Source of the DNA: a virus
Taxonomy: Duplodnaviria; Caudoviricetes
Virus record (IMG/VR): IMGVR_UViG_3300044694_000082
Coordinates: 40,345 to 104,344 of that record
Length of the DNA: 64,000 nt
Direction: 5' to 3' (one strand)
Part shown: positions 1 to 64,000 of the stretch, one piece after another
Numbering within the stretch: the first letter of the stretch is position 1
Layout: each line of letters opens with the position of its first letter
Notes under the pieces: generated by a model
The model's database searches: none
What the model saw: only the letters and a program-made list of their open reading frames with translations
What the model was told of the DNA's origin: nothing
Program-made: the position numbers and the translations under genes

Positions 1-358
1 CCTGCCAGTACGGACACTCACACCGTGGCAGGGGCTCATCAGTTACTGCATCGGAGCCGAGACGGATGATGCCGTCCGCATCGGCCTTGGGGTAGCGATC
101 GTTGAGATCGATGCCACGCAGGCCAGCCATCAGGCGGGCGTACGCCTCCTCGTCGACACAGGAGCCGTCACAGAAGTCCGGCTCATCCTCGGTGCCTGGG
201 CCGTGACCCGGGCACTCGGGCTTGTCATCGGGCGACTGGTGCTTGTCATTGTTCGGGTTGGCGCCGCAGAACGTCTCGCCGGTGATCAGGTCGCGGCCGT
301 CCTCGTCCAGTGGATCCGAGCAGTGCACGCACAGCGGGGTGTCGTAGTCCTGGCTCAC
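1..358 (-). CDS. Hypothetical Cys-rich protein, runs off the window edge
   Basis: GTG at 358 overlaps the upstream stop; frame open to position 1 (MSQDYDTPLCVHC...). Confidence 0.6.
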   Translation of the reverse strand, partial: MSQDYDTPLCVHCSDPLDEDGRDLITGETFCGANPNNDKHQSPDDKPECPGHGPGTEDEPDFCDGSCVDEEAYARLMAGLRGIDLNDRYPKADADGIIRLGSDAVTDEPLPRCECPYWQ

Positions 359-654
359 CAGGGCCTCTCCCTCTGCTCGCCGCAGGGGCAGGTCTGGATC
401 ACGGGCGGCCTGGGCAACTCTCCTCCTGACGGTGGGCTTTCGAAAACATGGACGTGCCCGGCGCCCGTCTGGTGCGCCGGGCACCGGTGCTCCTGGGTCG
501 CCGTGTCGTACGCCCAGCCCGCTTGCCGCGCCGACGTGAACGCGGCCACGTGTGTGCGGTACGTGGTGATCACACCGAGGCACTTGAGCGGGCGGCCGGG
601 ATCGAGCCAGCCGCCGCCCACGCAGCGGACCATGTACTGGGCGTGGATGCTCAC
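355..654 (-). CDS. Hypothetical Zn-binding protein
   Basis: GTG start coupled to upstream stop; Cys/His motifs. Confidence 0.6.
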   Translation of the reverse strand: MSIHAQYMVRCVGGGWLDPGRPLKCLGVITTYRTHVAAFTSARQAGWAYDTATQEHRCPAHQTGAGHVHVFESPPSGGELPRPPVIQTCPCGEQRERPW

Positions 655-1718
655 CGCATGCTCTCCTCGATCGCTTCGGCTTCGGCGTCCTCGGCGGCGA
701 GGCACCGCTCGCACTGGTTCTCGCCCTCGTCGCAGTTCTCCTGGTCGGCGCCGTTGACACAGCGTTCAACCTGGCTCTCGGGGATGAACTTGGCGTCGTC
801 CATGGAGTACCAGGTCTCGGGACCGCCGGGCCGGAGCCAGTGGACCCGCAGCCGTGTACGCCCGTTCTTCTCCTCGACGGCGATGACGTAGCCCTGCTGG
901 CCGCCCTTGCCCTGGATGTAGACGCGCGGCGCCGTCGGCCGTTCGTAGCGCTCGAACCAATCGGCGAACTTGGCCGCAGGCCAGGTCTCGTAACGATAGT
1001 CCTTCGGCATGTCCTCACCACGGTCGAACTCAATCAGCAGCTCATCCTTGTTGCCGCGCGTGCGTCGCAGGACCGTGACGAACTCACCCGCACCGCCCGT
1101 GTTCGGCTTGCGCATGCGCCAGGTCGATCCGACGGCGAACTGACCGGCGGGGATGGGCTTGGGCGGGCACTCGGGGCCGTCGGGGTGGACCTCGACGCGG
1201 TTGTCAGCGAAGGCGTACGAGTCGTAGTCGGCGTAGCTCCCGTGCGGGTACTCGCGCCGCCACATGTACTTCGAACGACCAGCGGTGTACCCGCTGATCA
1301 TGCCAGGCTCAGGGTTTCGGTAGACCATCTTGCGACGGTCGTCGTCCCATTCGACATCGGAGACCAGCACCCGCGTACCCACGGGCAGCAGCTTGTGCTT
1401 CGGCTCCGGGGGCGGGTCGGCGTAGTCGCAGTCCTCGGTGTGGCGCTCCTTGCACTGGGGGCGACGGTTCTCCTTGGACCTGCACTCCTTGAGGGGCGGC
1501 AACGGGATGACCTCACGCCACGCCTCGACCTCGTAGGGTGGGTAGTCGCTGTGGTTCTCTGCCAGCATCACGAGGGCTGCGATGTGGGCCCGCTGTGCCT
1601 CGACCTGCGCGGAGAGGAGGGCAGCGATCCGCTCCAGCATGTCGTCAATCGCGAACGCGTCGTTGATCTCTGCGTTGATCGCCTTGAAGTACTCGGGGCC
1701 GGTCTTGTTGTCGGTCAT
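651..1718 (-). CDS. Hypothetical protein with tandem SH3/Tudor-like beta-barrel segments
   Basis: ATG after GAAGGA; segments LPVGTRVLV, FAVGSTWRM, GYVIAVEEK; terminal Cys clusters. Confidence 0.65.
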   Translation of the reverse strand: MTDNKTGPEYFKAINAEINDAFAIDDMLERIAALLSAQVEAQRAHIAALVMLAENHSDYPPYEVEAWREVIPLPPLKECRSKENRRPQCKERHTEDCDYADPPPEPKHKLLPVGTRVLVSDVEWDDDRRKMVYRNPEPGMISGYTAGRSKYMWRREYPHGSYADYDSYAFADNRVEVHPDGPECPPKPIPAGQFAVGSTWRMRKPNTGGAGEFVTVLRRTRGNKDELLIEFDRGEDMPKDYRYETWPAAKFADWFERYERPTAPRVYIQGKGGQQGYVIAVEEKNGRTRLRVHWLRPGGPETWYSMDDAKFIPESQVERCVNGADQENCDEGENQCERCLAAEDAEAEAIEESMR

Positions 1719-1720
1719 GA

Positions 1721-2020
1721 TCAGTCCTTCCGTCCGTCGAGGAGCTTGCCGAACATCTTGGAGGCGGCGGTCAGGTCGGGCTGAGGCTCGGCCTTGACGA
1801 TGGCGACGACGGCGGCGCCGTTGTCCCGCTGCTGGCGGGTGAGGCAGGCCTCGGCGCCTTTGTAGGTACCGGACCACTTCACACCGACGGCGATCCGGCC
1901 GTCCGACCAGCGCACGACGGCGGCGTAGTTGTAGGTGTTGGCGGAGGTGCGTTCGGCGTGGTGGAGCTGGCCGTCCTCGTCGCGGTAGACGGCCACGTAC
2001 TTGGTCTTCTTGGTGGGCAT
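1721..2020 (-). CDS. Hypothetical protein
   Basis: GAGGAG RBS, MPTKKTKY start, operon packing. Confidence 0.65.
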   Translation of the reverse strand: MPTKKTKYVAVYRDEDGQLHHAERTSANTYNYAAVVRWSDGRIAVGVKWSGTYKGAEACLTRQQRDNGAAVVAIVKAEPQPDLTAASKMFGKLLDGRKD

Positions 2021-2021
2021 G

Positions 2022-2426
2022 TCAGGGCTCCTCGGTGTGGGCGGTGTTGGCGGGGAGGCACTGCGGGGTGGTGCGGTGCCAGGTGTAGCAGCCGTCGCAC
2101 AGGCAGTCGTCCTCACCGGCGAACATGGCGTCTTCCGGCGTGACCAGACGGCCACAGCACGGGCACGAGTTCGGCGGGGTGTCGGCGGGGTCGATGCGGA
2201 AAGACCAGCCGGACGGCTCATGCAGCTTCGCAACGGCGGTCCCCAGTTGTGCGAGGTCATTACCGAACCGGCGGGCGGCCATGACCGGGACGTCCATGCG
2301 GATCAGGATGTCTCCGGCTGCGTCGCCCGCGTGCTGGATCTCGGTGACCTCTTCGCGCAGGACCACGGCCTTGCCGTAGGCGGCCGGGGCGATGGGCGGG
2401 TGGATGACGGACAGGACGTAGCTCAT
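2022..2426 (-). CDS. Hypothetical protein, paralog family C (H-x-x-SG-x-x-FRI) with C-terminal Zn finger
   Basis: Motif shared with 5133-5585 and 12020-12478. Confidence 0.65.
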   Translation of the reverse strand: MSYVLSVIHPPIAPAAYGKAVVLREEVTEIQHAGDAAGDILIRMDVPVMAARRFGNDLAQLGTAVAKLHEPSGWSFRIDPADTPPNSCPCCGRLVTPEDAMFAGEDDCLCDGCYTWHRTTPQCLPANTAHTEEP

Positions 2427-2575
2427 CGCAGCTCCTCGATGTCGTCGGGGTGTTGGTACTGCTGGATCTCCATGGCCTTCCTGTAGTTGCGAGCCGCGGC
2501 CAGCGAGAAGCCAGCCGACGCGATGGACATGACCAGGGACAGGAGAGAGATGATCAGGGCGACGGTGTCGTTCAT
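2423..2575 (-). CDS. Small membrane protein (50 aa)
   Basis: MNDTVALIISLLSLVMSIASAGFSLAA; ATGA overlaps at both ends; below ORF-track cutoff. Confidence 0.6.
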   Translation of the reverse strand: MNDTVALIISLLSLVMSIASAGFSLAAARNYRKAMEIQQYQHPDDIEELR

Positions 2576-2943
2576 CGGGTGGCCTCCAGCTCGGCGAGGC
2601 GGGCGGTGATGAGCCGCTTCCAGGCGTCGGTGAGGGGGGCGAATACCTCCGTACGCTCGGCGTCGTTCAGTCGGTGCGCGAAGACGCCGATCTCCTTGGT
2701 TCCGAGGGTGAATCCGTGGGCCATCCTGTCGTCGTCCACGTCCAGGCCGAGTTGGTCCATGGCGCCCATGTAGGCGCCGTCACCGTCCGAGTGGCAGACG
2801 ATCTGAGCGGCGACGCAGAACTGGGTGTCGGAAACGTCGAGGGCGCGGAGGTCGACGTCCAGCTCCCAGCCGGGGTAGCGGGCGTCGAGGATGCGGGCGC
2901 CCTTCAGGACGCGGGCGTCGAGTTCGGTGTCGGTGGGGAACAT
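2572..2943 (-). CDS. Hypothetical protein, paralog family A
   Basis: SAS-type RBS; aligns with 3875-4219. Confidence 0.75.
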   Translation of the reverse strand: MFPTDTELDARVLKGARILDARYPGWELDVDLRALDVSDTQFCVAAQIVCHSDGDGAYMGAMDQLGLDVDDDRMAHGFTLGTKEIGVFAHRLNDAERTEVFAPLTDAWKRLITARLAELEATR

Positions 2944-3020
2944 GGTGTCTTCCTTGTCGTAGTTGGTCCCGTAAGCCGAAGGGGCCGGACACAGTGTGCC
3001 CAGCCTGTTCGGTCGGCGGG

Positions 3021-3197
3021 TCAGTCTTTGGTGGGCCAGAGGCAGGCCACGATCACCACGATGGCGGTGATCACGGCGATGGCTGCGACGCCCAGGAGTA
3101 CGGCACCGATCCCGAGACCGATGCCGCATCCTTCTGGGTCGTACTTCCGCATGTCCGAGGGGCACCAGAAGTTCCAGTACCAGTCGGGGATGCTCAC
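3021..3197 (-). CDS. Small membrane protein (58 aa)
   Basis: GTG coupled to upstream stop; hydrophobic GIGAVLLGVAAIAVITAIVVIVACLW. Confidence 0.6.
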   Translation of the reverse strand: MSIPDWYWNFWCPSDMRKYDPEGCGIGLGIGAVLLGVAAIAVITAIVVIVACLWPTKD

Positions 3198-3397
3198 GTG
3201 ATCTCCGCGATCGTGACCCGATAGCGGCGGGTGTCGTTGCTGCCGTACGGGTCAGCCGTGACCACATCGATGGCCAGCGGCTCACCCGGGACCGGCGGGA
3301 CCAGGTCGAAGTGCTTGACCAGCCGGGTCTCCAGGTCACCGTTGAGCAGACCGGTCATGGCCGTGTAGATCGCGTAGCGCAGCTCGGCGTCGTTCAT
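3194..3397 (-). CDS. Hypothetical protein
   Basis: ATGA overlap, MNDAELRY start. Confidence 0.6.
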   Translation of the reverse strand: MNDAELRYAIYTAMTGLLNGDLETRLVKHFDLVPPVPGEPLAIDVVTADPYGSNDTRRYRVTIAEIT

Positions 3398-3624
3398 CCG
3401 GGGTACTCCCCGAGCCTCGTGTCCCAGGCGTCGCCGGGCAGACGGGCCAGCCACTTGGCGATGACCATCTGGGCGAACTCGTGCGGGATGCCTTCGGCAT
3501 CGGTGCCCTCGGTCTTCTCCGTCCAGAACTCCAGCAGGGTTCCGGCCTCTTGAAGGAGGCGTTCGGCGACCTGTCGGCGCATCTGGGCGGCACTGACGCG
3601 TGCCGAGGGGGTGGGCGTGTCCAT
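3394..3624 (-). CDS. Hypothetical protein
   Basis: GAAAGGACACC RBS. Confidence 0.7.
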   Translation of the reverse strand: MDTPTPSARVSAAQMRRQVAERLLQEAGTLLEFWTEKTEGTDAEGIPHEFAQMVIAKWLARLPGDAWDTRLGEYPG

Positions 3625-3647
3625 GGTGTCCTTTCGGTCGGCGGGGC

Positions 3648-3860
3648 TTACGCGCCCGTGAACTTCAGGTCGATGCTGGCGTCGACCTCACCGTTGCCGA
3701 AGACCCCGCCCCGGGCGTTCCCGGCGATGTAGGTCTTGGCGTCGTTCTTGATGTTCTCGCGGCCTTCGACGCCGAAGGCGGTCGTCCACTGGGACGGGTT
3801 GTGCAGGGTGACGGTCAGCTGGACGGTGAAGCTCATCGGGCGGTTGGGATCGCGGGCCAT
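3648..3860 (-). CDS. Hypothetical protein
   Basis: GAAAGGAG RBS, MARDPNRP start. Confidence 0.7.
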   Translation of the reverse strand: MARDPNRPMSFTVQLTVTLHNPSQWTTAFGVEGRENIKNDAKTYIAGNARGGVFGNGEVDASIDLKFTGA

Positions 3861-3874
3861 CGGGGTGGCTCCTT

Positions 3875-4219
3875 TCAGTCGGCGGCGAGTGCGGCCTTGG
3901 CGGTGCGGTGGGTGACCAGCTCGATGACCCACGCCTCGTAGAGGTTGGCGTAGTTGCCGTCGTGGTCGTCGTTTTCCTCGGCGAGGGTGACCGCGAAACC
4001 GTACTCGGCGGAGACGTCGTCGTTCGGGGGAATACCGAGCCGTTGCTGGCCCCGGCTGTACGAGCCACCACCGATGGCCTGTGCCGACGCGCAACGGGTG
4101 GTGCTGTACAGGTCGAGGGTGTCGAGGTCGATCCGGTCGGTGGCGCCCTGCTCGTACTCCTCGATCTTGGTGATGCCCTTGCGGACGCGGGGGCGGAACT
4201 CTTCGATGGTCGTCGGCAT
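3875..4219 (-). CDS. Hypothetical protein, paralog family A
   Basis: SAS RBS; RVxKG...IDLDTLDL...C..AQ...GF...L..AW shared with 2572-2943. Confidence 0.75.
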   Translation of the reverse strand: MPTTIEEFRPRVRKGITKIEEYEQGATDRIDLDTLDLYSTTRCASAQAIGGGSYSRGQQRLGIPPNDDVSAEYGFAVTLAEENDDHDGNYANLYEAWVIELVTHRTAKAALAAD

Positions 4220-4250
4220 GGTGAACCTTCCTTGTCGGGTGGTGCAGGTG

Positions 4251-4616
4251 TCAGGCGGTCTTGGCGGGGCAGGTGTCGGGGCATTCGGTGTGATCGCCGC
4301 TGTCATGCAGCCTGATCGCCTTCTCGAACCAGGCCAGCTGGCGCTGTTGTTCGAGCATGCGCGGACCGGGACGCCCGATCAGGACCACGGCGCAGTCACG
4401 GTCGAATCGCGGTTCATACAGGCGCCCGTCGGCGGCAGGAGTGGCCCGAGTCTTGGAGACCACATCAACCCCGATCACCGGGTAGCCGGTGGGGCCGTTG
4501 ACGCCGTCGGTGCGGATCTCGACATAACCGATCCTGCGCGGCAGCTTGATCTTGATGACCGCCTCGTCGTCGTGCATGAGCACCGTGCGGTGCTCGCTGG
4601 GGTTGAGTTCGGTCAT
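4251..4616 (-). CDS. Hypothetical protein, paralog family B
   Basis: LPxxIGxVEI...VDVxS...PAADG shared with 6215-6466. Confidence 0.7.
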   Translation of the reverse strand: MTELNPSEHRTVLMHDDEAVIKIKLPRRIGYVEIRTDGVNGPTGYPVIGVDVVSKTRATPAADGRLYEPRFDRDCAVVLIGRPGPRMLEQQRQLAWFEKAIRLHDSGDHTECPDTCPAKTA

Positions 4617-4897
4617 GGGGTGCTCTCCTTGTCGAGGTGGTCGGCAAGCGCACGCAGGGCGTACTGAATGCCGGGACGGGTGCCCAGGCGGATGATCTCG
4701 GAGGGTGAGCCGTCCTTGTTCCGGACGGCGAAGCCGTTGGCGGGCAGACCCATCGCGCCACCGATCATCATGCCGCTGTCGCGAAGCTCGATCAGGTGGT
4801 CTTCAACGGCCAGGTGTACGGCCTGCATGAGGTCGGGGTCGTCGGCGATCTGACGCAGGAGGGCGGCGGCGTTGTCGGGCAGCTTGGGCGTGGTCAT
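4613..4897 (-). CDS. Hypothetical protein
   Basis: Coupled ORF, GGGAGG RBS. Confidence 0.65.
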   Translation of the reverse strand: MTTPKLPDNAAALLRQIADDPDLMQAVHLAVEDHLIELRDSGMMIGGAMGLPANGFAVRNKDGSPSEIIRLGTRPGIQYALRALADHLDKESTP

Positions 4898-5136
4898 CAG
4901 ATGCCCTCCCTGATCGTGTGGTCGGTGAGGGTGGCGTCGAGGCGGGCGATGAACTGACCCGGCACCGGAAAGACGGTGGCGACCAGATCACCGATCACGG
5001 TTCCTTCGGGCTTGCTGTAGAAGCGGGTGATGCCGTCATCGCTGAGGACCATGTAGTCGGCGGCGATGTAGGCGACCGGGTCGTCCGCGTAGCGCTCGAT
5101 GCGGAAGACGTGGGCGGGCTCGTGGTTGTCGCTCAC
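4897..5136 (-). CDS. Hypothetical protein
   Basis: Coupled ORF, AAGGAG RBS. Confidence 0.65.
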   Translation of the reverse strand: MSDNHEPAHVFRIERYADDPVAYIAADYMVLSDDGITRFYSKPEGTVIGDLVATVFPVPGQFIARLDATLTDHTIREGI

Positions 5137-5585
5137 AGCTTGGGCTCCTTCGTGGCGAGGCGTTCGCCGTTGAACTTCTTGTACGGCTGGTCGTCGCCGT
5201 CGCAGTGGATGTAGTACCAGCCGTCGAAGTACTGGCCGCCGGGTGCCATGATCCCTTCGTCCATGAACTGTGTCGGTTCAACGACGCCCCACCTGCGGTC
5301 GTAGTCCAGCACCCGCAGGCTGGGGGTGATGAGGGCGCGGTCGGAGGTATGGTGGGCCTCCAGGATGCGGAAGTCGTAGCCGGAGGGGTGGCCCCAGACC
5401 GTGCCGACGGGGCGGCGGCCGAGGGCGTCACCGAACAGGCGGGCGTTCCTCGACCCAGCCACACCGGACCCGATCAGGGAGCCTTTGGCGGCCAGGGCGG
5501 CGTGTTCGACGCTGGAGTAGGCGGTGTCTCCGTAGGCGGTGATCTTGCCCAGCGGGCTGCGACGGATAAGCAGGAGCCCTGGCAT
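5133..5585 (-). CDS. Hypothetical protein, paralog family C
   Basis: GAGGAGG RBS; HPSGYDFRI motif. Confidence 0.65.
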   Translation of the reverse strand: MPGLLLIRRSPLGKITAYGDTAYSSVEHAALAAKGSLIGSGVAGSRNARLFGDALGRRPVGTVWGHPSGYDFRILEAHHTSDRALITPSLRVLDYDRRWGVVEPTQFMDEGIMAPGGQYFDGWYYIHCDGDDQPYKKFNGERLATKEPKL

Positions 5586-5587
5586 GA

Positions 5588-5863
5588 TCACGCCTCCTCG
5601 GTGCGGACGGGGACGAACCAGGCCGGGGAGGGCTGCCCGGCGTTCGGGAACCCCGGGTCGTAGACGGCGGCGTCCTCGACGCGGATCACGCCGTTGGATT
5701 CCAGCGCGACGACGGAACCGCGAGCTACGGCCTTCTCGATTTCGTAGGCGACCCCGGCGGCGTTGTCTTGGCAGATGCGCCGGGACCAGCCGAGGCCGTA
5801 GCCGCCCGCCCACTTGGTGTACCAGACGCCGGGGACGGGGGTGGGGATGGATGCGGTGGTCAT
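5588..5863 (-). CDS. Hypothetical protein
   Basis: SAS RBS. Confidence 0.7.
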   Translation of the reverse strand: MTTASIPTPVPGVWYTKWAGGYGLGWSRRICQDNAAGVAYEIEKAVARGSVVALESNGVIRVEDAAVYDPGFPNAGQPSPAWFVPVRTEEA

Positions 5864-5909
5864 GGTGTCGACCTTCCTTGTCGGTGTAGCGTGGTGGCGT
5901 CTACGTATC

Positions 5910-5942
5910 AAAGCCCGGCACGGCGGCAACCGTGCCGGGTTT
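5910..5942. terminator. Intrinsic terminator-like hairpin
   Basis: CCCGGCACGG-6nt-CCGTGCCGGG with short A/T runs on both sides. Confidence 0.55.
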
Positions 5943-5944
5943 CG

Positions 5945-5960
5945 TGTTTCACGTGGAACA
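5945..5960. promoter_or_regulatory. parS: parS site 1 (chromosomal ParB-binding consensus)
   Basis: TGTTTCACGTGGAACA; reverse complement TGTTCCACGTGAAACA fits TGTTNCACGTGAAACA; intergenic. Confidence 0.85.
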
Positions 5961-5966
5961 TCGGGC

Positions 5967-6215
5967 CTACTCGGGGGCCGACTCCCGCTGCTGCTCCAGC
6001 TGGTAGGCAGCCTCGCGCTCGATGGCCTCGCGGTCCGGCTCCGGCTCGCTGCGGCAGTCGTGCTCGTTCATGAGCGTGATCAGCGTGCCGATGTTGTCGT
6101 CGGGCTCGATGCGGGTGATGACCGTGCCGCAGTGCTCGTGTACCAGGTCGTGATCGGTCTGCATGTCGTCGTCGCTACGGCGGACGACGAAGCCGTACGG
6201 GTCGTTGATCTCCAT
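5967..6215 (-). CDS. Hypothetical protein (HxxC...HxC)
   Basis: Coupled ORF, GAGGAG RBS. Confidence 0.65.
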   Translation of the reverse strand: MEINDPYGFVVRRSDDDMQTDHDLVHEHCGTVITRIEPDDNIGTLITLMNEHDCRSEPEPDREAIEREAAYQLEQQRESAPE

Positions 6216-6466
6216 CAGCTCTCCTCCCTGGTGCCAGTCAGGAAGACGACGCCCGGATGGTGTGGCTGGCCGTCCTCGACGGTGTACGAGTAGCCGTCGG
6301 CGGCCGGGTCCTGGTAGGTGATGTCAGACATCACGTCGACACGTACGCGTGGGGCTCCGTCCTCGCGACGGGATTCGGTGTCGATCTCCACGACGCCGAT
6401 GCCGTCGGGGAGGATGACGCGGAGGCTGCCGCGTCTCATGCGGTACTGGCGATAGTCGTTGGTCAT
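6215..6466 (-). CDS. Hypothetical protein, paralog family B
   Basis: TGATG coupling; aligns with 4251-4616. Confidence 0.7.
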   Translation of the reverse strand: MTNDYRQYRMRRGSLRVILPDGIGVVEIDTESRREDGAPRVRVDVMSDITYQDPAADGYSYTVEDGQPHHPGVVFLTGTREES

Positions 6467-6927
6467 CAGGCGACCTCGGCCTTGGCGTACTCGTCGTACG
6501 CGTCCATGAGCAGGTGGCGGAGCTGGGCGTGCGCGTCGCGGGCGGCGTTGTAGGCGGCCTCGGTCTCGTCGTAGTCCAGCTTGCCGCTGACCTCGAACCT
6601 TTCGGTGATCCACTCCCGCAGGGTGGGCATCTCCTCATACCGGGCGGCGTTCATGAGGAGTTCGCCGAGGACGCCGGACAACTCAGGGTTCACGTGACGG
6701 CCCCCGTTGCTCCGGCGGGACTCGGCCACGGCTCCACCGATGCCCCGGAAGTAGGCGGTGCGGCGGGTGCTGCCGTCCGTCACCCACTTCTGCGGCTCCT
6801 CGGTGGAGCGGATCAAGACCAGGTCCCACACCTCGTACTCGCTGTACGGGCCGGTCGAGACTTCGTGCGTCCAGAACCAGCGGGCGCGGATGCCGTCGCG
6901 GTTGATCAGGTCGGTAAGGGTGGTCAT
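6466..6927 (-). CDS. Hypothetical protein
   Basis: GAAAGGACACC RBS, MTTLTDL start. Confidence 0.7.
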   Translation of the reverse strand: MTTLTDLINRDGIRARWFWTHEVSTGPYSEYEVWDLVLIRSTEEPQKWVTDGSTRRTAYFRGIGGAVAESRRSNGGRHVNPELSGVLGELLMNAARYEEMPTLREWITERFEVSGKLDYDETEAAYNAARDAHAQLRHLLMDAYDEYAKAEVA

Positions 6928-6958
6928 GGTGGTGTCCTTTCGGTGTCGGGCGGCGGAG

Positions 6959-7171
6959 TCAGCGGTCCAGCTTCTTGGAGCGCACGCGGTGCCGTGCATC
7001 CGGGGATGCGATGGTGTACTCCCTGCACAACCAGTACGCGTAGTCGCGGCCGGTCAGGGAGTCGTCCGGGCCACCCGTGTCGGTGGGTTCGACCTCGTCC
7101 AGCTCCTCCCACTCCGAGCCGGGGCCGGTGGTGTACTTGCCTTCGATGACCCAACCGTTGACGGTGCTCAT
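6959..7171 (-). CDS. Small acidic hypothetical protein
   Basis: GAGAGGACACC RBS, MSTVNGW start. Confidence 0.65.
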   Translation of the reverse strand: MSTVNGWVIEGKYTTGPGSEWEELDEVEPTDTGGPDDSLTGRDYAYWLCREYTIASPDARHRVRSKKLDR

Positions 7172-7187
7172 GATGGTGTCCTCTCGA

Positions 7188-7203
7188 TGTTTCACGTGGA
7201 ACA
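7188..7203. promoter_or_regulatory. parS: parS site 2
   Basis: TGTTTCACGTGGAACA, identical to site 1, intergenic. Confidence 0.85.
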
Positions 7204-7204
7204 T

Positions 7205-7552
7205 TCAGCGGGCGGGCGGTGTGTAATCGGGGTCGCGGCGGATCTTGTTGTTGACGATCCGGGAGACCGTCCCCTTGTCCAGTCCGAACTCCTCCGCGAT
7301 GGCGGCCAGCGAGACACGGCCGGTCGCGTACTGCGCGCGGATGACCCGGGCCTCCTTCAGCAGTTGAGCACGCGTGGGTGCGGGCGGGAGATAGTCCGGG
7401 TCCGGCCAGGTCTGGCCACGGATGATCGCCGAGATGGTGGCGTGGTGGACGCCGTACGTCTCGGCGAGCTGCGGCATGGTCGTGCGGCCTGCCGCGTACA
7501 GGGCGCGGATGGTGCGCACCTGCACCCAGGTCAGTACAGGGGCGCCGGGCAT
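7205..7552 (-). CDS. Tandem helix-turn-helix DNA-binding protein
   Basis: Two repeats: IRALY...LAETYGVHHATISAII and IRAQY...IAEEFGLDKGTVSRIV. Confidence 0.8.
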   Translation of the reverse strand: MPGAPVLTWVQVRTIRALYAAGRTTMPQLAETYGVHHATISAIIRGQTWPDPDYLPPAPTRAQLLKEARVIRAQYATGRVSLAAIAEEFGLDKGTVSRIVNNKIRRDPDYTPPAR

Positions 7553-7569
7553 GGGGTCTCCTTGTCGGA

Positions 7570-7585
7570 TGTTTCACGTGGAACG
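7570..7585. promoter_or_regulatory. parS: parS site 3
   Basis: TGTTTCACGTGGAACG (15/16 identical to site 1), intergenic. Confidence 0.8.
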
Positions 7586-7586
7586 G

Positions 7587-7841
7587 TCAGGGGCGGTTGA
7601 GGCCGCGCGTGTCCTCGAAGATGTCGGTCACGGCGCCGGTCTGGTGGTGGGTCGTCCACCACACCTCCAGCCACCGGTTGGACGGGGTGCCGTCCGCTGC
7701 CTGGGCGTAGAAGCCACGGTGGTGGAGCGCCGATCGCCTGCCGAGGCAGCTGTAGGCGCTCATGTGCTGCTCGTCCACCTCGAAGGCGTGGGCGAACCCG
7801 TCCTCAGAGGAACGCTGGGTGATGCCGGTGTGCTTGGCCAT
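7587..7841 (-). CDS. Hypothetical protein
   Basis: ACAAGGAG RBS, MAKHTGI start. Confidence 0.65.
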   Translation of the reverse strand: MAKHTGITQRSSEDGFAHAFEVDEQHMSAYSCLGRRSALHHRGFYAQAADGTPSNRWLEVWWTTHHQTGAVTDIFEDTRGLNRP

Positions 7842-7935
7842 GATGATTACTCCTTGTAATGAGGGGCCGTCTCGGTCAAGGGCACGCCCCGCCGCGGATG
7901 GTCGGCGAGGCGTGCGGCTTGAGGTGACGGACAGG

Positions 7936-8100
7936 TCAGTCAAACAGATCGGTCACCAGGGCGCGGGCTGCATCGAGGCACCGCCCGCAGCTCGGGCCCC
8001 GGAAAACCCGCAGCCGTCGGCAGTACCGGCAGCGGATGTGCCAGTGGCGCCACCAGGTGCAGCGGTTACGGGCGCATGGCTTGCAGAAGCCGTAGCCCAT
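7936..8100 (-). CDS. Small Cys-rich (Zn-finger) protein
   Basis: Three CxxC pairs; TGATG coupling. Confidence 0.55.
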   Translation of the reverse strand: MGYGFCKPCARNRCTWWRHWHIRCRYCRRLRVFRGPSCGRCLDAARALVTDLFD

Positions 8101-8564
8101 CAGTCGTGCTGGCCGATGATGAGGCGCTCGGACAGGGTCAGCGTGACGTTCTCCCCATACGCGCGTTCGATGCGGCGCCGGTGCTCGTCGCACAGGGGCG
8201 ACGGCCCGTCGCTGGGCTCCCCGCTGACATAGGCAACGTGCACGTAGTGCGTGGCGTAGGAGTGGCACCAGTCGCCCTCCGCGCAGGCGACGCGGGTGAA
8301 GTACTCGGTGTGGAAGAGGTGACGGACCGCGCCGTCTTCCTTCACGATCATGGTGAAGGCACACCGCTGGCCGTCCGGGTTGACGTCGCGCCAGGTGTAG
8401 ACCTTGTACCCGAAAAAGGCGGCGTTGCTGACATCGGTCTCACGCTGCAACGGGGTGCGCACACCCTTGTCAGGGGCGCGGTGGCCCATGTGGGCGTAGT
8501 CGACCACGGTCTCGGAGTTGTCGCGGACCTCGGTGGGGATCTCAACGGTGATGGTGTCGGTCAT
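8100..8564 (-). CDS. Hypothetical protein
   Basis: GAGAGGACACC RBS. Confidence 0.7.
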   Translation of the reverse strand: MTDTITVEIPTEVRDNSETVVDYAHMGHRAPDKGVRTPLQRETDVSNAAFFGYKVYTWRDVNPDGQRCAFTMIVKEDGAVRHLFHTEYFTRVACAEGDWCHSYATHYVHVAYVSGEPSDGPSPLCDEHRRRIERAYGENVTLTLSERLIIGQHD

Positions 8565-8637
8565 GGTGGTGTCCTCTCGTTGCCGTAAACCGAAGTGGGC
8601 AGACACATCGTGCCTGCCCTGCCACGGTCGGCGGCGG

Positions 8638-8979
8638 CTACTCGTAATGGTCGGGGCGATCGGCGTGGTTGTTATAGGGGATGGGGTCGCCGGGGGCGTG
8701 AATGTACATGCTGTACGCCACGTCACCGCCCCGGCCGAAGTTCACGGAGTGCAGGGGGCGGCCACGGTCGGCGTACTCGCCCGCCTCCAGCTCAAGGGCC
8801 AGCGCCGTTGCGGCGGCGTCCGTGTCGGCGGTGGCCACGGCGACCAGCTCACGGAACGTGAACCACCGGCCGCCTTCCTCCGGGCCGAGGTACTCCATTC
8901 CCAACCTGTAGACGGCGACCGTCCAGCTGTCGGCGGTGCAGTGATCATCCTTGGGTGCGTCGAACTTGATCAACGGCAT
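8638..8979 (-). CDS. Hypothetical phage protein
   Basis: SAS RBS; YLGPEEGGRWF motif. Confidence 0.75.
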   Translation of the reverse strand: MPLIKFDAPKDDHCTADSWTVAVYRLGMEYLGPEEGGRWFTFRELVAVATADTDAAATALALELEAGEYADRGRPLHSVNFGRGGDVAYSMYIHAPGDPIPYNNHADRPDHYE

Positions 8980-9046
8980 GGTGTCTTCCTTGTCGGGTGG
9001 GCCCGTGGTGGCCCGGGGTGGTGCCCTGCTCTTCCACGGGCCGGGA

Positions 9047-9154
9047 CTAGCGGGGAGGGTTGACGGCGGTCAGTATCACGGCGGTCACGACCACACCCCA
9101 CGCGAGGTAGGTCATGAGCCATCGGGCGTCGGATCTCCAAGGGCGGTGGCGCAT
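9047..9154 (-). CDS. Small membrane peptide (35 aa)
   Basis: Full SAS before ATG; MRHRPWRSDARWLMTYLAWGVVVTAVILTAVNPPR; not in ORF track. Confidence 0.65.
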   Translation of the reverse strand: MRHRPWRSDARWLMTYLAWGVVVTAVILTAVNPPR

Positions 9155-9182
9155 GCTCTTCCTTGTCGGGTGGGGCGGGCGT

Positions 9183-9401
9183 TCACGGGGTGTCTCCCGG
9201 CATCCAGCTTTCAAGCGCGTGCACTTCGGTGATCGAGTCCAGGAAATGGTGCTGCATGACCACCGTCAAGGTGGCGTACAGGCAGACCAGGTCTCCGATC
9301 TTCTGACTCACCACCCAGCGCTCACGCTTGTCCTCCACCCAGCGAAGCCGGTGCCAGCCGCGCGGGAGCGGCCCGGTGGGTCCGGGCACGGGGTTGGTCA
9401 T
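9183..9401 (-). CDS. Hypothetical protein
   Basis: ATGA coupling, GGAGG RBS. Confidence 0.55.
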   Translation of the reverse strand: MTNPVPGPTGPLPRGWHRLRWVEDKRERWVVSQKIGDLVCLYATLTVVMQHHFLDSITEVHALESWMPGDTP

Positions 9402-9973
9402 GACTGTTTGTCCTCCAGGAAGGCGGCGAACTGCTCACGGGCTTCGGTCTCGGCGTAGTCGTAGCCGATCAGCCCCCAGCACGAGCCGTCGTTAACCTCG
9501 ACCCAACTGGTGTGCTCGTCGGGAAGGGTGACGTCGTCGCCGGGGTCGACGGGCTGCCAGGTCACGGCTTTTTCGATCACGTAGCCGTAGACCTCACCCC
9601 GTGCCCAGGCCATGTACTCGTCGATCTCGCCCCGGATGGCGGCCACGGGGTCGGGGACCTGTGCGATGCCGTCGGGCATCAGGTACCAGAGGGCTTCGGC
9701 GCCGTCGTGCGGGGCGTGGTATTCGACCACGGCACCGTGGAAGATGCGCGCCCAGCGGGTGAAGATCTCGACGGCGTCCGGGTGCCCCATGATCCGCTCC
9801 CAGCCGTCCTCCAGCGGGCCGCCATCCCGGTCCACGTCGATGTACTGGTGAGTGGGCAGCGTGATCACGTGGGTCAGTTGATCGAACTCCGTGCGCGGGT
9901 TGGACGGTTCCGGGTCCGGCATGAGGCGGACGCGGTAACGCCCGTCGTCGCTGGTCTCGATGGTGTCGGTCAT
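9398..9973 (-). CDS. Acidic phage/mobile-element hypothetical protein
   Basis: WARGEVYGY...SCWG motif; GGGAG RBS. Confidence 0.75.
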   Translation of the reverse strand: MTDTIETSDDGRYRVRLMPDPEPSNPRTEFDQLTHVITLPTHQYIDVDRDGGPLEDGWERIMGHPDAVEIFTRWARIFHGAVVEYHAPHDGAEALWYLMPDGIAQVPDPVAAIRGEIDEYMAWARGEVYGYVIEKAVTWQPVDPGDDVTLPDEHTSWVEVNDGSCWGLIGYDYAETEAREQFAAFLEDKQS

Positions 9974-10000
9974 GGCGATGTCTCCCGTGTCAGTCGGTGA

Positions 10001-10225
10001 TCAGGTGTAGGTTCCGATGATCTGGAACCGGCCGCCCGCTTGTGTCACTTCGGTGCGGCGCGCTTCAACGCACGCCGCACACAGGGGTTTGATCACCCCT
10101 TGGTGTGCTCGACGGGGACCTTGCCGCCACCCCATCTGTACGCGGGCCACTGCGGGCGGCGGGTCGCTGTAGTGCGCAGAGTCGGCCAGCCAGCCGCACG
10201 GCGGGGGGTTCTCGGAAGGGGGCAT
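10001..10225 (-). CDS. Hypothetical protein
   Basis: GAAAGGA RBS. Confidence 0.6.
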   Translation of the reverse strand: MPPSENPPPCGWLADSAHYSDPPPAVARVQMGWRQGPRRAHQGVIKPLCAACVEARRTEVTQAGGRFQIIGTYT

Positions 10226-10298
10226 GGTGATGTCCTTTCACGATGCGGGGCACGGACGGCCACCGGGATGAGCGGTGGGCGCCCGTGACGGCACCGGG

Positions 10299-10844
10299 TC
10301 AGTGGCCGCGAGGCGGGTGGAAGCGATAGGTCTTGGACAGGCGCGGGATGCCCGGGGTGCTGCGGCTGGTGATGGCCGTGCCGACGCGGTACAGGTGCAC
10401 GGTGTCACCCTCGGTCACCATCTCGTCGGACCAGGTCAGCCGGACGGTGGGGAAGCGGCGCCCCTGTGAGGCCAGCGGCTGGAGAGGCTTGATCACGATG
10501 CCGGTGTCCGTGACCTCGGTGACGCGGGAGCCGTCGCGGCTGTCGCTGATGTAGTCGTGATCGGTGATGTCGACCGTCCAGCCCACGGCCACGCGGGCAC
10601 GCAGTTCGGCCAGGTCGGCGATGCGTTCTTCCCGGGTGATGATCCACCGGTACGCCTTGTCCGCCTCGGACTCGTGCGGGTACTTCCACAGCTCGGTGTC
10701 CGTCTTAGTGTCGTAGTCGTGCTGGGCCACCCGCCACCAGGTGTTGGGGCCGATGTCGGCGTACTGGAGTTGGGCGCCGGTCCATGGGTGGCTGACGTAG
10801 GTGGACCACTCGACGGTGGACCAGTCGAAGGGGGTGGTGGTCAT
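10299..10844 (-). CDS. Hypothetical protein
   Basis: GGAGG RBS, high GC3. Confidence 0.7.
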   Translation of the reverse strand: MTTTPFDWSTVEWSTYVSHPWTGAQLQYADIGPNTWWRVAQHDYDTKTDTELWKYPHESEADKAYRWIITREERIADLAELRARVAVGWTVDITDHDYISDSRDGSRVTEVTDTGIVIKPLQPLASQGRRFPTVRLTWSDEMVTEGDTVHLYRVGTAITSRSTPGIPRLSKTYRFHPPRGH

Positions 10845-10846
10845 GA

Positions 10847-10999
10847 TCAGTCCTCCGTGTGGGGCTCGTCGGGGTGGTGGAAGTCGGCGCAGCCGGTGCA
10901 GAACGGAATTCCCTCAATCTCACAGGCTGTGACGATCTCCCGTACGTGCGCGGGGTCGTAGTGGGGACGGGCGTCCAGGAACGCGGCGACAGGATCCAC
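10847..10999 (-). CDS. Small hypothetical protein (CxxC-x-HH)
   Basis: Fills the gap between neighbours; GGGAGAG RBS. Confidence 0.5.
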   Translation of the reverse strand: MDPVAAFLDARPHYDPAHVREIVTACEIEGIPFCTGCADFHHPDEPHTED

Positions 11000-11001
11000 G
11001 A

Positions 11002-11280
11002 TCAGCTCTCCCTGGCGGCGTCGAGGCGGGCAATCTCGGCGCGGATGGGGTCGGTACCGGTATCGGCCTGCTCGGCGGTGATCACATACCAGCGGTCGCG
11101 GTGGGGGCCGCTGCCGTAGCGGAACACCAGCGAACCGATGCGTACGTCTTCGTTGTGGGGCACCGGAATCTGAGTGGGACCGAACCAGTGCTCGTTACTG
11201 TCGAGGGCTTCGATGATCCTGCTGGCCATGGCGCTCCGGACCTGACAGGCGCCGCAGTCAATGTGATCTTCGGTGTGCAT
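11002..11280 (-). CDS. Hypothetical protein
   Basis: GAGGA RBS, MHTEDH start. Confidence 0.6.
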   Translation of the reverse strand: MHTEDHIDCGACQVRSAMASRIIEALDSNEHWFGPTQIPVPHNEDVRIGSLVFRYGSGPHRDRWYVITAEQADTGTDPIRAEIARLDAARES

Positions 11281-11281
11281 G

Positions 11282-11722
11282 TCAGTTGTCCTCGGTGATC
11301 TCGCGGTGCGCGACGATCCAACCGGCGCTCTCCGACTCGCCGTTGCCGTCGTCGTACTCGGGGTCGTCTTCCTTCGGGTGGATCTCGACGGAGAGTGCCA
11401 CCCAGTACCCGGGGGTCTCGCGGATGTGATCGGCCAGGGCGCCGCCGATGTACTCCGAGGGGTGCATGATCGGGCCGCTGTACCTGTCCTGGCCGGACCA
11501 GCCATCGGCGACGTGCCAACCCTGATCGGCCAGGTACTTGACCATGTCCCGGTCGTGTTCCTTGGTGATGGATGCCTCGGCGAACGGGCCGTCGTAGTCG
11601 CAGTACACCTCCGGGGCGTAGACGCCCAGCGGCTTGCCGTCGGGGGTCTTGTCGGTGACGGTGCCGTCCGGGAGTACCCGCACGACGTGGTCGATGCTCA
11701 TCAGGTTGTCGAGATCCATCAC
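11282..11722 (-). CDS. Acidic hypothetical protein
   Basis: AAAGGACACC RBS; D/E-rich. Confidence 0.7.
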   Translation of the reverse strand: MMDLDNLMSIDHVVRVLPDGTVTDKTPDGKPLGVYAPEVYCDYDGPFAEASITKEHDRDMVKYLADQGWHVADGWSGQDRYSGPIMHPSEYIGGALADHIRETPGYWVALSVEIHPKEDDPEYDDGNGESESAGWIVAHREITEDN

Positions 11723-11729
11723 GGTGTCC

Positions 11730-11777
11730 TTTGCCGTCTCGTTATTTTGCCGTTCCGTGACTTTGCCATCCCGTTAC
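11730..11777. repeat. Three tandem 16-bp direct repeats (putative operator)
   Basis: TTTGCCGTCTCGTTAT / TTTGCCGTTCCGTGAC / TTTGCCATCCCGTTAC. Confidence 0.8.
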
Positions 11778-11841
11778 ATCCGGGGAGGCGCGGAGCGGAA
11801 GGTCAAATCCGGGTAAAGTTGCTGGTCAGCGTGTCAGGGTT

Positions 11842-11912
11842 AGTCCCGGGACTGGCGTTGGGCAGTCCCGGGACTGAGCCGCAGTCTCTCAAGAGGCCAG
11901 GTAGTCCCGGAC
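11842..11912. repeat. Repeated palindrome AGTCCCGGGACT
   Basis: Perfect copies at 11842-11853 and 11864-11875 (22 bp apart); partial copy at 11903-11912. Confidence 0.75.
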
Positions 11913-12019
11913 GGATCGCCGGAAACTCTGACGGTCGGCGCGCTTGAGCTGACGTCGGCGCACGGTGAGGTCACGTCGGCGCAGGGATATGCGGTCGCGG
12001 CGGGTGGCTCGGCGGGTCA

Positions 12020-12478
12020 TCAGTCCTCCGTGGTCTCGTACAGGGCAACGGTCTGCCCCAGGTCGGTCATGATGCGGGTCAGGGTGACGCGCTCACCCGC
12101 GAGGTTCGTGTCGTCCCAGCGCCAGACCATCCAGCCCCGGGCCAGGGCCCATGCGGTCCCCGCGTTGATGTGCTCGGTGCTGCGGTAGGTGGTGCTGCGC
12201 CAGCGCTGAGCCGGAACCGAGCCCAGCAGGCGAAGGCCAGCGGTGTCGGCGAGTTCCACGCGGAAGCGCAGGCCGGTGGCCACGTGGTGGTAGGTGATCC
12301 CCTTTGTGGCGCGAGCCACGGCCATGCCCACCTTCACGGCCTCCCGTTCCGTGGTGCCCGGGACTGTCTCCTTCACTGCGGAGGCCACGGCCACGACGAC
12401 CTGAGGGCCGTACAGCAGTTCCGGGGTGGTGGTGCGCGTGCCGTCGGGGCGGGTGATGTGCAGAACGAAAGCGAACAT
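12020..12478 (-). CDS. Hypothetical protein, paralog family C
   Basis: SAS RBS; HVATGLRFRV motif. Confidence 0.7.
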   Translation of the reverse strand: MFAFVLHITRPDGTRTTTPELLYGPQVVVAVASAVKETVPGTTEREAVKVGMAVARATKGITYHHVATGLRFRVELADTAGLRLLGSVPAQRWRSTTYRSTEHINAGTAWALARGWMVWRWDDTNLAGERVTLTRIMTDLGQTVALYETTED

Positions 12479-12505
12479 GACGGGCCTTCCTTGTCGGGTG
12501 GTGCG

Positions 12506-12964
12506 TGTTCCGACCTGTTCCGACCCCCGGAACAGGCCACGGCCAGCGAAGGTAACGAACCGATAACGCGTTACCGTTTCGTGATGTTCAAGGTCACGGT
12601 TAGGTCACGGCCAGGGAGCGGGGCTCGACCTGGCAGGGAGCGGTGAGGGGGTGGTGTTCCGAGGGTGTTCCGACCCTGTTCCGGGTCTGTTCCGAGGGGG
12701 TCGGAACAGTGTTTTCCCAGGTCAGTGGTGCTTTGTTCCGAGTGTTCCGAGTGTTCCGAGTAGGAATACAAGTCTTCTAACGCGAGAGGGGTATGTAACG
12801 GATGTATATAGGTCACAGATACGTAACGCACACGTACGTATATAAGGGAACCTTCGAAATACCCGGAACACTCGGAAACCTCGGAACACTTGCGGTCTGA
12901 CCTGCGAGGATGCTGTTCCGACCCCTCAGAACACGGGTCGGAACACCCCGGAACACTCGGAACA
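12506..12964. repeat. Putative replication origin: mirror-symmetric TGTTCCG iterons around an AT-rich core
   Basis: 19 TGTTCCG/CGGAACA units (2 with one mismatch); 16 are symmetric about ~12811; AT-rich 12761-12860; lies between divergent genes. Confidence 0.75.
12591..12609. promoter_or_regulatory. GTCAC-n6-GTCAC direct-repeat box, copy 1
   Basis: AGGTCACGGTTAGGTCACG, identical at 17876-17894. Confidence 0.6.
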
Positions 12965-13013
12965 GCGGGCCGGAAGCTGGCCGCGTCAACCCGGGTTGTC
13001 CTACCGTCCGGAC

Positions 13014-13529
13014 ATGAGCACGATCATGGGACGGGCCGACATAGAGCGGCTGTGCTGGACGTTGTCCGGCTGGAAGGTCGATCAGCGGAGTGTCGATGAG
13101 TTGCTGGCCGCGATCGACGGCTATGTGACGGGCGCGGGGGCGCCCTGGCCTGAGGGGGGCGCGGGGGGCGCTGTACGGCCCGCAGACGGTGCGGAGCATG
13201 CTCCGGCGACCATTGACCCGGTCGAGGGCGTTTCAGGCCCGCAGGTGGCCGCTCAGCCGCTTCGGATCGTGGTTGAGGTCACCGGGACTGTGACGACGGT
13301 CCCGGCACCTGCCACCCGCCCCAGCCGACCGGTGAAACCACGTGCCTCGCGCGCCGCGACGGTAGTCCCGGCCGATCCGAAGCACTGCACACGATGCAAG
13401 CGGCACCGACCCCTGACGGAGTTCTCCAGGGATTCCAAGGCACTCGACGGCTACCGCTACGCGTGCAAACAATGCGAGAGCGAGCGACGGCGCGCGAGTG
13501 AGGCCGCATGCAGGGAACGGACAGCCTGA
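13014..13529 (+). CDS. Protein with C-terminal CxxC...CxxC Zn finger of the type found on HNH/EndoVII proteins
   Basis: KHCTRCKRHRPLTEFSRD...YACKQC. Confidence 0.65.
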   Translation: MSTIMGRADIERLCWTLSGWKVDQRSVDELLAAIDGYVTGAGAPWPEGGAGGAVRPADGAEHAPATIDPVEGVSGPQVAAQPLRIVVEVTGTVTTVPAPATRPSRPVKPRASRAATVVPADPKHCTRCKRHRPLTEFSRDSKALDGYRYACKQCESERRRASEAACRERTA

Positions 13530-13831
13530 TGGCGATGATCAAGCGGTACGGGGAACTCCCCGCCGTGTTCGTCCCTGACGAGGGGGAAGTGGTCATCGCC
13601 TCCCGCTCACCAGCCGGGCCGTTCCTGCGGGCCGCCATCACCAAAGTGCGGCGCGCCCGTGACGGCTTCATACGGGTCGACTTCGTGTGGCTGGAAGCTG
13701 CGCCGTATCAGCACAACGGCAAGCCGATCAGTCCCGGCGACAAGGGACACGTCTACGTGCGCCGGGATGACCGTGTGCCGCTGATCCGGCGCGTACCGGC
13801 CGAACCTGCCGACCGGCCTAAAGCTGTGTGA
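13529..13831 (+). CDS. Hypothetical protein
   Basis: TGATG coupling. Confidence 0.6.
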   Translation: MAMIKRYGELPAVFVPDEGEVVIASRSPAGPFLRAAITKVRRARDGFIRVDFVWLEAAPYQHNGKPISPGDKGHVYVRRDDRVPLIRRVPAEPADRPKAV

Positions 13832-14201
13832 CGTTCAGGTGGTACGTCACCGTGGGGCCGAATGGCTGTCCCACGGGGAAGGACTTCAGCCCGATGTTGC
13901 GCAGCTTGGGATGGAACGTGGCTGTATACATCAGACGGGTCGTCGATTTGTCGTCGATGATCCAGAGTGCCTTGCTGCCGTAGGGGAACACGTCCAGTCC
14001 CCGGAGCACTTCCATCTCGACCCCGACGAACCCGTCATCGGACGGCGGCCAGAGAATCTCCTCCAGCATGACCACGTCTTGTCTGCGTGCTGGGGTGTGG
14101 TTGTCCAGTTCCACATAGGCGCGGTAGTTCGCGGTCACCGTGGCGCCCGTCGGGTAGACGTAACCGACCGGCCGCATCTCGCGTACCTCACTCATGATCA
14201 T
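13818..14201 (-). CDS. Hypothetical protein
   Basis: GAGAGGA RBS. Confidence 0.6.
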   Translation of the reverse strand: MIMSEVREMRPVGYVYPTGATVTANYRAYVELDNHTPARRQDVVMLEEILWPPSDDGFVGVEMEVLRGLDVFPYGSKALWIIDDKSTTRLMYTATFHPKLRNIGLKSFPVGQPFGPTVTYHLNVTQL

Positions 14202-14277
14202 GTCCTCTCGCTGAGTCCTGTGCAGACAACAGGGCGCACGTTCCCGTCAGGGATCATGCGCCCGATGCGTGCACGGC

Positions 14278-14556
14278 TCAGACGTTCTTACGCGCGGCCT
14301 CCTGTGCGGCCAGCTCATCCGGGGTGATCACCCGGACGCTCGGCCACGCGTTGATCGTCGGCGACGTGGACGTGTCCATGTGCCAGTCCATGAACGTGAC
14401 CTTGCTGCCCTTGGGCACCTCCGCCTCGACGGCGCGGATAACGGCCCGCCTCACTGCGGCCCGATCGTCGCTGTTGACGTTCCACCAGGCGCGTGCCTTG
14501 TGAATCCAGCCCGGTCCCGCAGAACGGTCGGCCGGTCCGGCGTACTCAACGATCAT
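14278..14556 (-). CDS. Hypothetical protein
   Basis: GAGGAG RBS, ATGA coupling. Confidence 0.6.
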   Translation of the reverse strand: MIVEYAGPADRSAGPGWIHKARAWWNVNSDDRAAVRRAVIRAVEAEVPKGSKVTFMDWHMDTSTSPTINAWPSVRVITPDELAAQEAARKNV

Positions 14557-14759
14557 GACTGCGTCTCCTCACTGCCCGCGCACCCTGCGCGCTGGCATGT
14601 CACCGTGATCTTGCGCCCCGACTGGTAGTGCTCGATCGAGAACGGGCCCTTGATCCCGCACCCGGTCCGCGCGTTGCTGATATTCGAGTAGGCCCAGCCG
14701 TCACGGATCTTGTGCGTGGCGCCCTTGCCGGTCACCCGGGCAACGTACTGCGCTTCCAT
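14553..14759 (-). CDS. Small Zn-binding hypothetical protein
   Basis: GGAGAGGGA RBS; H...C...CxxxxC. Confidence 0.6.
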   Translation of the reverse strand: MEAQYVARVTGKGATHKIRDGWAYSNISNARTGCGIKGPFSIEHYQSGRKITVTCQRAGCAGSEETQS

Positions 14760-14806
14760 GATCAGTCCCTCTCCTGGGGTGCATTCTTTCGAGCCTGACA
14801 CGTCAT

Positions 14807-14821
14807 GTCACCCTGTGTGAC
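14807..14821. promoter_or_regulatory. Putative BldD box
   Basis: GTCACCCTGTGTGAC matches nTnACnC(A/T)GnGTnAn at every specified position; intergenic. Confidence 0.55.
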
Positions 14822-14970
14822 GACATGGGGTGTCGCGACGGGGTCGCGATCAACCTAAAGGGTGTTTGTTTCACGGATGAACAAACGATCAACCCTCAAC
14901 CTCAGGTTGAGACTTTGAGGCCGGGCCGGGGCGCAGTGCACGCCCCGGTCCGCCGTGCGTGTGTAGGGGT

Positions 14971-15513
14971 TCAGCCCTTGCACAGAACCTCGGTGTTGAT
15001 CTTGCTGCCCAGGTAGTAGACCTCCACCCAGCATCCATGCTTGTGGGGCAGGGTGCGCAGGTTCACGGAGGCCAGACCGGATACGGGGTCGTTGTAGCCC
15101 ATGCGCAGGCAGTCGCCCTGTGCCGTGTCTGCCACCCAGGCGTTCATGGCCTTGTTGTTGCGGTACGTGTCGTATGTCATGTCCGTGACCAGTTCGGTTG
15201 CCCAGGCGCGGACGCCGCCGTGGCGGGGGGCGTTGGCGCAGATGCTGCGGCGGGTGTTCATGTCGTCGTGGGTGCGGCGACTGCCCTCGGGGGTGGAGTA
15301 CCACAGAGCGGCGGCCTGGGCGCGGGTCCCGGTGGTGAGGCAGGCGCGGTCGTAGGCGGGATCGCCCCGGTGGCCGTGGTGGGCGCAGTCGTAGGCCACG
15401 TGGGCGGGGGCGGGGGGTGTCGATGCGTCGGCGGGGGTGGTGGTGGCGAAGGCCAGGGTGAGCAGTCCCGCGCCGATGCCCGCGAACGCGCGCCGAATGA
15501 CGTTGAGGTTCAT
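14971..15513 (-). CDS. Secreted Cys-rich protein
   Basis: Signal peptide MNLNVIRRAFAGIGAGLLTLAFATTTPADA; SAS RBS. Confidence 0.75.
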   Translation of the reverse strand: MNLNVIRRAFAGIGAGLLTLAFATTTPADASTPPAPAHVAYDCAHHGHRGDPAYDRACLTTGTRAQAAALWYSTPEGSRRTHDDMNTRRSICANAPRHGGVRAWATELVTDMTYDTYRNNKAMNAWVADTAQGDCLRMGYNDPVSGLASVNLRTLPHKHGCWVEVYYLGSKINTEVLCKG

Positions 15514-15640
15514 GTCACTTCCTTGTCTGGTGGTGCAGGGTTACCGCCCAGGTGTTGAGCCGGTACCGGGCGCGCACGGCTATTGACACGAGTCACCCCG
15601 TGCCGGGCCGTGCACCCCGGAGATCGGATCACCCCCTAGG

Positions 15641-16126
15641 TCAGGTGGTGGCGCAGTCCGCGCACCATTTGTCACCACTCGTGTGTCGCGCGCATGCGTA
15701 GCAGTGTGTGTCCGCCACGCATCCCTCCACCGTGCACGGACCGTCATCGGGTGTGCTGGCCTGGTCGTCTGCTTCGGCCGCGATGGTGTCGCAGTCGCAT
15801 CCCTCCCCGTTCAGGTGGCCGCACGGCAGGTTGAGAGACCAGGCCGCGCCGATACAGGGAATGGAGTACATGACATCTCCGGGCGGAGGTGCCAGCTCGG
15901 CCAACCGCACACGCACGGTGTGCGTGGTCGCGCACTCGGCGTCATCGGGGTCATCCATGAACTCGACCAAGTACGCCCCGCAGCACCGCCACACGAGACG
16001 TACGCGCCCGTACAGGCCGGTTTCGGGAACGTGGACCGGACGGCCAGGGTCGGCCCACGCAGGACCGTCCAGCGCACCGAGGGGCGCGCCATCGGTGTCA
16101 CACTGATGAATGCTGTAACTGCCCAT
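15641..16126 (-). CDS. Cys-rich acidic hypothetical protein
   Basis: AAGGGAG RBS, MGSYSIHQC start. Confidence 0.6.
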   Translation of the reverse strand: MGSYSIHQCDTDGAPLGALDGPAWADPGRPVHVPETGLYGRVRLVWRCCGAYLVEFMDDPDDAECATTHTVRVRLAELAPPPGDVMYSIPCIGAAWSLNLPCGHLNGEGCDCDTIAAEADDQASTPDDGPCTVEGCVADTHCYACARHTSGDKWCADCATT

Positions 16127-16224
16127 GTGTGTCTCCCTTACTGAGTAGGCCAGGACCGGGCGGCCTGACGCAACGCACGTGCCCGCAGGGGGCCGTGCGC
16201 TGCGACCACTGCCCGGGGGCCGGG

Positions 16225-16782
16225 TCACTTGCTGGCCTTGCCGTTGCCCTGACGGGCCAGACGCGCGGCCATCCGACGCTGAGCCGTGGCACAGGCCCGG
16301 TAGCGACGCTGAGCAGCCTTGGTGCGCTTGGCAGGCTCACGCTGCACAGCCTCATGGTCGAAACGCTCCCGACCCAGGTTCCCGGACATCGTGTTGGAAA
16401 CCGGCTTGTCGCCCTTGCGTTCACGCGGTCCGGTGATCTTGGTAGCGTCCATGGCGCGGCCACGGACCAGGACCGGACCCCGACCGTGACCGGTCGTCAC
16501 CACCGGGTCGGCAACGCCACCCATGGGCAGCGGCTCTTGCCCAGCGCGGATCTTGGCACCCATGATCTCTCGGCGGAGCATGGCGTCACGGGGGTCACCG
16601 ACGCGGGCCCCCTCGTCCGTGAGCGGAACCTGAGGGCCCTCCCCCAGGTCAATCGGCACCTTGTGCGCGGCCACGAAACCCTTGCCAGTCAGCTTGACCT
16701 TGGGTGCGCGGCACTCCGGGCACGACCCGTCAGGGTTCGGCTTGCGCTTCAGCTTGCCAGTGATCTTGCAGTTCATGTTCAT
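16225..16782 (-). CDS. Basic protein with CxxC...H Zn finger and C-terminal Arg-rich motif (candidate RNA-binding/antitermination factor)
   Basis: SCPECRAP...AAH; C-terminus AKRTKAAQRRYRACATAQRRMAARLAR; GAGGGAG RBS. Confidence 0.7.
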   Translation of the reverse strand: MNMNCKITGKLKRKPNPDGSCPECRAPKVKLTGKGFVAAHKVPIDLGEGPQVPLTDEGARVGDPRDAMLRREIMGAKIRAGQEPLPMGGVADPVVTTGHGRGPVLVRGRAMDATKITGPRERKGDKPVSNTMSGNLGRERFDHEAVQREPAKRTKAAQRRYRACATAQRRMAARLARQGNGKASK

Positions 16783-16807
16783 GATCGTTTCTCCCTCATT
16801 TTCCATT

Positions 16808-17325
16808 GACGGGTCGGGGCGGGGGTTGACGCACTCCGGCCGAAACCGGGGGTTGACACACTCCGCCCCGACGCACTGTCTTGCGACCCGTTCGCTAAGC
16901 GTCCGGGCCTTGCCCCAGGGAACGGCTTGCTAGGCCGCACCCCGGAGAAACGTTGGCGTATCCCTGGACACACTCCCGCGTAGCATGCGCACGACTCCCG
17001 TCGCTGAACGCTTAGCCCTCACGCATCTCACAGGTACCGACGCACTCCGAAAAACCGGGGGTCGGGCCGCTCGACCGTGGGCAGGGGGTCCCGAGCACAG
17101 GACGCACCTGTGCTTACAAGGGATCTTGACTCACTGTTCAGTTAACAATGGGCACGACGTGCCCGCGCATGTCCCGACCAAGGGACGTTCTGTCGACGCA
17201 CTCACCCTCCGGGGAGGGCGGGGTCAACCGCCGTCGGTAAAGCTGGGGGTGACACGTGGTCACCATGGGAACCGGTACAGGACCGGCACCCGTGGCAACC
17301 CCGGTAACCGGGGCGCCCCGTAGGG
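16808..17325 (-). ncRNA. Large structured non-coding RNA or leader with repeated AGUGY/CC internal loops
   Basis: No credible ORF; nested stems with G-U pairs on the minus strand; GNRA (GCAA, GGGA) and UNCG (UACG, UUCG) loops; GACRCACT x6. Confidence 0.65.
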
Positions 17326-17754
17326 CTAGGCAGAGACGCTCTCCCTGTGCGCCCGTTCCATGGTCATCAGGGTCATGGCCAGGTCACGGAGGGACTGGAG
17401 GCCCAAGGCTCCGGCATCGGCCAGCATGCTGGCCAGGGTGTCGGGGGTGGACTCCGACAGGCGCACCATGGCGTCGAGTGCCAGCCTGCGCTGGCGTCCC
17501 GTCATGCCCTCCGCCCCACCCTGGCCCTTGTCGATCATGGACCAGGCTTGCAGGTAGGCGCCCGACTCGGCCAGGGTGGGGACCGGGTACGGGTCACGCC
17601 CCACGCTGGCCACAGCGTCGATCACACGACCCAGCTTGGTGAAGTGATCATCCTCGGACTCGCCCGGGGTGGGGATCATCGACGGAGCCTCATTGATCAC
17701 CATCTTGGGGCGCCTGGCGATCTTGCGCAGCACGGAGCTAGGGCTGGCCTTCAT
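17326..17754 (-). CDS. Hypothetical protein, likely first gene of the early transcript
   Basis: GAGAGGA RBS; TGnTAGACT -10-like element at 17830-17838. Confidence 0.6.
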   Translation of the reverse strand: MKASPSSVLRKIARRPKMVINEAPSMIPTPGESEDDHFTKLGRVIDAVASVGRDPYPVPTLAESGAYLQAWSMIDKGQGGAEGMTGRQRRLALDAMVRLSESTPDTLASMLADAGALGLQSLRDLAMTLMTMERAHRESVSA

Positions 17755-17875
17755 GATCTTGATCCTCTCGGTCGGTCCTGCGGTGGTGGTGCCCGGGGCC
17801 GGTGGCCCCTTCTCTCTTGCTCTGCCCCTAGTCTACACCCTGACGGCCCGATTGGGGCACGGAAAGGGCACGAGG

Positions 17876-17894
17876 AGGTCACGGTTAGGTCACG
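17876..17894. promoter_or_regulatory. GTCAC-n6-GTCAC direct-repeat box, copy 2
   Basis: Identical 19-mer to 12591-12609; about 40 bp upstream of the TAGACT -10. Confidence 0.6.
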
Positions 17895-18086
17895 ACTGGA
17901 TGAGCGGGGTGGTGCTCAGATGAGCGCTCACATGATCGATGAGCCGCTCACCTGAGCGGAGGGGATTAAAGATGCAAATCGGACATCTCTGACAATTACC
18001 TCAAAAGCGTACAAATCGGGCGGGTCGGTACCGTGAGAAATATATGGGTCAGTACAACCTATAGCGATCCCGACAAATGCCACATA

Positions 18087-18284
18087 TCACCCCGGCCCCC
18101 TCCGGTGCTTCCCGCCCACCTCGATCACCACGTGCGGACACCCCGGACACGAGTACAGCCGCTGCGTGCCGATCCACCGCCAGCCCAGCCACCACAGCTC
18201 CTTGTAGCCCCCAGGACCGGGCTCGGGCAGCAGGACACCACACCGTCTGCAGTGAGGCCCCTCAGGGCCGCTGTGGCCGCTCAT
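18087..18284 (-). CDS. Small Zn-finger hypothetical protein
   Basis: CRRC...CPGC. Confidence 0.4.
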   Translation of the reverse strand: MSGHSGPEGPHCRRCGVLLPEPGPGGYKELWWLGWRWIGTQRLYSCPGCPHVVIEVGGKHRRGPG

Positions 18285-18689
18285 GGCCGCCAGGGTAGAG
18301 GATGCCGTCCGGGTCCCGCCGTCGGACGGCCGCTCCAGGGTCACCGGCGCCCGACCCTCCAACAGATCCACCGACACCGGTACATGGCGAGAGCTACGTG
18401 AGGCGCGTGCTGCGCAGTCACGCACGGGACGCCTCTGTCCAGCAGGTTACCGCGAGCATCGTCTGCACACCGTAGAATTCCTGCCCGCGGCGGCTACCGG
18501 AACAGCCGCCGTCCCGCCTTCCGCCCGGCTCCGTGCTCTGGTCGCCGGGCGGTCGTGCGTTTGCGGCCGGGCAACCCCCACGCTTACGGCGGTCCAGCGG
18601 CCGTCATGCCTGCCGGGCCCCACGCTTACGGCGGCGCGAGCCCGTCGCATACGGCGGCTCCTACGGTATTGACGGATCGGGTTATCGCC

Positions 18690-18922
18690 TCATGCCGCTG
18701 CGGGCTCCTCGCCCCACAGCCGCTCCATCAGCACCGAGCCGATGTGGCCGTGTTCGGCAAGGTACTCCAGCGCGTCGCCGTGGATGAAGGTGACGCCTTC
18801 TGGGCGGTTGCGTGCGGGGATGGGGCGGATGTCGACGCCGGTGACGTCGAACCCGCCAGCTGGTAGCCGTACCCGGCACCGTACTGGCCGCAGAACAGGT
18901 CCAGCAGGCGTGGCCGTGACAT
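18690..18922 (-). pseudogene. C5-cytosine DNA methyltransferase remnant
   Basis: MSRPRLLDLFCG..GAGYGY..AG, frameshift, then FDVTGVDI...DALEYLAEHGH; stops before any PC catalytic motif. Confidence 0.8.
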
Positions 18923-19004
18923 GAGAACACCCCCTGCGATCTTTGATTCGATCGTAGGGGGTGCAATGTGTCTTGTAATCCAAGACGCCAGGGCGCGGAG
19001 GTGG

Positions 19005-19283
19005 TTAAGAATCCACGGCCTCGGGCTCGATGTTCAGTACTGCGGCGCTGGGCGAGTGGACGATCAGCCCCTCGGGGTAGCGCACGAGGAACCAGCCCGG
19101 CGGCAGCGCGACCGGATCGCCCTCGGCGTTGTGCACGGTCAGGCGGTCGCCGTGGACGGTGATGAGGTCCTGGCCGATCCACTCACGAAGCTCCGGGGTG
19201 ATGCTGCCCGGCCAGACGCGGACGTCCACGAGCTTGCGGGTGGTCCAGTGCAGGCCGTCGGGGATGTGGGTGGTGGTCGTCAT
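19005..19283 (-). CDS. Hypothetical phage protein
   Basis: SAS-like RBS. Confidence 0.65.
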   Translation of the reverse strand: MTTTTHIPDGLHWTTRKLVDVRVWPGSITPELREWIGQDLITVHGDRLTVHNAEGDPVALPPGWFLVRYPEGLIVHSPSAAVLNIEPEAVDS

Positions 19284-19325
19284 GATGTCGTTCCTTGTCA
19301 TCGAAGACGCCGCTCGGGCGCCCTG

Positions 19326-19628
19326 TTACGAATCAGAGGTGCGGGGTGGGGTGTGGCCTGTCTTTGCGGCGTCCACGGGGATGAACAGGCAGCCGTACAT
19401 GTCGGGGTGATTCTCCCGCAGGTGCGCCTGCTTCTGCGCCTGGCCGCCGGTGACGACCGGCTCGGTACAACCGGCGGCCCCGCACATGAAGGTACCTGTC
19501 TCCTCGGTCATGGCTGTCTCCTCGGTGCGCAGGGTCAGTTCCTCCAGGCGTGCGGCGAGGTCGCCCTCCCACCGGCTGGGCCACCGGGCCTGGATCATCG
19601 CCGCGGTGGCCCGCAGCTCCTGGCTCAC
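19326..19628 (-). CDS. Hypothetical protein (alternative start 19511)
   Basis: GTG coupled to upstream stop; CxxxxC...H motif. Confidence 0.5.
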   Translation of the reverse strand: MSQELRATAAMIQARWPSRWEGDLAARLEELTLRTEETAMTEETGTFMCGAAGCTEPVVTGGQAQKQAHLRENHPDMYGCLFIPVDAAKTGHTPPRTSDS

Positions 19629-20020
19629 CACGGCTTGCCCTCCGGGTACGGCAGGGCGTGCCAGGTGCCGTCCTCGGCGCGCTGGCGCTGGGTGTAGCGC
19701 TGGCCGTCGTCGTCCCAGCGCAGGAAGCCGCGCCCGTGGTCGCCGTCGTGTCCGGCCCGGATCGCACAGGTCACCGTCTCGATGCCATCCGAGATCGAGG
19801 ATGTGCAGACTGGTGTCCAGCCAGGCGCTCCGAACCGCTTGGTGCACGGCTCGCAGAGGCACAGGCCGTCGTGCCCGTCGTCGAGGGTGCACCAGCAGTC
19901 CCCGGTCTTCCACACGGTGCCGTCGGGGGCGGTGATCTGCGGAGGGGGTTCGGAGGCGCACTCCTCGACGGCTGCGATTCCGCAATACACCTCGGGGGTG
20001 ACGAGAGGTTCCCCGGTCAC
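19625..20020 (-). CDS. Cys/His-rich hypothetical protein
   Basis: Repeated C-x4-GHDG motifs. Confidence 0.6.
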   Translation of the reverse strand: MTGEPLVTPEVYCGIAAVEECASEPPPQITAPDGTVWKTGDCWCTLDDGHDGLCLCEPCTKRFGAPGWTPVCTSSISDGIETVTCAIRAGHDGDHGRGFLRWDDDGQRYTQRQRAEDGTWHALPYPEGKPW

Positions 20021-20283
20021 GGCGTGATCCTGATCGCGGCCAGCTCGACGTCGCGGTGTATCTGGTCGTACAGCTCCTGCAGGCGCTGCATGGCCTTCAT
20101 GTCGGTGCGCTTCAGGGCGTTGCGGGCGGACAGCGGCAGCTCGCTCCAGCACTCGTAACACAGGTACATGTTCTTGCCCTTGACCGCTGTCTCGCAGGCA
20201 GGGCACATCGTGCTCACCATCGGTCGCATCCTTTCGAACAGGCGCCGCAGTAGGTCCGGCAGGTACGGCATGGGCAGCCGCAC
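20017..20283 (-). CDS. Zn-finger hypothetical protein (start uncertain)
   Basis: CPAC...CYECW. Confidence 0.6.
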   Translation of the reverse strand: MRLPMPYLPDLLRRLFERMRPMVSTMCPACETAVKGKNMYLCYECWSELPLSARNALKRTDMKAMQRLQELYDQIHRDVELAAIRITP

Positions 20284-20508
20284 TTGGAACGGGTGAAGTG
20301 TTTGCGCAGCCAGCGCACCGCCCGCTTGCGCCAGGTCGGCCGCTGGACGAGGTGGCGGATGTCGACGGGCCCGTACGACATCCTGCTCACGACATGCCGG
20401 GCGGTTCGTTTTTCGGGAGGCTCTTGCTCTTCCATTTCTGCACCTGCTGGGTGTCGGCTGGTTCTAGGCTGTTCACGTTGTTGCCGATCGAGTCACCGGG
20501 AGAGTCTT

Positions 20509-20682
20509 GTGGTCATCCAGTCCGTGCCGCGCCGTCGGCCGTCCGTCATCGCCGCTGTTGCCACGCCGCTGACGGCTGCTCACACCGTGGAGCGTCAGCC
20601 TGCTGTGCAGCGGGTCCTGGACGGCAAGGAGTCGCCCGGCCGGGAGCCGCGGCGGCCGGTCACTTTCGACTCGGCGATCTGA
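20509..20682 (+). CDS. FxSxx-COOH (FxsA-like) RiPP precursor peptide, 57 aa
   Basis: GGGAGAG RBS + GTG; ...TPLTAA...AVQRVLD...RRPVTFDSAI-stop; TAGGCT -10 at 20465; fills an otherwise empty gap on the counter strand. Confidence 0.7.
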   Translation: MVIQSVPRRRPSVIAAVATPLTAAHTVERQPAVQRVLDGKESPGREPRRPVTFDSAI

Positions 20683-20694
20683 CGCGGCCGGACG

Positions 20695-21081
20695 TCACTC
20701 CCAGACCTCGTAGAACCAGGTGTCGGGGGTGACGTCCACGCCGTGGTTCTTCTTGGCCATGTCGCTCAGGTGGGTCCGCATGACGTCCAGCAGGGTCTTC
20801 ACCTCGGTGTCGTCGAGGGAGAGCCACCACTCGCGCGGCACCGGCCAGCGGTCTTCCAGGCGCCAGCCCGGGTAGTCGCTGTTGCGCCAGCGGAAGCCGA
20901 GCATCTCGTGCTCGGCCAGGTCCCGACGCCACTCTTTGAATCCGGTGAGCCAGCCCAGCTGGCGGTGCACGGTGCGCATCATCCAGCGGCGGGCGGCCTG
21001 GTGGTAGGCGGTGGTGTGCAGCAGCCAGTCGGAGCCGCCCCACTGCCGTCGCAGGCCGCATTCCTCGCAGACGTCATTCAC
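20695..21081 (-). CDS. Hypothetical Trp-rich protein
   Basis: GTGA coupling. Confidence 0.6.
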   Translation of the reverse strand: MNDVCEECGLRRQWGGSDWLLHTTAYHQAARRWMMRTVHRQLGWLTGFKEWRRDLAEHEMLGFRWRNSDYPGWRLEDRWPVPREWWLSLDDTEVKTLLDVMRTHLSDMAKKNHGVDVTPDTWFYEVWE

Positions 21082-21236
21082 GTGTCGTATCCCCGGGGTC
21101 CGGTCCATTCGGTGAAGCGGTTCAGCGGCAGGATCCGGACGTTGCGCTGGCCGGTCCACCGCCACAGGCCGCGGTGGGTGAATCCGTCGCCCGCCCAGTA
21201 CCAGTTGCGTCCCAGGCGGTACATGGGGCTGCTCAC
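21078..21236 (-). CDS. Small hypothetical protein
   Basis: GTGA coupling, GAGGA RBS. Confidence 0.5.
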   Translation of the reverse strand: MSSPMYRLGRNWYWAGDGFTHRGLWRWTGQRNVRILPLNRFTEWTGPRGYDT

Positions 21237-21541
21237 TCTTCCTCGCATTCGTGGTCGTCGATGCTGATGATGTCGCCGTCCTCGGTCATGAGCGTGGGTC
21301 CGTCTTCCTTGGTCCACCAGGCGTCGCCGGATGCCCCGCAGCTTCCGCACTCCCAGCGTCCGGCGATGGAGATGCCGCCGTAGCCGCCCGGGGTGTCGCC
21401 GCGCAGGTGACGGCGTTCGCACTCGTTCTCCTCGGGAACGGTCATGTGCGGGAGTTCGCAGATCTCGACGGGAGTGCTCCTGGTCATCATGTGGTCGATG
21501 TCCTCTTCGGTGAGGTCGGTGTCATCGGGTTCAGTGCTCAT
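21233..21541 (-). CDS. Acidic Zn-ribbon hypothetical protein
   Basis: ATGA coupling; CGSC. Confidence 0.6.
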   Translation of the reverse strand: MSTEPDDTDLTEEDIDHMMTRSTPVEICELPHMTVPEENECERRHLRGDTPGGYGGISIAGRWECGSCGASGDAWWTKEDGPTLMTEDGDIISIDDHECEEE

Positions 21542-21741
21542 ACGGTGATGTGGTGCCATCCGTCGCACAGCTCGCAGGGTTCCTCGGGGACGTGGGTCAT
21601 GGGCCTGTTGACGGCGCCGGGGCGGGCGATGGCGTTGAACGCGAGAGCGCGGCTGGCGAAGCGGTACCCCTTGGAGCACGTCTGCCGCTGGCCGAGGGTG
21701 CGGGCCGGGTAGCGCAGGGCGGGGCGGGGCCGTCGGCTCAC
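21538..21741 (-). CDS. Small Zn-binding hypothetical protein
   Basis: C...CELCDGWH. Confidence 0.55.
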   Translation of the reverse strand: MSRRPRPALRYPARTLGQRQTCSKGYRFASRALAFNAIARPGAVNRPMTHVPEEPCELCDGWHHITV

Positions 21742-22214
21742 AGGAGGATCCTCTCGACGTGGATGCCCAGGTTCTCCGCCAGGCGCATACAGCCGCGGGT
21801 GCCGTAGGAGGCGCCGTAGGGTGCGGCGATCAGGGCCTTCGGCGTGGGGGGCTTGGTGAGCATGCGCCGGTTGCGGCGCGGTCCGGCTCCGGGGCAGTAG
21901 TCCCTCGCCAGTCCCGGGTGGGCGGTGTCGCCGGGCTTCTTGCGGCGCCGGTGTGTGGGCGTGACGGGACACTCGGGTGCGCATTGGTCCCAGTCGGCGG
22001 GCATGGGGTCTGCGATGATGTTCATGGGCAGGCCGTACGTGGTGATCCAGTCATGTACGGCCTGGTCGGCGGAGTACTCACCCGGGCAGGCGCCGTGGCG
22101 GATGATCACGGGGCCGGTGATGTTGAGGATGATGTACTCGGCGAGGTGAGCGATGACGAGGCCGGTGTTCGGGTGGTCGCGGGAGCCGGTGAACGCCAGC
22201 ACGGTGGCGTTCAC
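21738..22214 (-). CDS. SLOG-superfamily (YspA/DUF2493-like) protein
   Basis: FTGSRD, HGAC...AD, AGPRRNRRM and GTRGCM motifs. Confidence 0.8.
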   Translation of the reverse strand: MNATVLAFTGSRDHPNTGLVIAHLAEYIILNITGPVIIRHGACPGEYSADQAVHDWITTYGLPMNIIADPMPADWDQCAPECPVTPTHRRRKKPGDTAHPGLARDYCPGAGPRRNRRMLTKPPTPKALIAAPYGASYGTRGCMRLAENLGIHVERILL

Positions 22215-22492
22215 GTAAGGCCCCGCCGTTTCGCGCAGCACTGACATAGCGCAACGTCCCAGTCGGTGTCGGTGTCGTACAGGCCGAGGCCCTCGTTGAA
22301 GAAGGTCAGGCGGCAGTCGTCGCACTGGTCCAGATCGGACGGGCACGACCTGCCGTTGCGGCGGGGCAGCCACACGTGCTCCAGACTGTCGCAGCCCCAG
22401 TTGTGGATGCGGATCAGGTCGCGCTGGTTGGTGAAGTGGTCCCCGCCTTCAGGGAGTTCCAGCCAGCGCTGCGCGTACGTGGACAGGGTCAC
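22211..22492 (-). CDS. Zn-finger hypothetical protein
   Basis: Coupled ORF; CxxC pairs. Confidence 0.55.
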   Translation of the reverse strand: MTLSTYAQRWLELPEGGDHFTNQRDLIRIHNWGCDSLEHVWLPRRNGRSCPSDLDQCDDCRLTFFNEGLGLYDTDTDWDVALCQCCAKRRGLT

Positions 22493-22728
22493 GCGGCGTC
22501 CCTCATCTCCGGCACGCTGATCTCGTGGATGCCGATGTCCCCGATGGCGATGGCGATGGAGGCGGCATGGGTGATGTTTTCGGCGCCGTACTGGCGGATG
22601 ATGATGGCGATCATCGATTCGGCCGTGTTCTTGGTGATGCCCATCTTCTGGGCGGCCTGGGCGTTGGTGTAGCCGTTGGCCTTGAGGACCATCAGCTCTC
22701 GCCGACGCGCAGAGAGTTCCTCGATCAC
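22489..22728 (-). CDS. LuxR/GerE-type HTH regulator
   Basis: LSARRRELMVLKANGYTNAQAAQKMGITKNTAE. Confidence 0.8.
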   Translation of the reverse strand: MIEELSARRRELMVLKANGYTNAQAAQKMGITKNTAESMIAIIIRQYGAENITHAASIAIAIGDIGIHEISVPEMRDAA

Positions 22729-23453
22729 GGCGCCACCCGCCCGTTCTTGTTGAAGGCCTCGTACGTCAGCGGCATGAGCTTCGCCCACTGGGCCTCCATC
22801 TTCTCGCCCACCATCTCGATCTCCCGCTGCGGGAAGGACGGCACCTTCGCGTCTGGGTGTGTCGTGCGCAGGCCCAGGAAGTGCATCAGCGAACGGGCGT
22901 TGCAGGTGGCGTACATGGAGGAGTAGATGTTCACCGGCAGGCACATGCGGGCGACCTCACGCGCCACACCGATGTCGAGGAGGCCGCGGTAGCTGTCGTA
23001 GGCGGCTGTGGAGAGCACCTTGAGGTTCATGTCGACGGCCACGGTCTGGGAGACGTTGCCGTCCTCGAACCGGTAGGAGCCCGGTTTGCCGACCTGGACG
23101 AGCTTGCGGCCGGGGCCCGGTATATAGAACACCGGTTCCATCTCCTTGTAGCGGCCGGACTCCTCGTTGTAGCTGAATCCGACCCGGTGGCGGTGGAACT
23201 CGCGGAAGACGAAGATCGGCGCCTGCACGAAGAAGGTCATCGAGTTGTGCTCGAAGGGCGAGCCGTGCCGGTCCCGCATCAGGTAGTTGATCAGGCCCTT
23301 GGCGCGGTCGCCGCCAGGATCGCCGTGCAGATCGTCGAGAGAGCCGCCGCCGAGCGTGGAGACCCGGGCGGCGGCGGTGACGTCGAGATCGGACGCGGTG
23401 TGCTTGACCAGTTCGACAGTGACGTCCGATCGAAAGGTCACGTGATGGCTCAT
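22725..23453 (-). CDS. thyX: FAD-dependent thymidylate synthase
   Basis: RHGSPFEH and RHRVGFSYNEESGRY ThyX motif. Confidence 0.97.
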   Translation of the reverse strand: MSHHVTFRSDVTVELVKHTASDLDVTAAARVSTLGGGSLDDLHGDPGGDRAKGLINYLMRDRHGSPFEHNSMTFFVQAPIFVFREFHRHRVGFSYNEESGRYKEMEPVFYIPGPGRKLVQVGKPGSYRFEDGNVSQTVAVDMNLKVLSTAAYDSYRGLLDIGVAREVARMCLPVNIYSSMYATCNARSLMHFLGLRTTHPDAKVPSFPQREIEMVGEKMEAQWAKLMPLTYEAFNKNGRVAP

Positions 23454-23965
23454 GCTGCACGCTCCAGCTCTGCCAGGTTGATAACGCCCTTGGGCCAGCG
23501 CATCGTGATGACCCTGGTGGTGTTGTAGTAGATCTTCCGGCAGCCGTCGCACGGTTCCTCGGTGACGAACAGCCGGGCGCCGGGCAGACGACGGCGGTCA
23601 TCGACGTCCAGAAGCGCGTTCAGTTCGGCGTGGGTACTGATGCATGCCCCGGGCCCCGTGTCGTAGGAGGAGCCCGGCTCGACCGCCTCCGAGCACGGCC
23701 AGCGTCTGCCGCAAGCGCAGACGTACCGGCCGAGGGCGTCCGCTGATACCGACGCCCCGGACACCGGCAGGTAGTGCCGTCCGCGGGGGCAGTCCCCGGC
23801 CAGGCAGCTCTTGCCGCCTGGCCGTGCCCCGTTGTATCCGGCGCCGATGATGCGGTTGTCGACGTCGAGGAGGACCGCGCCGACCTGGCGGCGGGTGCAG
23901 TCGCCGCGTACCTTGACTGCCTCGGCGACGCCCAGGCCGTACTCGTCCCAGGAGGGGCGCGTCAC
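23450..23965 (-). CDS. dCMP deaminase
   Basis: RPSWDEY, CTRRQVGA, GYNG, HAE and PCxxC. Confidence 0.93.
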   Translation of the reverse strand: MTRPSWDEYGLGVAEAVKVRGDCTRRQVGAVLLDVDNRIIGAGYNGARPGGKSCLAGDCPRGRHYLPVSGASVSADALGRYVCACGRRWPCSEAVEPGSSYDTGPGACISTHAELNALLDVDDRRRLPGARLFVTEEPCDGCRKIYYNTTRVITMRWPKGVINLAELERAA

Positions 23966-23973
23966 AAGGTGCC

Positions 23974-25107
23974 TCACTTCGTCAGGACCATCACCGAGGA
24001 GTGCAGGTACAGGTGCCGGTTGAGGGACGTCGATTGAACGTAGATCGTGTAGTCCTTGTTGAAGTCCGGCTTGACGGTGCGGTCTTCTTCGGGCAGGCCG
24101 AGCATCTGGCGCACGCCGTCGCCGAGGTAGACCTTGCTGGTCTTCTTGTCGAGGATGGCGAGTTCCTTGTTGCCGCGGATCCGTTCGGTCTTGACCAGCT
24201 CGTAGTAGGCCTTGCCGACGTGGAACGGTGGGTGGACGCGCTGGATGAACGGCTCGATCTCCATGTAGGCGACCATGGGCCGGTTGTCGGGCCTGCCCGC
24301 GGCGGGCTTCTTGCCTTCCGGCTTCTCCTGGACGAGGCCCTGGATGGGGGTGACGGGGACGATGGCGTACGCGTCCTTCGCCAGAGGCGTCAGCCGGGCC
24401 TGCTTGATCGTCGCGGCGCTGACCTGGCCGCCGACGGCGAATGCGCTGCGGGTGCCGCGGACGCCGGTGGCCGCGCGGGTGGCGACGTAGGAGGTGTACG
24501 AGGTCTTGATCTTCTCGACGGCCTGCTCCAGACCGGCTTCCGTGGAAGCGTCCCACAGGGCGACGTTGTCCCTGGCGAAGCCGAAGCCGTACAGCTCCTT
24601 GGCCGACCGGGAATCCGGCGCCAGCCCCAGCATGGTGCGATTGTCGGGCAGCTGCGCGAACCGCTTCTGCATCTCCTCCTGCAGCACCTCGACAGGGATG
24701 CTGCCGAAACCCGGGTGCCGTCCGCCCCGCAGGCGGCTCGCGTTCTCGAAGCCGTCGGTGAGCAGGTAGTACGTCCAGTCGTGGGTGCCGTACTTCTCTG
24801 GCACCATCTCGGTGTCGTCGAGGGAGGTGTGGACGGCGTCCGCCATGGCCGTCATGCCCTTGATCTTGTACAGGCCCTTGACGCTGGGGAGCCGGAAGAC
24901 GTCCATGTCCCAGACGTGGCATTCGACGTCGTCGGAGAAGGAGTAGACCGAGATCCGGGTCTCCTCGTTGTCCTCTCGGGACTTCTTCGCCAGGAACGCC
25001 ACCAGATCATCGGTGACCTTCACGACCTTCTGCTGCAGGTGGCCCATCGAGCCGGAGGCATCCAGCAGGAGAACGACATGGTTGATGTAGTTCTGTTTCG
25101 TCGACAC
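23974..25107 (-). CDS. von Willebrand factor A domain protein
   Basis: MIDAS DASGS, T (GMTAM) and LTDGFENAS; SAS before GTG. Confidence 0.9.
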   Translation of the reverse strand: MSTKQNYINHVVLLLDASGSMGHLQQKVVKVTDDLVAFLAKKSREDNEETRISVYSFSDDVECHVWDMDVFRLPSVKGLYKIKGMTAMADAVHTSLDDTEMVPEKYGTHDWTYYLLTDGFENASRLRGGRHPGFGSIPVEVLQEEMQKRFAQLPDNRTMLGLAPDSRSAKELYGFGFARDNVALWDASTEAGLEQAVEKIKTSYTSYVATRAATGVRGTRSAFAVGGQVSAATIKQARLTPLAKDAYAIVPVTPIQGLVQEKPEGKKPAAGRPDNRPMVAYMEIEPFIQRVHPPFHVGKAYYELVKTERIRGNKELAILDKKTSKVYLGDGVRQMLGLPEEDRTVKPDFNKDYTIYVQSTSLNRHLYLHSSVMVLTK

Positions 25108-25193
25108 GGTGTCGTGCCTTCCTTGTCGGTGATGCAAGTGGTGCGGTGGCCGGATCCTATGCCCGACCGGGTTGACGCGGCACTAGGGCGCGC

Positions 25194-25403
25194 TCAGTTC
25201 CTCGGCAGGATCGGGGTGATGATGTCCTGGGCGATGCACCATCCGCAGGACCCGCACACGCAGCCCGGCGCGTAGCCCTGGTTGAGCACGATCTGCTGCT
25301 GGTACTCGGTGATCAGGCGGGCGTGCAGATCGAGGTAGCTCTTGAACCAGCCCCGCTCTTCGGGGTCGAGGTCGTCGAGGACTTGCTGGGTGGGGTGTTT
25401 CAT
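25194..25403 (-). CDS. Hypothetical protein
   Basis: ATGA coupling. Confidence 0.55.
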   Translation of the reverse strand: MKHPTQQVLDDLDPEERGWFKSYLDLHARLITEYQQQIVLNQGYAPGCVCGSCGWCIAQDIITPILPRN

Positions 25404-25699
25404 GTGATCTCTTCTCTCACGTCGGCGGCGAGGGCGACGGCCGCGGGGCCGACCTCGTCGGGGAACATGTCGGCCAGGGCGATGACGCGCTGGCAGAAGT
25501 CGTTCTCGTTCAGCTGGTAGATCCGCGGGCGCGGCCCCCAGGTGGCGAACAGGGTGAAGGTGATCCAGTAGCAGCCATAGCCGACGCTCCAGTCCACCTC
25601 CCAGTCGGGGCCGATGATCCCGGCCGCCTGCCACTCCCGCATCACCTCGACGTAGCCCTGCCGGACGGTCTCGTCGCCACCGGGGATGACGCCAGTCAT
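25400..25699 (-). CDS. Hypothetical protein
   Basis: Coupled ORF. Confidence 0.6.
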   Translation of the reverse strand: MTGVIPGGDETVRQGYVEVMREWQAAGIIGPDWEVDWSVGYGCYWITFTLFATWGPRPRIYQLNENDFCQRVIALADMFPDEVGPAAVALAADVREEIT

Positions 25700-26121
25700 C
25701 AGTCCTCGCTGGGGATGGTGAACCAGCCGGGTCCCTCGACGATGTCCAGCCCCAGCCGGTCCGCGGTGTCCCGCAGGTCGTCGTTCCAGCGGTCGCGCTC
25801 GAACTTGCTGGCGTTGGGCTTCTCGCCGGAGTGGAAGACGTACTCACCCGGCACGACGCGGCTGCAGCTGATCGCGAGGAATGGCATGTGCTTGCCGTAG
25901 GCACCGGCGCGGAAGATGCCGGGTGAGCCGTTGTTGAGGCAGTGCCCCGGGTCTTCCTCCAGGGCGTCGATGTTGTGCAGGGTGTCGTCGGCGAGACGTA
26001 CGCCGTAGATCGTGTAGACGATGGTCTCGATCAGCCTCCCCCCGAAGACGGCGTTCTCGGTCATCCGGGCGTTCCGGTAGCGCTCGTACGCGGTGATGTC
26101 GCTGGTCTCTTCGTGGCTCAT
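25699..26121 (-). CDS. Hypothetical protein
   Basis: Coupled ORF. Confidence 0.65.
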   Translation of the reverse strand: MSHEETSDITAYERYRNARMTENAVFGGRLIETIVYTIYGVRLADDTLHNIDALEEDPGHCLNNGSPGIFRAGAYGKHMPFLAISCSRVVPGEYVFHSGEKPNASKFERDRWNDDLRDTADRLGLDIVEGPGWFTIPSED

Positions 26122-26291
26122 TAGGAGAACTCCACTCCGCTGTGGGGTGTCTGCTTCAGGTCGCGGATCATCTTGACCAGGTCATCCACGTCGGACATGA
26201 CGCGGCGTGCGTCGCTGGCCGGAATGAACTCCTCGACGATCTCAGCGATGGAGTTGCGCAGCTGCTGTACACGATCCTGCTTTGCCGTCAC
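26121..26291 (-). CDS. Small helical hypothetical protein
   Basis: GTGA coupling. Confidence 0.55.
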   Translation of the reverse strand: MTAKQDRVQQLRNSIAEIVEEFIPASDARRVMSDVDDLVKMIRDLKQTPHSGVEFS

Positions 26292-26524
26292 GCCAGCTCC
26301 CAGTCGTCGGCGAGGAGGTAAGGATCGAGCATGACGAACGGGCTGATCTTGCCGTCGCTGCGCATGGCCATGATGGACGGCATCCACCCGTCGCGGTCCT
26401 CGTAGTAGAGGTAGATCCAGGTGGCGAGGTCGATCTCCTCGCAGAAGTCGGTCAGCTGCGGCCAGCCCGCCCGCCGCACCCTCTCACCGTTCTTCATCGC
26501 CTTGATGGCCCAGCCGATGTCCAC
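26288..26524 (-). CDS. DUF2829 / Tad2-like protein (candidate immune-signal sponge)
   Basis: IGWAIKAMKNGERVRRAGW...LLADDW signature. Confidence 0.8.
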   Translation of the reverse strand: MDIGWAIKAMKNGERVRRAGWPQLTDFCEEIDLATWIYLYYEDRDGWMPSIMAMRSDGKISPFVMLDPYLLADDWELA

Positions 26525-26525
26525 G

Positions 26526-26795
26526 TCAGTGCTCCGGGATGATGACGTCGGAGTCGTCGAAGATCCGCACGACCAGGACGACGAGCTGTCCGGCGTGGAC
26601 GCTGTACTCGATCAGGATGCGGGAGGTCAGCCGGACCTCCCGCCAGTCGCCGCCGAGCGGGTGGGAGACCTCGGTGAAGGGGTCCTCACACAGGGCCTGG
26701 ATCCCCTTCTCGAAGATCTGACGGCGCTCCGGGGGCAGAGCGTCCCGCTTGGCCGCGGCCTGCTCGGTGTACATGACGGTGTAGGTGGTGTTCAC
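26526..26795 (-). CDS. RelE/ParE-superfamily protein
   Basis: YTVMYTEQA...L...R...I..L..DP...REVRL...IEY...VLVVRI pattern. Confidence 0.7.
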   Translation of the reverse strand: MNTTYTVMYTEQAAAKRDALPPERRQIFEKGIQALCEDPFTEVSHPLGGDWREVRLTSRILIEYSVHAGQLVVLVVRIFDDSDVIIPEH

Positions 26796-27007
26796 GCTGG
26801 CCCTTCCTCGGGTGCCACTTCCATGGACAGAATGCTATTGACCGACAGCAGGGCACCCTGGTCGTCCGTCTTGAACAGGGTGACCTTCATCGTGCGCCAC
26901 TCCGGGTCGTCGATCTCGAAGTGCTCGGTGACGTCGGCGCCGTCAGGGAATCCCATGATGAAGTCGTAGAACTCCTGCGGCACGAGCCACGGTTTCTGCT
27001 CGCTCAA
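26792..27007 (-). CDS. Acidic hypothetical protein
   Basis: TTG coupled to upstream stop. Confidence 0.55.
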   Translation of the reverse strand: MSEQKPWLVPQEFYDFIMGFPDGADVTEHFEIDDPEWRTMKVTLFKTDDQGALLSVNSILSMEVAPEEGPA

Positions 27008-27195
27008 AACAGCTTCTCCTGGTCTCCGCAGTATCCTGGCTCCCCGGGCTGCGGCTGGTGCAGTGCCCACGATCCGCTGCAGCTGCGCAGCTCGGGGTCC
27101 CGCTTGGGGGGATCGTGCCGCCAGATCCGCCCGGCGCGGGGTGCGATGGCGGTGTCTCGTTTGCAGACGGGGCAGTTGGTCCTCGGGTAGCTCAT
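27004..27195 (-). CDS. Small Zn-ribbon protein
   Basis: CPVC...RH...C. Confidence 0.65.
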   Translation of the reverse strand: MSYPRTNCPVCKRDTAIAPRAGRIWRHDPPKRDPELRSCSGSWALHQPQPGEPGYCGDQEKLF

Positions 27196-27446
27196 GGCTG
27201 CAGGTTCTGGACGATGTCCTGGGCCGCGGCGTGCATGACGTCGGCCGGAACGAACACGGCCTGCTCGTCGTCGCCGATGCTGGCTCCGTGCTCGGCGAGT
27301 TCCTGGGCCGTGACGCGAGGAGCACGGGGCGTCTTGCCGATGACGAGGTAGCCCCCGCTGGACAGTTCGAGGACGTCTGGGCAGGTCTGGCCGGTCGTGC
27401 TGCCCCGCTCGGCCGGGGAGACCCCTACACGGCGAATAATGGTCAC
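27192..27446 (-). CDS. Small actinobacterial-type hypothetical protein
   Basis: TCPDVLELSSGGYLVIG...DEQAVFVP. Confidence 0.65.
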   Translation of the reverse strand: MTIIRRVGVSPAERGSTTGQTCPDVLELSSGGYLVIGKTPRAPRVTAQELAEHGASIGDDEQAVFVPADVMHAAAQDIVQNLQP

Positions 27447-27862
27447 GTTGACTCCGTTTCCTGGTGGCAATTGCAGGCGCACAGCACGCCGGTGAACTTG
27501 TTGTTCAGGCGGCACCGGTCGTGCATCTTCTTCTTCCACGACGACAGTTCGTCCACGTGGTCGGGGTGGCGGACGGCCGCCGACTGCAGCGCTCTGGCCG
27601 TCTCGCACGCGGTGGAGAAGTAGGGCCGCGGCACGATCATGCCGAGGATGTGGTCGGGGAGCTGTTCCTCGGTGCTGCCGGGCGGCGGCGGATGCTCGGT
27701 GTCGGCGATCTTGATGACCACTTCGGCAGTGCGTTTCCATCCCACCCAGTTCGGGTGGCTGGCGTCCGGGAGCGGGTATTTGTGGTCGTCACCGAACACA
27801 TAGTTGAAGTCGTCGTGAGCGATGGCAGTGGCGTACCGCATGAGTCTCTGTTCGCTGATCAT
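27443..27862 (-). CDS. Hypothetical protein with C-terminal Cys cluster
   Basis: Coupled ORF; STAC...C...CACNCH. Confidence 0.6.
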   Translation of the reverse strand: MISEQRLMRYATAIAHDDFNYVFGDDHKYPLPDASHPNWVGWKRTAEVVIKIADTEHPPPPGSTEEQLPDHILGMIVPRPYFSTACETARALQSAAVRHPDHVDELSSWKKKMHDRCRLNNKFTGVLCACNCHQETEST

Positions 27863-28047
27863 CAGGTGTTCTCCACGATGAGGTAGATGCCGCCGATCAC
27901 TCCCCAGACGGCGATGGCCATGATGGTGAGCCCGGCGGCGAGGGTCCGGCCGATCGGATCGCTGAGGATCCCGTTGATCCAGATGGCGGCCACGATGACG
28001 ATGAGGAGAGCGAGGATACCCACGCCGGTCCATGCGACGATCTCCAT
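27862..28047 (-). CDS. Small two-TM membrane protein
   Basis: Two hydrophobic stretches. Confidence 0.65.
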   Translation of the reverse strand: MEIVAWTGVGILALLIVIVAAIWINGILSDPIGRTLAAGLTIMAIAVWGVIGGIYLIVENT

Positions 28048-28439
28048 CAGTCCTCTTCCTGGTGCAGGACGCCGTAGGTGTAGGTGCAGTCCGGGTTGGC
28101 GGCGAGACGCGCCATCGCCACGCCGCAGAAGCTGACGGGCACCCACTTTCCCGCCTTGGGCTCCGAGCAGGTGTCGCAGACCTCGGCGGGGACCGTGTGC
28201 CGGTGCTGCCAGCGCACGTACATGGGCCAGTGACGTTCCGAGGGTTCGAATGCGCACCGGTCGAGGGGTGCACCACAGTCTTCGCAGCGCATGTGGGCCG
28301 TGTCGCAGGGGGCGGCGCAGATGCTGCGGTCGAAGGAACTGCCACCCTGATGCGGGCAGTTGACGGGGATATGGACCTCTTCGAGGTTGCATGCCACGTA
28401 GTTCAGCAAGCCGTCGAGGCCCGGGGGGCGTTCGGTCAT
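28047..28439 (-). CDS. Cys-rich hypothetical protein
   Basis: SAS RBS. Confidence 0.65.
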   Translation of the reverse strand: MTERPPGLDGLLNYVACNLEEVHIPVNCPHQGGSSFDRSICAAPCDTAHMRCEDCGAPLDRCAFEPSERHWPMYVRWQHRHTVPAEVCDTCSEPKAGKWVPVSFCGVAMARLAANPDCTYTYGVLHQEED

Positions 28440-28861
28440 GACTCTTCCTTGTCGGGTAGTGCGAGCAGGACGCGCCTGCGGTTCACGGAGCGGATCACGC
28501 CGCGTCCTTCGAGCCGTGCCAAAGCATTGCGCAGAGTGGGGCGTGTGGTGCCGAGTTCGGCGCACAGCGCATGCTCGGAGGGGATCTGGTCTCCCGGCTT
28601 GAAGCGGCCGGAGCCCAGCAGTTCCCCCAGCCGTACATCGAGGGGACGGCGGTCTCCTGAGCCGGTGACGAACCAGCCGCTGCCCTGGACGGGCTCGATG
28701 ATGCCGTCGGCCCGCAGCAGACTCAGTCCGGCCCGCACGGTCTGACGGCTCACCGCGTAGCGTTCGGCCAGTTCGGGCTCGACGGGCAGCTGATCGGTGA
28801 TCTCCCCGCGCTCGATCGCCCCGCGGATGTCGTCGTAGACGCGGCGGTAGACCGGTGTCAC
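28436..28861 (-). CDS. Tandem GntR-type winged-HTH regulator
   Basis: LPVEPELAERYAVSRQTVR and IPSEHALCAELGTTRPTLR. Confidence 0.9.
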   Translation of the reverse strand: MTPVYRRVYDDIRGAIERGEITDQLPVEPELAERYAVSRQTVRAGLSLLRADGIIEPVQGSGWFVTGSGDRRPLDVRLGELLGSGRFKPGDQIPSEHALCAELGTTRPTLRNALARLEGRGVIRSVNRRRVLLALPDKEES

Positions 28862-29020
28862 AACTCTCTCCCTACCTGTAAGACACGTATGGATATCTTG
28901 GCGGACTCCAGCGGTACCGTCAATGCTGAGCAAGTGATGTGCGTCACACCCTATTTGTGTCTTGTAATGCCTCAGTACACTGGAAGCGTCAGCTCCATCA
29001 TGGAGTCATGACCCACGCCG

Positions 29021-29056
29021 AAAAGCCCCACAGGACGCCGACTCCTGTGGGGCTTT
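29021..29056. terminator. Bidirectional terminator hairpin
   Basis: AAAGCCCCACAGGA-7nt-TCCTGTGGGGCTTT. Confidence 0.75.
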
Positions 29057-29068
29057 CGTCGTTGCTGT

Positions 29069-29374
29069 TCAGCTGTCGTAGGTGAGCAGGTCGCCGGGCT
29101 GGCACTGCAGCTCCCGGCAGATCGCCGCCAGCGTCGTCAGCCGGATGAAGGTGACGTCGCTGTTCTTCAGGCGGGAGAGATCCTTCGCCCGGATGCCGAT
29201 GGCGTCCGCGAGGGCCACGTTGGTGACGTTGTGCCGGGCCATCAGTTCCGCGAGGTGGATACGGATGGGCGGCGCTGTCGTGCCTGGCTCCCCCTCGTCG
29301 AACGCCTTCTTGATCTTTTCGGGGGCTTCGTCCTCTTCGTAGAAGTCCCGGGCTCGCTGCCGGTCCATCGTCAT
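29069..29374 (-). CDS. XRE/HTH_26 (YozG-like) regulator
   Basis: LADAIGI...LSRLKN...IRLTTLAAICRELQCQPGDLL. Confidence 0.9.
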   Translation of the reverse strand: MTMDRQRARDFYEEDEAPEKIKKAFDEGEPGTTAPPIRIHLAELMARHNVTNVALADAIGIRAKDLSRLKNSDVTFIRLTTLAAICRELQCQPGDLLTYDS

Positions 29375-29910
29375 ACGCCCTTCTCCAGCTCCTCGTAGGC
29401 GTGACGGGCCTTGTGGTGGATACGCCCCATGGTGGACACGATGGCGGACCCCAGGAGACCGATCAGGATGGCGGAGTTCATGCCCGTGTCGATGCTGTGC
29501 CGGTAGGCGTGCCACATGTGGTGACCGAGAGCGATGGGTGCCACCATGGACAGCAAGAGGGCGGTGAAACCGCTGCCCACCAGCCACTTCCCGGCCTTCG
29601 TCAGAACACGTCCGTCCTTGGGCGTGATGGGGTGCGCACGGTTGGCCGCCACGTTGACCTCGATGCGCCACAGCGCGTAGCTGGTGTACGCCAGGGCGGC
29701 GCCGATGATCGCTGTGGGCGCCACCGTGGCGACGAGCGCCTGCCAGGGCATGGACACGCCGGTGGCTGTCAGCGTGTATCCCGCGGGCATCAGCGGCATC
29801 ATCCACAGGAACACGTGCTCCATGCGCTTCTCCCTAAACCACCGCTTGCTGCCCACGGGCGCGGGCTCATCGGTGAACCACTGACGCTTGGTCGCCGGAC
29901 TTCCTGACAT
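29371..29910 (-). CDS. Multi-TM membrane protein (DUF2975-like)
   Basis: About 4 TM segments; C-terminal KARHAYEELEKGV; coupled to the YozG-like HTH gene. Confidence 0.65.
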   Translation of the reverse strand: MSGSPATKRQWFTDEPAPVGSKRWFREKRMEHVFLWMMPLMPAGYTLTATGVSMPWQALVATVAPTAIIGAALAYTSYALWRIEVNVAANRAHPITPKDGRVLTKAGKWLVGSGFTALLLSMVAPIALGHHMWHAYRHSIDTGMNSAILIGLLGSAIVSTMGRIHHKARHAYEELEKGV

Positions 29911-29955
29911 AGCTGTCCCCTCAACTTCCTTGTCGTGCGGTGCTGATGCATCCAC

Positions 29956-30007
29956 AGTACCCCATCGCATGGGGTACTCACACCATTTCTTGGGTTACCC
30001 ACACCAT
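29956..30007. promoter_or_regulatory. Operator-like repeats at the leftward/rightward divergence point
   Basis: AGTACCCCAT-CGC-ATGGGGTACT inverted repeat plus 17-bp direct repeats 21 bp apart. Confidence 0.65.
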
Positions 30008-30037
30008 CTGTGGACTTCCTCGGCAGGAGACCACCCC

Positions 30038-30658
30038 ATGAGCGACGAGCTGTCCTTCGGCGAGCGCCCCCTCATCACCGACGAGGACGACGATTTCCTT
30101 CCCGCCGAGAGGCCCGACGGCTACCCCGCCTACCACAACTACAAGCGGGACAGGGAAGCGGTCCGCCTCAAGGCCATGGGCTACGCGCCCGAGGAGATCG
30201 CCGAGAAGCTCGGCCTCACCAGCGACCGCGCCGGAGGCCCCGACCCCCAGCGCGCCATCGCCGCCATCAAACGCGGCACCGCACTCCTGCACACCGTCGC
30301 CACCGACGAGAAACGCCTCGAACAGCTCCAGGCCTACGAGATGATGAAGCGGCACATCTGGGAGTCCATCGACAAGGAACACGTCCTCGTCCAGCAGGGC
30401 AAGGTCGTCTTCCAGGACGGCGTCCCCGTCGAGGACCGCCGCTTCGCCCTCGAAGCCTTCGACCGGCTCAACCGGATCGAGGAATCGATCTCCAAGCTGC
30501 TCGGCACCCACGCCGCCCAGCGCTTCTCCGTCGAGGCCGACCAGCTCGGCTCGGAGATCAGCGAACTCATCGCCATGATCAACAACACCGACACCATCAC
30601 CGCGACCACCGAACGCCTCGACCGCCCGGCCCTCGAAGCAGGAGACGGCGATGCTTGA
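30038..30658 (+). CDS. Terminase small subunit-like HTH protein
   Basis: AVRLKAMGYAPEEIAEKLG HTH; C-terminal DRLNRIEESISKLLG pattern; first rightward gene. Confidence 0.6.
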   Translation: MSDELSFGERPLITDEDDDFLPAERPDGYPAYHNYKRDREAVRLKAMGYAPEEIAEKLGLTSDRAGGPDPQRAIAAIKRGTALLHTVATDEKRLEQLQAYEMMKRHIWESIDKEHVLVQQGKVVFQDGVPVEDRRFALEAFDRLNRIEESISKLLGTHAAQRFSVEADQLGSEISELIAMINNTDTITATTERLDRPALEAGDGDA

Positions 30659-30896
30659 GTTCGGCCGTCTCGCAGTGATCTCCGAGGGCCTGATGGACAT
30701 GATCCGCGACCTCGAAGCCCGCTCCAAGAACCGGATCGACCGCGGAGAGATACCCACCTTCGAAGCAGGCTTCATGCTCGGCCTCACCGCCGCACACTCC
30801 CTCATCAAGGGACTGACCGTAGACGAGACATGGTCCGTCATCGACCGCCTCAACCAGCTCTGGCTGGACTACGAGCAGGAAGCAGGACGAGCATGA
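30651..30896 (+). CDS. Hypothetical protein
   Basis: AGGAG RBS, overlap with upstream gene. Confidence 0.6.
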   Translation: MLEFGRLAVISEGLMDMIRDLEARSKNRIDRGEIPTFEAGFMLGLTAAHSLIKGLTVDETWSVIDRLNQLWLDYEQEAGRA

Positions 30897-31183
30897 GCGA
30901 ACAGTGGATGCGTACCGTGTGGGACGCCACTGTCGACGACTGCCTCACCGGCCACGACGACTGCACCTACGGCGGTATGACACCACAGTCCGGGTACTGG
31001 CTCGCGGCCGACGGATGCACGCGTCTCCATGATGAGCGGTGCGCCTGGTGCCTGGAGGCCGCCGAGACAGGTTTCTCCGACTGGGCGCCCGACGGCTTCT
31101 CCATCTACCGCGTACCCGCCTGCATGTCCTGCGCGCTGCAGTGGACGCAGATCGACCCGCGCTGGAAGAGAGCCACCGTATGA
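30893..31183 (+). CDS. Cys-rich hypothetical protein
   Basis: ATGA coupling. Confidence 0.55.
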   Translation: MSEQWMRTVWDATVDDCLTGHDDCTYGGMTPQSGYWLAADGCTRLHDERCAWCLEAAETGFSDWAPDGFSIYRVPACMSCALQWTQIDPRWKRATV

Positions 31184-31338
31184 GCGACGAACTGCCCGAC
31201 AGCGAGTTCACCCCGCTCAACGAGAACGCCGTACGCCTCCACGAGCTGTACCTAGGCTGGATCGAAGCGGGCTTCCCCGAGGAACGCGCCTTCGACCTCG
31301 TCACCACGACCTGGCTGAACTACCTCGCGGACGACTGA
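31180..31338 (+). CDS. Small actinophage-type protein
   Basis: AVRLHELY...AGF..E.AF.L motif. Confidence 0.7.
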   Translation: MSDELPDSEFTPLNENAVRLHELYLGWIEAGFPEERAFDLVTTTWLNYLADD

Positions 31339-31339
31339 C

Positions 31340-31465
31340 ATGTCGACAAAGACACCTGAGCAGAAGCTCGCCCGGCAGATCCAGCGCGAGACCGGCGAGA
31401 AGTACATGGTCTGCCTGCGCATCGCCCGCGCCCGCATCAAGGCCGCGGGCAACTGGGTCGCCTGA
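31340..31465 (+). CDS. Small basic protein (41 aa)
   Basis: MSTKTPEQKLARQIQRETGEKY; followed by a hairpin. Confidence 0.5.
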   Translation: MSTKTPEQKLARQIQRETGEKYMVCLRIARARIKAAGNWVA

Positions 31466-31549
31466 CACACGGAAGGGCCGCCCCCACCGGTGCGCAGGGA
31501 CGGCCCTCACCTCAACGAGTTCCTCACTACTGGAACACCGCGGAGCGTA

Positions 31550-31870
31550 TCACCGCTTCCGGCGGTAGCAGGGGAGCGTCCACACGATCGAGCGGCGCGT
31601 CTTGTCCTTCTGCCGCCAACCCGCGTACATGCTGTCCCGCATCCTCTCCACCGTCGAGGAAGCGCCGGTCGGCAGGAGCGCGTAGTGCCGGTCCGGTGTC
31701 CACCCCATCCTGATGAGGCAGTCCCCGATCTCCGCCCCGGGGAACGGCTCCAGGTCAGGGTCACGGTCCCGGTACAACAGCTCGCAGATGTCGGTGCCCT
31801 TCACCCGCAGGATCCAGTCGTAGTTGTTGTTCACGCGGACGTAGGCGGTCCGCCACTCCAGCTCGCTCAC
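31550..31870 (-). CDS. Hypothetical protein coupled to the recombinase
   Basis: GTGA overlap, GGAGG RBS. Confidence 0.55.
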   Translation of the reverse strand: MSELEWRTAYVRVNNNYDWILRVKGTDICELLYRDRDPDLEPFPGAEIGDCLIRMGWTPDRHYALLPTGASSTVERMRDSMYAGWRQKDKTRRSIVWTLPCYRRKR

Positions 31871-32895
31871 ATCAGCCCCTCCGTCACGCTGGCCTGGTCC
31901 TCCGGCCGGTTGTACAGGTGTACTTGAGTGCCTTTCAGTGACCACCCACCGTGGCGGGCGATCTCGGTCGTGGGCTTACGGGCCCGGAATGCCATGGTTG
32001 CCCCGGATGCGCGGGTGGAGTGAGCACGATACCGGCGCCCGGACGGCGCCGAGAGGCCCGCGGCCAAAGCCGCATTCTTGACAACCCGCCCCAGCCACGC
32101 CCCGTCCATCCGGTAGGGCAGCACCTTGTGCGTCACACCGGTACTGACCAGGCGACGGAACAGGGGCCCCTCGAACTGCCCCCGCGTCTCCAGGGTATCG
32201 ACCCACAGCCGCAGAGCGGAGACCGCGTCGGACAGAGGATGCGAGCCGGGGTCGATCACCAGGTGACGGCCCCGTGCCCGCTGGTCCTCCTTGGACTTCG
32301 CGATGTAGAGGACGACCTTGCCGCGGGTGAAGCGGACGTCGCCGCAGTCCAGGCCCACCAGTTGGGAGCGCCGGGCGAACGCGCCGGTCGCCACCAGCAG
32401 CGCGGCCCGGTCCCGGATACCGAGGACATCGTGGCCGATGGTCGCGGACATCCGCCGCAGCTCGTCGATGGTGTAGGTGGCTGCCTCGTCGCGCCGCCAG
32501 CCTGCCTCGACCAGCTGCCTGCGGTACGCTCCGACCACCCGCCACGCGTCGTCCCGGTTGGGCATGTGCTTCTTGGGCACGTCGTACTGGTCCTGGAAGA
32601 ACACCACCGCGGACAGGCCCTGTTCGATGATGGACAGCGAGTGCCCGAGGTCGCACCGCTCGGCGATCCAGTTGGTCAGGTCGTCGGAGGAGACAGGCAC
32701 CGGCCGCACACCGTTGTCCAGACACCACGTCAGGAACTTGCGCCACTCGCGCTTGTAGGCCTTGAAGGTCTCCACCGGTACGGACTCGCGCAAGCGACGC
32801 GCCGCGGACTCTGACAGATTCCTCCGCCGGGGCGGCTGCGGCGTCGGGAGAAGATCATTTACAGCGTTCGTCCACTCGAAGTTGACGAGAGTCAT
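31867..32895 (-). CDS. Tyrosine recombinase, Cre-like
   Basis: RDRA...ARRSQL (R), SKEDQ (K), HSTR (HxxR), HGGW (W), terminal Y; SAM-like N-domain; no obvious arm-binding domain. Confidence 0.9.
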   Translation of the reverse strand: MTLVNFEWTNAVNDLLPTPQPPRRRNLSESAARRLRESVPVETFKAYKREWRKFLTWCLDNGVRPVPVSSDDLTNWIAERCDLGHSLSIIEQGLSAVVFFQDQYDVPKKHMPNRDDAWRVVGAYRRQLVEAGWRRDEAATYTIDELRRMSATIGHDVLGIRDRAALLVATGAFARRSQLVGLDCGDVRFTRGKVVLYIAKSKEDQRARGRHLVIDPGSHPLSDAVSALRLWVDTLETRGQFEGPLFRRLVSTGVTHKVLPYRMDGAWLGRVVKNAALAAGLSAPSGRRYRAHSTRASGATMAFRARKPTTEIARHGGWSLKGTQVHLYNRPEDQASVTEGLM

Positions 32896-33163
32896 AGTAA
32901 GGCATCTTACAACCACTCCCGTCAAAGGCGAGTTGACATTTCGAAGATCGTTTCAGCTGGAGTACCGGGATCATCGCCCTCGTCGGCTGGCGTCGCTGAG
33001 CCCAGACATACGAGCGCCCCGCCTTGCGGTCACCATGTGCCTGGACGGCTGGCTCCTACGACGGGGCGCTCTGGATGAACCAGGCTCAGGGGCCCGGCAA
33101 CGCCTAGGACCCGAAGGTCCCGACGTGCGCAGTATCCCACACCACCATGCAAAGGGATTCCCC

Positions 33164-33871
33164 ATGTTCGTCGCCGTCCAGAACCACTCGACCCGCGTGA
33201 GCGATGCCGATGTCTCCCTGATGGTCCGTGCCGTCGCGCACCAGGTCCGCTACGACGTCGCCCCGGCGTGGGGCTCGAAGACGGCGGCCGTGGTGTTCGT
33301 GCCGGTGGGTTCGGCTGTCCCGGCAGGATCCTACGTGATCACTGTCTACGACGACGCCGACCAGGCCGATGCGCTCGGGTATCACACCGAGGACGAGAAC
33401 GGCACGATCTACGGCAAGGTCTTCGTCTCGCCGGTCCTGGACAACGGCGGCACGGTCAGTGTCGGTGAGCTGTCCGTCTCCGCGGTCCTCTCCCATGAGG
33501 TGCTGGAGACGTTCGCCGACCCGCACGTGCAGCTGTGGTCCTCCGACGGCACGGACGGTTTGTACGCGTATGAGATCTGCGATGCGGTCGAGGACGGCGC
33601 CTATGCCGTGCACATCGCGGGCAAGCGGGTCTCGGTGTCGAACTTCGTGCTGCCCGCCTGGTTCGACAGCCAGACTCCGGCTGGTGAGCGTGTGGACTTC
33701 CTGGGCCAGCTGTCGCGGCCTTTCGAGATCTCCCAGGGCGGGTACGCCGTGAAGATCACGCTGGGCAAGGACACGAAGGTGGATCAGGTATTCGGCGAGC
33801 GTTTCCCGGAGTGGAAGAAGGCGTCGAAGCGGCACCCGCTGGCGCGTTTCTCGCGCCGTCATTCTTTCTGA
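33164..33871 (+). CDS. Putative zincin-like metallopeptidase-fold protein
   Basis: ALGYH...SHEVLE...EICD pattern. Confidence 0.6.
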   Translation: MFVAVQNHSTRVSDADVSLMVRAVAHQVRYDVAPAWGSKTAAVVFVPVGSAVPAGSYVITVYDDADQADALGYHTEDENGTIYGKVFVSPVLDNGGTVSVGELSVSAVLSHEVLETFADPHVQLWSSDGTDGLYAYEICDAVEDGAYAVHIAGKRVSVSNFVLPAWFDSQTPAGERVDFLGQLSRPFEISQGGYAVKITLGKDTKVDQVFGERFPEWKKASKRHPLARFSRRHSF

Positions 33872-33876
33872 TGCTC

Positions 33877-33947
33877 GGGAGCTTGGTGTAGCGGGAACAC
33901 GGTCCTCTCCAAAGGGACAGTCAGGGGTTCGATTCCTCTAGCTCCCG
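33877..33947 (+). tRNA. tRNA-Trp (CCA)
   Basis: Acceptor stem GGGAGCT/AGCTCCC; anticodon loop CT-CCA-AA; T-loop TTCGATT; G discriminator; CCA end not fully encoded. Confidence 0.9.
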
Positions 33948-34286
33948 CCCACTCGTCTTCCCTGACGTGCCAGACGGGCTTTTCTGTACAGCTCCAGCAG
34001 GCGCGCACGTGACGCTTCTCGCGCGGCTCGTTGGGTCTCGGAGTTCCACCAGTCCGATGCTGTCCCGTGTTTCGGGCATTCCGGGTTCCAGTTGAGTGCA
34101 CCGCCGATGGACAGGCGCTGGCACGCGCAGTTTGCCACGAAGCAGCGCTTCAGGTGCTGTTCCAGTCCGCGACGGACGTACTGCTCGCAGTGCGGGCATT
34201 CCGGATTCCGTCGTCTTTTTGAGGCTTTGCGGCATTTACCCATGGCGCTGGCCTTTCTCTGTGAACTCTCACAAAGGACATCATCC

Positions 34287-34556
34287 ATGAGTTTCCACAT
34301 TCATGCGGCAGGCCGTGTGGCTGACGCCGTCGAGCAGGTCAAGAACATCCAGTGGGTTCCTGAGAATCCGCAGGCCGAGCGGACGCGGGACTTCGTTCTG
34401 GCGCAGCTGGAGGCGTGGCCGGTGCATGCGAACTCGCCGAAGGGTGTGCTCGTGGAGGCGTCGGGTCACCAGGATTCGTTCAGCCAGAACCTGACGCTGA
34501 CGATCCGGCCGCTGTACATCCAGGAGCCGCGGCAGGAAGCCGAGGGCGATGCCTGA
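34287..34556 (+). CDS. Hypothetical protein
   Basis: AAAGGA RBS. Confidence 0.7.
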   Translation: MSFHIHAAGRVADAVEQVKNIQWVPENPQAERTRDFVLAQLEAWPVHANSPKGVLVEASGHQDSFSQNLTLTIRPLYIQEPRQEAEGDA

Positions 34557-34765
34557 TGTCTTCTCCGTGCGATTCCATGATGCGGTATTTCGAGTTCTCG
34601 CATCTGCCCGCCAAGCTTCAGCAGGTGTCGCGGCACTTCTACACGGTGGCCGATCTGGTGCGGAACACCGTGCCGGACGGGCCGGAGAAGACGGTGTGCC
34701 TGCGGAAGTTGCTGGAGGCGAAGGACGCGGCGGTGCGGGCGGCGCTGGATCTTCCGGATCTGTGA
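34556..34765 (+). CDS. Small helical-hairpin protein, Acb2/Tad1-like
   Basis: YFEFSHLP..LQ.VS..F...A...PDGPEKTVCLRKLLEAKDAAVRA. Confidence 0.6.
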   Translation: MSSPCDSMMRYFEFSHLPAKLQQVSRHFYTVADLVRNTVPDGPEKTVCLRKLLEAKDAAVRAALDLPDL

Positions 34766-35133
34766 TGCTTGCGTGCTACCGGGTGGTGGCGCCGCGGATG
34801 AATGAGATGGCGACGTGGCTGACGTGCAATGACGTCGAGCCGAACCTGGTGCCGTACCGGTCGGATGTGTTCGTGGAGTCGGCGGACGGCGAGAAGTGGA
34901 TCATCCGTCACCAGGTGTATGTGCGTACCGAGTTGGGGGCGCTGACGTATGACGCGGCGTCGCGGGAGTACGTGTGTGAGGAGCGGGTGGTCCCACTGCT
35001 GAATGATCCGCCGATGTGGTGGCTTGAGGAAGCCGCCCCGACGGGTGGCGGGGCGGCTCCTGCCGGGCCCACCGGAGCGGAGGCTGCGGTGAGTGAGGAA
35101 ACCGTAGCAGAGAGTGCTCCTGATTGTGACTGA
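34765..35133 (+). CDS. Hypothetical protein
   Basis: TGATG coupling. Confidence 0.55.
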   Translation: MLACYRVVAPRMNEMATWLTCNDVEPNLVPYRSDVFVESADGEKWIIRHQVYVRTELGALTYDAASREYVCEERVVPLLNDPPMWWLEEAAPTGGGAAPAGPTGAEAAVSEETVAESAPDCD

Positions 35134-35170
35134 CGCGCCGAGCCGTTGATTCTCATCCGGCCGCGCGGGC

Positions 35171-35200
35171 GGGCGTCTTCGAAACGAAGGCGCCCTTCTT
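35171..35200 (+). terminator. Intrinsic terminator
   Basis: GGGCGTCTTCG-AAA-CGAAGGCGCCC-TTCTT. Confidence 0.65.
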
Positions 35201-35240
35201 CATATCCCTAAGGAACATCAGCATGGCGAGGACGACAACC

Positions 35241-35471
35241 GTGACCTACACCCCTGCGTCGGTGGTGCTTCCGGAGTGGGAGTACACCGTGCACCTGTTC
35301 CCGGTAAGCGATCTGCGCGTGGAGCCGGTGGATGACATCGTGGCCGCGTACTTCCAGGAGCAGGGCTCGATGATCCTGTTCAAGGACGCCGAGCACACCG
35401 TCGTGCGTGCCTTCCAGGCGTCGTCAATACTGCAGATCGTGCGCGGGGACGATCCCGTTGACGACGAGTGA
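35241..35471 (+). CDS. Hypothetical protein
   Basis: GAGGA RBS; overlaps the TerL start. Confidence 0.6.
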   Translation: MTYTPASVVLPEWEYTVHLFPVSDLRVEPVDDIVAAYFQEQGSMILFKDAEHTVVRAFQASSILQIVRGDDPVDDE

Positions 35472-36966
35472 CGATTTCGACCTGGAGTACCTGAAGGGTC
35501 AGGTCGAGGCGCTGGTCCGGACCGGGGACACCAAGCGGCTGAAGCTGGTGCATGCGCAGCTGAAGGCGGCGGTGGACCGCAAGCAGGCCGCGGACCGTAC
35601 GGCGCGGTGGGCGAAGGATCCTGCCTCGTGGGTGCGGGACCGGCTGGGTCAGACGGTGTGGTCCAAGCAGGCCGAGATCATGGAGTCAGTGCGGGACCAC
35701 CGCAAGACCGCCGTCCGCTCCTGCCATGGTGCGGGCAAGTCGCATGTGGCGTCGCTGGTGGTGTCGTGGTGGCTGGACGCGCACCCGCCGGGCGAGGCCT
35801 TCGTGGTGACGACGGCGCCGACGACAGCGCAGGTCCGCGCGATCCTATGGCGCTACATCCGGCGCATGCACAAGTCGGCGAGTCTGCCGGGGCGTGTGAA
35901 TCAGGTTGAGTGGCTGATCGACGAGGAACTCGTCGCGTTCGGCCGCAAGCCCGCGGATGCGGACGAGTCCGCTTTCCAGGGTATTCACGCGCCGTATGTG
36001 CTGGCCGTTCTGGACGAGGCGTGCGGCATCCCGGAGTCGCTGTGGATCGGCGCCGAGGCCATCACGACCGGTCCCTGGTGCCGGATCCTGGCGATCGGCA
36101 ACCCCGACAACGCGGCCACGCACTTCTTCAAGGTCTCCCAGCCGGGCTCCGGCTGGAACTCGGTACGCATCTCCGCCTACGACACACCCAACTTCACCGG
36201 CGAGAAGGTGCCCGAGGTGGTGGCCGCCTCCCTCATCTCCAAGGAGTGGGCGGAGGAAAAGAAGCAGGAGTGGGGCACCGAGAACGCCCTGTACCGCTCC
36301 AAGGTCGAGGGTGAGTTCACCCTGGACTCTGCAGACACCGTCGTGCGGTCCACGGACGTGGCGACCTGCCGCCTGGACACCGAGGCCAAGTACTCCCCCG
36401 TCGACCTTTCCCCCGTGGAGCTGGGCGTTGACGTCGGCGGGGGCCTGGACGAGACCGTCATCCGTGAGCGGTGCGGGATCCTCGCCGGGCGCGAGTGGCG
36501 CATCCGCACCGACCGGCCCGAGAAGATCGCACCCTTGGTGCTGCGGGCGATACGCGAGTCCGGCGCCACCACCGTGAAGATCGACTCGATCGGTGTGGGC
36601 TTCGGCGTCATCGGTGAACTGCGCAACGCCGCCTCCCGGGGCGAGCACAACGCGCGGATCATCGGCGTCAACGTCTCCGAGAACCCACGGGACAAGAAGA
36701 AGTTCGCCAACCTCCGCGCGGAGATGTGGTGGACGATCGGCCGCGAGCTGTCCGCCAGCGGTGGCTGGGACCTGTCCCGCATGGACAACGGCGACGTCAC
36801 CTGCGCGCAGCTGCTGCAGCCGCGGTGGGACCTGGATACCAAGGGCCGCATCCTCGTCGAGCCCAAGGACAAGATCCGTGACCGGATCGGCCGCTCCCCG
36901 GACAACGCCGATGCGTTGCTGCTGGCCTACTTCACCGGGGCCAAGCCCCGGATGCGTTTCCTGTAA
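35458..36966 (+). CDS. terL: Terminase large subunit
   Basis: Walker A VRSCHGAGKS, Walker B VLDEA, nuclease LGVDVG...D and SPDNADA. Confidence 0.95.
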   Translation: MTTSDDFDLEYLKGQVEALVRTGDTKRLKLVHAQLKAAVDRKQAADRTARWAKDPASWVRDRLGQTVWSKQAEIMESVRDHRKTAVRSCHGAGKSHVASLVVSWWLDAHPPGEAFVVTTAPTTAQVRAILWRYIRRMHKSASLPGRVNQVEWLIDEELVAFGRKPADADESAFQGIHAPYVLAVLDEACGIPESLWIGAEAITTGPWCRILAIGNPDNAATHFFKVSQPGSGWNSVRISAYDTPNFTGEKVPEVVAASLISKEWAEEKKQEWGTENALYRSKVEGEFTLDSADTVVRSTDVATCRLDTEAKYSPVDLSPVELGVDVGGGLDETVIRERCGILAGREWRIRTDRPEKIAPLVLRAIRESGATTVKIDSIGVGFGVIGELRNAASRGEHNARIIGVNVSENPRDKKKFANLRAEMWWTIGRELSASGGWDLSRMDNGDVTCAQLLQPRWDLDTKGRILVEPKDKIRDRIGRSPDNADALLLAYFTGAKPRMRFL

Positions 36967-36993
36967 CCACCATCATCAAGCACAGGGACCACG

Positions 36994-37236
36994 ATGAACT
37001 ACCAGAAGACCGATGCACCTCCGTCACGAACGACGGTGCGACCGGCCGCTGTGCCGTCGCCGTCGATCATGGGCAGGCTGATCGTGCTGGCGATGGAGAT
37101 CCCGCCCGCCACCTACATCGCCGTCACCGGTCACGCGCCGGTGTGGGCGAGGCTGTGGCTGGGCGTGTTCCTCTCGACGTGGCTGCTGGCCACTGTCGTC
37201 CAGGCGGCGAAGGCCCAGCAGGGAGGCTCTCGGTGA
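36994..37236 (+). CDS. Membrane protein
   Basis: Two hydrophobic segments. Confidence 0.55.
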   Translation: MNYQKTDAPPSRTTVRPAAVPSPSIMGRLIVLAMEIPPATYIAVTGHAPVWARLWLGVFLSTWLLATVVQAAKAQQGGSR

Positions 37237-37508
37237 GCGAGGAGACCTTCGTCATCCCCTGCAAGCCGCGTACCGTGCGCCAGGTCGCCGAGTGCGTGGA
37301 CCCCGGGGACCATCACGCCAAGCACCGGAAGCTGACCGATCTGTGGCACTTCTCGTGCAACTGCGGCTACTCCAGCGGCTGGCGCCCCGAGGACGAACTG
37401 CCGATGTCATCGACCGACTTCATCATGCTGCACCTGCCCGACCGGGACTTCCTGGAGCGGGAGAGGATACAGACGCTGATGGAACTGGGGTGCACGTGCC
37501 ATGAATGA
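37233..37508 (+). CDS. Hypothetical protein
   Basis: GTGA coupling; CNCG. Confidence 0.55.
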   Translation: MSEETFVIPCKPRTVRQVAECVDPGDHHAKHRKLTDLWHFSCNCGYSSGWRPEDELPMSSTDFIMLHLPDRDFLERERIQTLMELGCTCHE

Positions 37509-37698
37509 CAACACCACCAACCGCACCCTGCTGCCGAAGCTGTCGCCGAAGGCGCTGTCGTCACTCGGTGCCGGAGTCTTCGCCCTGGCCGCCGTAGCGC
37601 TGATCGCCCTGGGCGTCGGCCTGATCTACATCCCGGCCGGTGTCATCGTCGCCGGGCTCGGGCTGCTCGCCTTGCAGTACCAGTTCTTCGCGGGCTGA
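37501..37698 (+). CDS. Small two-TM protein preceding the portal
   Basis: Hydrophobic; position typical of pre-portal membrane proteins. Confidence 0.65.
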   Translation: MNDNTTNRTLLPKLSPKALSSLGAGVFALAAVALIALGVGLIYIPAGVIVAGLGLLALQYQFFAG

Positions 37699-37998
37699 TT
37701 CGCCCCGCATGCGCTGGATACCGCGGCGGCTGGACGACTCCATCCATTCCCGGGTGGCTTCCAGGTTCGGGTCGGCGCCGATCTGGTCGAGGTCGACTTC
37801 CAGGTCCTTCACGGTGAGCCGCATGTGGCCGCCGATGGCCTGAAGGTATTTGACCAGGGTGTCATAGCGGACGGCCGGGTACTTGGCCTCGATCTGGTTG
37901 ACGCGCTTCTTGGTCACGCTCATGTGCTCGGCGACCTGTACTTGCGTCATGCCCGCGGCACGCCTGAGGTCGGACAGCAGGTAGGTGCGTTCGGTCAT
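37561..37998 (-). CDS. XRE-family HTH protein (HigA-like)
   Basis: LSDLRRAAGMTQVQVAEHMSVTKKRVNQIE...TLVKYLQAIGG. Confidence 0.8.
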   Translation of the reverse strand: MTERTYLLSDLRRAAGMTQVQVAEHMSVTKKRVNQIEAKYPAVRYDTLVKYLQAIGGHMRLTVKDLEVDLDQIGADPNLEATREWMESSSRRGIQRMRGESAREELVLQGEQPEPGDDDTGRDVDQADAQGDQRYGGQGEDSGTE

Positions 37999-38169
37999 GG
38001 CGCCGCCTGGGGTGAGCGTGATGGTCAACGTCGTGCTCCTCTTCCTGGTGATCGCTTCCATTATGCGTCACCGATTGCTGCCCGCCCTCCCCCCGGGATC
38101 GGCGGGTTTTTCCTTTGAATTGAAGACGCCCGTCGGGGCGGCTCTTACGAATTGAAGACGGAGGGTCCT

Positions 38170-39558
38170 GTGGCGCGCACACTCCTGGGATCCGTCATCA
38201 ATCGCAGCCCCGTGCCCTACGTTCCGAGTGGTGCGGGCAAGCGGACCTGGCTGCCGTCCACGGCCAACCCGGGCGGTATGGGCGCCCAGATGGATGCGCT
38301 GGGCCGGGTCGGCACGCTGTTCTCGATCGTGGACCGGATCGTCACCGCGTACTCGCAGGTCGAGTGGCGGCTGTACCGGGTCCCCAAGGACGGGCGGCGC
38401 CGGTACGAGCCGGGTACCTCCAACGCCCTGGACGGGCGGGTCGAGGTCACCAAGCATCCCGCGCTGGACGTGTGGAAGCGGCCGAACCCGTTCTTCATGG
38501 GCACCGCCTTTCGTGAGTCGGCGCAGCAGCACGAGGAACTGGTCGGCGAGCAGTACTGGGTCGTCAACAAGAACGCCTACGGCATTCCGACCGAGCTGTG
38601 GTTCGTGCGGCCGGACCGCATGGAGCCGGTCCCCGACGCCGAGAATTTCCTCGCCGGATGGATCTACCGAGGGCCCGCGGGCGAAGTGGTGCCGCTGCGG
38701 GTCGACCAGGTCATCTACCTGCGCCGCCCGCACCCCAAGGACCCCTACCGGGGCATGGGCGCGGTGCAGGCCATCATGGGCGACCTCGACGCCCGGTATC
38801 TGTCCAGCGAGTACAACCGGAACTTCTTCCTGAATTCGGCGACGCCGGGCGGTGTCATCGAGTCCGACAACAACATTTCGGACGAGGACTTCAACCAGTT
38901 CCAGGCGCGCTGGGCGGAGGCCCACAAGGGCGTCACCAATGCGCACCGGGTGGCCATCCTCGAAGCCGGAATGCGCTGGGTCGACCGCAAATACACGATG
39001 GACGACATGCAGTTCGTGGAACTGCAGGAAGCCTCCCGCGAAACCATTCGCGAAGCATTCGGATTCCCGAAAGCCATGACCGGCGCCACCGACGACGTGA
39101 ACAAGGCCAACGCCTACGCGGGCGAAGTCATGTTCGCGAGATGGATGACGAAGCCGCGTCTGCTGCGGGTCAAGGAAGCCCTGAACTGCATCTACCTGCC
39201 CATGTTCGGCCCGGCCGCCGCGAACCTGGAATTCGACTTCGTCAACCCCGTTCCCGAGGACGACGAGATCTCCGCCCAGGTGCTGTTCAACAAGGCGCAG
39301 GCCCTCAAGTTCATGGCGGACACCGGCCTGTTCGAGGCGAAGGACATGGTCGAGGCCTGCGGGCTGCCGCCCATGACGGAACTGCCCGAGCCGCGCACCG
39401 CCGCGCCCGGGGCCGGAGCACCGCTGCCGGAGCACCCCCAGAGCCCGGAGCACGACGAGGACGAGAACGCGCCCGTCCACCCCGATCAGAAGCCGCAGCT
39501 GAAGCCGCCACCACCCACCGGCTGGCACAGCCCCGCCGACGACTGGCTTCACACCTGA
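38170..39558 (+). CDS. Portal protein (HK97 family)
   Basis: RPNP, ELWFVRPDRM, FFLNSATPGG, DMQFVE...IREAFG motifs; position. Confidence 0.95.
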   Translation: MARTLLGSVINRSPVPYVPSGAGKRTWLPSTANPGGMGAQMDALGRVGTLFSIVDRIVTAYSQVEWRLYRVPKDGRRRYEPGTSNALDGRVEVTKHPALDVWKRPNPFFMGTAFRESAQQHEELVGEQYWVVNKNAYGIPTELWFVRPDRMEPVPDAENFLAGWIYRGPAGEVVPLRVDQVIYLRRPHPKDPYRGMGAVQAIMGDLDARYLSSEYNRNFFLNSATPGGVIESDNNISDEDFNQFQARWAEAHKGVTNAHRVAILEAGMRWVDRKYTMDDMQFVELQEASRETIREAFGFPKAMTGATDDVNKANAYAGEVMFARWMTKPRLLRVKEALNCIYLPMFGPAAANLEFDFVNPVPEDDEISAQVLFNKAQALKFMADTGLFEAKDMVEACGLPPMTELPEPRTAAPGAGAPLPEHPQSPEHDEDENAPVHPDQKPQLKPPPPTGWHSPADDWLHT

Positions 39559-39580
39559 ACTGCCGCCGAGGAGGCGACCC

Positions 39581-41359
39581 ATGCCATTCATTGAGCTGGT
39601 GGCGCAGCGCCGCTCTCCGGGACCCCCGGCAGGCCTGCAGCCCCCGGAGAACGCCCAGGACTGGTACCGCATCGACAACGCCGTGGAGGACGAGGACACC
39701 ACCGACGTCCACGTCTACTCCAGCATCGGTGGCTGGTTCGGCATGTATGCGGACGAGTTCATCGAGGACATCAAGCAGATCACCACGTCCAAGATGAACA
39801 TCCGGCTGAACTCCCCTGGCGGCAGCGTTTTTGAGGGTATTGCCATCGCCAACGCGATCCGCAACCACCCCGCGACCGTCACCGTCTACGTCGACTCGCT
39901 GGCCGCGTCCATCGCCTCCGTCATCGCCATGGCGGGCGACCGCCTCGTGATGATGCCGCAGTCGCAGATCATGGTCCACAACGCCTCCGGAGCCTGCTAC
40001 GGCGACGCCTCCGAGATGACGAAGATGGCCGACCTGCTCGACAAGCAGAGCCTGAACATCGCACAGGCCTACGCCGAGCACTCCGGGCGTCCGCTCGCCG
40101 AGTGGCAGCAGTACATGGACGCCGAGACCTGGTTCACCGCCGAAGAGGCCGTCGCCGTCGGCCTTGCCGACGAGGCGATGCCGATGAAGCCGAAGAAGAC
40201 CGAGGACGCCGACGACGCGGTCCTCGCCACCACCGCGGCGGCGCGGACGTGGGACCTGTCGATGTACCACTACGCGGGCCGCGAGAAGGCACCCGCACCG
40301 CGCATCACTGTCCCCGCAGCGCCCTTCACGGCGGGCGGCATTCTCACCGCCAGCATGCTCCGCGGACTGAAGAAGCCCGTCGTCAACGGAGTGCTGCGGC
40401 AGTTCGACGAAGGCGACCGCGTGGCCGCCATCGTCAAGCACGAACCCGAGCACGACCAGGGCACCATCGCCGTCGTCAACGGCAACGCCTACGGCGTCAT
40501 CTGGGACAAGCCCGATGACGACACCGTCGAGAACGACACCGACGTCTACCGCTGGTACACCGACGACGAACTGCAGTGGCTCGGCGGCGGCGAAGACCAC
40601 GACCCCGACGAGGCGAAGAACTCCGAGCCCACCCGCGAAACGGTCAAGCCCGGCATCTCCCACCCCAAGGGCGTCCCCCTGCCCCCGCACGCTGCAGCAG
40701 ACCCCGTCGTGGTCTTCAACGGCTACAGCTCGGACCTGGTCCGCATGATCCAGGACGCCATCCGCGCCGAACTCGTGGTCGAAGGCACCGCCTGCCCCTC
40801 GCACTCCACCGCCGTCAAGGACGGCACCTGGGACGCAGGAGCCAACGAGGGCCACCTGCCCTCCCCGGTGCCGCTGACCGACGTCAAGAAGACCTACGCC
40901 TACTACGACGAGAGCCAGGTCGCCGACGGCGCGGTGCCCAAGAGCGCCGCCAAGTTGCCGCACCACTTCGTCTCCGCCGACGGCACCCCCGGCGCCGCAT
41001 CCATCAACGGCGTCCGCAACGCCCTGGCCCGTCTCCCACAGACCAAGGGCCTGTCCGACGAAGAGCGCAGCGCCGCAGAAGCGCACCTGCGCAAGCACCT
41101 TGACGCCTACTCAGGCGACAGCGAAGACGAGGACCACGTGCACGAGGAAATCGACGACGCCTCAAAGACTTCACCGCCCCCGGACGAAAACGAGCCGGAC
41201 ACGGATGAGGACCCGGACGCCGAGCCGGACGAGGACGAAGACGAGCCCGACGACAAGGCCAAGGCGCCGGTCGACGAATGGGCCGGTGTCGTCAGCTCTC
41301 TCACCACACCGTCGCCCAGCGCGGACGACGTGTTCAACAGCCTGAAGGAGGCTTGGTAA
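39581..41359 (+). CDS. ClpP-like head maturation protease with extra C-terminal domains
   Basis: NSPGGSV, LAASIAS, IMVHN, ETWFTAEEAV..GLAD. Confidence 0.93.
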   Translation: MPFIELVAQRRSPGPPAGLQPPENAQDWYRIDNAVEDEDTTDVHVYSSIGGWFGMYADEFIEDIKQITTSKMNIRLNSPGGSVFEGIAIANAIRNHPATVTVYVDSLAASIASVIAMAGDRLVMMPQSQIMVHNASGACYGDASEMTKMADLLDKQSLNIAQAYAEHSGRPLAEWQQYMDAETWFTAEEAVAVGLADEAMPMKPKKTEDADDAVLATTAAARTWDLSMYHYAGREKAPAPRITVPAAPFTAGGILTASMLRGLKKPVVNGVLRQFDEGDRVAAIVKHEPEHDQGTIAVVNGNAYGVIWDKPDDDTVENDTDVYRWYTDDELQWLGGGEDHDPDEAKNSEPTRETVKPGISHPKGVPLPPHAAADPVVVFNGYSSDLVRMIQDAIRAELVVEGTACPSHSTAVKDGTWDAGANEGHLPSPVPLTDVKKTYAYYDESQVADGAVPKSAAKLPHHFVSADGTPGAASINGVRNALARLPQTKGLSDEERSAAEAHLRKHLDAYSGDSEDEDHVHEEIDDASKTSPPPDENEPDTDEDPDAEPDEDEDEPDDKAKAPVDEWAGVVSSLTTPSPSADDVFNSLKEAW

Positions 41360-42717
41360 TGTCCACGCCCACGATTCCGCGCAATGACGCCGAACTGGAA
41401 GAGATGTTCAACGACGGTTCCACCGTCAAGGACGTCTTCGCCTCGCGTCAGGGCGCCCTCGACTTCATCAAGTCCTACGCCAACCAGTTCAACAAGGCCA
41501 CCGGCGGAGACCTCGACTCCCAGATCGAGGCAGCCGTCCAGGACGGCCTCATCAAGTACCTCGCCGCACAGGGCTCCACCGACGCCAAGGGCGACGCCAA
41601 GCGCCTCGACCTGCGCCCCGCCAACTCCGTCAAGCACGCCCGCCTCGGCGACAAGTACAACCCGCAGGCCCCGGGCGCCAAGCTGGACAACATGTTCGGC
41701 GACGTCAAGGAGTTCATGGCCGCCATCTGGCACGGCACGCGCACGCCCGAGGCGGTCGCCACCCAGCACCAGATCAAGCAGATCATGAACTCGTTCGGGT
41801 CCACGGTCCCGGCCGACGGTGGTTTCTTGATCCCGGAGACGCTGCGCTCGGAGCTGCTGCGTGTCGCGCTGGAGAAGGCCGTCGTCCGCTCCCGGGCCCG
41901 CGTCGTCCCGATGGAGACGCTGACCGTCCCCTTCCCGATGATCGACTCGACCTCCAACGCGTCGAACATCTACGGCGGTGTCACCGCCTACTGGACGGAA
42001 GAGGCTGCTTCTCTCACCGACTCTTCGCCGACCTTCGGTCGCGTGAAGCTGGAGGCGAAGAAGCTCACCGCCTACAGCGAGATCCCGAACGAGCTGTTCG
42101 CGGACTCGATCATCTCGCTGCAGATGTTCATCAACGAGATCTTCCCCGAGGCCATCGCCTGGTTCGAGGACATTGCTTTCATCCGCGGCACCGGCGTCGG
42201 CGAACCCCTCGGCTTCCTCAACGCCGCGGCGACCGTCACGGTCAACAAGGAGACCGGCCAGCCCTCCACCACCCTCGTGTGGGAGAACCTGGTCAAGATG
42301 TACGCCCGCATGCTCCCGTCGAGCCTCTCCTCGGCCGTGTGGATCGCGCACATCGACACCTTCCCGGAGCTGGCGACCATGTCGCTCTCCGTCGGCACCG
42401 GCGGTTCCGCCATCTGGCTGAACAACGGCGTCGCCGGTCCCCCGATGACCATCCTCGGCCGCCCCGTCTTCTTCACCGAAAAGGCGAACTCGCTGGGCAC
42501 CGCGGGCGACATCAACTTCGTCGACCTCAGCTACTACCTGATCGGCGACCGCCAGGCCATCCAGGCGGACACCTCCCCGCACTACCGGTTCCAGAACGAC
42601 CAGACGACTGTTCGGTTCATTGAGAGGGTCGACGGCCGTCCCTGGATCCAGTCCGCCATCACCCCCAACCAGGGAAGTAACACCCTCTCGCCCTTCATCC
42701 AGCTGCAGACTCGCTGA
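41359..42717 (+). CDS. Major capsid protein (HK97 fold)
   Basis: DGGFLIPE, AYWTEEA, GTGVGEPLG, TILGRPV motifs. Confidence 0.95.
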   Translation: MSTPTIPRNDAELEEMFNDGSTVKDVFASRQGALDFIKSYANQFNKATGGDLDSQIEAAVQDGLIKYLAAQGSTDAKGDAKRLDLRPANSVKHARLGDKYNPQAPGAKLDNMFGDVKEFMAAIWHGTRTPEAVATQHQIKQIMNSFGSTVPADGGFLIPETLRSELLRVALEKAVVRSRARVVPMETLTVPFPMIDSTSNASNIYGGVTAYWTEEAASLTDSSPTFGRVKLEAKKLTAYSEIPNELFADSIISLQMFINEIFPEAIAWFEDIAFIRGTGVGEPLGFLNAAATVTVNKETGQPSTTLVWENLVKMYARMLPSSLSSAVWIAHIDTFPELATMSLSVGTGGSAIWLNNGVAGPPMTILGRPVFFTEKANSLGTAGDINFVDLSYYLIGDRQAIQADTSPHYRFQNDQTTVRFIERVDGRPWIQSAITPNQGSNTLSPFIQLQTR

Positions 42718-42746
42718 GCCACAAACATAACTGAATAAGCGTCACC

Positions 42747-42783
42747 CCGAAAAGGCTCCGGAATTCCCCGGGGTCCTTTTTTG
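42747..42783 (+). terminator. Terminator after the capsid gene
   Basis: GC hairpin followed by a T run. Confidence 0.65.
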
Positions 42784-42880
42784 TGCCCGGCGAGGCATTG
42801 AAACCCCTCGCCGGGCATTGCAGCGCAGGCAGTGGCACCCCTGCGTCAAGTCTTCGTGCCGTACATGAGGAGCAATTCCC

Positions 42881-43312
42881 ATGTCTATGACTGCTCTCGG
42901 GCGGGCGTTCAACGTCCAGCCCGCCTGCGATGGCGTGTGGATCAACCTGAAGGATGCCGGGGGTGTGGCCTTCCTGGGCTACCTCGCTTCCACGGGTGAC
43001 ACGTACACCCTCCAGGAGGCGAAGGACAACGCGGGTACTGGTGCGCAGAACCTGGCGAAGATCACCACGTACTGGACGAACACGGGTAACGCGTCGGACA
43101 CCTGGACTCGTAACACCCAGGCTGCGGCTGCGACTGTCACCACGACTTCTGCTGCGGCGCAGTCGGCGGTGGTGTTCGAGGTGAACATGGCGTCTCTGTC
43201 GGACACTTACAGTTACGTGAAGGTGACTTCGACGGGTGCCGGTACGGTCACTGCGATCCAGCGTGATCTGATGGTTCAGCGTCGGCCCAGCAACCTGACG
43301 AAGATGGGCTGA
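42881..43312 (+). CDS. Capsid decoration/virion protein
   Basis: Follows MCP; GAGGAG RBS; Thr/Ala-rich beta composition. Confidence 0.65.
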   Translation: MSMTALGRAFNVQPACDGVWINLKDAGGVAFLGYLASTGDTYTLQEAKDNAGTGAQNLAKITTYWTNTGNASDTWTRNTQAAAATVTTTSAAAQSAVVFEVNMASLSDTYSYVKVTSTGAGTVTAIQRDLMVQRRPSNLTKMG

Positions 43313-43317
43313 TAGCC

Positions 43318-43794
43318 ATGAGTACTCTCATTCAGGGCGATCAGCTGCGGGCGCTGCGGTACGGGCAGAAGGTGGACCGTGCGACGGCCACTCTGCCGCA
43401 GACGACGGCTGGTTCGCTTTTCACTGTCACGGGTGGCCGCGTTGTGGTCACGTCGATTCTGGGCGAGGTTACGACCGCGATCCAGAACCAGGCGAACAAC
43501 ACGAAGCTGCAGTCGGTGCCGACCACGGGTTCCACGGTCGACCTCTGCGCCGTCGTGGACATCGCCGCTCTCGAAGTCGGCGGCTTCCTGTCGCTGACGC
43601 CGGACCTGGACGCCACGCCGTTTTCGGTGGCGCTGCAGAAGCAGAACGCGGGTGCGATCTCGCTCCCGGTGACCGGTCTGATCATCCCGATCGGGGCGAT
43701 CAAGCTCAACTGTGCCGCGTCCAACACCGGTTCGGTGAAGTGGAGCGTGACTTACGTGCCGTTCGACAACGGTGCGTACATCACTGCGGCCTGA
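43318..43794 (+). CDS. Virion structural protein
   Basis: Position and composition. Confidence 0.65.
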   Translation: MSTLIQGDQLRALRYGQKVDRATATLPQTTAGSLFTVTGGRVVVTSILGEVTTAIQNQANNTKLQSVPTTGSTVDLCAVVDIAALEVGGFLSLTPDLDATPFSVALQKQNAGAISLPVTGLIIPIGAIKLNCAASNTGSVKWSVTYVPFDNGAYITAA

Positions 43795-43815
43795 TCAACC
43801 ACCTCGGAGTAACTG

Positions 43816-44451
43816 ATGTCATCTGTGCGGACGTGCGCCGACTGCACCACGCAGTATGCGCTGGATTTGGCTGCATGCCCCCACTGTGGCAGCAGTGACT
43901 ACGCCGGAGAAGGGGGAGCCGTGACCAAGCGGTTCCCCCTCTTCGTTTCTCTTTCCTGTCCCGGTTGCGGGCGCGGGCCGTGGACGGTGCGTCTGCAGTC
44001 GGTGCTGACCGGGCTTGTCGAACTTCCGACTCTGGCCTGCGCCTCGTGCGGTAGCCGGGTGCCGGTCACCTGGCCTCCCGAGGAGGAGCCGATGTCTCCG
44101 AAGATCACCGTCCATGGCGGTGCCACGAACGCCCGCGAAGCAGACGTCTCCCCGGCTGCTGACGCGGGTCAGCCGCCCCAGGCCGTAGCCGAGGACGGCC
44201 TGGGGCGCACCAACCCGTCTGACCCGGCGGCTGAGGTGCCGCTGGGTGAGCTGCTGCCTGAGGCACCCGTCGAGGCGGTTGTGAGCGAGCCGGATGCGGA
44301 CCCGTATGCGGGGATGTCCCTGGCTGAGCTGCGGGCTGCGGCCGACGCGCGCGATGTCGCTTCCTATGGTTCCAAGGCGCAGATCGCTGAGCGGCTGCGT
44401 GAGGCCGACGAGCAGGCGAAGGCCGAGTCGTCCGAGGATGAGAGCGAGTAA
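43816..44451 (+). CDS. Zn-ribbon plus SAP/HeH-like domain protein
   Basis: CxxC pairs; YAGMSLAELRAAADARDVASYGSKAQIAERL. Confidence 0.65.
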   Translation: MSSVRTCADCTTQYALDLAACPHCGSSDYAGEGGAVTKRFPLFVSLSCPGCGRGPWTVRLQSVLTGLVELPTLACASCGSRVPVTWPPEEEPMSPKITVHGGATNAREADVSPAADAGQPPQAVAEDGLGRTNPSDPAAEVPLGELLPEAPVEAVVSEPDADPYAGMSLAELRAAADARDVASYGSKAQIAERLREADEQAKAESSEDESE

Positions 44452-44454
44452 GCC

Positions 44455-44820
44455 ATGGCCCTCGGATTCTCTACCGCGGCGGCGAACTCCGCCCTTGACT
44501 CCCTGGGCAGCACCTACTCGTGGATCAAGCTCCACACCGCTGCTCCTGGTGCTGCTGGTACCACTGCTGCGGCCACGGAGACCACGCGTAAGCAGGTGAC
44601 CTGGGCGTCGGCGTCGAGTGCGTCGAAGGCCTCGTCGGCGGACTTGGTGTGGACGTCGGTGGCGGGTACGGAGACGTACACGCATTTCTCGTTGTGGACG
44701 GCGTCGACCGCTGGCACGTTCGGTGGTTCGGGCACGATCACGGCGAATGGTGTGACGGCTGGCGATACGTTCACCATCCCTTCGGGATCGCTCACGCTGA
44801 CGCTGCCTGTCGCCACCTGA
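44455..44820 (+). CDS. Virion protein (fibre/baseplate-associated type)
   Basis: LHTAAPGAAGT...GDTFTIPSGSLTL. Confidence 0.7.
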   Translation: MALGFSTAAANSALDSLGSTYSWIKLHTAAPGAAGTTAAATETTRKQVTWASASSASKASSADLVWTSVAGTETYTHFSLWTASTAGTFGGSGTITANGVTAGDTFTIPSGSLTLTLPVAT

Positions 44821-44840
44821 TGTTAGGGAGGTGACCGGTT

Positions 44841-45953
44841 GTGACGAGCTTCTCCGACAACTTCAACCGGGCTGACAGCACCGATCTGGGTGCCAACTGG
44901 GTTGAGGTCAGCGGGGATTGGAGCATCGTCTCCAATCAGCTCTCGCCGGGCAACGCGGGCGGCACGATCATTCTGCGGTGTGCCACGGCGATGGCGACGA
45001 ACGATCACACGGTCCAGATCACCATCGCCGCGACCGCTGCAGTCAGTCAGGGCATTTGGGCTCGCGGCAACTCGAACATCACATCGGGTTACCTGTGGCG
45101 TAACAATGGGACGAGCTGGGACTTGTTCTCCGTCGTGGGCGGGTCCTTCACCAGTATCGGAACGTTCGCGGCGGCAGCCTCCCCGGGCGACATTGCGAAG
45201 TTGCAGGTCCAGGGCACCACCATCACCGGCTATGTCAACGGTGTCGCCAAGGTGACTGTCACGGACACGGCCGTCTCCACCGGCACGTCTGTCGGTGTGC
45301 GGGGTGAGTCGACGAACTCACTGCGCTATGACGATTTTTCGGCCGCGGACTTGACGGGCAGTGTCTCCGGCACCGCCACCGCGTCACTGGGCGGTCTCAC
45401 AGGGGCTGCCTCTGGTACGCCGACGGTGAGTGGCACGGCGGCCGGTTCCCTGGGGGCCCTGTCCGGTGCAGCCAGTGGTGTGCCGACGGTCCGTGCCACT
45501 GCGTCGGGATCCTTCGGAGTCCTGGCGGGCGCGTCGAGTGGTACGCCGACGGTCGTTGCGGGGGGCGCGTTCAGTGGCGGCGCACTCACCGGCGGTGCGG
45601 GCAGTGTCCGTACCGTCGTCGGCTCAGCCAGCGGCTCCCTTGGGGGTCTGGTGGGCGCTGCCGGTGCACCCGCGCATGTGAATGGCACGGCCAGCGGCAC
45701 GTTCGGAGCGCTCGTGGCAACCGGATACACCAACACACAGTCCTCCTCCTCGTCGTCCGGTTCGGGTGGCTGGTACCAGATGCTGAGCATCAAGGCCGAA
45801 GCCGTGGCGTGGAAGGTGTGGGAGCTGACCAATCCGCCGCTGGCCTGCCCGTATGACGGTGAGCCGCTGCGGGACACTCCGCGTTCGCAGCCCGGCGGCA
45901 AGTACTGCCCGCTGGGTGATTACCGCTGGCCGCAGCAGCCGCGCATCATCTGA
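44841..45953 (+). CDS. Virion protein with lectin-like N-domain and Gly/Ser/Ala/Thr-rich repeats
   Basis: FSDNFNRAD...YDDF beta-sandwich; about 20-aa repeats. Confidence 0.7.
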   Translation: MTSFSDNFNRADSTDLGANWVEVSGDWSIVSNQLSPGNAGGTIILRCATAMATNDHTVQITIAATAAVSQGIWARGNSNITSGYLWRNNGTSWDLFSVVGGSFTSIGTFAAAASPGDIAKLQVQGTTITGYVNGVAKVTVTDTAVSTGTSVGVRGESTNSLRYDDFSAADLTGSVSGTATASLGGLTGAASGTPTVSGTAAGSLGALSGAASGVPTVRATASGSFGVLAGASSGTPTVVAGGAFSGGALTGGAGSVRTVVGSASGSLGGLVGAAGAPAHVNGTASGTFGALVATGYTNTQSSSSSSGSGGWYQMLSIKAEAVAWKVWELTNPPLACPYDGEPLRDTPRSQPGGKYCPLGDYRWPQQPRII

Positions 45954-45972
45954 CCTTTTGAAGGGGTGAACA

Positions 45973-46254
45973 GTGAGCAGAGTCGGTGTCCAGACCGCGA
46001 CCTTGGCGAATGTCGCCTCTTCCGCCACGAACGTGACCGTCTTCGCCGCCAACGGTGCCGCACGTATGCGGACGGTCTTCAATGACTCGACCGCCGTGCT
46101 CTATCTCAAGTTCGGTGCAACGGCGTCGTCTTCGAGCTACACGGTGCAGCTGGCCGCGGGTGCCTACTACGAGTTCCCGCAGCCCGTCTACGCCGGGCAG
46201 GTCGACGGGATCTGGGCCTCGGCCAACGGCAGCGCACGTACGACGGAGTGGTGA
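45973..46254 (+). CDS. Small virion protein
   Basis: AAGGGG RBS; position. Confidence 0.65.
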   Translation: MSRVGVQTATLANVASSATNVTVFAANGAARMRTVFNDSTAVLYLKFGATASSSSYTVQLAAGAYYEFPQPVYAGQVDGIWASANGSARTTEW

Positions 46255-46258
46255 TCCC

Positions 46259-46612
46259 ATGCCTCTGTACCCGTCGCCGGGCAGCGTCTCCAGCGCGCTG
46301 AGTGTCTCCGGGGATGTCACCAGCCAGGGCCACGTCATTGTGGCCGTCGCGGGAAAGACTCTGAAGGTCAAGGAAGGCAGCAATGCGTGCATGGGCACCG
46401 CGACGCTGACCGCCGGGGCCGCCACGGTCTCCACGACGGCCGTGACCGCCAACTCCCGTATCCAGCTGACGATTCAGTCGCTGGGCACCGTCACCGCACC
46501 GAAAGCCGTCGCGGTCACCGCACGGTCGGCGGGCACCTCGTTCACCATCACCAGCGCGGACGCGACCGACACCAGCGTCATCGCCTGGACCCTGCTCGAA
46601 CCCAGCCCCTGA
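46259..46612 (+). CDS. Virion fibre-like protein
   Basis: GTATLTAG...VTANSRI...GTSFTITS. Confidence 0.65.
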   Translation: MPLYPSPGSVSSALSVSGDVTSQGHVIVAVAGKTLKVKEGSNACMGTATLTAGAATVSTTAVTANSRIQLTIQSLGTVTAPKAVAVTARSAGTSFTITSADATDTSVIAWTLLEPSP

Positions 46613-46638
46613 TGTGACCTCGCGAGAAGGGCAGCCCC

Positions 46639-47715
46639 ATGGCCATCACGACGGGTGTCTACACGACTCGCGAGATCATCAAGCGTGGCCTGGACATCGC
46701 CCCGACCGCGCGCAACGACCGGCAGATCGACCGGTGCATCGAGTCCGCCGCCCGCCGGGTTGACGGTCTGTGCCACCGGATCTTCTACCCGAGACTCGAC
46801 ACGAAGTATTTCGACTGGCCGAACTACCAGCGGGCGATCCCCTGGCGGCTGTGGCTGGACGACACCGAGCTGATCTCCGCCTCCAACGTCATCTCCGGTG
46901 GCGTCACGGTGCCTTCCACGAACTACAACCTGGAGAGCAACCGCGTCGGGCCGCCGTACGACCGGCTGGAGATCAACATCTCCACCAGCTCGGCTCTCAG
47001 TGCGGGCTCGACTTACCAGCGCTCGATCGCCATCACCGGCCTGTGGGGCTACAGCAATGACGAGGACACCCTCGGTGCGGCGGTCGAGGCCCTGGACGAC
47101 AGTGAGACCGCCCTGGACGTGGATGCCGAGACGTCCGCGGAGGTGGGTGTCGGCGCCATCATCCGCATCGATGACGAACGGATGATCGTCTCCGGGCGCA
47201 GTCAGCTCGACACCGGCCAGACGCTCGGCGGATCCGGTCTGAGTGCCAACAAGAATGACGTCACCGTACCTGTGAGCAGCGGTGCGGCGTTCGCCGTGGA
47301 TGAGATCGTCACCATCGACGCCGAACGGATGCTCATCGTTGACATCCTCGGCAACGCCCTCGTCGTCAACCGCGGCTACGACGGATCCGTCCTGGCCAGC
47401 CACACAGCCGGTGCGGCCGTCTACGCCCCGCGCACCCTGACCGTCATCCGTGGCGCTTTCGGCACCACCGCGGCCAGCCACAGCAACGCCGCGACGATCT
47501 ACCAGTGGAAGCCGCCGCCCGGCATCCGCCAGCTCAACACCACCGAAGCGATCCACGAGCTGATGCAGGAACAGACCGGGTGGTTTCGGACCATGTCCGC
47601 TTCGTCCAATTTCGGTGGCACCGCGAAGCGGTCGGCATCCATGGACGCCATCATCGACCTGCGTGAATCGGTGTACCAGCAGTACGGCCGCAAAGCGCGA
47701 GTGAGGTCCATCTGA
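46639..47715 (+). CDS. Head-to-tail adaptor
   Basis: YTTRE...IESAARRVD..CHR.F; ITGLWGY; position. Confidence 0.75.
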   Translation: MAITTGVYTTREIIKRGLDIAPTARNDRQIDRCIESAARRVDGLCHRIFYPRLDTKYFDWPNYQRAIPWRLWLDDTELISASNVISGGVTVPSTNYNLESNRVGPPYDRLEINISTSSALSAGSTYQRSIAITGLWGYSNDEDTLGAAVEALDDSETALDVDAETSAEVGVGAIIRIDDERMIVSGRSQLDTGQTLGGSGLSANKNDVTVPVSSGAAFAVDEIVTIDAERMLIVDILGNALVVNRGYDGSVLASHTAGAAVYAPRTLTVIRGAFGTTAASHSNAATIYQWKPPPGIRQLNTTEAIHELMQEQTGWFRTMSASSNFGGTAKRSASMDAIIDLRESVYQQYGRKARVRSI

Positions 47716-48125
47716 TGGCAGGCGACTTCGAGGTTTCCTTCCGATCCACGATGCGCAACCGATCTTTCACGAACGGGAAGATCCAACGGGACATCAAGGC
47801 ATACGAACACGACGTCGCCTCTGCCATCGCCGACTCCGGCAAGGACGCCTGGCTGCACAACCTTGAGGGATCCATCCGCCACCCCACCCCGTACTACACC
47901 ACGCGGATCGCCAAGCGGGAACTGTCCCCCACCCTCTACGAGATCCACGACCACGGCGTCATCTACGGCCACTGGCTCGAAGGCACCGGCTCCCGTAACG
48001 CCCCCGTCACCATCTTCCCCGGCTACCACGCCCTCGCACGCGCCAAGGAAACCACCAAGGCCAAGCGGGCGTCCATCGCACGCCGCATCCTGCGCCGCTA
48101 CCGCTCCAGCGGACGCCTGACCTGA
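47715..48125 (+). CDS. Neck protein (HK97 gp10-like)
   Basis: Basic; YGHWLEGTG...FPGY. Confidence 0.7.
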   Translation: MAGDFEVSFRSTMRNRSFTNGKIQRDIKAYEHDVASAIADSGKDAWLHNLEGSIRHPTPYYTTRIAKRELSPTLYEIHDHGVIYGHWLEGTGSRNAPVTIFPGYHALARAKETTKAKRASIARRILRRYRSSGRLT

Positions 48126-48138
48126 GAAGGAGGAGACC

Positions 48139-48594
48139 ATGGCCCTGGACATCACGGGGATCCTGAACGCCATGGTCTCCCACGCTCTCAGCATCGGCTA
48201 CTTCGACCAGGTCAACCAGCACGAGAGCAAACAGTCCGCGTTCGACGGTCTGACCTGCCAGATCTGGATCGAACAGATCAACCCGGTCCGCACATCCGGC
48301 CTTTCCACCACCTCGATCCGTATCCAGTTCGAAGTCCGTCTCTACAACGGCACCATGTCCCAGCCCTACGACGACACCGACTCCGACCTCGCAGAAGCCC
48401 TCGACGCCCTCATGCGGGACTACATCGGCGACTTCACCCTCGGCGGCCTCGTCCGGCATGTCGACGTCTTCGGCGCCTATGGTCCCGGCGTATCCGTGCG
48501 CACCGGCTTCATGAACCAGGACGGAAAAGAGTTCCGCGTCTTCTCCGTCAACGTCCCCGTCATCGTCGACGACTTGTGGGACCAGGCACCCTGA
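48139..48594 (+). CDS. Tail terminator-like protein
   Basis: Position; DFTLGGLV motif. Confidence 0.7.
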   Translation: MALDITGILNAMVSHALSIGYFDQVNQHESKQSAFDGLTCQIWIEQINPVRTSGLSTTSIRIQFEVRLYNGTMSQPYDDTDSDLAEALDALMRDYIGDFTLGGLVRHVDVFGAYGPGVSVRTGFMNQDGKEFRVFSVNVPVIVDDLWDQAP

Positions 48595-48611
48595 CACAGC
48601 TTCATCTGATC

Positions 48612-48637
48612 AAGGCCCGCACCCGCGGGCCTTTTTC
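48612..48637 (+). terminator. Intrinsic terminator
   Basis: AAGGCCCGC-ACCC-GCGGGCCTT-TTTC. Confidence 0.7.
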
Positions 48638-48660
48638 ATGTCCCGAGGAGGGCAGTAGAC

Positions 48661-49425
48661 ATCGCAAAGACTAGCGGCCTCGGCGACAATTTCTACGTCG
48701 GGGGCTACGACCTGTCCGGCGACACCGCGTCCCTCGACAGCATCAGCGGCGGCCCGGCCGTCATCGACGTCACCGGCATCAACAAGTCCGCCTTCGAGCG
48801 GATCGGCGGTCTGCGCGACGGCAACATCGAGTGGACGTCGCACTGGAACCCGGACACCGTCGGTGTCACCTTCACCGAGCACACCGCACTGGCCGGTCTG
48901 CCCACTGCCGACGTCGGCCTCATGTACTTCCGTGGCACGACCCTCGGCAGCCCGACCGCGTCCATGGTGGGCAAGCAGATCAACTACGACCCCACCCGCG
49001 CCGACGACGGCAAGATGACCTTCAAGGTCCAGGCCCAGGCCAACGCCTACGGCCTGGAATGGGGTGTCGGCCTGACGGCGGGCATCCGTACCGACACGGC
49101 GGCCACCCTCGGCACCGGCGTGGACCTGGGTACCGGGCCGCTGTCCTTCGGCGCGCAGGCGTATCTGCAGGTCTTCGGCATGACCGGCACCGACGCCACC
49201 GTCAAGATCCAGGACAGCGCCGACAACGCCACCTTCGCCGACGTCGCTGGCCTCGCCTTCACCCAGATCACCACGACGGCGCGGCAGACCCAGCGGATCT
49301 CGGTGTCCAACACGACCACGATCCGCCGCTACGTGCGCGCGGTCACGGTCACCACGGGCGGCTTCACCAGCCTGCCGTTCGCGGTCGCCTTCACGCGCAA
49401 CGACACGGCCGCAATCGTCTTCTGA
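48661..49425 (+). CDS. Tail tube protein paralog with C-terminal extension; non-canonical ATC start
   Basis: GAGGAGG 9 nt before ATC-GCA-AAG (AKTSGL); frame open to 49425; shares DVTGIxKSAxER with 50956-51363. Confidence 0.8.
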   Translation: MAKTSGLGDNFYVGGYDLSGDTASLDSISGGPAVIDVTGINKSAFERIGGLRDGNIEWTSHWNPDTVGVTFTEHTALAGLPTADVGLMYFRGTTLGSPTASMVGKQINYDPTRADDGKMTFKVQAQANAYGLEWGVGLTAGIRTDTAATLGTGVDLGTGPLSFGAQAYLQVFGMTGTDATVKIQDSADNATFADVAGLAFTQITTTARQTQRISVSNTTTIRRYVRAVTVTTGGFTSLPFAVAFTRNDTAAIVF

Positions 49426-49450
49426 TCCATCGCATCCCGGGGAGAGACCG

Positions 49451-49891
49451 ATGCAGCGCATGAACCGGATCGAGCCGCAGGGCCGCGTCCAGGACTACAA
49501 GACCTACCAGATCGTCTCGCCGCTGAGCACCCACTGGGAACCGGCGACCTGTGCCCAGGTCGACTGCCCGGAGTACCTGGGCGGCTGGCGGATGCGGATC
49601 GAGGGGCTGCCGCCGGAGATGGTGCACGCGGCCCGCACCTCGGGCCGGAAGTACACCGAACTGGAAGTCACCGCCGACGAGCACTGGCTGGTCTTCGAGG
49701 CCGGTCAACCCTGCTTCCGTGCCCCGCTGCACCGGCGGCTGCTGGACAAGCAGGAGATCTACATCGCCCGCGACGGCGACTACCGAGGCAACCCAACCGG
49801 GCATGTGCGCAAACACACTCGGCCCGAGTTCTGGGTCGAGGACTTCTCCGAGCACCAGGACCGCCTCGCCAGACAGATACAGCAGGGGTGA
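49451..49891 (+). CDS. Hypothetical tail-region protein
   Basis: GGAGAG RBS. Confidence 0.7.
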   Translation: MQRMNRIEPQGRVQDYKTYQIVSPLSTHWEPATCAQVDCPEYLGGWRMRIEGLPPEMVHAARTSGRKYTELEVTADEHWLVFEAGQPCFRAPLHRRLLDKQEIYIARDGDYRGNPTGHVRKHTRPEFWVEDFSEHQDRLARQIQQG

Positions 49892-50298
49892 GTGTCATGA
49901 ACGCAGTGAAGAAGCCGTTGTGGGACGACCACCCGGCCGTACGTACCGGCGGTGACCTCGATCTCGGTGAACGCGCTTCCGATCTGCTCAAGTTCGCGTT
50001 CGGTACCTGGACCATGCTCGGTCTCGTCGCCGCGTTCGTCGCCGCATGGCTGCTGTTCGTGAATGACCCAGGCGAACTAAGGCTGAATCTCGGCCTCTCC
50101 TGCACCGCGGCCGTCCAGGGAATCATCCTGCAGATCGCCGCCAACCGCGGCGACCGGATCGCCTCGGAACTCGCACTCGCCACGCACGAAAACTCCCAGG
50201 AACTCCTGGACATCAACCAGCGTCAGCTGGAAATCCTGACCGCTCTTCGGGAGATCCGTTCGGAGTTGATTGAGCGTTCGAGTGACGAACCAGCCTAG
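49888..50298 (+). CDS. DUF1003-like membrane protein
   Basis: GERASD...FGTW...LNLGLSC.AA.QG.I..IAANR. Confidence 0.7.
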   Translation: MSVMNAVKKPLWDDHPAVRTGGDLDLGERASDLLKFAFGTWTMLGLVAAFVAAWLLFVNDPGELRLNLGLSCTAAVQGIILQIAANRGDRIASELALATHENSQELLDINQRQLEILTALREIRSELIERSSDEPA

Positions 50299-50318
50299 AG
50301 TTCGTATATGATGATCGC

Positions 50319-50882
50319 ATGGCAAAAGGAGAACAGAGCGATCAACTCTGCGGGTGCGGTTGTGGGGAGTACACCACGCGGTACTCCAACGGAACCGTCA
50401 GTCAATTCCGTCGAGGACATGCCGCGCGCGTCAAGACCGGGGACGAGGCGCCTCGGTACAGGCATGGGATGTCCAGCACGCCTACCTGGTATAGCTGGTC
50501 GAACATGATCAATCGGTGCACGCGGCCCGCCAATCCCGCCTACGGACGCTACGGCGGTCGTGGAATCACCTTCTGCAGTCGCTGGCAAGGAATCGACGGG
50601 TTTTCCAACTTCTACGCCGACATGGGCGAGAAGCCGGACGGCTACACGCTGGAGCGGATCGACAACGACAGAGGATATTCGCCCGACAACTGTCGATGGG
50701 CCACGCGGAAAGAGCAGGCGCTGAACACGAGGAATGTTCGGCTCACCGATGTAGATGTTGAGTGGATTCGAAAGCACCCCGAACTCTCTCGTTCGGAGAT
50801 CGCTAGGCGCTTCAGCATAAGCGACGCAACGGTCTCAAACATCAGAAATCGGAAGGGTCGTTTCAGCGACCCGTCCATGTAG
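50319..50882 (+). CDS. HNH-type homing endonuclease with C-terminal HTH
   Basis: YGGRGI..C.RW...F..DMG...TLERIDND.GY.P.NCRWAT; lower GC than neighbours. Confidence 0.85.
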   Translation: MAKGEQSDQLCGCGCGEYTTRYSNGTVSQFRRGHAARVKTGDEAPRYRHGMSSTPTWYSWSNMINRCTRPANPAYGRYGGRGITFCSRWQGIDGFSNFYADMGEKPDGYTLERIDNDRGYSPDNCRWATRKEQALNTRNVRLTDVDVEWIRKHPELSRSEIARRFSISDATVSNIRNRKGRFSDPSM

Positions 50883-50895
50883 ATAGACGGACCCC

Positions 50896-50925
50896 AAGGC
50901 CCGAGGCACACCGCCTCGGGCCTTT
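50896..50925 (+). terminator. Terminator hairpin
   Basis: AAGGCCCGAGGC-5nt-GCCTCGGGCCTTT. Confidence 0.6.
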
Positions 50926-50955
50926 GCCATGCCCCAAAACGGACAAGGAGGGACA

Positions 50956-51363
50956 ATGGCTAAGAGTTCAGGTCTCGCGTGGACAACCCTCTCAGTGGAT
51001 GACAGTGGGGGCACACCACGCGATATCAGGAATGATGTGACGAATCTCGAATTCGCCACACCTCGGGCAACCCAGGATGTCACCGGTATCGACAAGTCCG
51101 CGATGGAGCGTCTGCTTCTGCTGGCGGATTTCACGATCACGCTGAATGGCGTGTTCAACCCGGCCTCGAACGCCTCGCATGACGTTTTCAAGACGGTTCC
51201 GTCGACCAGCGTTCTGCGTACCGTTTCCATCACGGTGAACGGCAAGTCCCTGCCCAACGAGTGCATCTTCACTGACTACCCCATCACGCGCGCCGACTCT
51301 GGTGAGCTCACGTTCGCGGTTCCGGGGCAGCTGGCTGATGGCACGGTACCTACTTGGGCGTAA
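50956..51363 (+). CDS. Major tail (tube) protein
   Basis: AAGGAGG RBS; immediately upstream of TAC and TMP; ends DGTVPTWA. Confidence 0.8.
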   Translation: MAKSSGLAWTTLSVDDSGGTPRDIRNDVTNLEFATPRATQDVTGIDKSAMERLLLLADFTITLNGVFNPASNASHDVFKTVPSTSVLRTVSITVNGKSLPNECIFTDYPITRADSGELTFAVPGQLADGTVPTWA

Positions 51364-51431
51364 TGTCCGTTTCGTAACTCGGCAGTCCATCGCTTTGCGG
51401 TGGGCTTTTTTCATGCATCCGGGGAGGATTC

Positions 51432-51818
51432 ATGGCCGGTTTCCGGCGCAAGCGCAAGACGTACATGCTCGATTTCTCCGACACCGAGTGGGACGGTCTG
51501 CAGGTCAAGGTCAGGGGCCTTACGACCGGCGAGTACCTGCAGATCGTGTCCCTCAGCGGAGCGACCGACGAGGACAGCAAGGAGACGGAGCTGATGCTCC
51601 GCATGCTCTCCTCGCACATCGTCTCCTGGAACCTCGAAGACAACGGTGAGCCCGTGGGTGTCTCCTTCGAGGAGATCAAGGAGAACGACTTCCTGATGAA
51701 CATGGCGATCGTCAATGCGTGGGTCGCGGCGATTTCTTCTGTTCCGGAGGACGTCGCAAAAAAATCGAGGACTGGAAACGATTCCCTAGTGGCGTCGATT
51801 CCTACGGAGATGTTGTAG
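51432..51818 (+). CDS. Tail assembly chaperone (gpG-like)
   Basis: Position; IVSWNLED.GEP motif. Confidence 0.85.
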   Translation: MAGFRRKRKTYMLDFSDTEWDGLQVKVRGLTTGEYLQIVSLSGATDEDSKETELMLRMLSSHIVSWNLEDNGEPVGVSFEEIKENDFLMNMAIVNAWVAAISSVPEDVAKKSRTGNDSLVASIPTEML

Positions 51819-51970
51819 CAAAACCCCCCGCGCTTATCCGCGCCCAGTGGCTCCTGGGTGTGGGTGAGCGTTTCGGGAAACTCCCCAGCGAAATCCTGGC
51901 TGAAGACGCCGAGCTGTTTCAGCTGCTGAACATCGAAGAACTCGGAAAGGGTGATGACTCCCGTGGCTGA
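51758..51970 (+). other. -1 programmed frameshift site and gpGT-like extension
   Basis: Slippery A AAA AAA at 51758-51764; -1 frame open to 51970 (RFGKLPSEILAED). Confidence 0.8.
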
Positions 51971-54900
51971 GGACATCACTATCTTTATCCGGGTTCGCGA
52001 TGCTACGCAGGGCGCCATCGGCCGGGTCACCCGTGACCTCGGGCGTCTGCAGACGCGTCTGCGTGCGGCGTCCAACGGCCGCAATGTCTTCGACCGTATC
52101 GGTGACAGCCTGCGCCGTACTCAGGACCACCTGCGGCGGTCCGAGGCGTTCGTGGGTCGTTTCCGTGGTGCACTGAACCGGCTGGGCGCTGCCGGTCTGA
52201 CACCTCTGGCGCGCCTGTCGGACGGCCTGGGCAACCGGATGCGCCGCGTCTTCGGTGACGCCTCGCGTGCGGTCGGCATCTTCCGCGGCAACCTGGGGCG
52301 CGTCGGCCCCATGTGGAGCCGACTCATCGCCGGTGCGCGAGCGTTCGGTGACCGTATCGAGCGAAGCAGCCGCCTGACCAAGATCTTCCTGGCGATCATC
52401 GCACTGCTGGGTCCTGCGGCACAGCTGGCCGGTGCGCTGCTGATCACCGCCCTGGGCGCCTCGTTCATCGCGCTGGGCGCCTTCGCTCTGCGCGGCAGCG
52501 CGCAGGTGAAGAACGCTTTCCAGGGCATGAAGACCACGATCGGCAGTGTCGTTCGTGAAGCGGCTCAGCCGATGGAGGGCGCCCTGGTCGGCGGTATGCA
52601 GCAGCTGGCGCAGGCCGCCCGCGTTCTGCAGCCGCTGCTGACGCAGGCATTCACTGCCACAGCGCCTCTGGTCAAGAGCGTGGCTGGAGCAGTGACCGAC
52701 TTCGCGGCCGGTGCGCTGCCCGGCATGACGACTGCACTGCAGCACGCCGGTCCTGCCATGGAGGGCTTCCGCACCGCCATGGGACAGGTCGGCCAGGGCA
52801 TCGGCGACATGTTCAAGAAGATGACGGTCGGCAACGAAGCAGGACTGGCGAACGCCTGGAAGCTGGTCGGCGAGGAGCTGGACAACTTCCTGAGCAACCT
52901 GGGCGACTTCATCAACACGATGACAAACAGCGCCAGCGCCACCACACTCCTGCTCGGCGTCTTCCGTTCCTTCAGCGGAATCCTGCACATCGTCGAGGCC
53001 GCCTTCCAGGCCATCGACGAGGTTGCCTCGCCGCTGTTCCAGAAGATCAACGGCTGGGTCCAGGGCATGTCCGGACTCTCCGGCGTCTCGAAGCAGGTCG
53101 CGGCCTCCTTCAGCTACGTCGGCCTGAGTTCTGAACAGCTGCAGCAGAAGCTGGCCACGGTCAACCAGAAGATTCAGGATCTTCAGGAGAGCTACGGCAA
53201 TATCAAGGGGCCCGCCAAGAAGGGCTTCATGGACAAGCACGGCTACAGCCAGCTTGTTGCCGAACGCGATGCCCTCGAAGGCGCCATTGCTGCTGCAGCG
53301 AACGGTTCGGCGTCCGCGAACGCCAATGAGACCAAGTCCATCAACGATCTCATCGACGCAACGCGGAACCTGAACGAGGCGAACCGCAACAACCTCGACG
53401 CCCGCGCCACTCTCGAACAGTCCATCGATGACGCCGACAAGAAGTACACCAAGTATCGCCACACCCTGAAGATGACCAATGGTCAGCTGGATCTGGGCAA
53501 GCAGTCTCAGCGCGATGCTTACGACCTGTTGTCGAAAATTGCTTCGGCGACGAATGACGCCACGAAGAAGGCTGAGGACTCGAAGGCGCCCTGGGAACAG
53601 GTCAATGCGGAATGGCAGCGCGGTCACGGCAGTATCGCGAAGCTGGCCGAGGCAATGGGCCTCAGCAGCACCGAGGCAGCAGCGCTCGCCGATCAGCTGG
53701 TCAAGATGCCCAGCCCCAAGGTCAAGTTCCGCATGGACAAGGCGGACGCCACCACTGACCTCAATGCCTTCAACGCGGCACTCAAGAAGACACCGAACGC
53801 GCACAAGGTGACGCTCAACGCGCTGTCTGAGTCCGGCGAAGCCGTCCTCGCCGCTTTTGGCCTCAAGATCAAGCGCCTGCCCAATGGCAAGGTCGTCATC
53901 ACGGCCAAGAACGGCCAGGCCCTTTCTGCCATCGCCAGTGTGCAGAATGCGGTCAACGGTCTGCAGGGCAAGAGCATCGGCATCGGCATCTACAAGACGA
54001 CGTACCTGAACACGGTGCGCGCCCCCGGAACTGCTGCCGACGGAAAGAAGTACCCCGGTGTCACCCCGAATGCGAAGGGCGGTCTGATCCGCAGGTTCGC
54101 CGAGGGCGGCGGGGTAGCCAACATTCCGTACGGCGGTTCAGTGACGGGTCCAGGGACCGGGACCTCGGACAGCATTCCTGCTCTGCTGTCGAACGGTGAG
54201 TACGTCATCAGGGCGGACTCGGTCCGTAAGTACGGCCTGGGCCTGTTCGACCGTATCAACGCTGGCAAGTACGCCAAGGGCGGCAAAGTCAGCAAGGCGA
54301 CACAGGCGGAGCGGGATGCCGCTTCGCAGATGCGCGGTCAGTTCGGCATCTCCTATTTCGGGAAGATCGCCGGGTACACGCACACGCCGTACGAGAGGAA
54401 CACGGCGCTCCCGCAGGATCTGGGGTCGTTGGTCTCCGCCCTGAATGACCTGCGCAACCAGATCAAGTCGGCTTTCCACGGCAGCAAGGAAGCCGGTCTG
54501 CTGAAGCAGTTGACCAAGGCCGGTAAGGCTCTGATCAGTTACGAGAAGAAGCTGACCGACGTCAACAAGAAGCTCGACGCCGCGAAGACGAAACTCAGTG
54601 ACCTCAAGCAGGCTGCTGCCTCTTTGAACGACACCGTGAAGTCGGGTGTCATGACGGCCACCGACATCACGCAGGTGGCCACCGGCGAGGACAAGAACAT
54701 CACCCTGTCCGACGTCATGGCGCAAATGCAAACCAGCGTCGACAAGTCGACATCCTTCTCGAAAGCGCTCAGCGATCTCAAGAGCCGCGGCGTTTCGAAA
54801 GACATCATCAACGAGATCGCGCAGGCCGGTATCTCCGGCGGCGGTCTGGAGACTGCGGGCGCCATTCTCAGCGGCTCCGACAGCGACATCGCCAACCTCA

Positions 54901-55370
54901 ACGAGATGCAGAAGAAAATCAATGCCAACGCGGCCAGCGCTGGCAAGACGGCCGCCGACGCCATGTACGCGGCCGGGATCAAGGCTGCACAGGGTCTGGT
55001 CGACGGTCTGACGAAAAAGCAGAAGGACATCGAAAAGGCGATGATGAAGATCGCCAAGTCGATGGAGAAGAGCCTGAAAAAGGCTCTCGGTATCAAGTCC
55101 CCTTCTCGCGTCATGATGCAGGTCGGCCATCACACCGCGGAGGGATTCGCACTCGGCATCCAGAAGAACCGCCGGGTCCCGAATGCCTGGTCTTCGATGC
55201 TCAACGTTCCCTCCGGGGCCCCCACGGGCGGAGCGCAGGGAGGCGGAAGCGGGGTCTACACGATCCCGATCTACCTGGGCGGGAAGCTTTTCGAAGAAAT
55301 CGTCCTGGACACCAACCGGCGCATCGTTCGTACGCGCGGCGGTGACGTCCAGAAGGTGTTCGGACGCTGA
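51963..55370 (+). CDS. Tape measure protein
   Basis: About 1135 aa, Ala-rich helical; GPGTGTSDSIPALLSNGEYV; LGIKSPSRV. Confidence 0.95.
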   Translation: MAEDITIFIRVRDATQGAIGRVTRDLGRLQTRLRAASNGRNVFDRIGDSLRRTQDHLRRSEAFVGRFRGALNRLGAAGLTPLARLSDGLGNRMRRVFGDASRAVGIFRGNLGRVGPMWSRLIAGARAFGDRIERSSRLTKIFLAIIALLGPAAQLAGALLITALGASFIALGAFALRGSAQVKNAFQGMKTTIGSVVREAAQPMEGALVGGMQQLAQAARVLQPLLTQAFTATAPLVKSVAGAVTDFAAGALPGMTTALQHAGPAMEGFRTAMGQVGQGIGDMFKKMTVGNEAGLANAWKLVGEELDNFLSNLGDFINTMTNSASATTLLLGVFRSFSGILHIVEAAFQAIDEVASPLFQKINGWVQGMSGLSGVSKQVAASFSYVGLSSEQLQQKLATVNQKIQDLQESYGNIKGPAKKGFMDKHGYSQLVAERDALEGAIAAAANGSASANANETKSINDLIDATRNLNEANRNNLDARATLEQSIDDADKKYTKYRHTLKMTNGQLDLGKQSQRDAYDLLSKIASATNDATKKAEDSKAPWEQVNAEWQRGHGSIAKLAEAMGLSSTEAAALADQLVKMPSPKVKFRMDKADATTDLNAFNAALKKTPNAHKVTLNALSESGEAVLAAFGLKIKRLPNGKVVITAKNGQALSAIASVQNAVNGLQGKSIGIGIYKTTYLNTVRAPGTAADGKKYPGVTPNAKGGLIRRFAEGGGVANIPYGGSVTGPGTGTSDSIPALLSNGEYVIRADSVRKYGLGLFDRINAGKYAKGGKVSKATQAERDAASQMRGQFGISYFGKIAGYTHTPYERNTALPQDLGSLVSALNDLRNQIKSAFHGSKEAGLLKQLTKAGKALISYEKKLTDVNKKLDAAKTKLSDLKQAAASLNDTVKSGVMTATDITQVATGEDKNITLSDVMAQMQTSVDKSTSFSKALSDLKSRGVSKDIINEIAQAGISGGGLETAGAILSGSDSDIANLNEMQKKINANAASAGKTAADAMYAAGIKAAQGLVDGLTKKQKDIEKAMMKIAKSMEKSLKKALGIKSPSRVMMQVGHHTAEGFALGIQKNRRVPNAWSSMLNVPSGAPTGGAQGGGSGVYTIPIYLGGKLFEEIVLDTNRRIVRTRGGDVQKVFGR

Positions 55371-55380
55371 GAAACCAACG

Positions 55381-55413
55381 AAAAGAGGGGGCCTTCGGGC
55401 CCCCTCTTCTTTT
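55381..55413 (+). terminator. Intrinsic terminator
   Basis: AAGAGGGGGCC-TTCG-GGCCCCCTCTT-CTTTT. Confidence 0.8.
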
Positions 55414-55439
55414 CTGCCGCTCGGCAGCAGACATAAGAG

Positions 55440-55958
55440 GTGGTCACCATTCACCGGTATAAGTGCTACAACGCGCCGATGGCCACAACGGCTGCGACAG
55501 CTTCCGTGGCAACGGGCACCTCGATCAAGACGATGCTGCAGATCGCCACGCCGTCCACCCGGCAGGCCCAGCTGATCTCGTGGGGCTTCAATATCGAGTC
55601 GGGTCCGGCGACCGGTCCTCTCAAGATCGAACTGGTGCAGACGGACGTGGCGGCCACCGTGACTGCACACGTGGCGTCCGGCGTTCAGCCCTTGGATCCC
55701 AATGCGCCTGCGTCATTGATGTCGCTCGGTACATCGGGCACCGGTTACACCGCGACAGTCGAGGGTTCCACCACGGCGACCCGGACGTTCGACTTCGTCA
55801 CGGTCGGCCCGAACTCTTCGTCCGCGGCAACTCTGGACTATTCCTATCAGTGGATGCCGGACGAGCGTCCCATCGTAGCGGTCTCGAAATTCCTGCGCAT
55901 TCGAGCCACCTTTGCGACCAGCGCGAACATGGTTTGTTGGGTTTGCTGGGACGAGTGA
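55440..55958 (+). CDS. Minor tail protein
   Basis: Post-TMP position. Confidence 0.65.
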   Translation: MVTIHRYKCYNAPMATTAATASVATGTSIKTMLQIATPSTRQAQLISWGFNIESGPATGPLKIELVQTDVAATVTAHVASGVQPLDPNAPASLMSLGTSGTGYTATVEGSTTATRTFDFVTVGPNSSSAATLDYSYQWMPDERPIVAVSKFLRIRATFATSANMVCWVCWDE

Positions 55959-55987
55959 CCTGCGATTTCTCATAATGGAGGGTGTGC

Positions 55988-58855
55988 ATGGCGGGGAGCA
56001 TTGCACCACTCGTCATGGGCTGGCAGCGGCGCATGGGCGCGGTTGTCAGCCCTTTTGGTGCCACAGGAGAAGCCAGTAACGGGGATCCCGTTCAGGTGGA
56101 GATGTACATCGGCGGGTCGTGGGTCGATGTCACGTCGTATGTCATGGTTCGCGATGAGAACGGCAACATCACCATTACGCGGGGTCGTCGTGACGAAGGT
56201 TCCACGACTGAGCAGGCCAGCTGCACGCTGTTGCTGAACAACCGCGACGGCCGCTGGAGTCCTCGTAATCCGTCTGGTGTCTACTACGGCCTGATCGGGC
56301 GCAATACGCCGGTCCGTGTCTCGGTCCCGGATGGCCTCGGCGGTAAGTCGTACCGGTTTCAGGGTGAGATTGCGTTCTGGCCGCAGGGTTGGGACCCGAC
56401 CGGCACGGATGTCTACACGGATATCGAGGCGTCCGGCATTCTGCGCCGCCTGTCGCAGGGTCCGGTTCCGCCGTACTCGCTCATGCGGACCGCGATCGGC
56501 ACCTACCCTTCCACCAGTCTGATCGCGTACTGGCCGATGGAGGACGCCGAGGGCTCAACGACGTTGGCCAGCGCGCTGTCCACCGGATCGCCCATGACGT
56601 GGACGGGCAACCCGACGCTCGCCGGGTACGACAACTTCCCCGGCTCGGATCCTGTGGTCTCCACCGTCTCCACTGTGCTGACCGGTGGTGTTCCGGTCTA
56701 CGACGATCCGACGGCGACGCAGGTCCGTTTCCTGTGCCAGATCCCGTCCGACGGCCTGGTCAATGGCACCGTCGTGTGTTCGATCCAGCAGTTCGACTAC
56801 TCGTCCGGTTCGGCGCAGCGTTTCGACCTGTACTACGGAAACTTCGGTGGCACCGGTCATGGCTTCACGCTGCACACCATGGCGGGCGACGGCACCGACC
56901 TCGGTGCCGACCTGGAGAACTCCTACGATGTCCGCGGCAAGCGGCTGTACGTGTCGATTGAGCTGGCCGAGTCGGGCACCAGCATTACCCGTGCTGTGCG
57001 TCTGTACGACCTGGATACGCAGGCCAGCAACGATGTCAGTGACACGGAGACGCTCACGCAGCTGAGCCGTGTGCTGCAGTTGCAGTTCGGCGTGGCGAGC
57101 AACTCCGCGGCCAGCCCGCACGGCACCACCGGCTTGTCGACGGTGGCGCTTGGTCAGGTCACTCTCGAAAATGCCATCACGCCCATCACCGCCCTCGGTG
57201 TACGCGTGAACCCGATCGGTGAGGCTGCCGGTACCCGGATCGCTCGTGTGTGCTCGGACAACACCATTGCGTTCGAGTCGATCGGTGACCTGACGGACAC
57301 CGTTCTGATGGGCGCCCAGACGAAGATGAGTCTTTTGGACACCGTCCAGGAGGCGGAGCTGGCTGACGGCGGCATGTTGTACGAGAGCATGCCGAACTTG
57401 GGCCTGGGCTACCGTACGCGTGCCTCGTTGCAGAACCAGGATCCTCAACTCACTCTGAATTACACGGGGTTCAACCTCTCCGAGGTGCCGACCCCTGTCG
57501 AGGACGACCGGTACATCCAGAACCAGGTGACGGTCACCGTCGGCTCTGTCTCGCAGACGTACTCGGCGACGACCGGCACGCTGAACGTGTCGCAGCCACC
57601 GGCTGGTGTCGGCGTCTACGGCACGGAAGTGACGCTGAATCTGCAGAGCACCGGCGACGCCCTCAGCCAGGCGGCCTGGCGCGTGCACCTCGGTACGGTC
57701 GACGAGCCGCGGTTCCCGGAGATCAGCGTCAACCTCGCGCACTCCACGTTCGTGAACAACCCAGCACTCAAGCAGGCCGTTCTGGGCCTCAGGCAGGGTG
57801 ACCGGATCCTGGTCCAGAACCCTCCGTTCTGGCTGCCCCCGGGCAACATCGACCAGATCATCATCGGCTTCAGCGAGACGATCACCCACTTCGAGCACCG
57901 GCTCACTTTCGTGTGTGCTCCGGCGAGCCCGTACCGGGTGGGCGTCCTGGACACGGTGTACGGCGTCATCGACACGGACGGCTCGCAGCTGGTAGCCGCC
58001 ATGGGGACGTCGGACACCACGGTCGATGTGCAGCCGACAGCGCCCGCCACCGGGCTGTGGACGACGGATCCCAATGACATGCCGGTGGATGTCCGGGTCG
58101 GCGGTGAGGTCATGACCGTGACCGCCATCAACCCCGCCGTCTACGACACGTTCACCCGGGTCTCGGCGAGCGGGTGGGGCACCGCCGATTCCGGTGATGT
58201 CTGGTCGAACTCGGGTGGTTCAGCGACCGATCACACCACCAACGGCACTGTGGCCCAGCAGTCCACCAGCTTCGTGAGCACGCCCGGACACCACGACACC
58301 GTCACCTCACCGGCGGCGGACGTGGACCTCAAGGCGGACTTCGCGTCCGCTGCCCTGGCCACGGGCGGCAGCCAGTACATCGGCCTCATGGCGCGCATGC
58401 TGGACACGAACAACTTCTACTACGCGCAGCTGGCGTTCACCACGACACAGGCCATCCAGCTGAACCTGCTGAAGAAGGTGGCGTCCTCCGACACGACGTT
58501 GGCGAGCGCCACGGCGACTGAACTGACCCATGCCGCGTCCACGTTCTTCACGTTGCGGCTTCAGGTCATCGGTTCGACGGTGCAGGCGAAAGTCTGGGCT
58601 CAGGGGACAGTGGAGCCGGGGACCTGGCACGTCTCGGCGACGGATGTCGCGCTGGTGCAGGCGGGGTCGATCGGCGTGCGCTCCTATCTGGACGCCGCGA
58701 ACTCCAACACGCTGCCGTTCACGTTCAGCATCGACAACTTCAGTCTGCTGAATCCGCAGACCTTCACGGTCACTCGTTCCGTGAACGGAATTGTCAAGGC
58801 GCAGACGGCTGGCACGGATGTCCGCCTGGCCTATCCGACCATCACCAGCCTGTAG
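55988..58855 (+). CDS. Large minor tail/tail-tip protein with lectin-like domains
   Basis: ITRGRRDE...LNNRDGRWSP; AYWPMED; TFTVTRSVNG. Confidence 0.85.
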   Translation: MAGSIAPLVMGWQRRMGAVVSPFGATGEASNGDPVQVEMYIGGSWVDVTSYVMVRDENGNITITRGRRDEGSTTEQASCTLLLNNRDGRWSPRNPSGVYYGLIGRNTPVRVSVPDGLGGKSYRFQGEIAFWPQGWDPTGTDVYTDIEASGILRRLSQGPVPPYSLMRTAIGTYPSTSLIAYWPMEDAEGSTTLASALSTGSPMTWTGNPTLAGYDNFPGSDPVVSTVSTVLTGGVPVYDDPTATQVRFLCQIPSDGLVNGTVVCSIQQFDYSSGSAQRFDLYYGNFGGTGHGFTLHTMAGDGTDLGADLENSYDVRGKRLYVSIELAESGTSITRAVRLYDLDTQASNDVSDTETLTQLSRVLQLQFGVASNSAASPHGTTGLSTVALGQVTLENAITPITALGVRVNPIGEAAGTRIARVCSDNTIAFESIGDLTDTVLMGAQTKMSLLDTVQEAELADGGMLYESMPNLGLGYRTRASLQNQDPQLTLNYTGFNLSEVPTPVEDDRYIQNQVTVTVGSVSQTYSATTGTLNVSQPPAGVGVYGTEVTLNLQSTGDALSQAAWRVHLGTVDEPRFPEISVNLAHSTFVNNPALKQAVLGLRQGDRILVQNPPFWLPPGNIDQIIIGFSETITHFEHRLTFVCAPASPYRVGVLDTVYGVIDTDGSQLVAAMGTSDTTVDVQPTAPATGLWTTDPNDMPVDVRVGGEVMTVTAINPAVYDTFTRVSASGWGTADSGDVWSNSGGSATDHTTNGTVAQQSTSFVSTPGHHDTVTSPAADVDLKADFASAALATGGSQYIGLMARMLDTNNFYYAQLAFTTTQAIQLNLLKKVASSDTTLASATATELTHAASTFFTLRLQVIGSTVQAKVWAQGTVEPGTWHVSATDVALVQAGSIGVRSYLDAANSNTLPFTFSIDNFSLLNPQTFTVTRSVNGIVKAQTAGTDVRLAYPTITSL

Positions 58856-58867
58856 GGGAGGTTATCC

Positions 58868-59428
58868 GTGCCTGAAGCATTTCCGACTTTCCTCGCGGGT
58901 CAGCGCATCACGGCGTCGTTGCTTTCCTCAGCGCTGCCTATCACGGTGCGGAAGACGTCGGACACGTCGCGGTCGTCCACCACGACCGCGACGCCGGATC
59001 CGCACCTGCAGTTCCCGAACCTCGTGGCCAACGGCGTGTATTACCTGACCGGGTTCATCCAGTACTCCAGTTCCACCGCGGCGGACATCCTCATCGACTG
59101 GACAACCCCGGCCGGTGCACAGGGCAACTGGGGCGGCTTCGGTGCCGGTCACTCGCCGGTCATCTCCTTCAACACGACTCCGGCTGTCGTGGGCGACTCG
59201 CAGCAGTCCCGCGGTTACACGATCCGCCTGGAAACCAACATCATCGGGCAGAGCCGCAGTTTTGGTGGCCTGGGCACCAGCGTCATTCTGACGATGAATG
59301 TCTTCGCGATGATCCGGGTCGCATCGGTCGGCGGCACCTATTCCATGGACTGGGCCCAGCTCGCCTCGGACGCCACGAACACGACCATTTACACCGACTC
59401 CTGGCTGGCTCTTCAGCGGATTGCGTGA
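58868..59428 (+). CDS. Minor tail/fibre protein
   Basis: AGQRITASLL N-terminus; WAQ...DSWL. Confidence 0.75.
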   Translation: MPEAFPTFLAGQRITASLLSSALPITVRKTSDTSRSSTTTATPDPHLQFPNLVANGVYYLTGFIQYSSSTAADILIDWTTPAGAQGNWGGFGAGHSPVISFNTTPAVVGDSQQSRGYTIRLETNIIGQSRSFGGLGTSVILTMNVFAMIRVASVGGTYSMDWAQLASDATNTTIYTDSWLALQRIA

Positions 59429-59437
59429 GGTGAATAC

Positions 59438-59635
59438 GTGGCGTCATACACGGTGACCGGCAGGGACAACGAGGGCTCGCCCATTGTGCAGGTGAGCATC
59501 AGTGGAATCGATCAGGATCTGCCGCTTCTGAAGGATATCGACGTCGTGAACGCGGTCCGCGCGGTCATCGCCTCCGCTTCCGGGGTCACGTCTGTCATGG
59601 CGCAGAAGTACGAGCAAGTCATCACGGTCGTATAG
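59438..59635 (+). CDS. Small tail-region protein
   Basis: GAGGTG RBS. Confidence 0.6.
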   Translation: MASYTVTGRDNEGSPIVQVSISGIDQDLPLLKDIDVVNAVRAVIASASGVTSVMAQKYEQVITVV

Positions 59636-59649
59636 GCAGGAGCACGCCC

Positions 59650-60606
59650 ATGACCATGCAAGGCCCCCAGATATATCCGGGTGCGAGTACCAGTCACTGG
59701 TACCAGAACGCTTTCCCCGGTGACCGCATGGAATCCAACGTGATCGTGTGGCACACCACCGAAGGAACGTCTCTGCCGGACTACAGCGGCGGCTCGATGG
59801 CCCCGAACCTGACGGCCGTCCCCGACTTCAAGAACAAGCGGCTGGTGTGGTACCAGCATTTCGACTTCGACGTCTCTGCTCGCGCGCTGGTGCATGCGGG
59901 GGCGGTTGCGACGAATACGCTCAACGTCGCACAGGTCGAGATCGTCGGCACGTGTGACCCCAAGAGCCACGTGTCCTGGACGAGGCAGGGCATCGCCCAC
60001 CTCTACACTCCCGAGTTGCCCGACTGGGCGGTGCGGGACCTGGCCGCGTTCGCGCGCTGGGCGCACGTCCAGCACGGTGTGCCGCTGACGTCGGGGCTCA
60101 GGTTCGAGGCCTACCCGGCGTCGTACGGCACCGGCAACGGCGTGCGGATGAGTGACAGCTCATGGCTGAAGTTCAAGGGCCACTGCGGTCACCAGCACGT
60201 CCCCTCCGGCAATGTGCACGGTGACCCGGGCGCTTTCCCGATGGCACAGATTCTGGTCCTTGCGGCGGCCGACACCAGCTCGTCCGGCTCCGGCGGTTCC
60301 ACGCCGCCCGCCACGAAGCCGTCGGTGTCGCTGTCGCAGCTGATCGCAGCGGCGAAGAAGGACCCGAAGGCGGCGCAGGGCAGTGCGTCCTACCGTGCCG
60401 GGGCGCTCCTGGTGGAGAAGGCCCTGGCCGCGGAGAAGCTGCTGGCTTCGCAGTGGGTCGACGGTTCTTTCGGCACCAAGACCGTGGCCGCGTACGCCGC
60501 CTGGCAGCGCAAGTGCGGATACACCGGCGCAGCTGCCGACGGGATCCCCGGAAAGTCCACGCTCACCCGCCTGGGCGCCGCCCATGGCTTCACCGTGAAG
60601 GGCTGA
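59650..60606 (+). CDS. Endolysin (amidase-2 plus peptidoglycan-binding domain)
   Basis: WHTTE...E...GHQHVP..NVHGDPG; DGSFGTKT...WQ...ADGIPG. Confidence 0.92.
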   Translation: MTMQGPQIYPGASTSHWYQNAFPGDRMESNVIVWHTTEGTSLPDYSGGSMAPNLTAVPDFKNKRLVWYQHFDFDVSARALVHAGAVATNTLNVAQVEIVGTCDPKSHVSWTRQGIAHLYTPELPDWAVRDLAAFARWAHVQHGVPLTSGLRFEAYPASYGTGNGVRMSDSSWLKFKGHCGHQHVPSGNVHGDPGAFPMAQILVLAAADTSSSGSGGSTPPATKPSVSLSQLIAAAKKDPKAAQGSASYRAGALLVEKALAAEKLLASQWVDGSFGTKTVAAYAAWQRKCGYTGAAADGIPGKSTLTRLGAAHGFTVKG

Positions 60607-60611
60607 ACGTC

Positions 60612-60824
60612 ATGTCGGTATTCACCAAGGATCTGCTGGAGCGCGTCGTCATGACGTTCCTCCAGGGGTGCATCGGTTCCCTCGTGGTGGCCGATGTTGC
60701 GAACAAGACCATGTGGCTGGCGGCACTGGGCGGCGGCGTCGCCGCGGTGGTGTCTCTGGTCAAGGGGGTGCTGGCCAAGCAGGTCGGTAACAGCGACTCC
60801 GCATCGCTTGTCGGCGGTGTGTGA
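60612..60824 (+). CDS. Holin (r1t-like)
   Basis: FTKDLLERVVMTFLQ...AVVSLVKG...SASL; two TM. Confidence 0.85.
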   Translation: MSVFTKDLLERVVMTFLQGCIGSLVVADVANKTMWLAALGGGVAAVVSLVKGVLAKQVGNSDSASLVGGV

Positions 60825-61072
60825 TGAGTACCCCGTCGATTCCCGAGACGGGGTGCACGTTGGAGGATCTACGCCGCTCGCTTGAGGTCGGGTTCACCCG
60901 CATCGACGGCAAGCTCGACCACTTGACCGAACACCTCAACAACACCGACAAGGACGTCACCGAGGTACGTGCTCGGATCGCTCTCGTCGAGCAGAAAATG
61001 TGGCGCGTCTCCGGTGCGGCAGCCCTCCTGGGCATGGCCACCCCGTACATCATCCAGTTCATGGCCAAGTAG
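60824..61072 (+). CDS. Lysis-cassette coiled-coil membrane protein
   Basis: GFTRIDGKLD...RIALVEQKMW plus C-terminal TM. Confidence 0.7.
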   Translation: MSTPSIPETGCTLEDLRRSLEVGFTRIDGKLDHLTEHLNNTDKDVTEVRARIALVEQKMWRVSGAAALLGMATPYIIQFMAK

Positions 61073-61139
61073 CCCGCACAGGCGGGTATGATGGTCGTGT
61101 CATCGTGAAGCCGATGCACGTGAGTCCCCCGGCCGCTGC

Positions 61140-61448
61140 TCAGGCAGCAGCCGGGGGATTTTCGTCGTTGTCGGCGTCGAGCAGCTCGTAGAGGGCGATG
61201 AAGGCCGAGGCCCGGTAGACGCGGGCGTAGCGCCCCGGGTGGCCCGGTCGGCTGCTGCGGCGTTTCCCGGCGATGGCGAAGCGGTGCAGGCGGGTGAGGT
61301 CGCGCAGTTTGGCGACGGTGGTCAGGGCGGAGGTGTCCTCCGGGTCGCCGGGCAGCGGGCCGAGATGGTGGGCGGCTTCGGTGACGGTCCACAGGGTGTC
61401 GTCGTCCGTGACGGTGTCGAGGTCGTAGGAAGTCCATCCGCGGGTCAT
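61140..61448 (-). CDS. Putative HTH DNA-binding protein
   Basis: WTVTEAAHHLG...GRYARVY; ATGA coupling. Confidence 0.6.
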   Translation of the reverse strand: MTRGWTSYDLDTVTDDDTLWTVTEAAHHLGPLPGDPEDTSALTTVAKLRDLTRLHRFAIAGKRRSSRPGHPGRYARVYRASAFIALYELLDADNDENPPAAA

Positions 61449-62071
61449 GCGGCTGCCTCCAGTTCGTCCCAGCGGAAGACCAGCTGGCCACCGAGGACGA
61501 TGTATTCGGCCGACCAGCGCGGCCGTGAGCCGCTCTGGTTGCGGCAGAGCGGGTTGACGCAGACGGCGAGGCCGCGGGCCACGTTCCAGCGCATGGTCTT
61601 GCACTGGCAGTACGGGCAGGAGGTCTCCTTCTGGCCGGGCTCGCGGGGCAGGCGCCTCAGGCCGCCCTCGGGGTTGAAGTAGTTCTCGGCCCGGCGCGTC
61701 CAGGAGGACAGGTAGTTCAGGACGCCGAGGACGTCGCTGTCGTCGCAGGTCTCGCAAAGGTTGACGACCGAGTCTGCGGCGAGGCGCGTGTTGGTGTCGG
61801 AGTCGCCGCGACGGCGGGGATATCCACCGACGATGCGCTCTTTGAGATGTGTCTCCAGGCGCCGGATCTCGGCGGCGAATTCCAGTGTCAACTCGGCGGC
61901 GACGGAATTCCACGGAATGGGTGCGACAACTCGACGTTGACGAATTCCGGTGATGTCCGGTCCGGTCACCTGCCGGTGCGGCACAGTGACTTCCAGGGCG
62001 CAGTACAGGCGCCATGCGTTGTCCGTTGTGGTGCGCAGACGTGCGCGTATGCTCCCCGGCTCATGGATCAT
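61445..62071 (-). CDS. Zn-ribbon protein, candidate late-gene regulator
   Basis: CPYC...CVNPLC; coupled to the HTH gene. Confidence 0.6.
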   Translation of the reverse strand: MIHEPGSIRARLRTTTDNAWRLYCALEVTVPHRQVTGPDITGIRQRRVVAPIPWNSVAAELTLEFAAEIRRLETHLKERIVGGYPRRRGDSDTNTRLAADSVVNLCETCDDSDVLGVLNYLSSWTRRAENYFNPEGGLRRLPREPGQKETSCPYCQCKTMRWNVARGLAVCVNPLCRNQSGSRPRWSAEYIVLGGQLVFRWDELEAAA

Positions 62072-62100
62072 GTGTGCATTGTAGCCAGCAATACGAGAAA

Positions 62101-62145
62101 GAAATCCCCCGCTCCCACGAAATTGTGGGGGCGGGGGATTTTCTT
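62101..62145. terminator. Bidirectional terminator hairpin
   Basis: AAATCCCCCGCTCCCAC...GTGGGGGCGGGGGATTTT. Confidence 0.75.
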
Positions 62146-62185
62146 GTTTTCTTTGAGTCGTTGAACTACTCGACGACACGTGATG

Positions 62186-62560
62186 TCATGAATCGTCGTC
62201 TGGTGACTCCATGCCCTTGCTGCTGCTGGCGGGCACGTACCGGGCACCGGGGACCCAGTCGCCGCCGCAGGCCTTGGGATCCTGCACCACGACGAAGTTC
62301 GAGCCCGTGTAGTCGGTGTTCGTGCCCTCGATGACGCGCCACGGTTTGGCGCCCGCAATGCACTTCGTGGCGATGTTGCCGTAGTGGTCGGGCATGTTGG
62401 TGATGGTGGCCGGTGAGTCGTCACCGCCTCGTACGCCGGAGGTCGTCGTGGCCACCGGTGCATCACCCATGCCCTTGCTGTCGTCGTCGCTGCTGCAGGC
62501 GGTGGCCGCGAGCAGGAGCAGGCTGACGGCGGCTACGGATATGAACTGTCCCATACGCAT
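62186..62560 (-). CDS. Lipoprotein
   Basis: Signal peptide ending LLLLAATA-C followed by SSDDD. Confidence 0.8.
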   Translation of the reverse strand: MRMGQFISVAAVSLLLLAATACSSDDDSKGMGDAPVATTTSGVRGGDDSPATITNMPDHYGNIATKCIAGAKPWRVIEGTNTDYTGSNFVVVQDPKACGGDWVPGARYVPASSSKGMESPDDDS

Positions 62561-62562
62561 CC

Positions 62563-63219
62563 TCAGCCGCCCATCACATTCAGCGACTTGTTCAGCAGCG
62601 AGCGGATGTCGCCCTTGACCGGGGTGAAGCCGGATCCGTTGACCGCGAGGGCCCAGCTGTCCCCGTTGCGCTTGACGTCGCAGATGGCGAGCATCTCGTG
62701 ATCCTCCAGCAGGGACGGTTCGATGACCGCCACGGCGTCATCGCTGCCGCCGGTGCTGTCGTAGACGGTGGCCTTGAGGTCGTGTACCGCGCGGATCGTC
62801 GAGCCGGGCTTGAAGCCGCCGACGACTACCAGGATACGGGTGAAGCGGCGGGGGATGTTGCGCAGTTCGAAGCGGAGGGTTTCATCGTCGCCGTCGCCCT
62901 CGCCGCGGATGCTGTCGCCGGTCGTGGTGGCGGAGCGCTGTTCGGCCGGGCTCGGCTCGTCCTTGAAGGGCTGCTCGTTGCCGAAGCCGAGGTACTTGGT
63001 CGGCTTGTCACCGACGAAGAACAGTGCGCCCGCATCCATGTCGGCGGGGTCGGTCTCGCCCTTGGCTTCGCGTTCCTTGCGCTTGAGCCATGCCTTGGCC
63101 TTGCCGAGGGCCGCGCCTTCTCCTGGGGTCGCGTTGCGTTCCCAGGCCAGGCCGACCTTGACGACTTCCACGCCGGTGAGGTCGTTGTCGCCGTCTTCCT
63201 TGGTCAGTACGTGAACCAT
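62563..63219 (-). CDS. TerD-family protein
   Basis: VKVGLAW, DMDAGA, GDSIRGEGDGDDE..RFEL..IP; SAS RBS. Confidence 0.9.
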   Translation of the reverse strand: MVHVLTKEDGDNDLTGVEVVKVGLAWERNATPGEGAALGKAKAWLKRKEREAKGETDPADMDAGALFFVGDKPTKYLGFGNEQPFKDEPSPAEQRSATTTGDSIRGEGDGDDETLRFELRNIPRRFTRILVVVGGFKPGSTIRAVHDLKATVYDSTGGSDDAVAVIEPSLLEDHEMLAICDVKRNGDSWALAVNGSGFTPVKGDIRSLLNKSLNVMGG

Positions 63220-63265
63220 GGTGTCTCTTCCTTGTCGGGTGTTGCAGTGAGCAGCCCTACTCGGG

Positions 63266-63613
63266 CTACTGGTTCTTGTTGGCGAGGTTGGCTGCGTTGC
63301 GGGCCAGGATCTCTGAGGGCGGTGTCTGCCCCGGGCCGTGGCCGGGGACTTCGTCGAGGGTCCAGGTCACGTCGCACCTCCAGACGCGCAGGCCGTCGTC
63401 GTCGGGGTCCTTGTTGAGGTGGAAGGCTTGGATGCTGGTGACCTCGTCGCGGTCGGTGCGCGGGTGGTCCCAGTCCTGCCAGGCGCCGGAGGGCTGGCGG
63501 TCCTGCATGACGTACTTGGGCGCCACATGAATGACGGTGCCTGTTTCCTGGTCGACCTGGAGGGGGTTGTCCATCCAGGGCTCCCAGTCCTCCGGCTTTT
63601 CGGTGTCGGTCAT
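63266..63613 (-). CDS. Hypothetical protein
   Basis: GAAGGG RBS, MTDTEK start. Confidence 0.6.
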   Translation of the reverse strand: MTDTEKPEDWEPWMDNPLQVDQETGTVIHVAPKYVMQDRQPSGAWQDWDHPRTDRDEVTSIQAFHLNKDPDDDGLRVWRCDVTWTLDEVPGHGPGQTPPSEILARNAANLANKNQ

Positions 63614-63615
63614 GG

Positions 63616-63918
63616 TCAGCCCTTCTTCAGCAGGTTGATGACGGCCTCGGTGTATTCGGGGTGGAAGAGCGACGGGCCACGGTCGAGGGCACGCAGTGCC
63701 TGTGAGGTGAGCCCTGACCAGCCCTGGTGGCGCTGGTAGCCGAGGACGACACCTTCGGTGGGGAACTCTGTCTTGTCGCGCCCGAGGAGGCCGATGACGT
63801 TGTAGTCCGCGAGGGAAGCCGTTGGTGACTGGCCGCGGTTGATGATGGCGACCCGGGCGATCTCGAAGCGGTCCTCGACGATCCCACCGGGCCAGATCTC
63901 CGCCTTGATGACGAGCAT
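63616..63918 (-). CDS. Hypothetical phage protein
   Basis: GAAAGG RBS; MLVIKAEIWPGG...I.N.G...ADY. Confidence 0.7.
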   Translation of the reverse strand: MLVIKAEIWPGGIVEDRFEIARVAIINRGQSPTASLADYNVIGLLGRDKTEFPTEGVVLGYQRHQGWSGLTSQALRALDRGPSLFHPEYTEAVINLLKKG

Positions 63919-64000
63919 GTCGGACCTTTCGAACATGTGGGAGCGAAACACGAGAAACCCGCAGAACAGGTGTAACCTGCACTGCGGGAGTGTCCGTCCG

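Follow-up and report, generated by a model that had tools for sequence, protein, structure and literature searches.

Several partition systems described in phages and bacteria resemble the locus reported here. Bacillus phage phi29 carries five parS sites and is entrapped in spores in a Spo0J-dependent manner (PMC2731898). Unrelated phages have also been reported to contain a single orphan parS. The RedRock-type actinobacteriophages of cluster A keep an extrachromosomal prophage by ParA-based partition, and their compact cassette includes a ParB of their own and private parS loci (two loci of eight 8-bp repeats) (PMC7157519). The linear plasmid-prophage N15 encodes SopA and SopB, and its Sop system has four private IR centromere sites at which the partition complex can silence nearby promoters (PMC7205306). 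On the bacterial side, 21 parS sites are listed for the chromosome of Streptomyces coelicolor, and the same review tabulates TGTTNCACGTGAAACA as the parS consensus of both B. subtilis and C. glutamicum (PMC7022226).

We analysed a stretch of 64,000 nucleotides (the window), which begins at base 40,345 of a 104,344-bp virus record (G000), probably from a soil or rhizosphere metagenome. The initial annotation had pointed to three exact, intergenic plus-strand copies of TGTTTCACGTGGAAC(A/G), and all three were recovered at the positions given in Table 1. It had seen no further copy in the window, and none was found even when three mismatches to the palindromic consensus were allowed. Dinucleotide shuffles predict 0.00 exact matches to TGTTTCACGTGGAAC(A/G) and 0.08 matches to the consensus with three or fewer mismatches. 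The genes around all three sites are encoded on the minus strand, with the sites in the short gaps between them, and on the transcribed strand the motif reads TGTTCCACGTGAAACA. The hairpin next to copy 30 looks like a terminator that divides the gene at 5967-6215 from the gene at 5588-5863. The 70-amino acid gene downstream of copy 31 has an orthologue in a relative (G002), where it is likewise preceded by a site.

Table 1. Features of the window and of the surrounding virus record. Positions refer to the window unless stated otherwise.
Feature	Position	Strand	Length	Remarks
GC-rich hairpin and short T run	5913-5941	−		just downstream of parS copy 30 in the minus-strand sense
parS copy 30 of 32	5945-5960	−		TGTTCCACGTGAAACA; 6 nt past the stop codon of gene 5967-6215
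Gene downstream of copy 31	6959-7171	−	70 aa	directly downstream of copy 31
parS copy 31 of 32	7188-7203	−		1 nt past the stop codon of gene 7205-7552; 16 nt, with GAGG within, ahead of the ATG of gene 6959-7171
Tandem double-HTH protein	7205-7552	−	115 aa	bracketed by copies 31 and 32
parS copy 32 of 32	7570-7585	−		CGTTCCACGTGAAACA on the minus strand, outer base variant; 1 nt past the stop codon of gene 7587-7841; 17 nt, with AAGGAG within, ahead of the ATG of gene 7205-7552
Tyrosine recombinase	31867-32580	−	237 aa	catalytic domain only
XRE/CI-type HTH protein	37561-38061	−	166 aa	opposite strand, between terminase and portal
parA	22,849-23,646 of the record, outside the window			inside the array; AAA_31, E = 1.3e-60, full length

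The three clustered sites of the initial annotation are real but show no more than the end of a far larger array. The record contains 32 parS copies between 22,194 and 47,929 (approximately 26 kb) and none elsewhere; 29 of them lie upstream of the window, and those in the window are the last three. All 32 copies have the same orientation and an invariant 14-mer core, and conservation of their flanks ends about 3 nt out. Site density reaches 22 sites in 7.3 kb, and in the dense part of the array a site follows every 0.1-0.8 kb. A lytic-style replication module encoding PolA, a D5 primase-helicase and an SF1 helicase is located directly downstream of the array.

The 16-mer TGTTCCACGTGAAACA is identical to a parS that occurs naturally within the parB gene of B. 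subtilis and has been used in ParB binding studies (PMC4333373). All three window sites match the consensus TGTTNCACGTGAAACA exactly, and its 15 specified positions are all matched by 27 of the 32 copies in the record; chance agreement with these 15 positions has a probability of about 1e-9. The same variant is also used on candidate host chromosomes, for which loci were obtained by exact-protein look-ups. The parAB/oriC locus of Peterkaempfera (Streptomycetaceae) has five perfect and four T>C-variant parS sites. Across 80 parA loci we counted 58 perfect 14-mers and 29 copies of the variant used by the phage, with the other one-mismatch variants amounting to 10 in total, which makes the phage-type variant the commonest one-mismatch form of parS in actinobacterial oriC regions. 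The perfect palindrome is the preferred form on host chromosomes, and the asymmetric variant is near-exclusive in most of the phages with arrays. Judged by its sequence, the phage motif is a genuine chromosomal-type parS, as the initial annotation had recognized from the consensus, and a predicted nucleation site for ParB.

The initial annotation had named conservation in relatives as a check on its reading, and the sites are indeed kept: 154 of them are present in seven related uncultured genomes or contigs, at 15-32 copies each and with an invariant core. These genomes are only approximately 70-80% identical in nucleotide sequence, over 18-46% of their length. Orthologues of the G000 genes that are preceded by a site have an upstream site themselves in 22 of 35 cases, whereas among the remaining genes this holds for 5 of 164 (Fisher p = 8e-16). 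The small genes spanned by the array form a hypervariable block: for most of those between sites the relatives lack an orthologue, and some array orthologues differ in order from one relative to another. In one relative (G018) the asymmetric variant is replaced by the perfect palindrome; the variation therefore sits at the N position of the consensus. DNA searches of cultured phages in near and distant modes returned no matches. No parS was detected in Streptomyces phage Dagobah, the nearest cultured relative by capsid protein, or in remoter capsid relatives of 38-71 kb, which include two proviruses.

Six of the seven array genomes encode an intact, short ParA of the chromosomal type, inside the array and bracketed by sites; the exception is G002, which has the array and no ParA. 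The phage protein retains the KGGVAKT and DLDPQGN motifs and the Walker B region, and its nearest solved structures are ParA/Soj. By sequence, it is a Walker-type ATPase with a deviant Walker A motif, as in Type I ParABS systems. It is 64-67% identical to the oriC-linked ParA of Streptomycetaceae, without the N- and C-terminal extensions found in the host protein, and the array phages are 67-73% identical to one another in ParA. In a phylogenetic tree the phage proteins fall beside those of Streptomycetaceae, not within them. A protein search of cultured phages with ParA returned distant ParAs alone, and no parS was seen in those examined among 80 unrelated viral-contig ParA loci that were listed by a pattern-based search.

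A centromere-binding protein of the kind that is encoded with parA in Type I systems, whether of the ParB fold or a small RHH protein, was not found. The array phages gave zero ParB_N or HTH_ParB matches and zero tblastn matches to host ParB. No small partner gene beside parA is conserved, and an RHH-type partner adjoining parA was ruled out by neighbouring ORFs that are not homologous between genomes. The initial annotation's statement that the window lacks parAB agrees with these results, as the only ParA match in G000 lies outside the window. Its proposal that the phage hijacks the host ParABS system stands with respect to the missing phage ParB and fails with respect to the motor: the phage encodes its own ParA, and this is therefore not a simple borrowing of the host system. 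Given a ParA of its own and no ParB of its own, the protein loaded onto the phage DNA is most likely the ParB of the host.

Compared to the described systems, the locus resembles phi29 in having host-type ParB/Spo0J sites on a phage without ParB, here conserved in relatives, and perhaps in a host that is a sporulating Gram-positive. In contrast to that Bacillus phage, with its five sites and no ParA, the array phages are approximately 100 kb in size, have an actinobacterial setting and combine 15-32 perfect, co-oriented gene-boundary sites with a phage ParA of the chromosomal type, all of this known from sequence. They share with RedRock the possession of ParA by an actinophage, but they lack ParB and have the universal chromosomal parS dispersed over 26 kb. 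With N15 they have in common several separate palindromic centromere sites on a phage genome rather than one block, but the sites are many more and their putative binder is a host protein. The site family, the ParA family and the abundance of sites are those of the ParABS systems of Streptomyces and other actinobacterial chromosomes, from which the viral array differs in having no parB and far denser sites.

Other phage proteins were considered as binders or regulators. The tandem-HTH protein was rejected as the common binder of the motif since it is not conserved in the other array phages. The XRE/CI-type HTH protein, which all four complete genomes have conserved, is left as the candidate for a binder or repressor encoded by the phage; the motif copy nearest to its gene is more than 30 kb away. 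Neither protein shows the stoperator-type arrangement of a conserved phage repressor with sites near its own gene. A promoter read by a phage RNA polymerase or sigma factor was also rejected. No Sigma70_r2 match was obtained, no RNA polymerase was present among the large proteins scanned, the three window sites lack a sigma-70-like promoter, and no conserved element, including a −10, was seen downstream of the motif. Several conserved phage proteins have no annotation; one of them, a conserved protein of 134 amino acids (window 2022-2426), gave no family and no useful look-alike.

We favour, with moderate confidence, a hybrid partition or positioning system in which parS and ParA come from the phage and ParB comes from the host. 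Its direct basis is the identity, copy number, placement and conservation of the sites, the absence of ParB, and the presence and ancestry of ParA. Nearly every site lies 1-2 nt after a stop codon and 12-34 nt before a start codon, and each copy is placed behind the stop codon and ahead of the ribosome-binding site that follows. Co-orientation with transcription was observed for 145 of the 151 asymmetric sites across the array phages, and the sites of G018 lie about 40 nt upstream of start codons in longer intergenic elements. ParB is a symmetric dimer and hence leaves the co-orientation of asymmetric sites unexplained; ParB binding alone is not sufficient to account for this orientation and for the placement between stop codon and ribosome-binding site. 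As RNA, the motif forms a weak hairpin with an orientation-dependent stability (−5.8 kcal/mol for the sense and −9.8 for the antisense direction; the perfect palindrome reaches −10.3). From these fold energies one could speculate that the asymmetric base and the co-orientation serve to weaken an mRNA hairpin near the ribosome-binding site, an idea that is less likely because palindromic copies adjoin ribosome-binding sites in G002.

Stoperators of cluster A mycobacteriophages are asymmetric 13-bp sites that are bound by the phage's own repressor and differ between immunity groups; they are present in dozens of copies in short intergenic gaps, co-oriented with transcription. The parS array has the same architecture of many co-oriented copies of a short motif in short gaps, but here the near-palindromic motif has the sequence of host parS and stays the same in diverged phages, and a conserved binder encoded by the phages was not found. 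This architecture, the tight and co-oriented placement, and the location of the G018 sites upstream of start codons in longer intergenic elements would suit a role of ParB in gene control, as a stoperator-like roadblock, silencer or insulator at gene boundaries. Expression of the accessory block would then follow the host ParB level or the developmental stage, and such control could operate alone or atop partition. We regard this explanation as unlikely. Spreading of chromosomal ParB usually has little effect on transcription, the phage ParA would be superfluous, and the placement may be passive because a fixed 16-mer in a compact genome fits short gaps alone. Silencing at centromere arrays by SopB of N15, a ParB homologue, does provide a precedent (PMC7205306). 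A variant that is possible, if rather unlikely, would unite both functions in one element, with host ParB acting as gene-boundary regulator and as centromere complex, in effect a host-protein-dependent stoperator. CTP clamps would tie expression of the 26-kb block to the ParB level of the host in hyphal growth versus sporulation, and phage ParA would drive the same ParB complex, and the genome with it, into tips and spores.

The remaining alternatives give the sites other roles. Each copy of the phage genome has 32 sites, and during replication this DNA might act as a sponge that titrates ParB off the chromosome and, with phage ParA, disturbs host segregation, SMC loading or division, such that inheritance is not the selected function. 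The number of sites per phage genome, which exceeds the 21 listed for S. coelicolor (PMC7022226), the lytic-style replication module next to the array and the retention of the array in G002 without ParA are consistent with such a takeover. We nevertheless consider it improbable, as it has no need for a conserved, intact ParA that is bracketed by sites in six of seven genomes and leaves the gene-boundary placement unexplained; its benefit is also doubtful given that ParB is listed as non-essential in actinobacteria and Firmicutes (PMC7022226). It is quite improbable that a phage-encoded protein other than ParB binds the motif, which would then be an operator, a promoter element or a signal in the RNA by which each cassette is translated or processed, with the likeness to parS being incidental or secondary. 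Such a protein could account for the fixed, co-oriented position relative to the ribosome-binding site and for the weak RNA hairpin with its orientation-dependent stability, and could be the conserved XRE/CI-like protein or one of unknown fold among the conserved proteins without annotation. However, a 15-position match to parS would hardly arise by chance, parA lies inside the array, and the motif is static across phages that have diverged in ParA, the variation in G018 being another natural form of parS. The candidates also fit poorly, the tandem-HTH gene through its lack of conservation and the XRE gene through its distance from any motif, and the searches for sigma region 2, RNA polymerase and promoter elements described above speak against a promoter. 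Finally, the repeats might mainly be recombination boundaries where co-infecting relatives shuffle their gene cassettes, as T4-type phages do with promoter-stem-loop cassettes, with protein binding being secondary. The hypervariable small genes covered by the array, with few orthologues and some reordering, fit this view, but an identity of 16-22 bp is short for homologous recombination, and the identity to parS, the ParA and the switch to a palindrome in G018 would have no explanation; we consider this very unlikely.

In the favoured hybrid system, host ParB dimers would nucleate at each parS, close as CTP clamps and slide, and with the dense spacing of the sites approximately 26 kb of phage DNA would be coated by a large complex of ParB. 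Phage ParA bound to the nucleoid would be stimulated through the LGRGL motif at the N terminus of host ParB; in the relative without parA, host ParA would take the role of the motor. We infer the binding of ParB in vivo and its interaction with phage ParA from the combination of genes and sites. The biological outcome may include partition, spore entrapment, SMC loading, titration or silencing. Under partition, the phage genome, as an extrachromosomal prophage or a carrier-state genome, would be placed actively and passed on in multigenomic hyphae, and perhaps also in spores, of a Streptomyces-like host. Such a host, which the initial annotation had also assumed, is plausible because ParA is nearest to that of Streptomycetaceae and the major capsid protein is nearest to that of Dagobah (51% identity). 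The short tyrosine recombinase, a possible integrase or multimer resolvase that is present in G001 and G003 and absent from G002, gives lysogeny thin support together with the CI-like HTH protein.

Experimental proof that phages use host segregation machinery is limited to phi29-like phages with few sites. The genomes described here suggest a clade of large soil actinophages that carry more parS sites than a Streptomyces chromosome, have kept ParA and have dispensed with ParB. If the hybrid system operates as proposed, it would represent a naturally split par system in which the parasite contributes the motor and the centromere and the host contributes the adaptor. The dense parS array would then be useful for studying ParB-CTP loading, collisions between clamps and transcription, and SMC recruitment. 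The combination of ParA and a parS array without ParB suggests a simple marker for finding such elements in metagenomes, and the system would offer a handle on the persistence and movement of phages in multigenomic hyphae and spores.

Exactly three copies of the motif TGTTTCACGTGGAACR are present in the window, all on the plus strand, whereas dinucleotide shuffles are expected to yield 0.00 matches. A search of the window for the palindromic parS consensus with up to three mismatches returned no additional copy (0.08 expected from shuffles). On the minus strand, where the genes neighboring these sites are encoded, the motif reads TGTTCCACGTGAAACA. The three exact, co-oriented sites described in the initial annotation were therefore recovered, but what had been taken for a cluster of three is the end of a much larger array. 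Of the 104,344-bp virus record (G000), rated complete by CheckV, the window covers bases 40,345–104,344; the whole record contains 32 copies in a single orientation, 22 of which are packed into 7.3 kb. All 32 share the 14-mer core GTTCCACGTGAAAC (as read on the minus strand) without change, and copies with two or three mismatches were found nowhere in the record. Alignment of all copies showed that only (G)A-TGTTCCACGTGAAACA-TCG is conserved; the outer flanks differ, which argues that the copies are not recent segmental duplications. In this genome and its relatives the sites follow a common arrangement: a stop codon, 1–2 nt or an overlap, the motif, 12–34 nt containing a Shine-Dalgarno sequence, and a start codon.

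The motif fits the consensus TGTTNCACGTGAAACA listed for B. subtilis and C. glutamicum (PMC7022226). The phage 16-mer is identical to a natural site within the B. subtilis parB gene that has been used for ParB binding studies (PMC4333373), and in several biochemical studies of ParB from B. subtilis and H. pylori the 14-mer was the parS substrate. For comparison with hosts, we inspected the oriC regions that encode the named proteins most closely related to the phage ParA described below. That of Streptomyces fradiae carries four perfect palindromic 14-mers, and that of Peterkaempfera bronchialis five, together with four copies of the phage T>C variant. At 80 further parA loci, 58 perfect 14-mers and 29 of the phage type were counted, against 10 for all other one-mismatch variants combined, so that among natural variants of chromosomal parS the phage motif is the commonest. 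Given the consensus match, the B. subtilis identity, the use of the 14-mer as ParB substrate and the actinobacterial chromosomal occurrences, we regard the motif as a true parS, as initially proposed.

Relatives were found by scanning viral contigs for the extended motif, which returned other multi-copy records of 100–117 kb. The full sequences of three were analysed: G001 (116.7 kb, 24 sites), G002 (102.4 kb, 15 sites: 10 forward, 3 reverse and 2 perfect palindromes) and G003 (111.6 kb, 20 sites). Their nucleotide identity to G000 is only about 70–80% over 18–46% of the query, with nearly none in the array. Three additional contigs, reached through the closest short ParA homologues, hold 23, 19–20 and 20 sites in 16–19 kb. 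The seven genomes or contigs together contain 154 sites, of which 145 are co-oriented with local transcription, 6 are opposed and 3 are perfect palindromes. Among orthologues of site-preceded G000 genes (protein identities 28–72%), 22 of 35 also have an upstream site, compared with 5 of 164 orthologues of genes lacking one (Fisher p = 8e-16). Where array sites vary, the change is a swap between two natural parS forms at the N position of the consensus. The conservation in related phages, at orthologous positions, shows the array to be under purifying selection. No parS sites were present in more distant capsid relatives (38–71 kb, including two proviruses) or in Streptomyces phage Dagobah, so the array is characteristic of this clade of roughly 100-kb phages. 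In a fragment from another relative (G018), whose capsid protein is 82% identical, all five sites are perfect palindromes (CGTTTCACGTGAAACG), within longer intergenic elements of ~100 nt that have GC-rich, symmetric flanks. Start codons follow these sites after about 40 nt, a context unlike that in the query genome.

Positions of parS sites and of other features in the window, in the complete record (G000) and in relatives
Feature	Sequence	Position	Strand	Details
parS site 1	window	5945	+	stop of gene 5967-6215 6 nt before; followed by terminator-like hairpin 5913-5941
parS site 2	window	7188	+	1 nt past stop of gene 7205-7552; ATG of gene 6959-7171 16 nt on
parS site 3	window	7570	+	1 nt past stop of gene 7587-7841; ATG of gene 7205-7552 17 nt on
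Tandem HTH protein	window	7205-7552	-	115 aa; two HTH units (MarR_2/HTH_3; PHROG 'HTH DNA binding protein'); between two parS copies
ThyX thymidylate synthase	window	22725-23552	-	
Weak VWA-domain match	window	23974-25107	-	377 aa; kept in 4/4 complete genomes
Tyrosine recombinase	window	31867-32580	-	237 aa; catalytic domain only (PF00589, E = 5e-8); head of leftward arm
XRE/CI-like HTH protein	window	37561-38061	-	166 aa; opposite strand between terminase and portal; in 4/4 complete genomes
Protease fusion	window	39581-41359	+	592 aa
parS array	G000	22,194-47,929		32 copies
ParA/Soj ATPase	G000	22,849-23,646	-	265 aa; AAA_31, E = 1.3e-60
Array genes outside window	G000	26176-26904, 31625-32392, 34265-34714 (L124:6176-6904, 11625-12392, 14265-14714)	-	
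HU-like protein	G000	29127-29456 (L124:9127-9456)	-	Bac_DNA_binding, E = 3e-17; within array
Glycosyltransferase region	G000	9190-12035 (L123:9190-12035)	-	amid replication genes
AcrVA2-like family (PF26125)	relatives	L224:11314-12450; L225:11069-12265		second gene downstream of parA; precomputed matches
Palindromic parS elements	G018 (L366)	1153-3441		

The absence of parAB noted initially holds for the window, but the genome as a whole encodes a ParA, whose gene lies within the array with one motif copy on either side. The ParB_N and HTH_ParB Pfam models had no match in G000, while control genomes responded as expected; tblastn with Streptomyces ParB gave no match in G000 either, and ParB_N is missing from all seven genomes or contigs. 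In G001, G003 and the three contigs, too, parA invariably lies within the array with sites on both sides; G002 lacks it. The phage ParAs share 66–73% identity among themselves and 64–67%, over 98% of their length, with ParA of Streptomyces, Streptacidiphilus and Peterkaempfera; both host loci fetched (S. fradiae and P. bronchialis) are oriC-linked. Unlike the host proteins, the phage ParAs have no N- and C-terminal extensions, but the deviant Walker A, A' and B regions are retained. A maximum-likelihood tree placed 17 of the 19 short metagenomic ParAs in one group with moderate support, adjoining a clade of chromosomal ParAs from Streptomycetaceae, Propionibacterium and Micrococcales and far from Acidimicrobiia and Bacillota. 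From this position, the gene is a chromosomal parA captured long ago from the class Actinomycetes; by itself, the tree does not name the host.

Other binders of the motif and a promoter function were also considered. The tandem HTH protein encoded between two sites has no orthologue in five of six relatives. The ORFs adjoining parA are unrelated between genomes, leaving no conserved small RHH-type partner. The conserved XRE/CI-like protein, which may be an immunity repressor, has no motif copy within 30 kb of its gene. A phage-specific promoter was rejected, since no sigma region 2 was found, no RNA polymerase was detected among the large proteins scanned, and the sites show neither a sigma-70-like promoter nor a conserved element 3' of the motif that could be a −10. 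For a conserved 134-aa protein (window 2022-2426), neither a family nor an informative look-alike was found.

ParB binding does not explain why the sites are co-oriented with transcription or placed just before ribosome-binding sites, and because ParB is a symmetric dimer the near-constant orientation is left unaccounted for. The placement may be partly passive, as a compact genome has room for a fixed 16-mer in short intergenic gaps only; alternatively, ParB clamps could be used for regulation at gene boundaries. The calculated RNA hairpin energy is −5.8 kcal/mol for the sense motif, whose lone asymmetric pair is a C·A mismatch, −9.8 for the antisense and −10.3 for the perfect palindrome. Speculatively, selection might have favored the orientation and the variant that leave the ribosome-binding site accessible, an idea left unproven by the palindromic copies near start codons in G002.

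The long leftward arm of G000 extends from about 72 kb to 1 kb and comprises, in that direction, small genes, the array and a replication module (D5-type primase-helicase, SF1 helicase and family A DNA polymerase); the rightward arm encodes terminase, portal, a protease fused to further sequence, major capsid protein and tail genes. The protease matches capsid maturation proteases of Mycobacterium and Gordonia phages in its first ~290 residues only, and its C-terminal half may be a fused scaffold. Among the array genes outside the window, those for an RlaP-type nucleotidyltransferase, a Thg1-like tRNA-His guanylyltransferase and a NUDIX hydrolase form a set for RNA repair or modification that is found again in the relatives' sequences L224 and L225; the HU-like protein has homologues in both and in G001. 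The glycosyltransferase region encodes a chitin/hyaluronan-synthase-like family 2 enzyme and a UDP-glucose/GDP-mannose dehydrogenase. Among cultured phages, the capsid protein finds its best match in Dagobah (51% identity across 94% of its length). The host is probably, with moderate confidence, a member of Streptomycetaceae or a near relative. The short tyrosine recombinase, present in G001 and G003 and missing from G002, may serve as integrase or multimer resolvase; together with the CI-like protein it hints at a temperate or plasmid-like state.

Phage phi29 has five host-type parS sites, Spo0J-dependent spore entrapment and no ParA (PMC2731898), compared with 15–32 sites and, except in G002, a ParA here. 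RedRock and other cluster A actinophages carry complete private parABS cassettes (PMC7157519), and N15 its own SopAB with four separate centromere sites (PMC7205306), whereas in the present clade many sites of the universal host parS type go with a ParA, except in G002, and ParB is lacking. None of the three joins such an array to an orphan chromosomal-type ParA and the absence of ParB, and a full-text literature search of incomplete coverage on motif, phage, parS and ParA found no description of such phages. The suggested hijacking of host ParABS is partly supported, by true, conserved parS sites and the lack of ParB, and needs amending for 32 sites and a ParA of the phage's own. We lean towards the sites being bound by ParB and working with the phage ParA. 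Host ParB would nucleate at the phage sites, load as CTP clamps and spread across the array, and its N-terminal motif (RRGLGRGLGAL in S. fradiae) would then activate the nucleoid-located phage ParA. This would position the phage genome within hyphae, and perhaps spores, and secure its inheritance there.

Follow-up and report, generated by a model that had tools for sequence, protein, structure and literature searches.

A protein with a putative zinc ribbon and a predicted Arg-rich helix and its boxA-bearing leader RNA in an uncultured actinophage: a candidate analogue of the lambda N/nut system

Processive antitermination by a protein acting together with an RNA site is textbook biology in the lambdoid phages of enterobacteria. 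The lambda N protein follows a design in which an Arg-rich motif is combined with segments that fold on binding, and N also autoregulates at nutL. Repression or timing of a protein's own translation has further precedents in the ribosomal-protein leaders and in T4 RegA and gp32. N, boxA, boxB and boxC are described in PMC2724277; boxA binds NusB/NusE, the mycobacterial boxC binds the KH domains of NusA, and a consensus boxA of the ribosomal RNA (rrn) type is active in E. coli without N (PMC2724277). A role as a chaperone of RNA folding is known for the rrn antitermination complex (PMC8632103). A full-text literature search found no description of protein-plus-RNA processive antitermination in phages of Actinobacteria.

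The locus described here belongs to an uncultured soil actinophage whose IMG/VR record (104,344 bp) is rated complete; the window, i.e., the whole stretch of 64,000 nucleotides that was analysed, comprises bases 40345-104344 of that record. The genome has 66% G+C and codes for a portal protein, an HK97-type capsid protein and ThyX, and no close relative of the phage was present among 50,697 cultured phage records. Window positions 8-30 kb form a leftward array of small genes, as judged by third-position G+C. In this array, the initial annotation had described a basic protein with a CxxC...H motif and an Arg-rich end, with a ribosome-binding site (RBS) almost immediately after the last arm of a large RNA, and this observation as a whole is confirmed. 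The protein has a pI of 10.8 and a net charge of +21 (23 Arg and 16 Lys versus 18 Asp/Glu); its C21-P-E-C24 ... H40 residues, together with C5, are each at least 90% conserved in 15 sequences; and the Arg-rich string quoted as the end of the protein corresponds to residues 151-177, after which eight further residues (QGNGKASK) complete the chain. The final hairpin of the leader ends at about position 16813, approximately 15 nt before the RBS, so that the wording of the initial annotation on this point was fair. A longer open reading frame (ORF) starting at an upstream ATG (16806) is unlikely, because 14 homologues begin at the MNMNCK position (consensus MAVKCK) and the GAGGGAG sequence lies 8 nt upstream of 16782. 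The features of the locus are collected in Table 1.

Table 1. Coordinates of the gene, its leader RNA and the conserved protein segments in the window
Feature	Position	Strand	Basis or remark
Gene, 185-aa basic protein	16225..16782	minus	Open frame, stop codon included; homologues share the start position
Shine-Dalgarno sequence GAGGGAG	16791..16797	minus	8 nt before ATG 16782; read from the sequence
ORF-free leader/intergenic RNA, 543 nt, upstream of the gene	16783..17325	minus	No coding frame with the GC3 signature of the genome
Conserved RNA core of two hairpins, the first nested (loop UAGCAAG), the second with loop GACGCUUAGCGAA	16868..16977	minus	RNAalifold, covariance model R1
Six AGUGY repeats, 5' A at 17202, 17046, 16974, 16877, 16862, 16835	16831..17202	minus	4/6 opposite CC
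rrn-type boxA/boxC-like element UUGUUAACUGAACAGUGAG	17130..17148	minus	15/19 to actinobacterial rrn-leader consensus
N-terminal zinc-ribbon signature, residues 5-40: C5, C21-P-E-C24, H40	16663..16770	minus	At least 90% conservation of all four
Motif TDEGxRVGDPRDAAxRRE, residues 55-72, runs into helix 64-79	16567..16620	minus	Alignments A1/A2
Motif TTGHGRGPxLVRGR, residues 96-109, predicted disordered	16456..16497	minus	R101, P103, L105, G108 invariant; pLDDT <50
Motif GTMxGxLGRERxD, residues 131-142	16357..16392	minus	G137 invariant, R138 at least 90%; in 34 family sequences
Arg-rich C-terminal helix, residues 151-178 (AKRTKAAQRRYRA...ARLARQ)	16249..16332	minus	AlphaFold2 helix and family pattern

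Like lambda N, the protein is small, basic, predicted to be largely disordered and furnished with an Arg-rich helix, and in the window, G001 and G002 its gene stands right after boxA and phage-specific hairpins in a putative early operon; the order of promoter region, boxA-containing leader and gene mirrors the pL-nutL-N order of lambda. However, no homology to N, in sequence or fold, or to any known RNA-binding or antitermination family was detected, the Arg-rich helix is C-terminal here and N-terminal in N, and a putative N-terminal zinc ribbon sets the present protein apart, which by its sequence lies outside the N family and would be a non-homologous analogue of N if the model holds. The RNA partners differ as well: the leaders here are multi-module RNAs of 0.5-1.0 kb in which no boxB-type hairpin was identified, compared with the 15-nt boxB, there is a single site in this genome in place of nutL and nutR, and the host is an actinobacterium. 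The phage leaders resemble the signal of the rrn leaders (rrnTAC, with NusA/B/E/G, SuhB and S4) in copying the actinobacterial boxA/boxC stretch, but here that stretch stands on a phage mRNA beside a phage-specific structured RNA and a protein gene, and no S4 or SuhB homologue accompanies it. HK022 put is likewise a folded leader RNA at the head of a phage operon; however, put needs neither a protein nor boxA, whereas the RNA described here was in every case accompanied by a specific protein gene. The pairing of an Arg-rich helix protein with a large multi-site structured RNA recalls HIV Rev and its response element as an analogy of design only, since Rev serves eukaryotic nuclear export and is unrelated in sequence and host. 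Finally, lambda Q is a phage protein with a zinc-binding element that modifies RNA polymerase for read-through, as is proposed here, but the loading of Q takes place at a DNA site, in a complex paused close to the promoter, and no homology to it was detected.

A search among 5.8 billion proteins returned 15 homologues of the protein (E 1e-28 to 1e-56, 43-65% identity), all of them unnamed and nearly all from assembled sequencing runs, and a profile search of 1.84 billion representatives returned 53 family representatives at E<=1e-3, which are clusters at 50% identity, all metagenomic, and include longer forms of 250-560 aa in which a domain is inserted or the zinc ribbon is duplicated. The gene is therefore real rather than a chance ORF, and to judge from these matches it belongs to a real protein family that is undescribed and unannotated. 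No known family was found for the protein in Pfam, PHROGs or NCBIfam at E<=0.1, nor was there a Pfam match for 20 longer relatives. A sequence profile search of the PDB with the family gave no match, Foldseek against the PDB gave no fold relative, VIA-align wide gave single-helix matches only (Z<4), and a search of the ESM Atlas gave no relative (best score 0.81). Furthermore, tblastn with three members found none of the family in the 50,697 cultured phage records, direct searches of viral, metagenome and genome collections with the protein or its alignments returned nothing, and two degenerate DNA patterns for conserved peptides yielded chance matches only in IMG/VR.

AlphaFold2, supplied with an alignment of 27 sequences, predicts a mostly disordered protein with an Arg-rich helix. 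The C-terminal helix spans residues 155-181 (pLDDT 91-97) and carries 9 Arg, and a second helix spans residues 64-79; residues ~90-150 have no confident structure despite their invariant motifs, with pLDDT <50 at 91-103. Across the family the C-terminal helix follows the pattern [ST]-x-x-Q-x-R-x-[YWF]-[RW], in which an aromatic residue is kept inside the basic helix, presumably in a manner resembling Trp18 of N, although this is a lead only. The zinc-ribbon segment (ligands C5, C21-x-x-C24 and H40) is modelled at a pLDDT of ~84 as a predicted ribbon without a fold match, and CPxC...H is carried by 48 of the 64 family sequences. The N-terminal ribbon is missing in the G003 member (L112:3172-3909, minus strand) and likewise in P0026 and P0034; the conserved part of the family can therefore do without it.

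The leader lies between the gene and an upstream gene (17326-17754) and folds with a minimum free energy (MFE) of -255 kcal/mol (z -2.0). Its core, ~110 nt in length, can be aligned across 4 genomes and is predicted to contain 18 base pairs, 9 of them with compensatory changes (RNAalifold, 4 sequences), and the covariance model R1 built on it has exactly one match per genome in G000 (the window genome), G001, G003 and G007. Rfam models run on window positions 12000-22000 gave only a chance miRNA match. The sequence GAGTGYGTC occurs five times within 16828-17203, always on the minus strand, and once elsewhere in the 104-kb genome, and the AGUGY copies that face CC across a helix do so in the MFE fold or a local fold. 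The initial annotation had taken these AGUGY/CC modules for the binding site of the protein, which is doubtful, because the exact module is specific to the window and absent from the relatives, which keep the two-hairpin core and a looser GUGYG instead. GUGYG is enriched on the sense strand only in all five leaders studied (Poisson P down to 1e-10), and CACAC is nearly absent. Because of this strand bias and the compensatory pairs in the core, the leaders are considered to act as RNA and not as DNA sites. A terminator-like hairpin followed by U5 (17060-17076, minus strand) was also considered and is better read as an AGUGY/CC module (CCGAC-CC-CCGG UUUU UCGG-AGUGC-GUCGG), because the U-run can equally be its loop.

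These observations bear directly on the possibility, a very improbable one, that the repeats are DNA sites such as operators or iterons and that the protein is a DNA-binding regulator of the control region. The direct repeats GGAGTGYGTCAAC do contain TTGAC on the opposite strand, and the control region holds other repeated boxes, with CCGGTTCACGCT boxes in the relatives. However, the repeats are spaced irregularly, at 15-156 bp, and all of them point the same way; they form part of helices that show compensatory changes, and their sequence is not kept in the relatives even though the GU bias of the sense strand is. Stoperator-like or iteron-like DNA sites were rejected on this strand bias, spacing, helix context and lack of conservation. 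Two other sequence elements of the gaps were noted. The leaders L111, L112 and L113 of the relatives share the palindrome GATCTTGGA-n-TCAAGATC, of which the window has only a partial copy (GTCAAGATCCCTTG, ~17110-17125). The box CCGGTTCACGCT(C/T)NGT is present twice in G002 (L125:630-700), upstream of promoter-like hexamers and beside a GntR-like gene, and also in the 5' part of the gaps of G001 and G007 (leaders L111 and L113); the CCGGTTCACGCT boxes may be operator sites, which would suggest that the gaps contain a promoter of their own.

Related genomes were reached by way of the portal protein, and their records were then searched with the family profile. Homologues were found in G001 (111.5 kb), G003 and G007, and each of these genes stands behind a gap of 700-1040 nt without ORFs. 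In the complete relative G002 the protein profile gave no match at first; however, R1 matched there with an E of 4e-4 across the genomes and 1e-5 on the locus alone, and just downstream of the match is an ORF of 322-347 aa, with a likely start at L125:1811, ~210 nt beyond. This ORF retains GSLRERGDRE, AKRTKASKRRHRARK and VDTGSAKGDPREAELRRR, the last of which is a still recognisable form of the TDEGxRVGDPRDAAxRRE motif, and hhalign relates it to the family with a probability of 94% (E 1e-7). The neighbourhood of the G002 cassette is different: the cassette comes after a GntR-like gene and two TAnACT hexamers and heads a long operon. The RNA and the gene have thus remained linked despite relocation and strong divergence. 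The initial annotation had proposed co-occurrence across phages as a check, and the outcome is positive in a small sample: in all five genomes that make up the linkage sample (the window, G001, G002, G003 and G007) the two are adjacent, the gene standing directly downstream of an ORF-free leader of 0.5-1.0 kb with the two-hairpin core and GUGYG. No core RNA lacking the gene was detected, either with R1 on the related genomes or in a pattern scan of IMG/VR, which recovered G003 and G007 only. A profile search with the upstream gene recovered only four records, all of them already known from the other searches. By this linkage, the existence of a protein-RNA pair is well supported.

Adjacency of this kind would also be shown by a plain 5'-UTR, and this counts against an N-like reading. 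It is conceivable, though unlikely, that the leader is autoregulatory only, i.e., that the protein acts at its own 5'-UTR, where its binding would repress or time translation, has some other main job, such as binding other nucleic acids, and leaves the polymerase unchanged. RNA and gene diverge together, with the RNA invariably lying immediately upstream, the last GU-rich double hairpin is only ~15 nt away from the RBS, and N itself combines antitermination with autoregulation, so that the two readings are not exclusive. However, a leader of 0.5-1.0 kb with a host rrn boxA far exceeds the needs of an operator, the distance from the core to the start codon is variable (40-210 nt), and the RBS is unpaired, and thus not sequestered, in the MFE fold.

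In the 104-kb genome, no other stretch matches as well as the boxA-like copy in the window, and only one such site is present. When a pattern taken from the leaders of the relatives (TTGAGAACTNNANAGNGTG) was searched, more than 120 loci matched, almost all from Actinomycetota, and more than 100 of the Actinomycetota loci gave the consensus GCGUCCGUUCCUUGAGAACUCAACAGYGUGCC. In five Streptomyces/Kitasatospora loci this stretch lies 77-180 nt upstream of the 16S rRNA. Identity to a Streptomyces rrn leader is 17/17 in G001 and 19/20 in G002, and no clear copy of boxA was found in the leaders of G003 and G007, which also counts against an N-like reading. On these sequence matches, the leader RNA appears as a copy of the host rRNA antitermination signal in at least three of the five genomes.

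The same stretch of the rrn leader was present in 42 cultured phage records, 40 of which are Streptomyces phages (for example, Joe, Endor1, Saftant, Amela, Alsaber, GiJojo and phiScoe45), and in all but 3 of the 25 cultured-phage matches listed it falls under no annotated feature. In phiScoe45 (OQ672749.1, right end, L304:200-700), boxA comes after three tandem promoters of the TTGACA/TAGAGT type and before ordinary small genes, and the region looks as if the complete rrn arrangement of promoters and leader had been copied; downstream are two very small Arg-rich ORFs of 47 and 48 aa (pI 11.7 and 10.4). The core RNA is absent from phiScoe45 and GiJojo, the two boxA phages that were examined for it. 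Because boxA leaders occur in cultured phages that lack the family protein, read-through based on boxA would need no such protein. The element that accompanies the protein is the additional, phage-specific RNA.

For this reason, boxA alone may be sufficient, given the ~40 Streptomyces phages with an rrn-type boxA and no family protein, and this is a further point against an N-like reading. The corresponding alternative holds that the RNA alone antiterminates, through the host rrn complex at boxA or in the manner of HK022 put, and that the protein merely happens to be encoded by the first early gene and serves some unrelated purpose, for example host take-over or the binding of DNA or the nucleoid. 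It is improbable, to about the same degree as autoregulation on its own. None of the 42 cultured phage records contains a family member by tblastn with three members, the consensus rrn boxA functions in E. coli when N is absent (PMC2724277), and a net charge as high as that of the protein suits DNA binding equally well. However, this explanation leaves unaccounted for the additional 300-900 nt of structured, covarying RNA, which is linked only to this gene in 5/5 genomes, even in the relocated cassette of G002, and the core of which was found without the gene neither in the related genomes nor in the IMG/VR scan.

A further alternative is a stable ribonucleoprotein with another function: the leader would, for example, be processed into a non-coding RNA that acts on host ribosome biogenesis, RNA decay or defence, and boxA would serve only the transcription and folding of a long RNA. 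The large size of the RNA (0.5-1.0 kb) and its repeated modules, which could load several copies of the protein, are in keeping with such a particle, as is the chaperone activity of the rrn antitermination complex in RNA folding (PMC8632103). The explanation is nevertheless quite unlikely, as there is no match to an Rfam family and no sign of processing sites, and only ~110 nt of the leader are conserved enough to model.

The best single reading, although a tentative one that is somewhat short of even, is that the gene encodes a phage-specific RNA-binding cofactor for its own leader RNA, acting in the manner of lambda N at nutL. It is favoured because the RNA core and the gene are adjacent in 5/5 genomes, including the diverged and relocated G002, because the leaders match the host rrn boxA (17/17, 19/20 and 15/19), and because a small, disordered protein of pI 10.8 with invariant motifs and an Arg-rich helix corresponds to the design of lambda N. 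Of the N-like RNA/protein pair put forward in the initial annotation, the adjacency, the rrn-type boxA and the basic, disordered, Arg-rich protein have thus held up, but homology to N and the exact module have not. By analogy, host RNA polymerase would transcribe the leftward early operon and would first make the 0.5-kb folded leader, the rrn-type boxA/boxC element of which may recruit host NusB/NusE and NusA. The Arg-rich C-terminal helix would then dock the protein on the phage-specific RNA, at either the two-hairpin core or the GU-rich modules, and the conserved disordered motifs could contact the elongation complex. The polymerase modified in this way would resist termination, probably of the Rho-dependent kind, through the downstream early genes; binding to the leader could also feed back on translation, as with N at nutL. 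In this scheme the gene with its family and motifs, the covarying RNA, the boxA homology and the adjacency in five genomes are observed, whereas RNA binding, contact with polymerase or Nus factors and antitermination are inferred. A terminator scan, which is little informative, showed no strong intrinsic terminators downstream of the gene.

A wider proposal, held with less confidence, is that a system like N/nut arose independently in actinophages. In it, a zinc-ribbon protein, disordered in its body and Arg-rich in its C-terminal helix, would act on a multi-module leader of 0.5-1.0 kb with a copy of the host rrn boxA, possibly loaded in multiple copies, as a phage-specific version of the ribosomal antitermination complex. 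If this is true, the problem that N solves has been met by an unrelated family together with a far larger RNA, through borrowing of the rRNA signal of the host, and the locus would provide a second, independent model of RNA-protein complexes that reprogram RNA polymerase, an entry point into the biology of Nus and Rho in Streptomyces and mycobacteria, and a name for a family of 53 protein clusters that is presently without annotation. The RNA half of the proposal is testable now in the ~40 cultured Streptomyces phages with an unannotated rrn-type boxA, among which phiScoe45, with its rrn-like tandem promoters, is the sole one described in detail.

Two neighbouring genes were noted in addition. 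The gene of the basic protein is adjoined downstream by a Cys-rich gene of 162 aa (15641..16129, minus strand, from ATG 16129), the LPCGHLNGEGCDC motif of which is fused to the C-terminus of the family member P0037 (529 aa); the two share LPCGHL(N/A)GEGC, at residues 499-528 of P0037, with a pairwise E of 9e-7. In the relatives, a CGxxxxxGCDxxxCD gene occupies the position of the Cys-rich gene, and there are hints of a functional link or fusion between the Cys-rich gene and the basic protein. Also conserved near the cassette, in the window (14971-15513, minus strand), G003 (L112:1714-2142, minus strand) and G002 (L119:3770-4189, plus strand), is a protein that looks secreted, having a signal peptide and a number of Cys residues.

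Follow-up and report, generated by a model that had tools for sequence, protein, structure and literature searches.

The 519-nt gene-free gap between two minus-strand open reading frames (ORFs) in the early region of an uncultured soil actinophage encodes a conserved, structured minus-strand RNA built around a repeated internal-loop module in which AGUGY on one strand faces CC on the other. The best-conserved central block of this RNA appears to be a diverged form of the boxA/boxC element of actinobacterial rrn leaders, and the gene directly downstream encodes a small basic protein with conserved Arg-rich patches. The RNA was analyzed within a 64-kb stretch of DNA (66% G+C; hereafter the window) that makes up the end of an IMG/VR virus record of 104 kb. 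Minus-strand early-type genes occupy 1–33 kb of the window and are followed by an integrase gene, a tRNA gene, and then plus-strand structural genes. Among cultured phages, the nearest portal protein is that of a Streptomyces phage (46% identity), and the sequencing runs that contain the window DNA are soil and rhizosphere DNA runs only. A ThyX-type thymidylate synthase gene (22725–23552), a tyrosine integrase gene (31867–32925), and an adjoining tRNA gene (33877–33947) were also observed, and the phage is probably temperate. The gap separates an upstream ORF at 17326–17754 from a downstream ORF at 16225–16806, the true start of which is probably at 16782, giving a 185-aa product encoded at 16225–16782. 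As delimited by the upstream stop codon and this start codon, the whole non-coding element covers 16783–17325; all features of the RNA described below lie on the minus strand.

Conservation and covariation of the RNA

Relatives were drawn from a large protein collection and one metagenome scan only. The protein collection holds 15 relatives of the downstream protein, and the RNA was found upstream of this one orphan gene family in 14 metagenomic relatives (13 distinct sequences). A gene-free gap of 500–900 nt precedes the gene in every contig with enough upstream sequence, and the gaps share sequence blocks. Searches of cultured-phage DNA with the gap region gave no match, and searches of IMG/VR and GTDB genomes with the flanking proteins gave no relatives. 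A covariance model of the 3′ domain (R1), built from three sequences, detects all relatives and nothing in 30 unrelated loci, and finds the RNA once in the 104-kb record. The sequence pattern ACGCCAACGTT..CTAGCA gave 23 viral and 120 genome matches; R1 was used to score the viral matches only, and a single one of these, L035, was real. When all of the pattern matches were put through a simple motif screen, three passed, and only L035 was high in GC and had the right flanks. In this further relative, the downstream protein is encoded at 2074–2811 (minus strand) of a 48-kb viral contig.

Compensatory changes support the fold in the 3′ domain, the central domain, and the M1 hairpin. For the 3′ domain, the alignment of which was fitted to the R1 model and so leans towards structure, 94% of the pair cells are standard pairs (35–52% with the partners slid), 39 of the 46 pairs show compensatory changes on both sides, and the covariation score is 0.67 compared with 0.06–0.12 in the slid controls. 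Helices 6 and 8, in the 3′ arm of this domain, are 100% paired, and each of their pairs covaries. The alignments of the central domain and of the M1 hairpin were made with MAFFT and are structure-blind. Within group A (the window, L019, L010, and L006), pairing reaches 98% in the central domain, where 11 pairs are compensatory, and in M1 nine of the 15 pairs keep pairing through two-sided changes; helix 4, in the M2 hairpin, is 100% paired, with five pairs changed on both sides. The M3 helix is invariant within group A and therefore shows no covariation. A first-pass annotation of the window had proposed a large structured RNA around a repeated module, and both the pairing and the covariation among the collected homologs bear this out.

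The same annotation had held that G-U pairs favor the minus strand, which agrees with the 49 G-U or U-G cells and 5 A-C or C-A cells counted. Pairing thus works only on the gene strand, which argues for an RNA and against a DNA palindrome. Folding-energy z-scores (−2.1 for the minus strand, −3.0 for the plus strand) do not separate the strands. No conserved reading frame was found: translated similarity extends over all six frames and changes frame from one relative to the next, the pattern expected when conservation acts at the nucleotide level. A GC3 screen placed no gene in 15513–17326, a result of little weight as the screen also misses the flanking gene at 16225–16806. Rfam 15 yielded no match for the window at the gathering score and none at E ≤ 1 for the window locus and four relatives; the families covered include GOLLD, ROOL, OLE, HEARO, raiA, riboswitches, and introns. 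The first-pass annotation had likewise not recognized the RNA as a tRNA, tmRNA, RNase P RNA, or intron.

Architecture and the repeated loop

Exact copies of GACRCACT in the gap are located at 16828, 16855, 16870, 16967, 17039, and 17195, the six positions listed by the first-pass annotation. All are on the plus strand, and they make up six of the eight copies in the window. Over the whole 64 kb the 8-mer is not enriched (8 seen, 6.6 expected); the copies are clustered, with six in 518 nt against an expectation of about 0.05. Read on the minus strand, each of the six copies is AGUGY followed by G-Y-C and faces CC in a 5×2 internal loop, as had been described from stems of different sequence. 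The helices flanking the loop vary in sequence both between copies and between phages, and the loop is kept. A script was used to count NGUGN/CC loops with flanking pairs of at least 3+3 (sum at least 8); it returned nine candidates in the sense RNA of the window, none in the reverse complement, and a mean of 1.5 (maximum 5) in dinucleotide-preserving shuffles (n = 100). The motif pattern GGGGTTGACRCACTCCG had four matches in viral contigs, all unrelated. We know of no named RNA motif with the AGUGY/CC 5×2 signature. The loop resembles a kink-turn in its asymmetry of 5 versus 2 nt, in its recurrence in many helices, and in being a likely protein-binding or bending element. A kink-turn is defined by a 3-nt bulge followed by tandem sheared G-A/A-G pairs, and this assignment was rejected: all six copies have CC as the short strand and NGUGY as the long strand, which makes tandem sheared G-A pairs impossible.

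Directly after the upstream stop codon, the RNA begins with hairpin P1 (CCCCGG-UUA-CCGGGG; 17299–17313), assigned from sequence and fold, which may be terminator-like but lacks a U tract; the corresponding hairpins of relatives are longer and GC-rich. The 5′ domain continues with the predicted hairpins P2 and P3 (17248–17287), of which P3 stands where relatives carry a GGUGAUCUUGG hairpin. M1 (17192–17229; motif copy 17195), a hairpin with an AGUGC/CC 5×2 loop, was assigned by comparison within group A. The boxA/boxC-like block (17125–17153) and hairpin P7 (17095–17113), which was assigned from the fold, precede the central multi-branch domain. This domain is closed by M3, a long-range pairing of the 5′ strand GGAC-CC-CCUGC (17079–17092) with the 3′ strand GCGGG-AGUGU-GUCC (16966–16979; motif copy 16967), in which AGUGU occupies 16970–16974. 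M2 (17037–17066; motif copy 17039) is a second AGUGC/CC hairpin and is supported by covariation; its region is also the sole terminator-like site found by a simple scan inside the RNA on this strand. Motif variants at 17101 and 17128 had been listed beside the exact copies. They are present, but neither is a 5×2 module: the first lies in the hairpin loop of P7 and the second in the boxA/boxC-like block.

The most conserved sequence of the 3′ half is the junction UACGCCAACGUU (16949–16960). It contains the self-complementary hexamer AACGUU, which could allow RNA-RNA dimerization or an alternative helix with AAGCGUU at 17009–17015. The 3′ domain proper consists of hairpin Ha (16915–16945; helices 1–3 of the model) with a conserved CUAGCAA loop, Hb (16885–16909; helices 4 and 5), a covarying stem around an invariant CGC-UUA-GCG hairpin, and the 3′ arm Hc (16808–16880; helices 6–11), in which four helices alternate with three AGUGY/CC loops: M4 (16873–16877), M5 (16858–16862), and M6 (16831–16835). 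The 3′ arm therefore holds the three stacked copies first described, and the pseudo-symmetric two are M5 and M6, arranged around one helix that has tandem C-A mismatches in the window. A helix between GCUAAGCGU and ACGCUUAGC that the first-pass annotation had included fared less well. The 9-nt complement exists, but one of this length is about what chance would give within about 520 nt, and the comparison favors a local hairpin for the 3′ half, with an invariant CGC-NUN-GCG inside a covarying stem. The Shine-Dalgarno sequence of the downstream gene, GAGGGAG (16791–16797), follows 10 nt after Hc.

Between relatives, the long strand of the loop changes more than its geometry. Group A has AGUGY, L011 and L017 have AGUGC or NGUGC, and L012, L009, L016, and L035 have UGUGY or GGUGU; the short strand opposite is CC in all module-bearing groups. 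The module also shifts helices, as the CUAGCAA-loop hairpin Ha bears NGUGN/CC in five group C RNAs and not in the window. In a third clade, made up of L007, L008, L015, and the fragment L020, the module is absent and the hairpins are plain; several of these hairpins have a GAUCA-type loop. In the 3′ arm of these four RNAs, a plain 11–12 bp GC-rich hairpin followed by UGGUUC or UUGGUUC was observed before the ribosome binding site (RBS), and this arrangement resembles an intrinsic terminator or attenuator-like element.

The rrn-like block and the downstream gene

The likeness of the central block (17125–17153) to the boxA/boxC element of actinobacterial rrn leaders is new here and was absent from the first-pass annotation. 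In assemblies of Rhodococcus, Saccharomonospora, and Mycobacterium, the sequence GAGAACUCAAYAGUG is located about 175 nt before 16S and at the ends of contigs; it is also present in a complete genome. Matches of the AACUCAACAGCGUGCC type occur in 94 of 151 sampled genomes of the class, in copy numbers typical of rrn operons; the reversed control gave almost no matches. In a second tally, 50 of 401 Actinomycetota genomes gave matches. Genomes flagged as unpublished (G007, G042, G051, G063, G070, G223, G260, G290, G340, G389, and G550) count only in these two tallies, and the leaders examined in detail (L164–L171, L176–L186, L191, and L193) are from other genomes. The match was located 100–215 nt upstream of 16S in five of six loci tested; in the sixth (L177), it is the complementary strand, in the 16S–23S spacer. 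In L193, the variant UUGAGAACUGAACAG precedes 16S. The gamma-proteobacterial boxA consensus GYUCUUUAANA (PMC5725501) can be aligned with the host sequence GCUCCUUGAGAAC. boxA binds NusB/NusE (PMC3177189), and NusA binds specifically to the flanking boxC in the M. tuberculosis rrn leader (PMC2724277).

Several relatives match host leaders or spacers closely over this block (26/26 nt in L019, 25/27 in L015, 18/18 in L008, 21/23 in L010 to the Mycobacterium type, and 17/18 in L007 to the spacer type), and the identity between phage and host is restricted to it. The single copy in the window is diverged: it matches the host variant UUGAGAACUGAACAG at 13 of 15 positions and reads GCCCAUUGUUAA against GCUCCUUGAGAA in the host, and its boxA part is less close (GCCCAUUGUUAAC compared with GCUCCUUGAGAAC). 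None of the 401 Actinomycetota genomes sampled contained the exact window variant, and group C relatives have only a AACUGAAUA-like piece without a clear boxA. The block is predicted to be unpaired in the group-A consensus. Compared with the bacterial rrn antiterminator (boxB-boxA-boxC; NusA/B/E/G, SuhB, and S4) in its actinobacterial form, the RNA shares this block, which is identical over 18–26 nt in relatives, diverged in the window, and predicted to be single-stranded. It differs in that the likeness is limited to the block and that a protein-coding operon follows rather than rRNA, and a complementary trailer strand of the type in the host 16S processing stem was not found. The idea that the module mimics a loop of that processing stem was considered and dropped: in one host, the boxC region of the leader faces a different loop, and in another, the spacer is an exact 16-nt complement of the leader block and would give a perfect duplex. 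Blocks of the boxA type (CCUUGAGAACUGAACAG) were also seen away from rRNA genes in two large actinobacterial genomes (L190, G468:C1:3276166; L189, G152:C1:4393659). These are not accompanied by the 3′ domain of the phage RNA and may be other Nus-regulated leaders or prophage elements.

The gene downstream is always directly adjacent to the RNA, with about 10–40 nt from the RNA to the RBS. Its 185-aa product has a pI of 10.8, an N-terminal Cys3-His motif of invariant residues (Cys5, Cys21, Cys24, and His40), and conserved Arg-rich patches. The protein is apparently mostly disordered as modeled by AlphaFold (mean pLDDT 60), with a basic Arg-rich C-terminal helix at residues 155–183 predicted at pLDDT 87–93. 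No Pfam or PHROG family matched at E ≤ 0.01, tblastn of the protein against 50,697 phage records gave no match, and the ESM Atlas offered no useful neighbor. Two C-terminal types of the protein can be distinguished, one occurring with GUG/CC-module RNAs (12 loci) and the other with plain-hairpin RNAs (L007, L008, L015, and L020). The association reflects one split between two clades and so represents one evolutionary event. In L035, the RNA and the central and C-terminal motifs of the protein are kept, and the N-terminus is different and lacks the Cys3-His motif. Upstream of the RNA, L010 (2172–2300) and L035 (3600–3690, minus strand) share a block in which a TTGATC hexamer is followed by the near-perfect palindrome GATCTTGRA-n-TYCAAGATC. 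The block looks like an operator over a promoter, and the equivalent place in the window has nothing similar.

A conserved block in the 5′ domain of L006–L019 (GGUGAUCUUGG; GGUGAUCUUG) is complementary to codons 4–7 of the gene (UGCAAGAUCAC) in 12 of 13 loci. In the window, an unrelated hairpin (17248–17264) replaces this block. The complementarity may reflect a regulatory alternative pairing or be a by-product of GATC-rich hairpins. Long-range pairing of GGUGAUCUUG with codons 4–7 was rejected as a general feature, because the block is missing from the window and the codons from L035, and because a local hairpin occurs in every relative. Near the RBS, CAAGAUCA recurs in L010 and L017.

Possible functions of the RNA

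We tentatively read the gap RNA as a composite nut-like site or leader for processive antitermination in which the modules would be the counterpart of boxB, a reading that falls a little short of an even balance. According to this reading, the RNA of about 520 nt would be transcribed together with the minus-strand early genes, and its single-stranded central block would, on emerging, recruit host NusB/NusE(S10) and NusA. The six AGUGY/CC modules would bind the small Arg-rich protein encoded directly downstream, which is the candidate RNA partner, and the RNA-tethered complex would let the polymerase resist termination over the long series of small early genes. That the RNA is transcribed, recruits Nus factors, binds the protein through its modules, and brings about antitermination is inferred from a layout in which a host-type boxA and then the gene for a disordered Arg-rich protein precede the early genes as in nutL-N of lambda.

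In lambda, N is bound by boxB and is encoded by the first gene downstream of nutL. Common to both arrangements are an RNA site where the early genes begin, a boxA-type element in it that is akin to the rrn signal of the host, and, directly downstream, the gene of a small, basic, disordered protein that has an Arg-rich helix. The phage RNA differs in having no conserved boxB hairpin with a GNRA-like pentaloop and instead six 5×2 loops spread over about 520 nt. The 185-aa protein shows no similarity to N in sequence and carries its Arg-rich helix at the C-terminus; furthermore, the host is probably actinobacterial. Borrowing of rrn boxA by phages is established for lambda nut (PMC2724277) and T7 (PMC3709561), which also favors antitermination. 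The T7 early leader is alike in that a phage takes the host rrn boxA, and it differs in host phylum and sequences, as well as in that the boxA-like block here is inside a module-built RNA tied to a specific gene. The earlier suggestion of an antitermination leader thus gains support from a conserved core that is an rrn boxA/boxC variant and from the Arg-rich gene that follows.

Counted against antitermination are the divergence of the boxA-like block in the window, the lack of a clear boxA in group C, and the outcome of simple scans, in which the gap showed no sigma-70-like promoter and the downstream sequence no clear intrinsic terminators. Of the interpretation given by the first-pass annotation, the structured minus-strand RNA, the module, and the absence of an Rfam match stand, and the placement at the head of the early operon is less secure: no promoter was found, and the RNA may be either a 5′ leader or an intercistronic segment after the gene at 17326–17754. 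An rrn or lambda nut site needs less than 70 nt, so most of the 520-nt RNA is not explained by antitermination.

A broader proposal, which we regard as rather doubtful, is that AGUGY/CC is a new portable RNA-protein module and the RNA a multivalent platform that would load several copies of the Arg-rich protein, along with Nus factors, onto the polymerase in a system that arose independently of lambda N-nut, or else a decoy acting in trans on the host rRNA transcription machinery. A related but unlikely possibility is that an ornate, stable RNA is released from the transcript and stands alone as a scaffold or decoy for host factors, with either the rrn-like block titrating Nus factors or the modules titrating another host RNA-binding protein, such that host transcription or rRNA synthesis would be redirected. 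Its size and conserved structure far beyond the needs of a nut site, the gain and loss of modules on different helices between clades, and the single RNA copy per genome would all suit such a role, as would the occurrence of a short motif in many structural contexts, which resembles multivalent sponge RNAs. The RNA shares with RNAs of the GOLLD, ROOL, and CsrB type a large size, conserved structure, phage association, and a repeated short motif; it differs from them in having no Rfam match, in carrying the motif in internal rather than hairpin loops, and in being fused to an mRNA. Against a released RNA, the RNA always abuts the RBS of the same gene family at about 10–40 nt, and no terminator or processing signal separates it from the gene.

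The proximity to the RBS suits a different explanation, likewise improbable on the present evidence, in which the Arg-rich protein would bind its own leader as a translational or stability operator with feedback as in ribosomal-protein leaders. The three-module 3′ arm is separated from the Shine-Dalgarno sequence by 10 nt, RNA and gene strictly occur together, the type of protein changes along with that of the module, and the 5′ block is complementary to codons 4–7 in 12 of 13 loci. Such an operator would leave the rrn boxA/boxC copy unexplained, and the window RNA lacks the 5′ block; L035, moreover, keeps the RNA despite a different protein N-terminus and no complementary codons. An operator is compatible with an antitermination leader, and the two are not exclusive. 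Finally, a double-stranded DNA array of operators or iterons or a replication origin, for which direct 8-mer repeats on one strand of a gene-free gap would be typical and the TTGAC in some copies resembles a −35 hexamer, is very improbable, as is the structure-independent DNA operator that the first-pass annotation had raised against its own proposal, since the conserved partner of each copy is CC across a helix with covarying flanks, G-U tolerance is strand-specific (49 versus 5), the motif sequence varies between clades with the loop geometry kept, the spacing is irregular, and all nine module candidates are on the sense strand and none on its reverse complement.

No description of processive antitermination in actinophages was found in the literature searched, and most of what is known of Nus factors in actinobacteria comes from the M. 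tuberculosis rrn leader. The RNA family offers a test system that combines a host-like boxA/boxC, a repeated loop motif strongly supported by comparison, and an adjacent candidate protein, and it extends phage copying of the rRNA antitermination signal ahead of large folded RNAs to a second bacterial phylum. If the motif binds a protein, it would be a new entry among the few modular RNA recognition elements and a possible tool like boxB-N and MS2. If the RNA is a multivalent platform, it would represent an actinobacterial antitermination built on internal loops and a new class of phage ribonucleoprotein.
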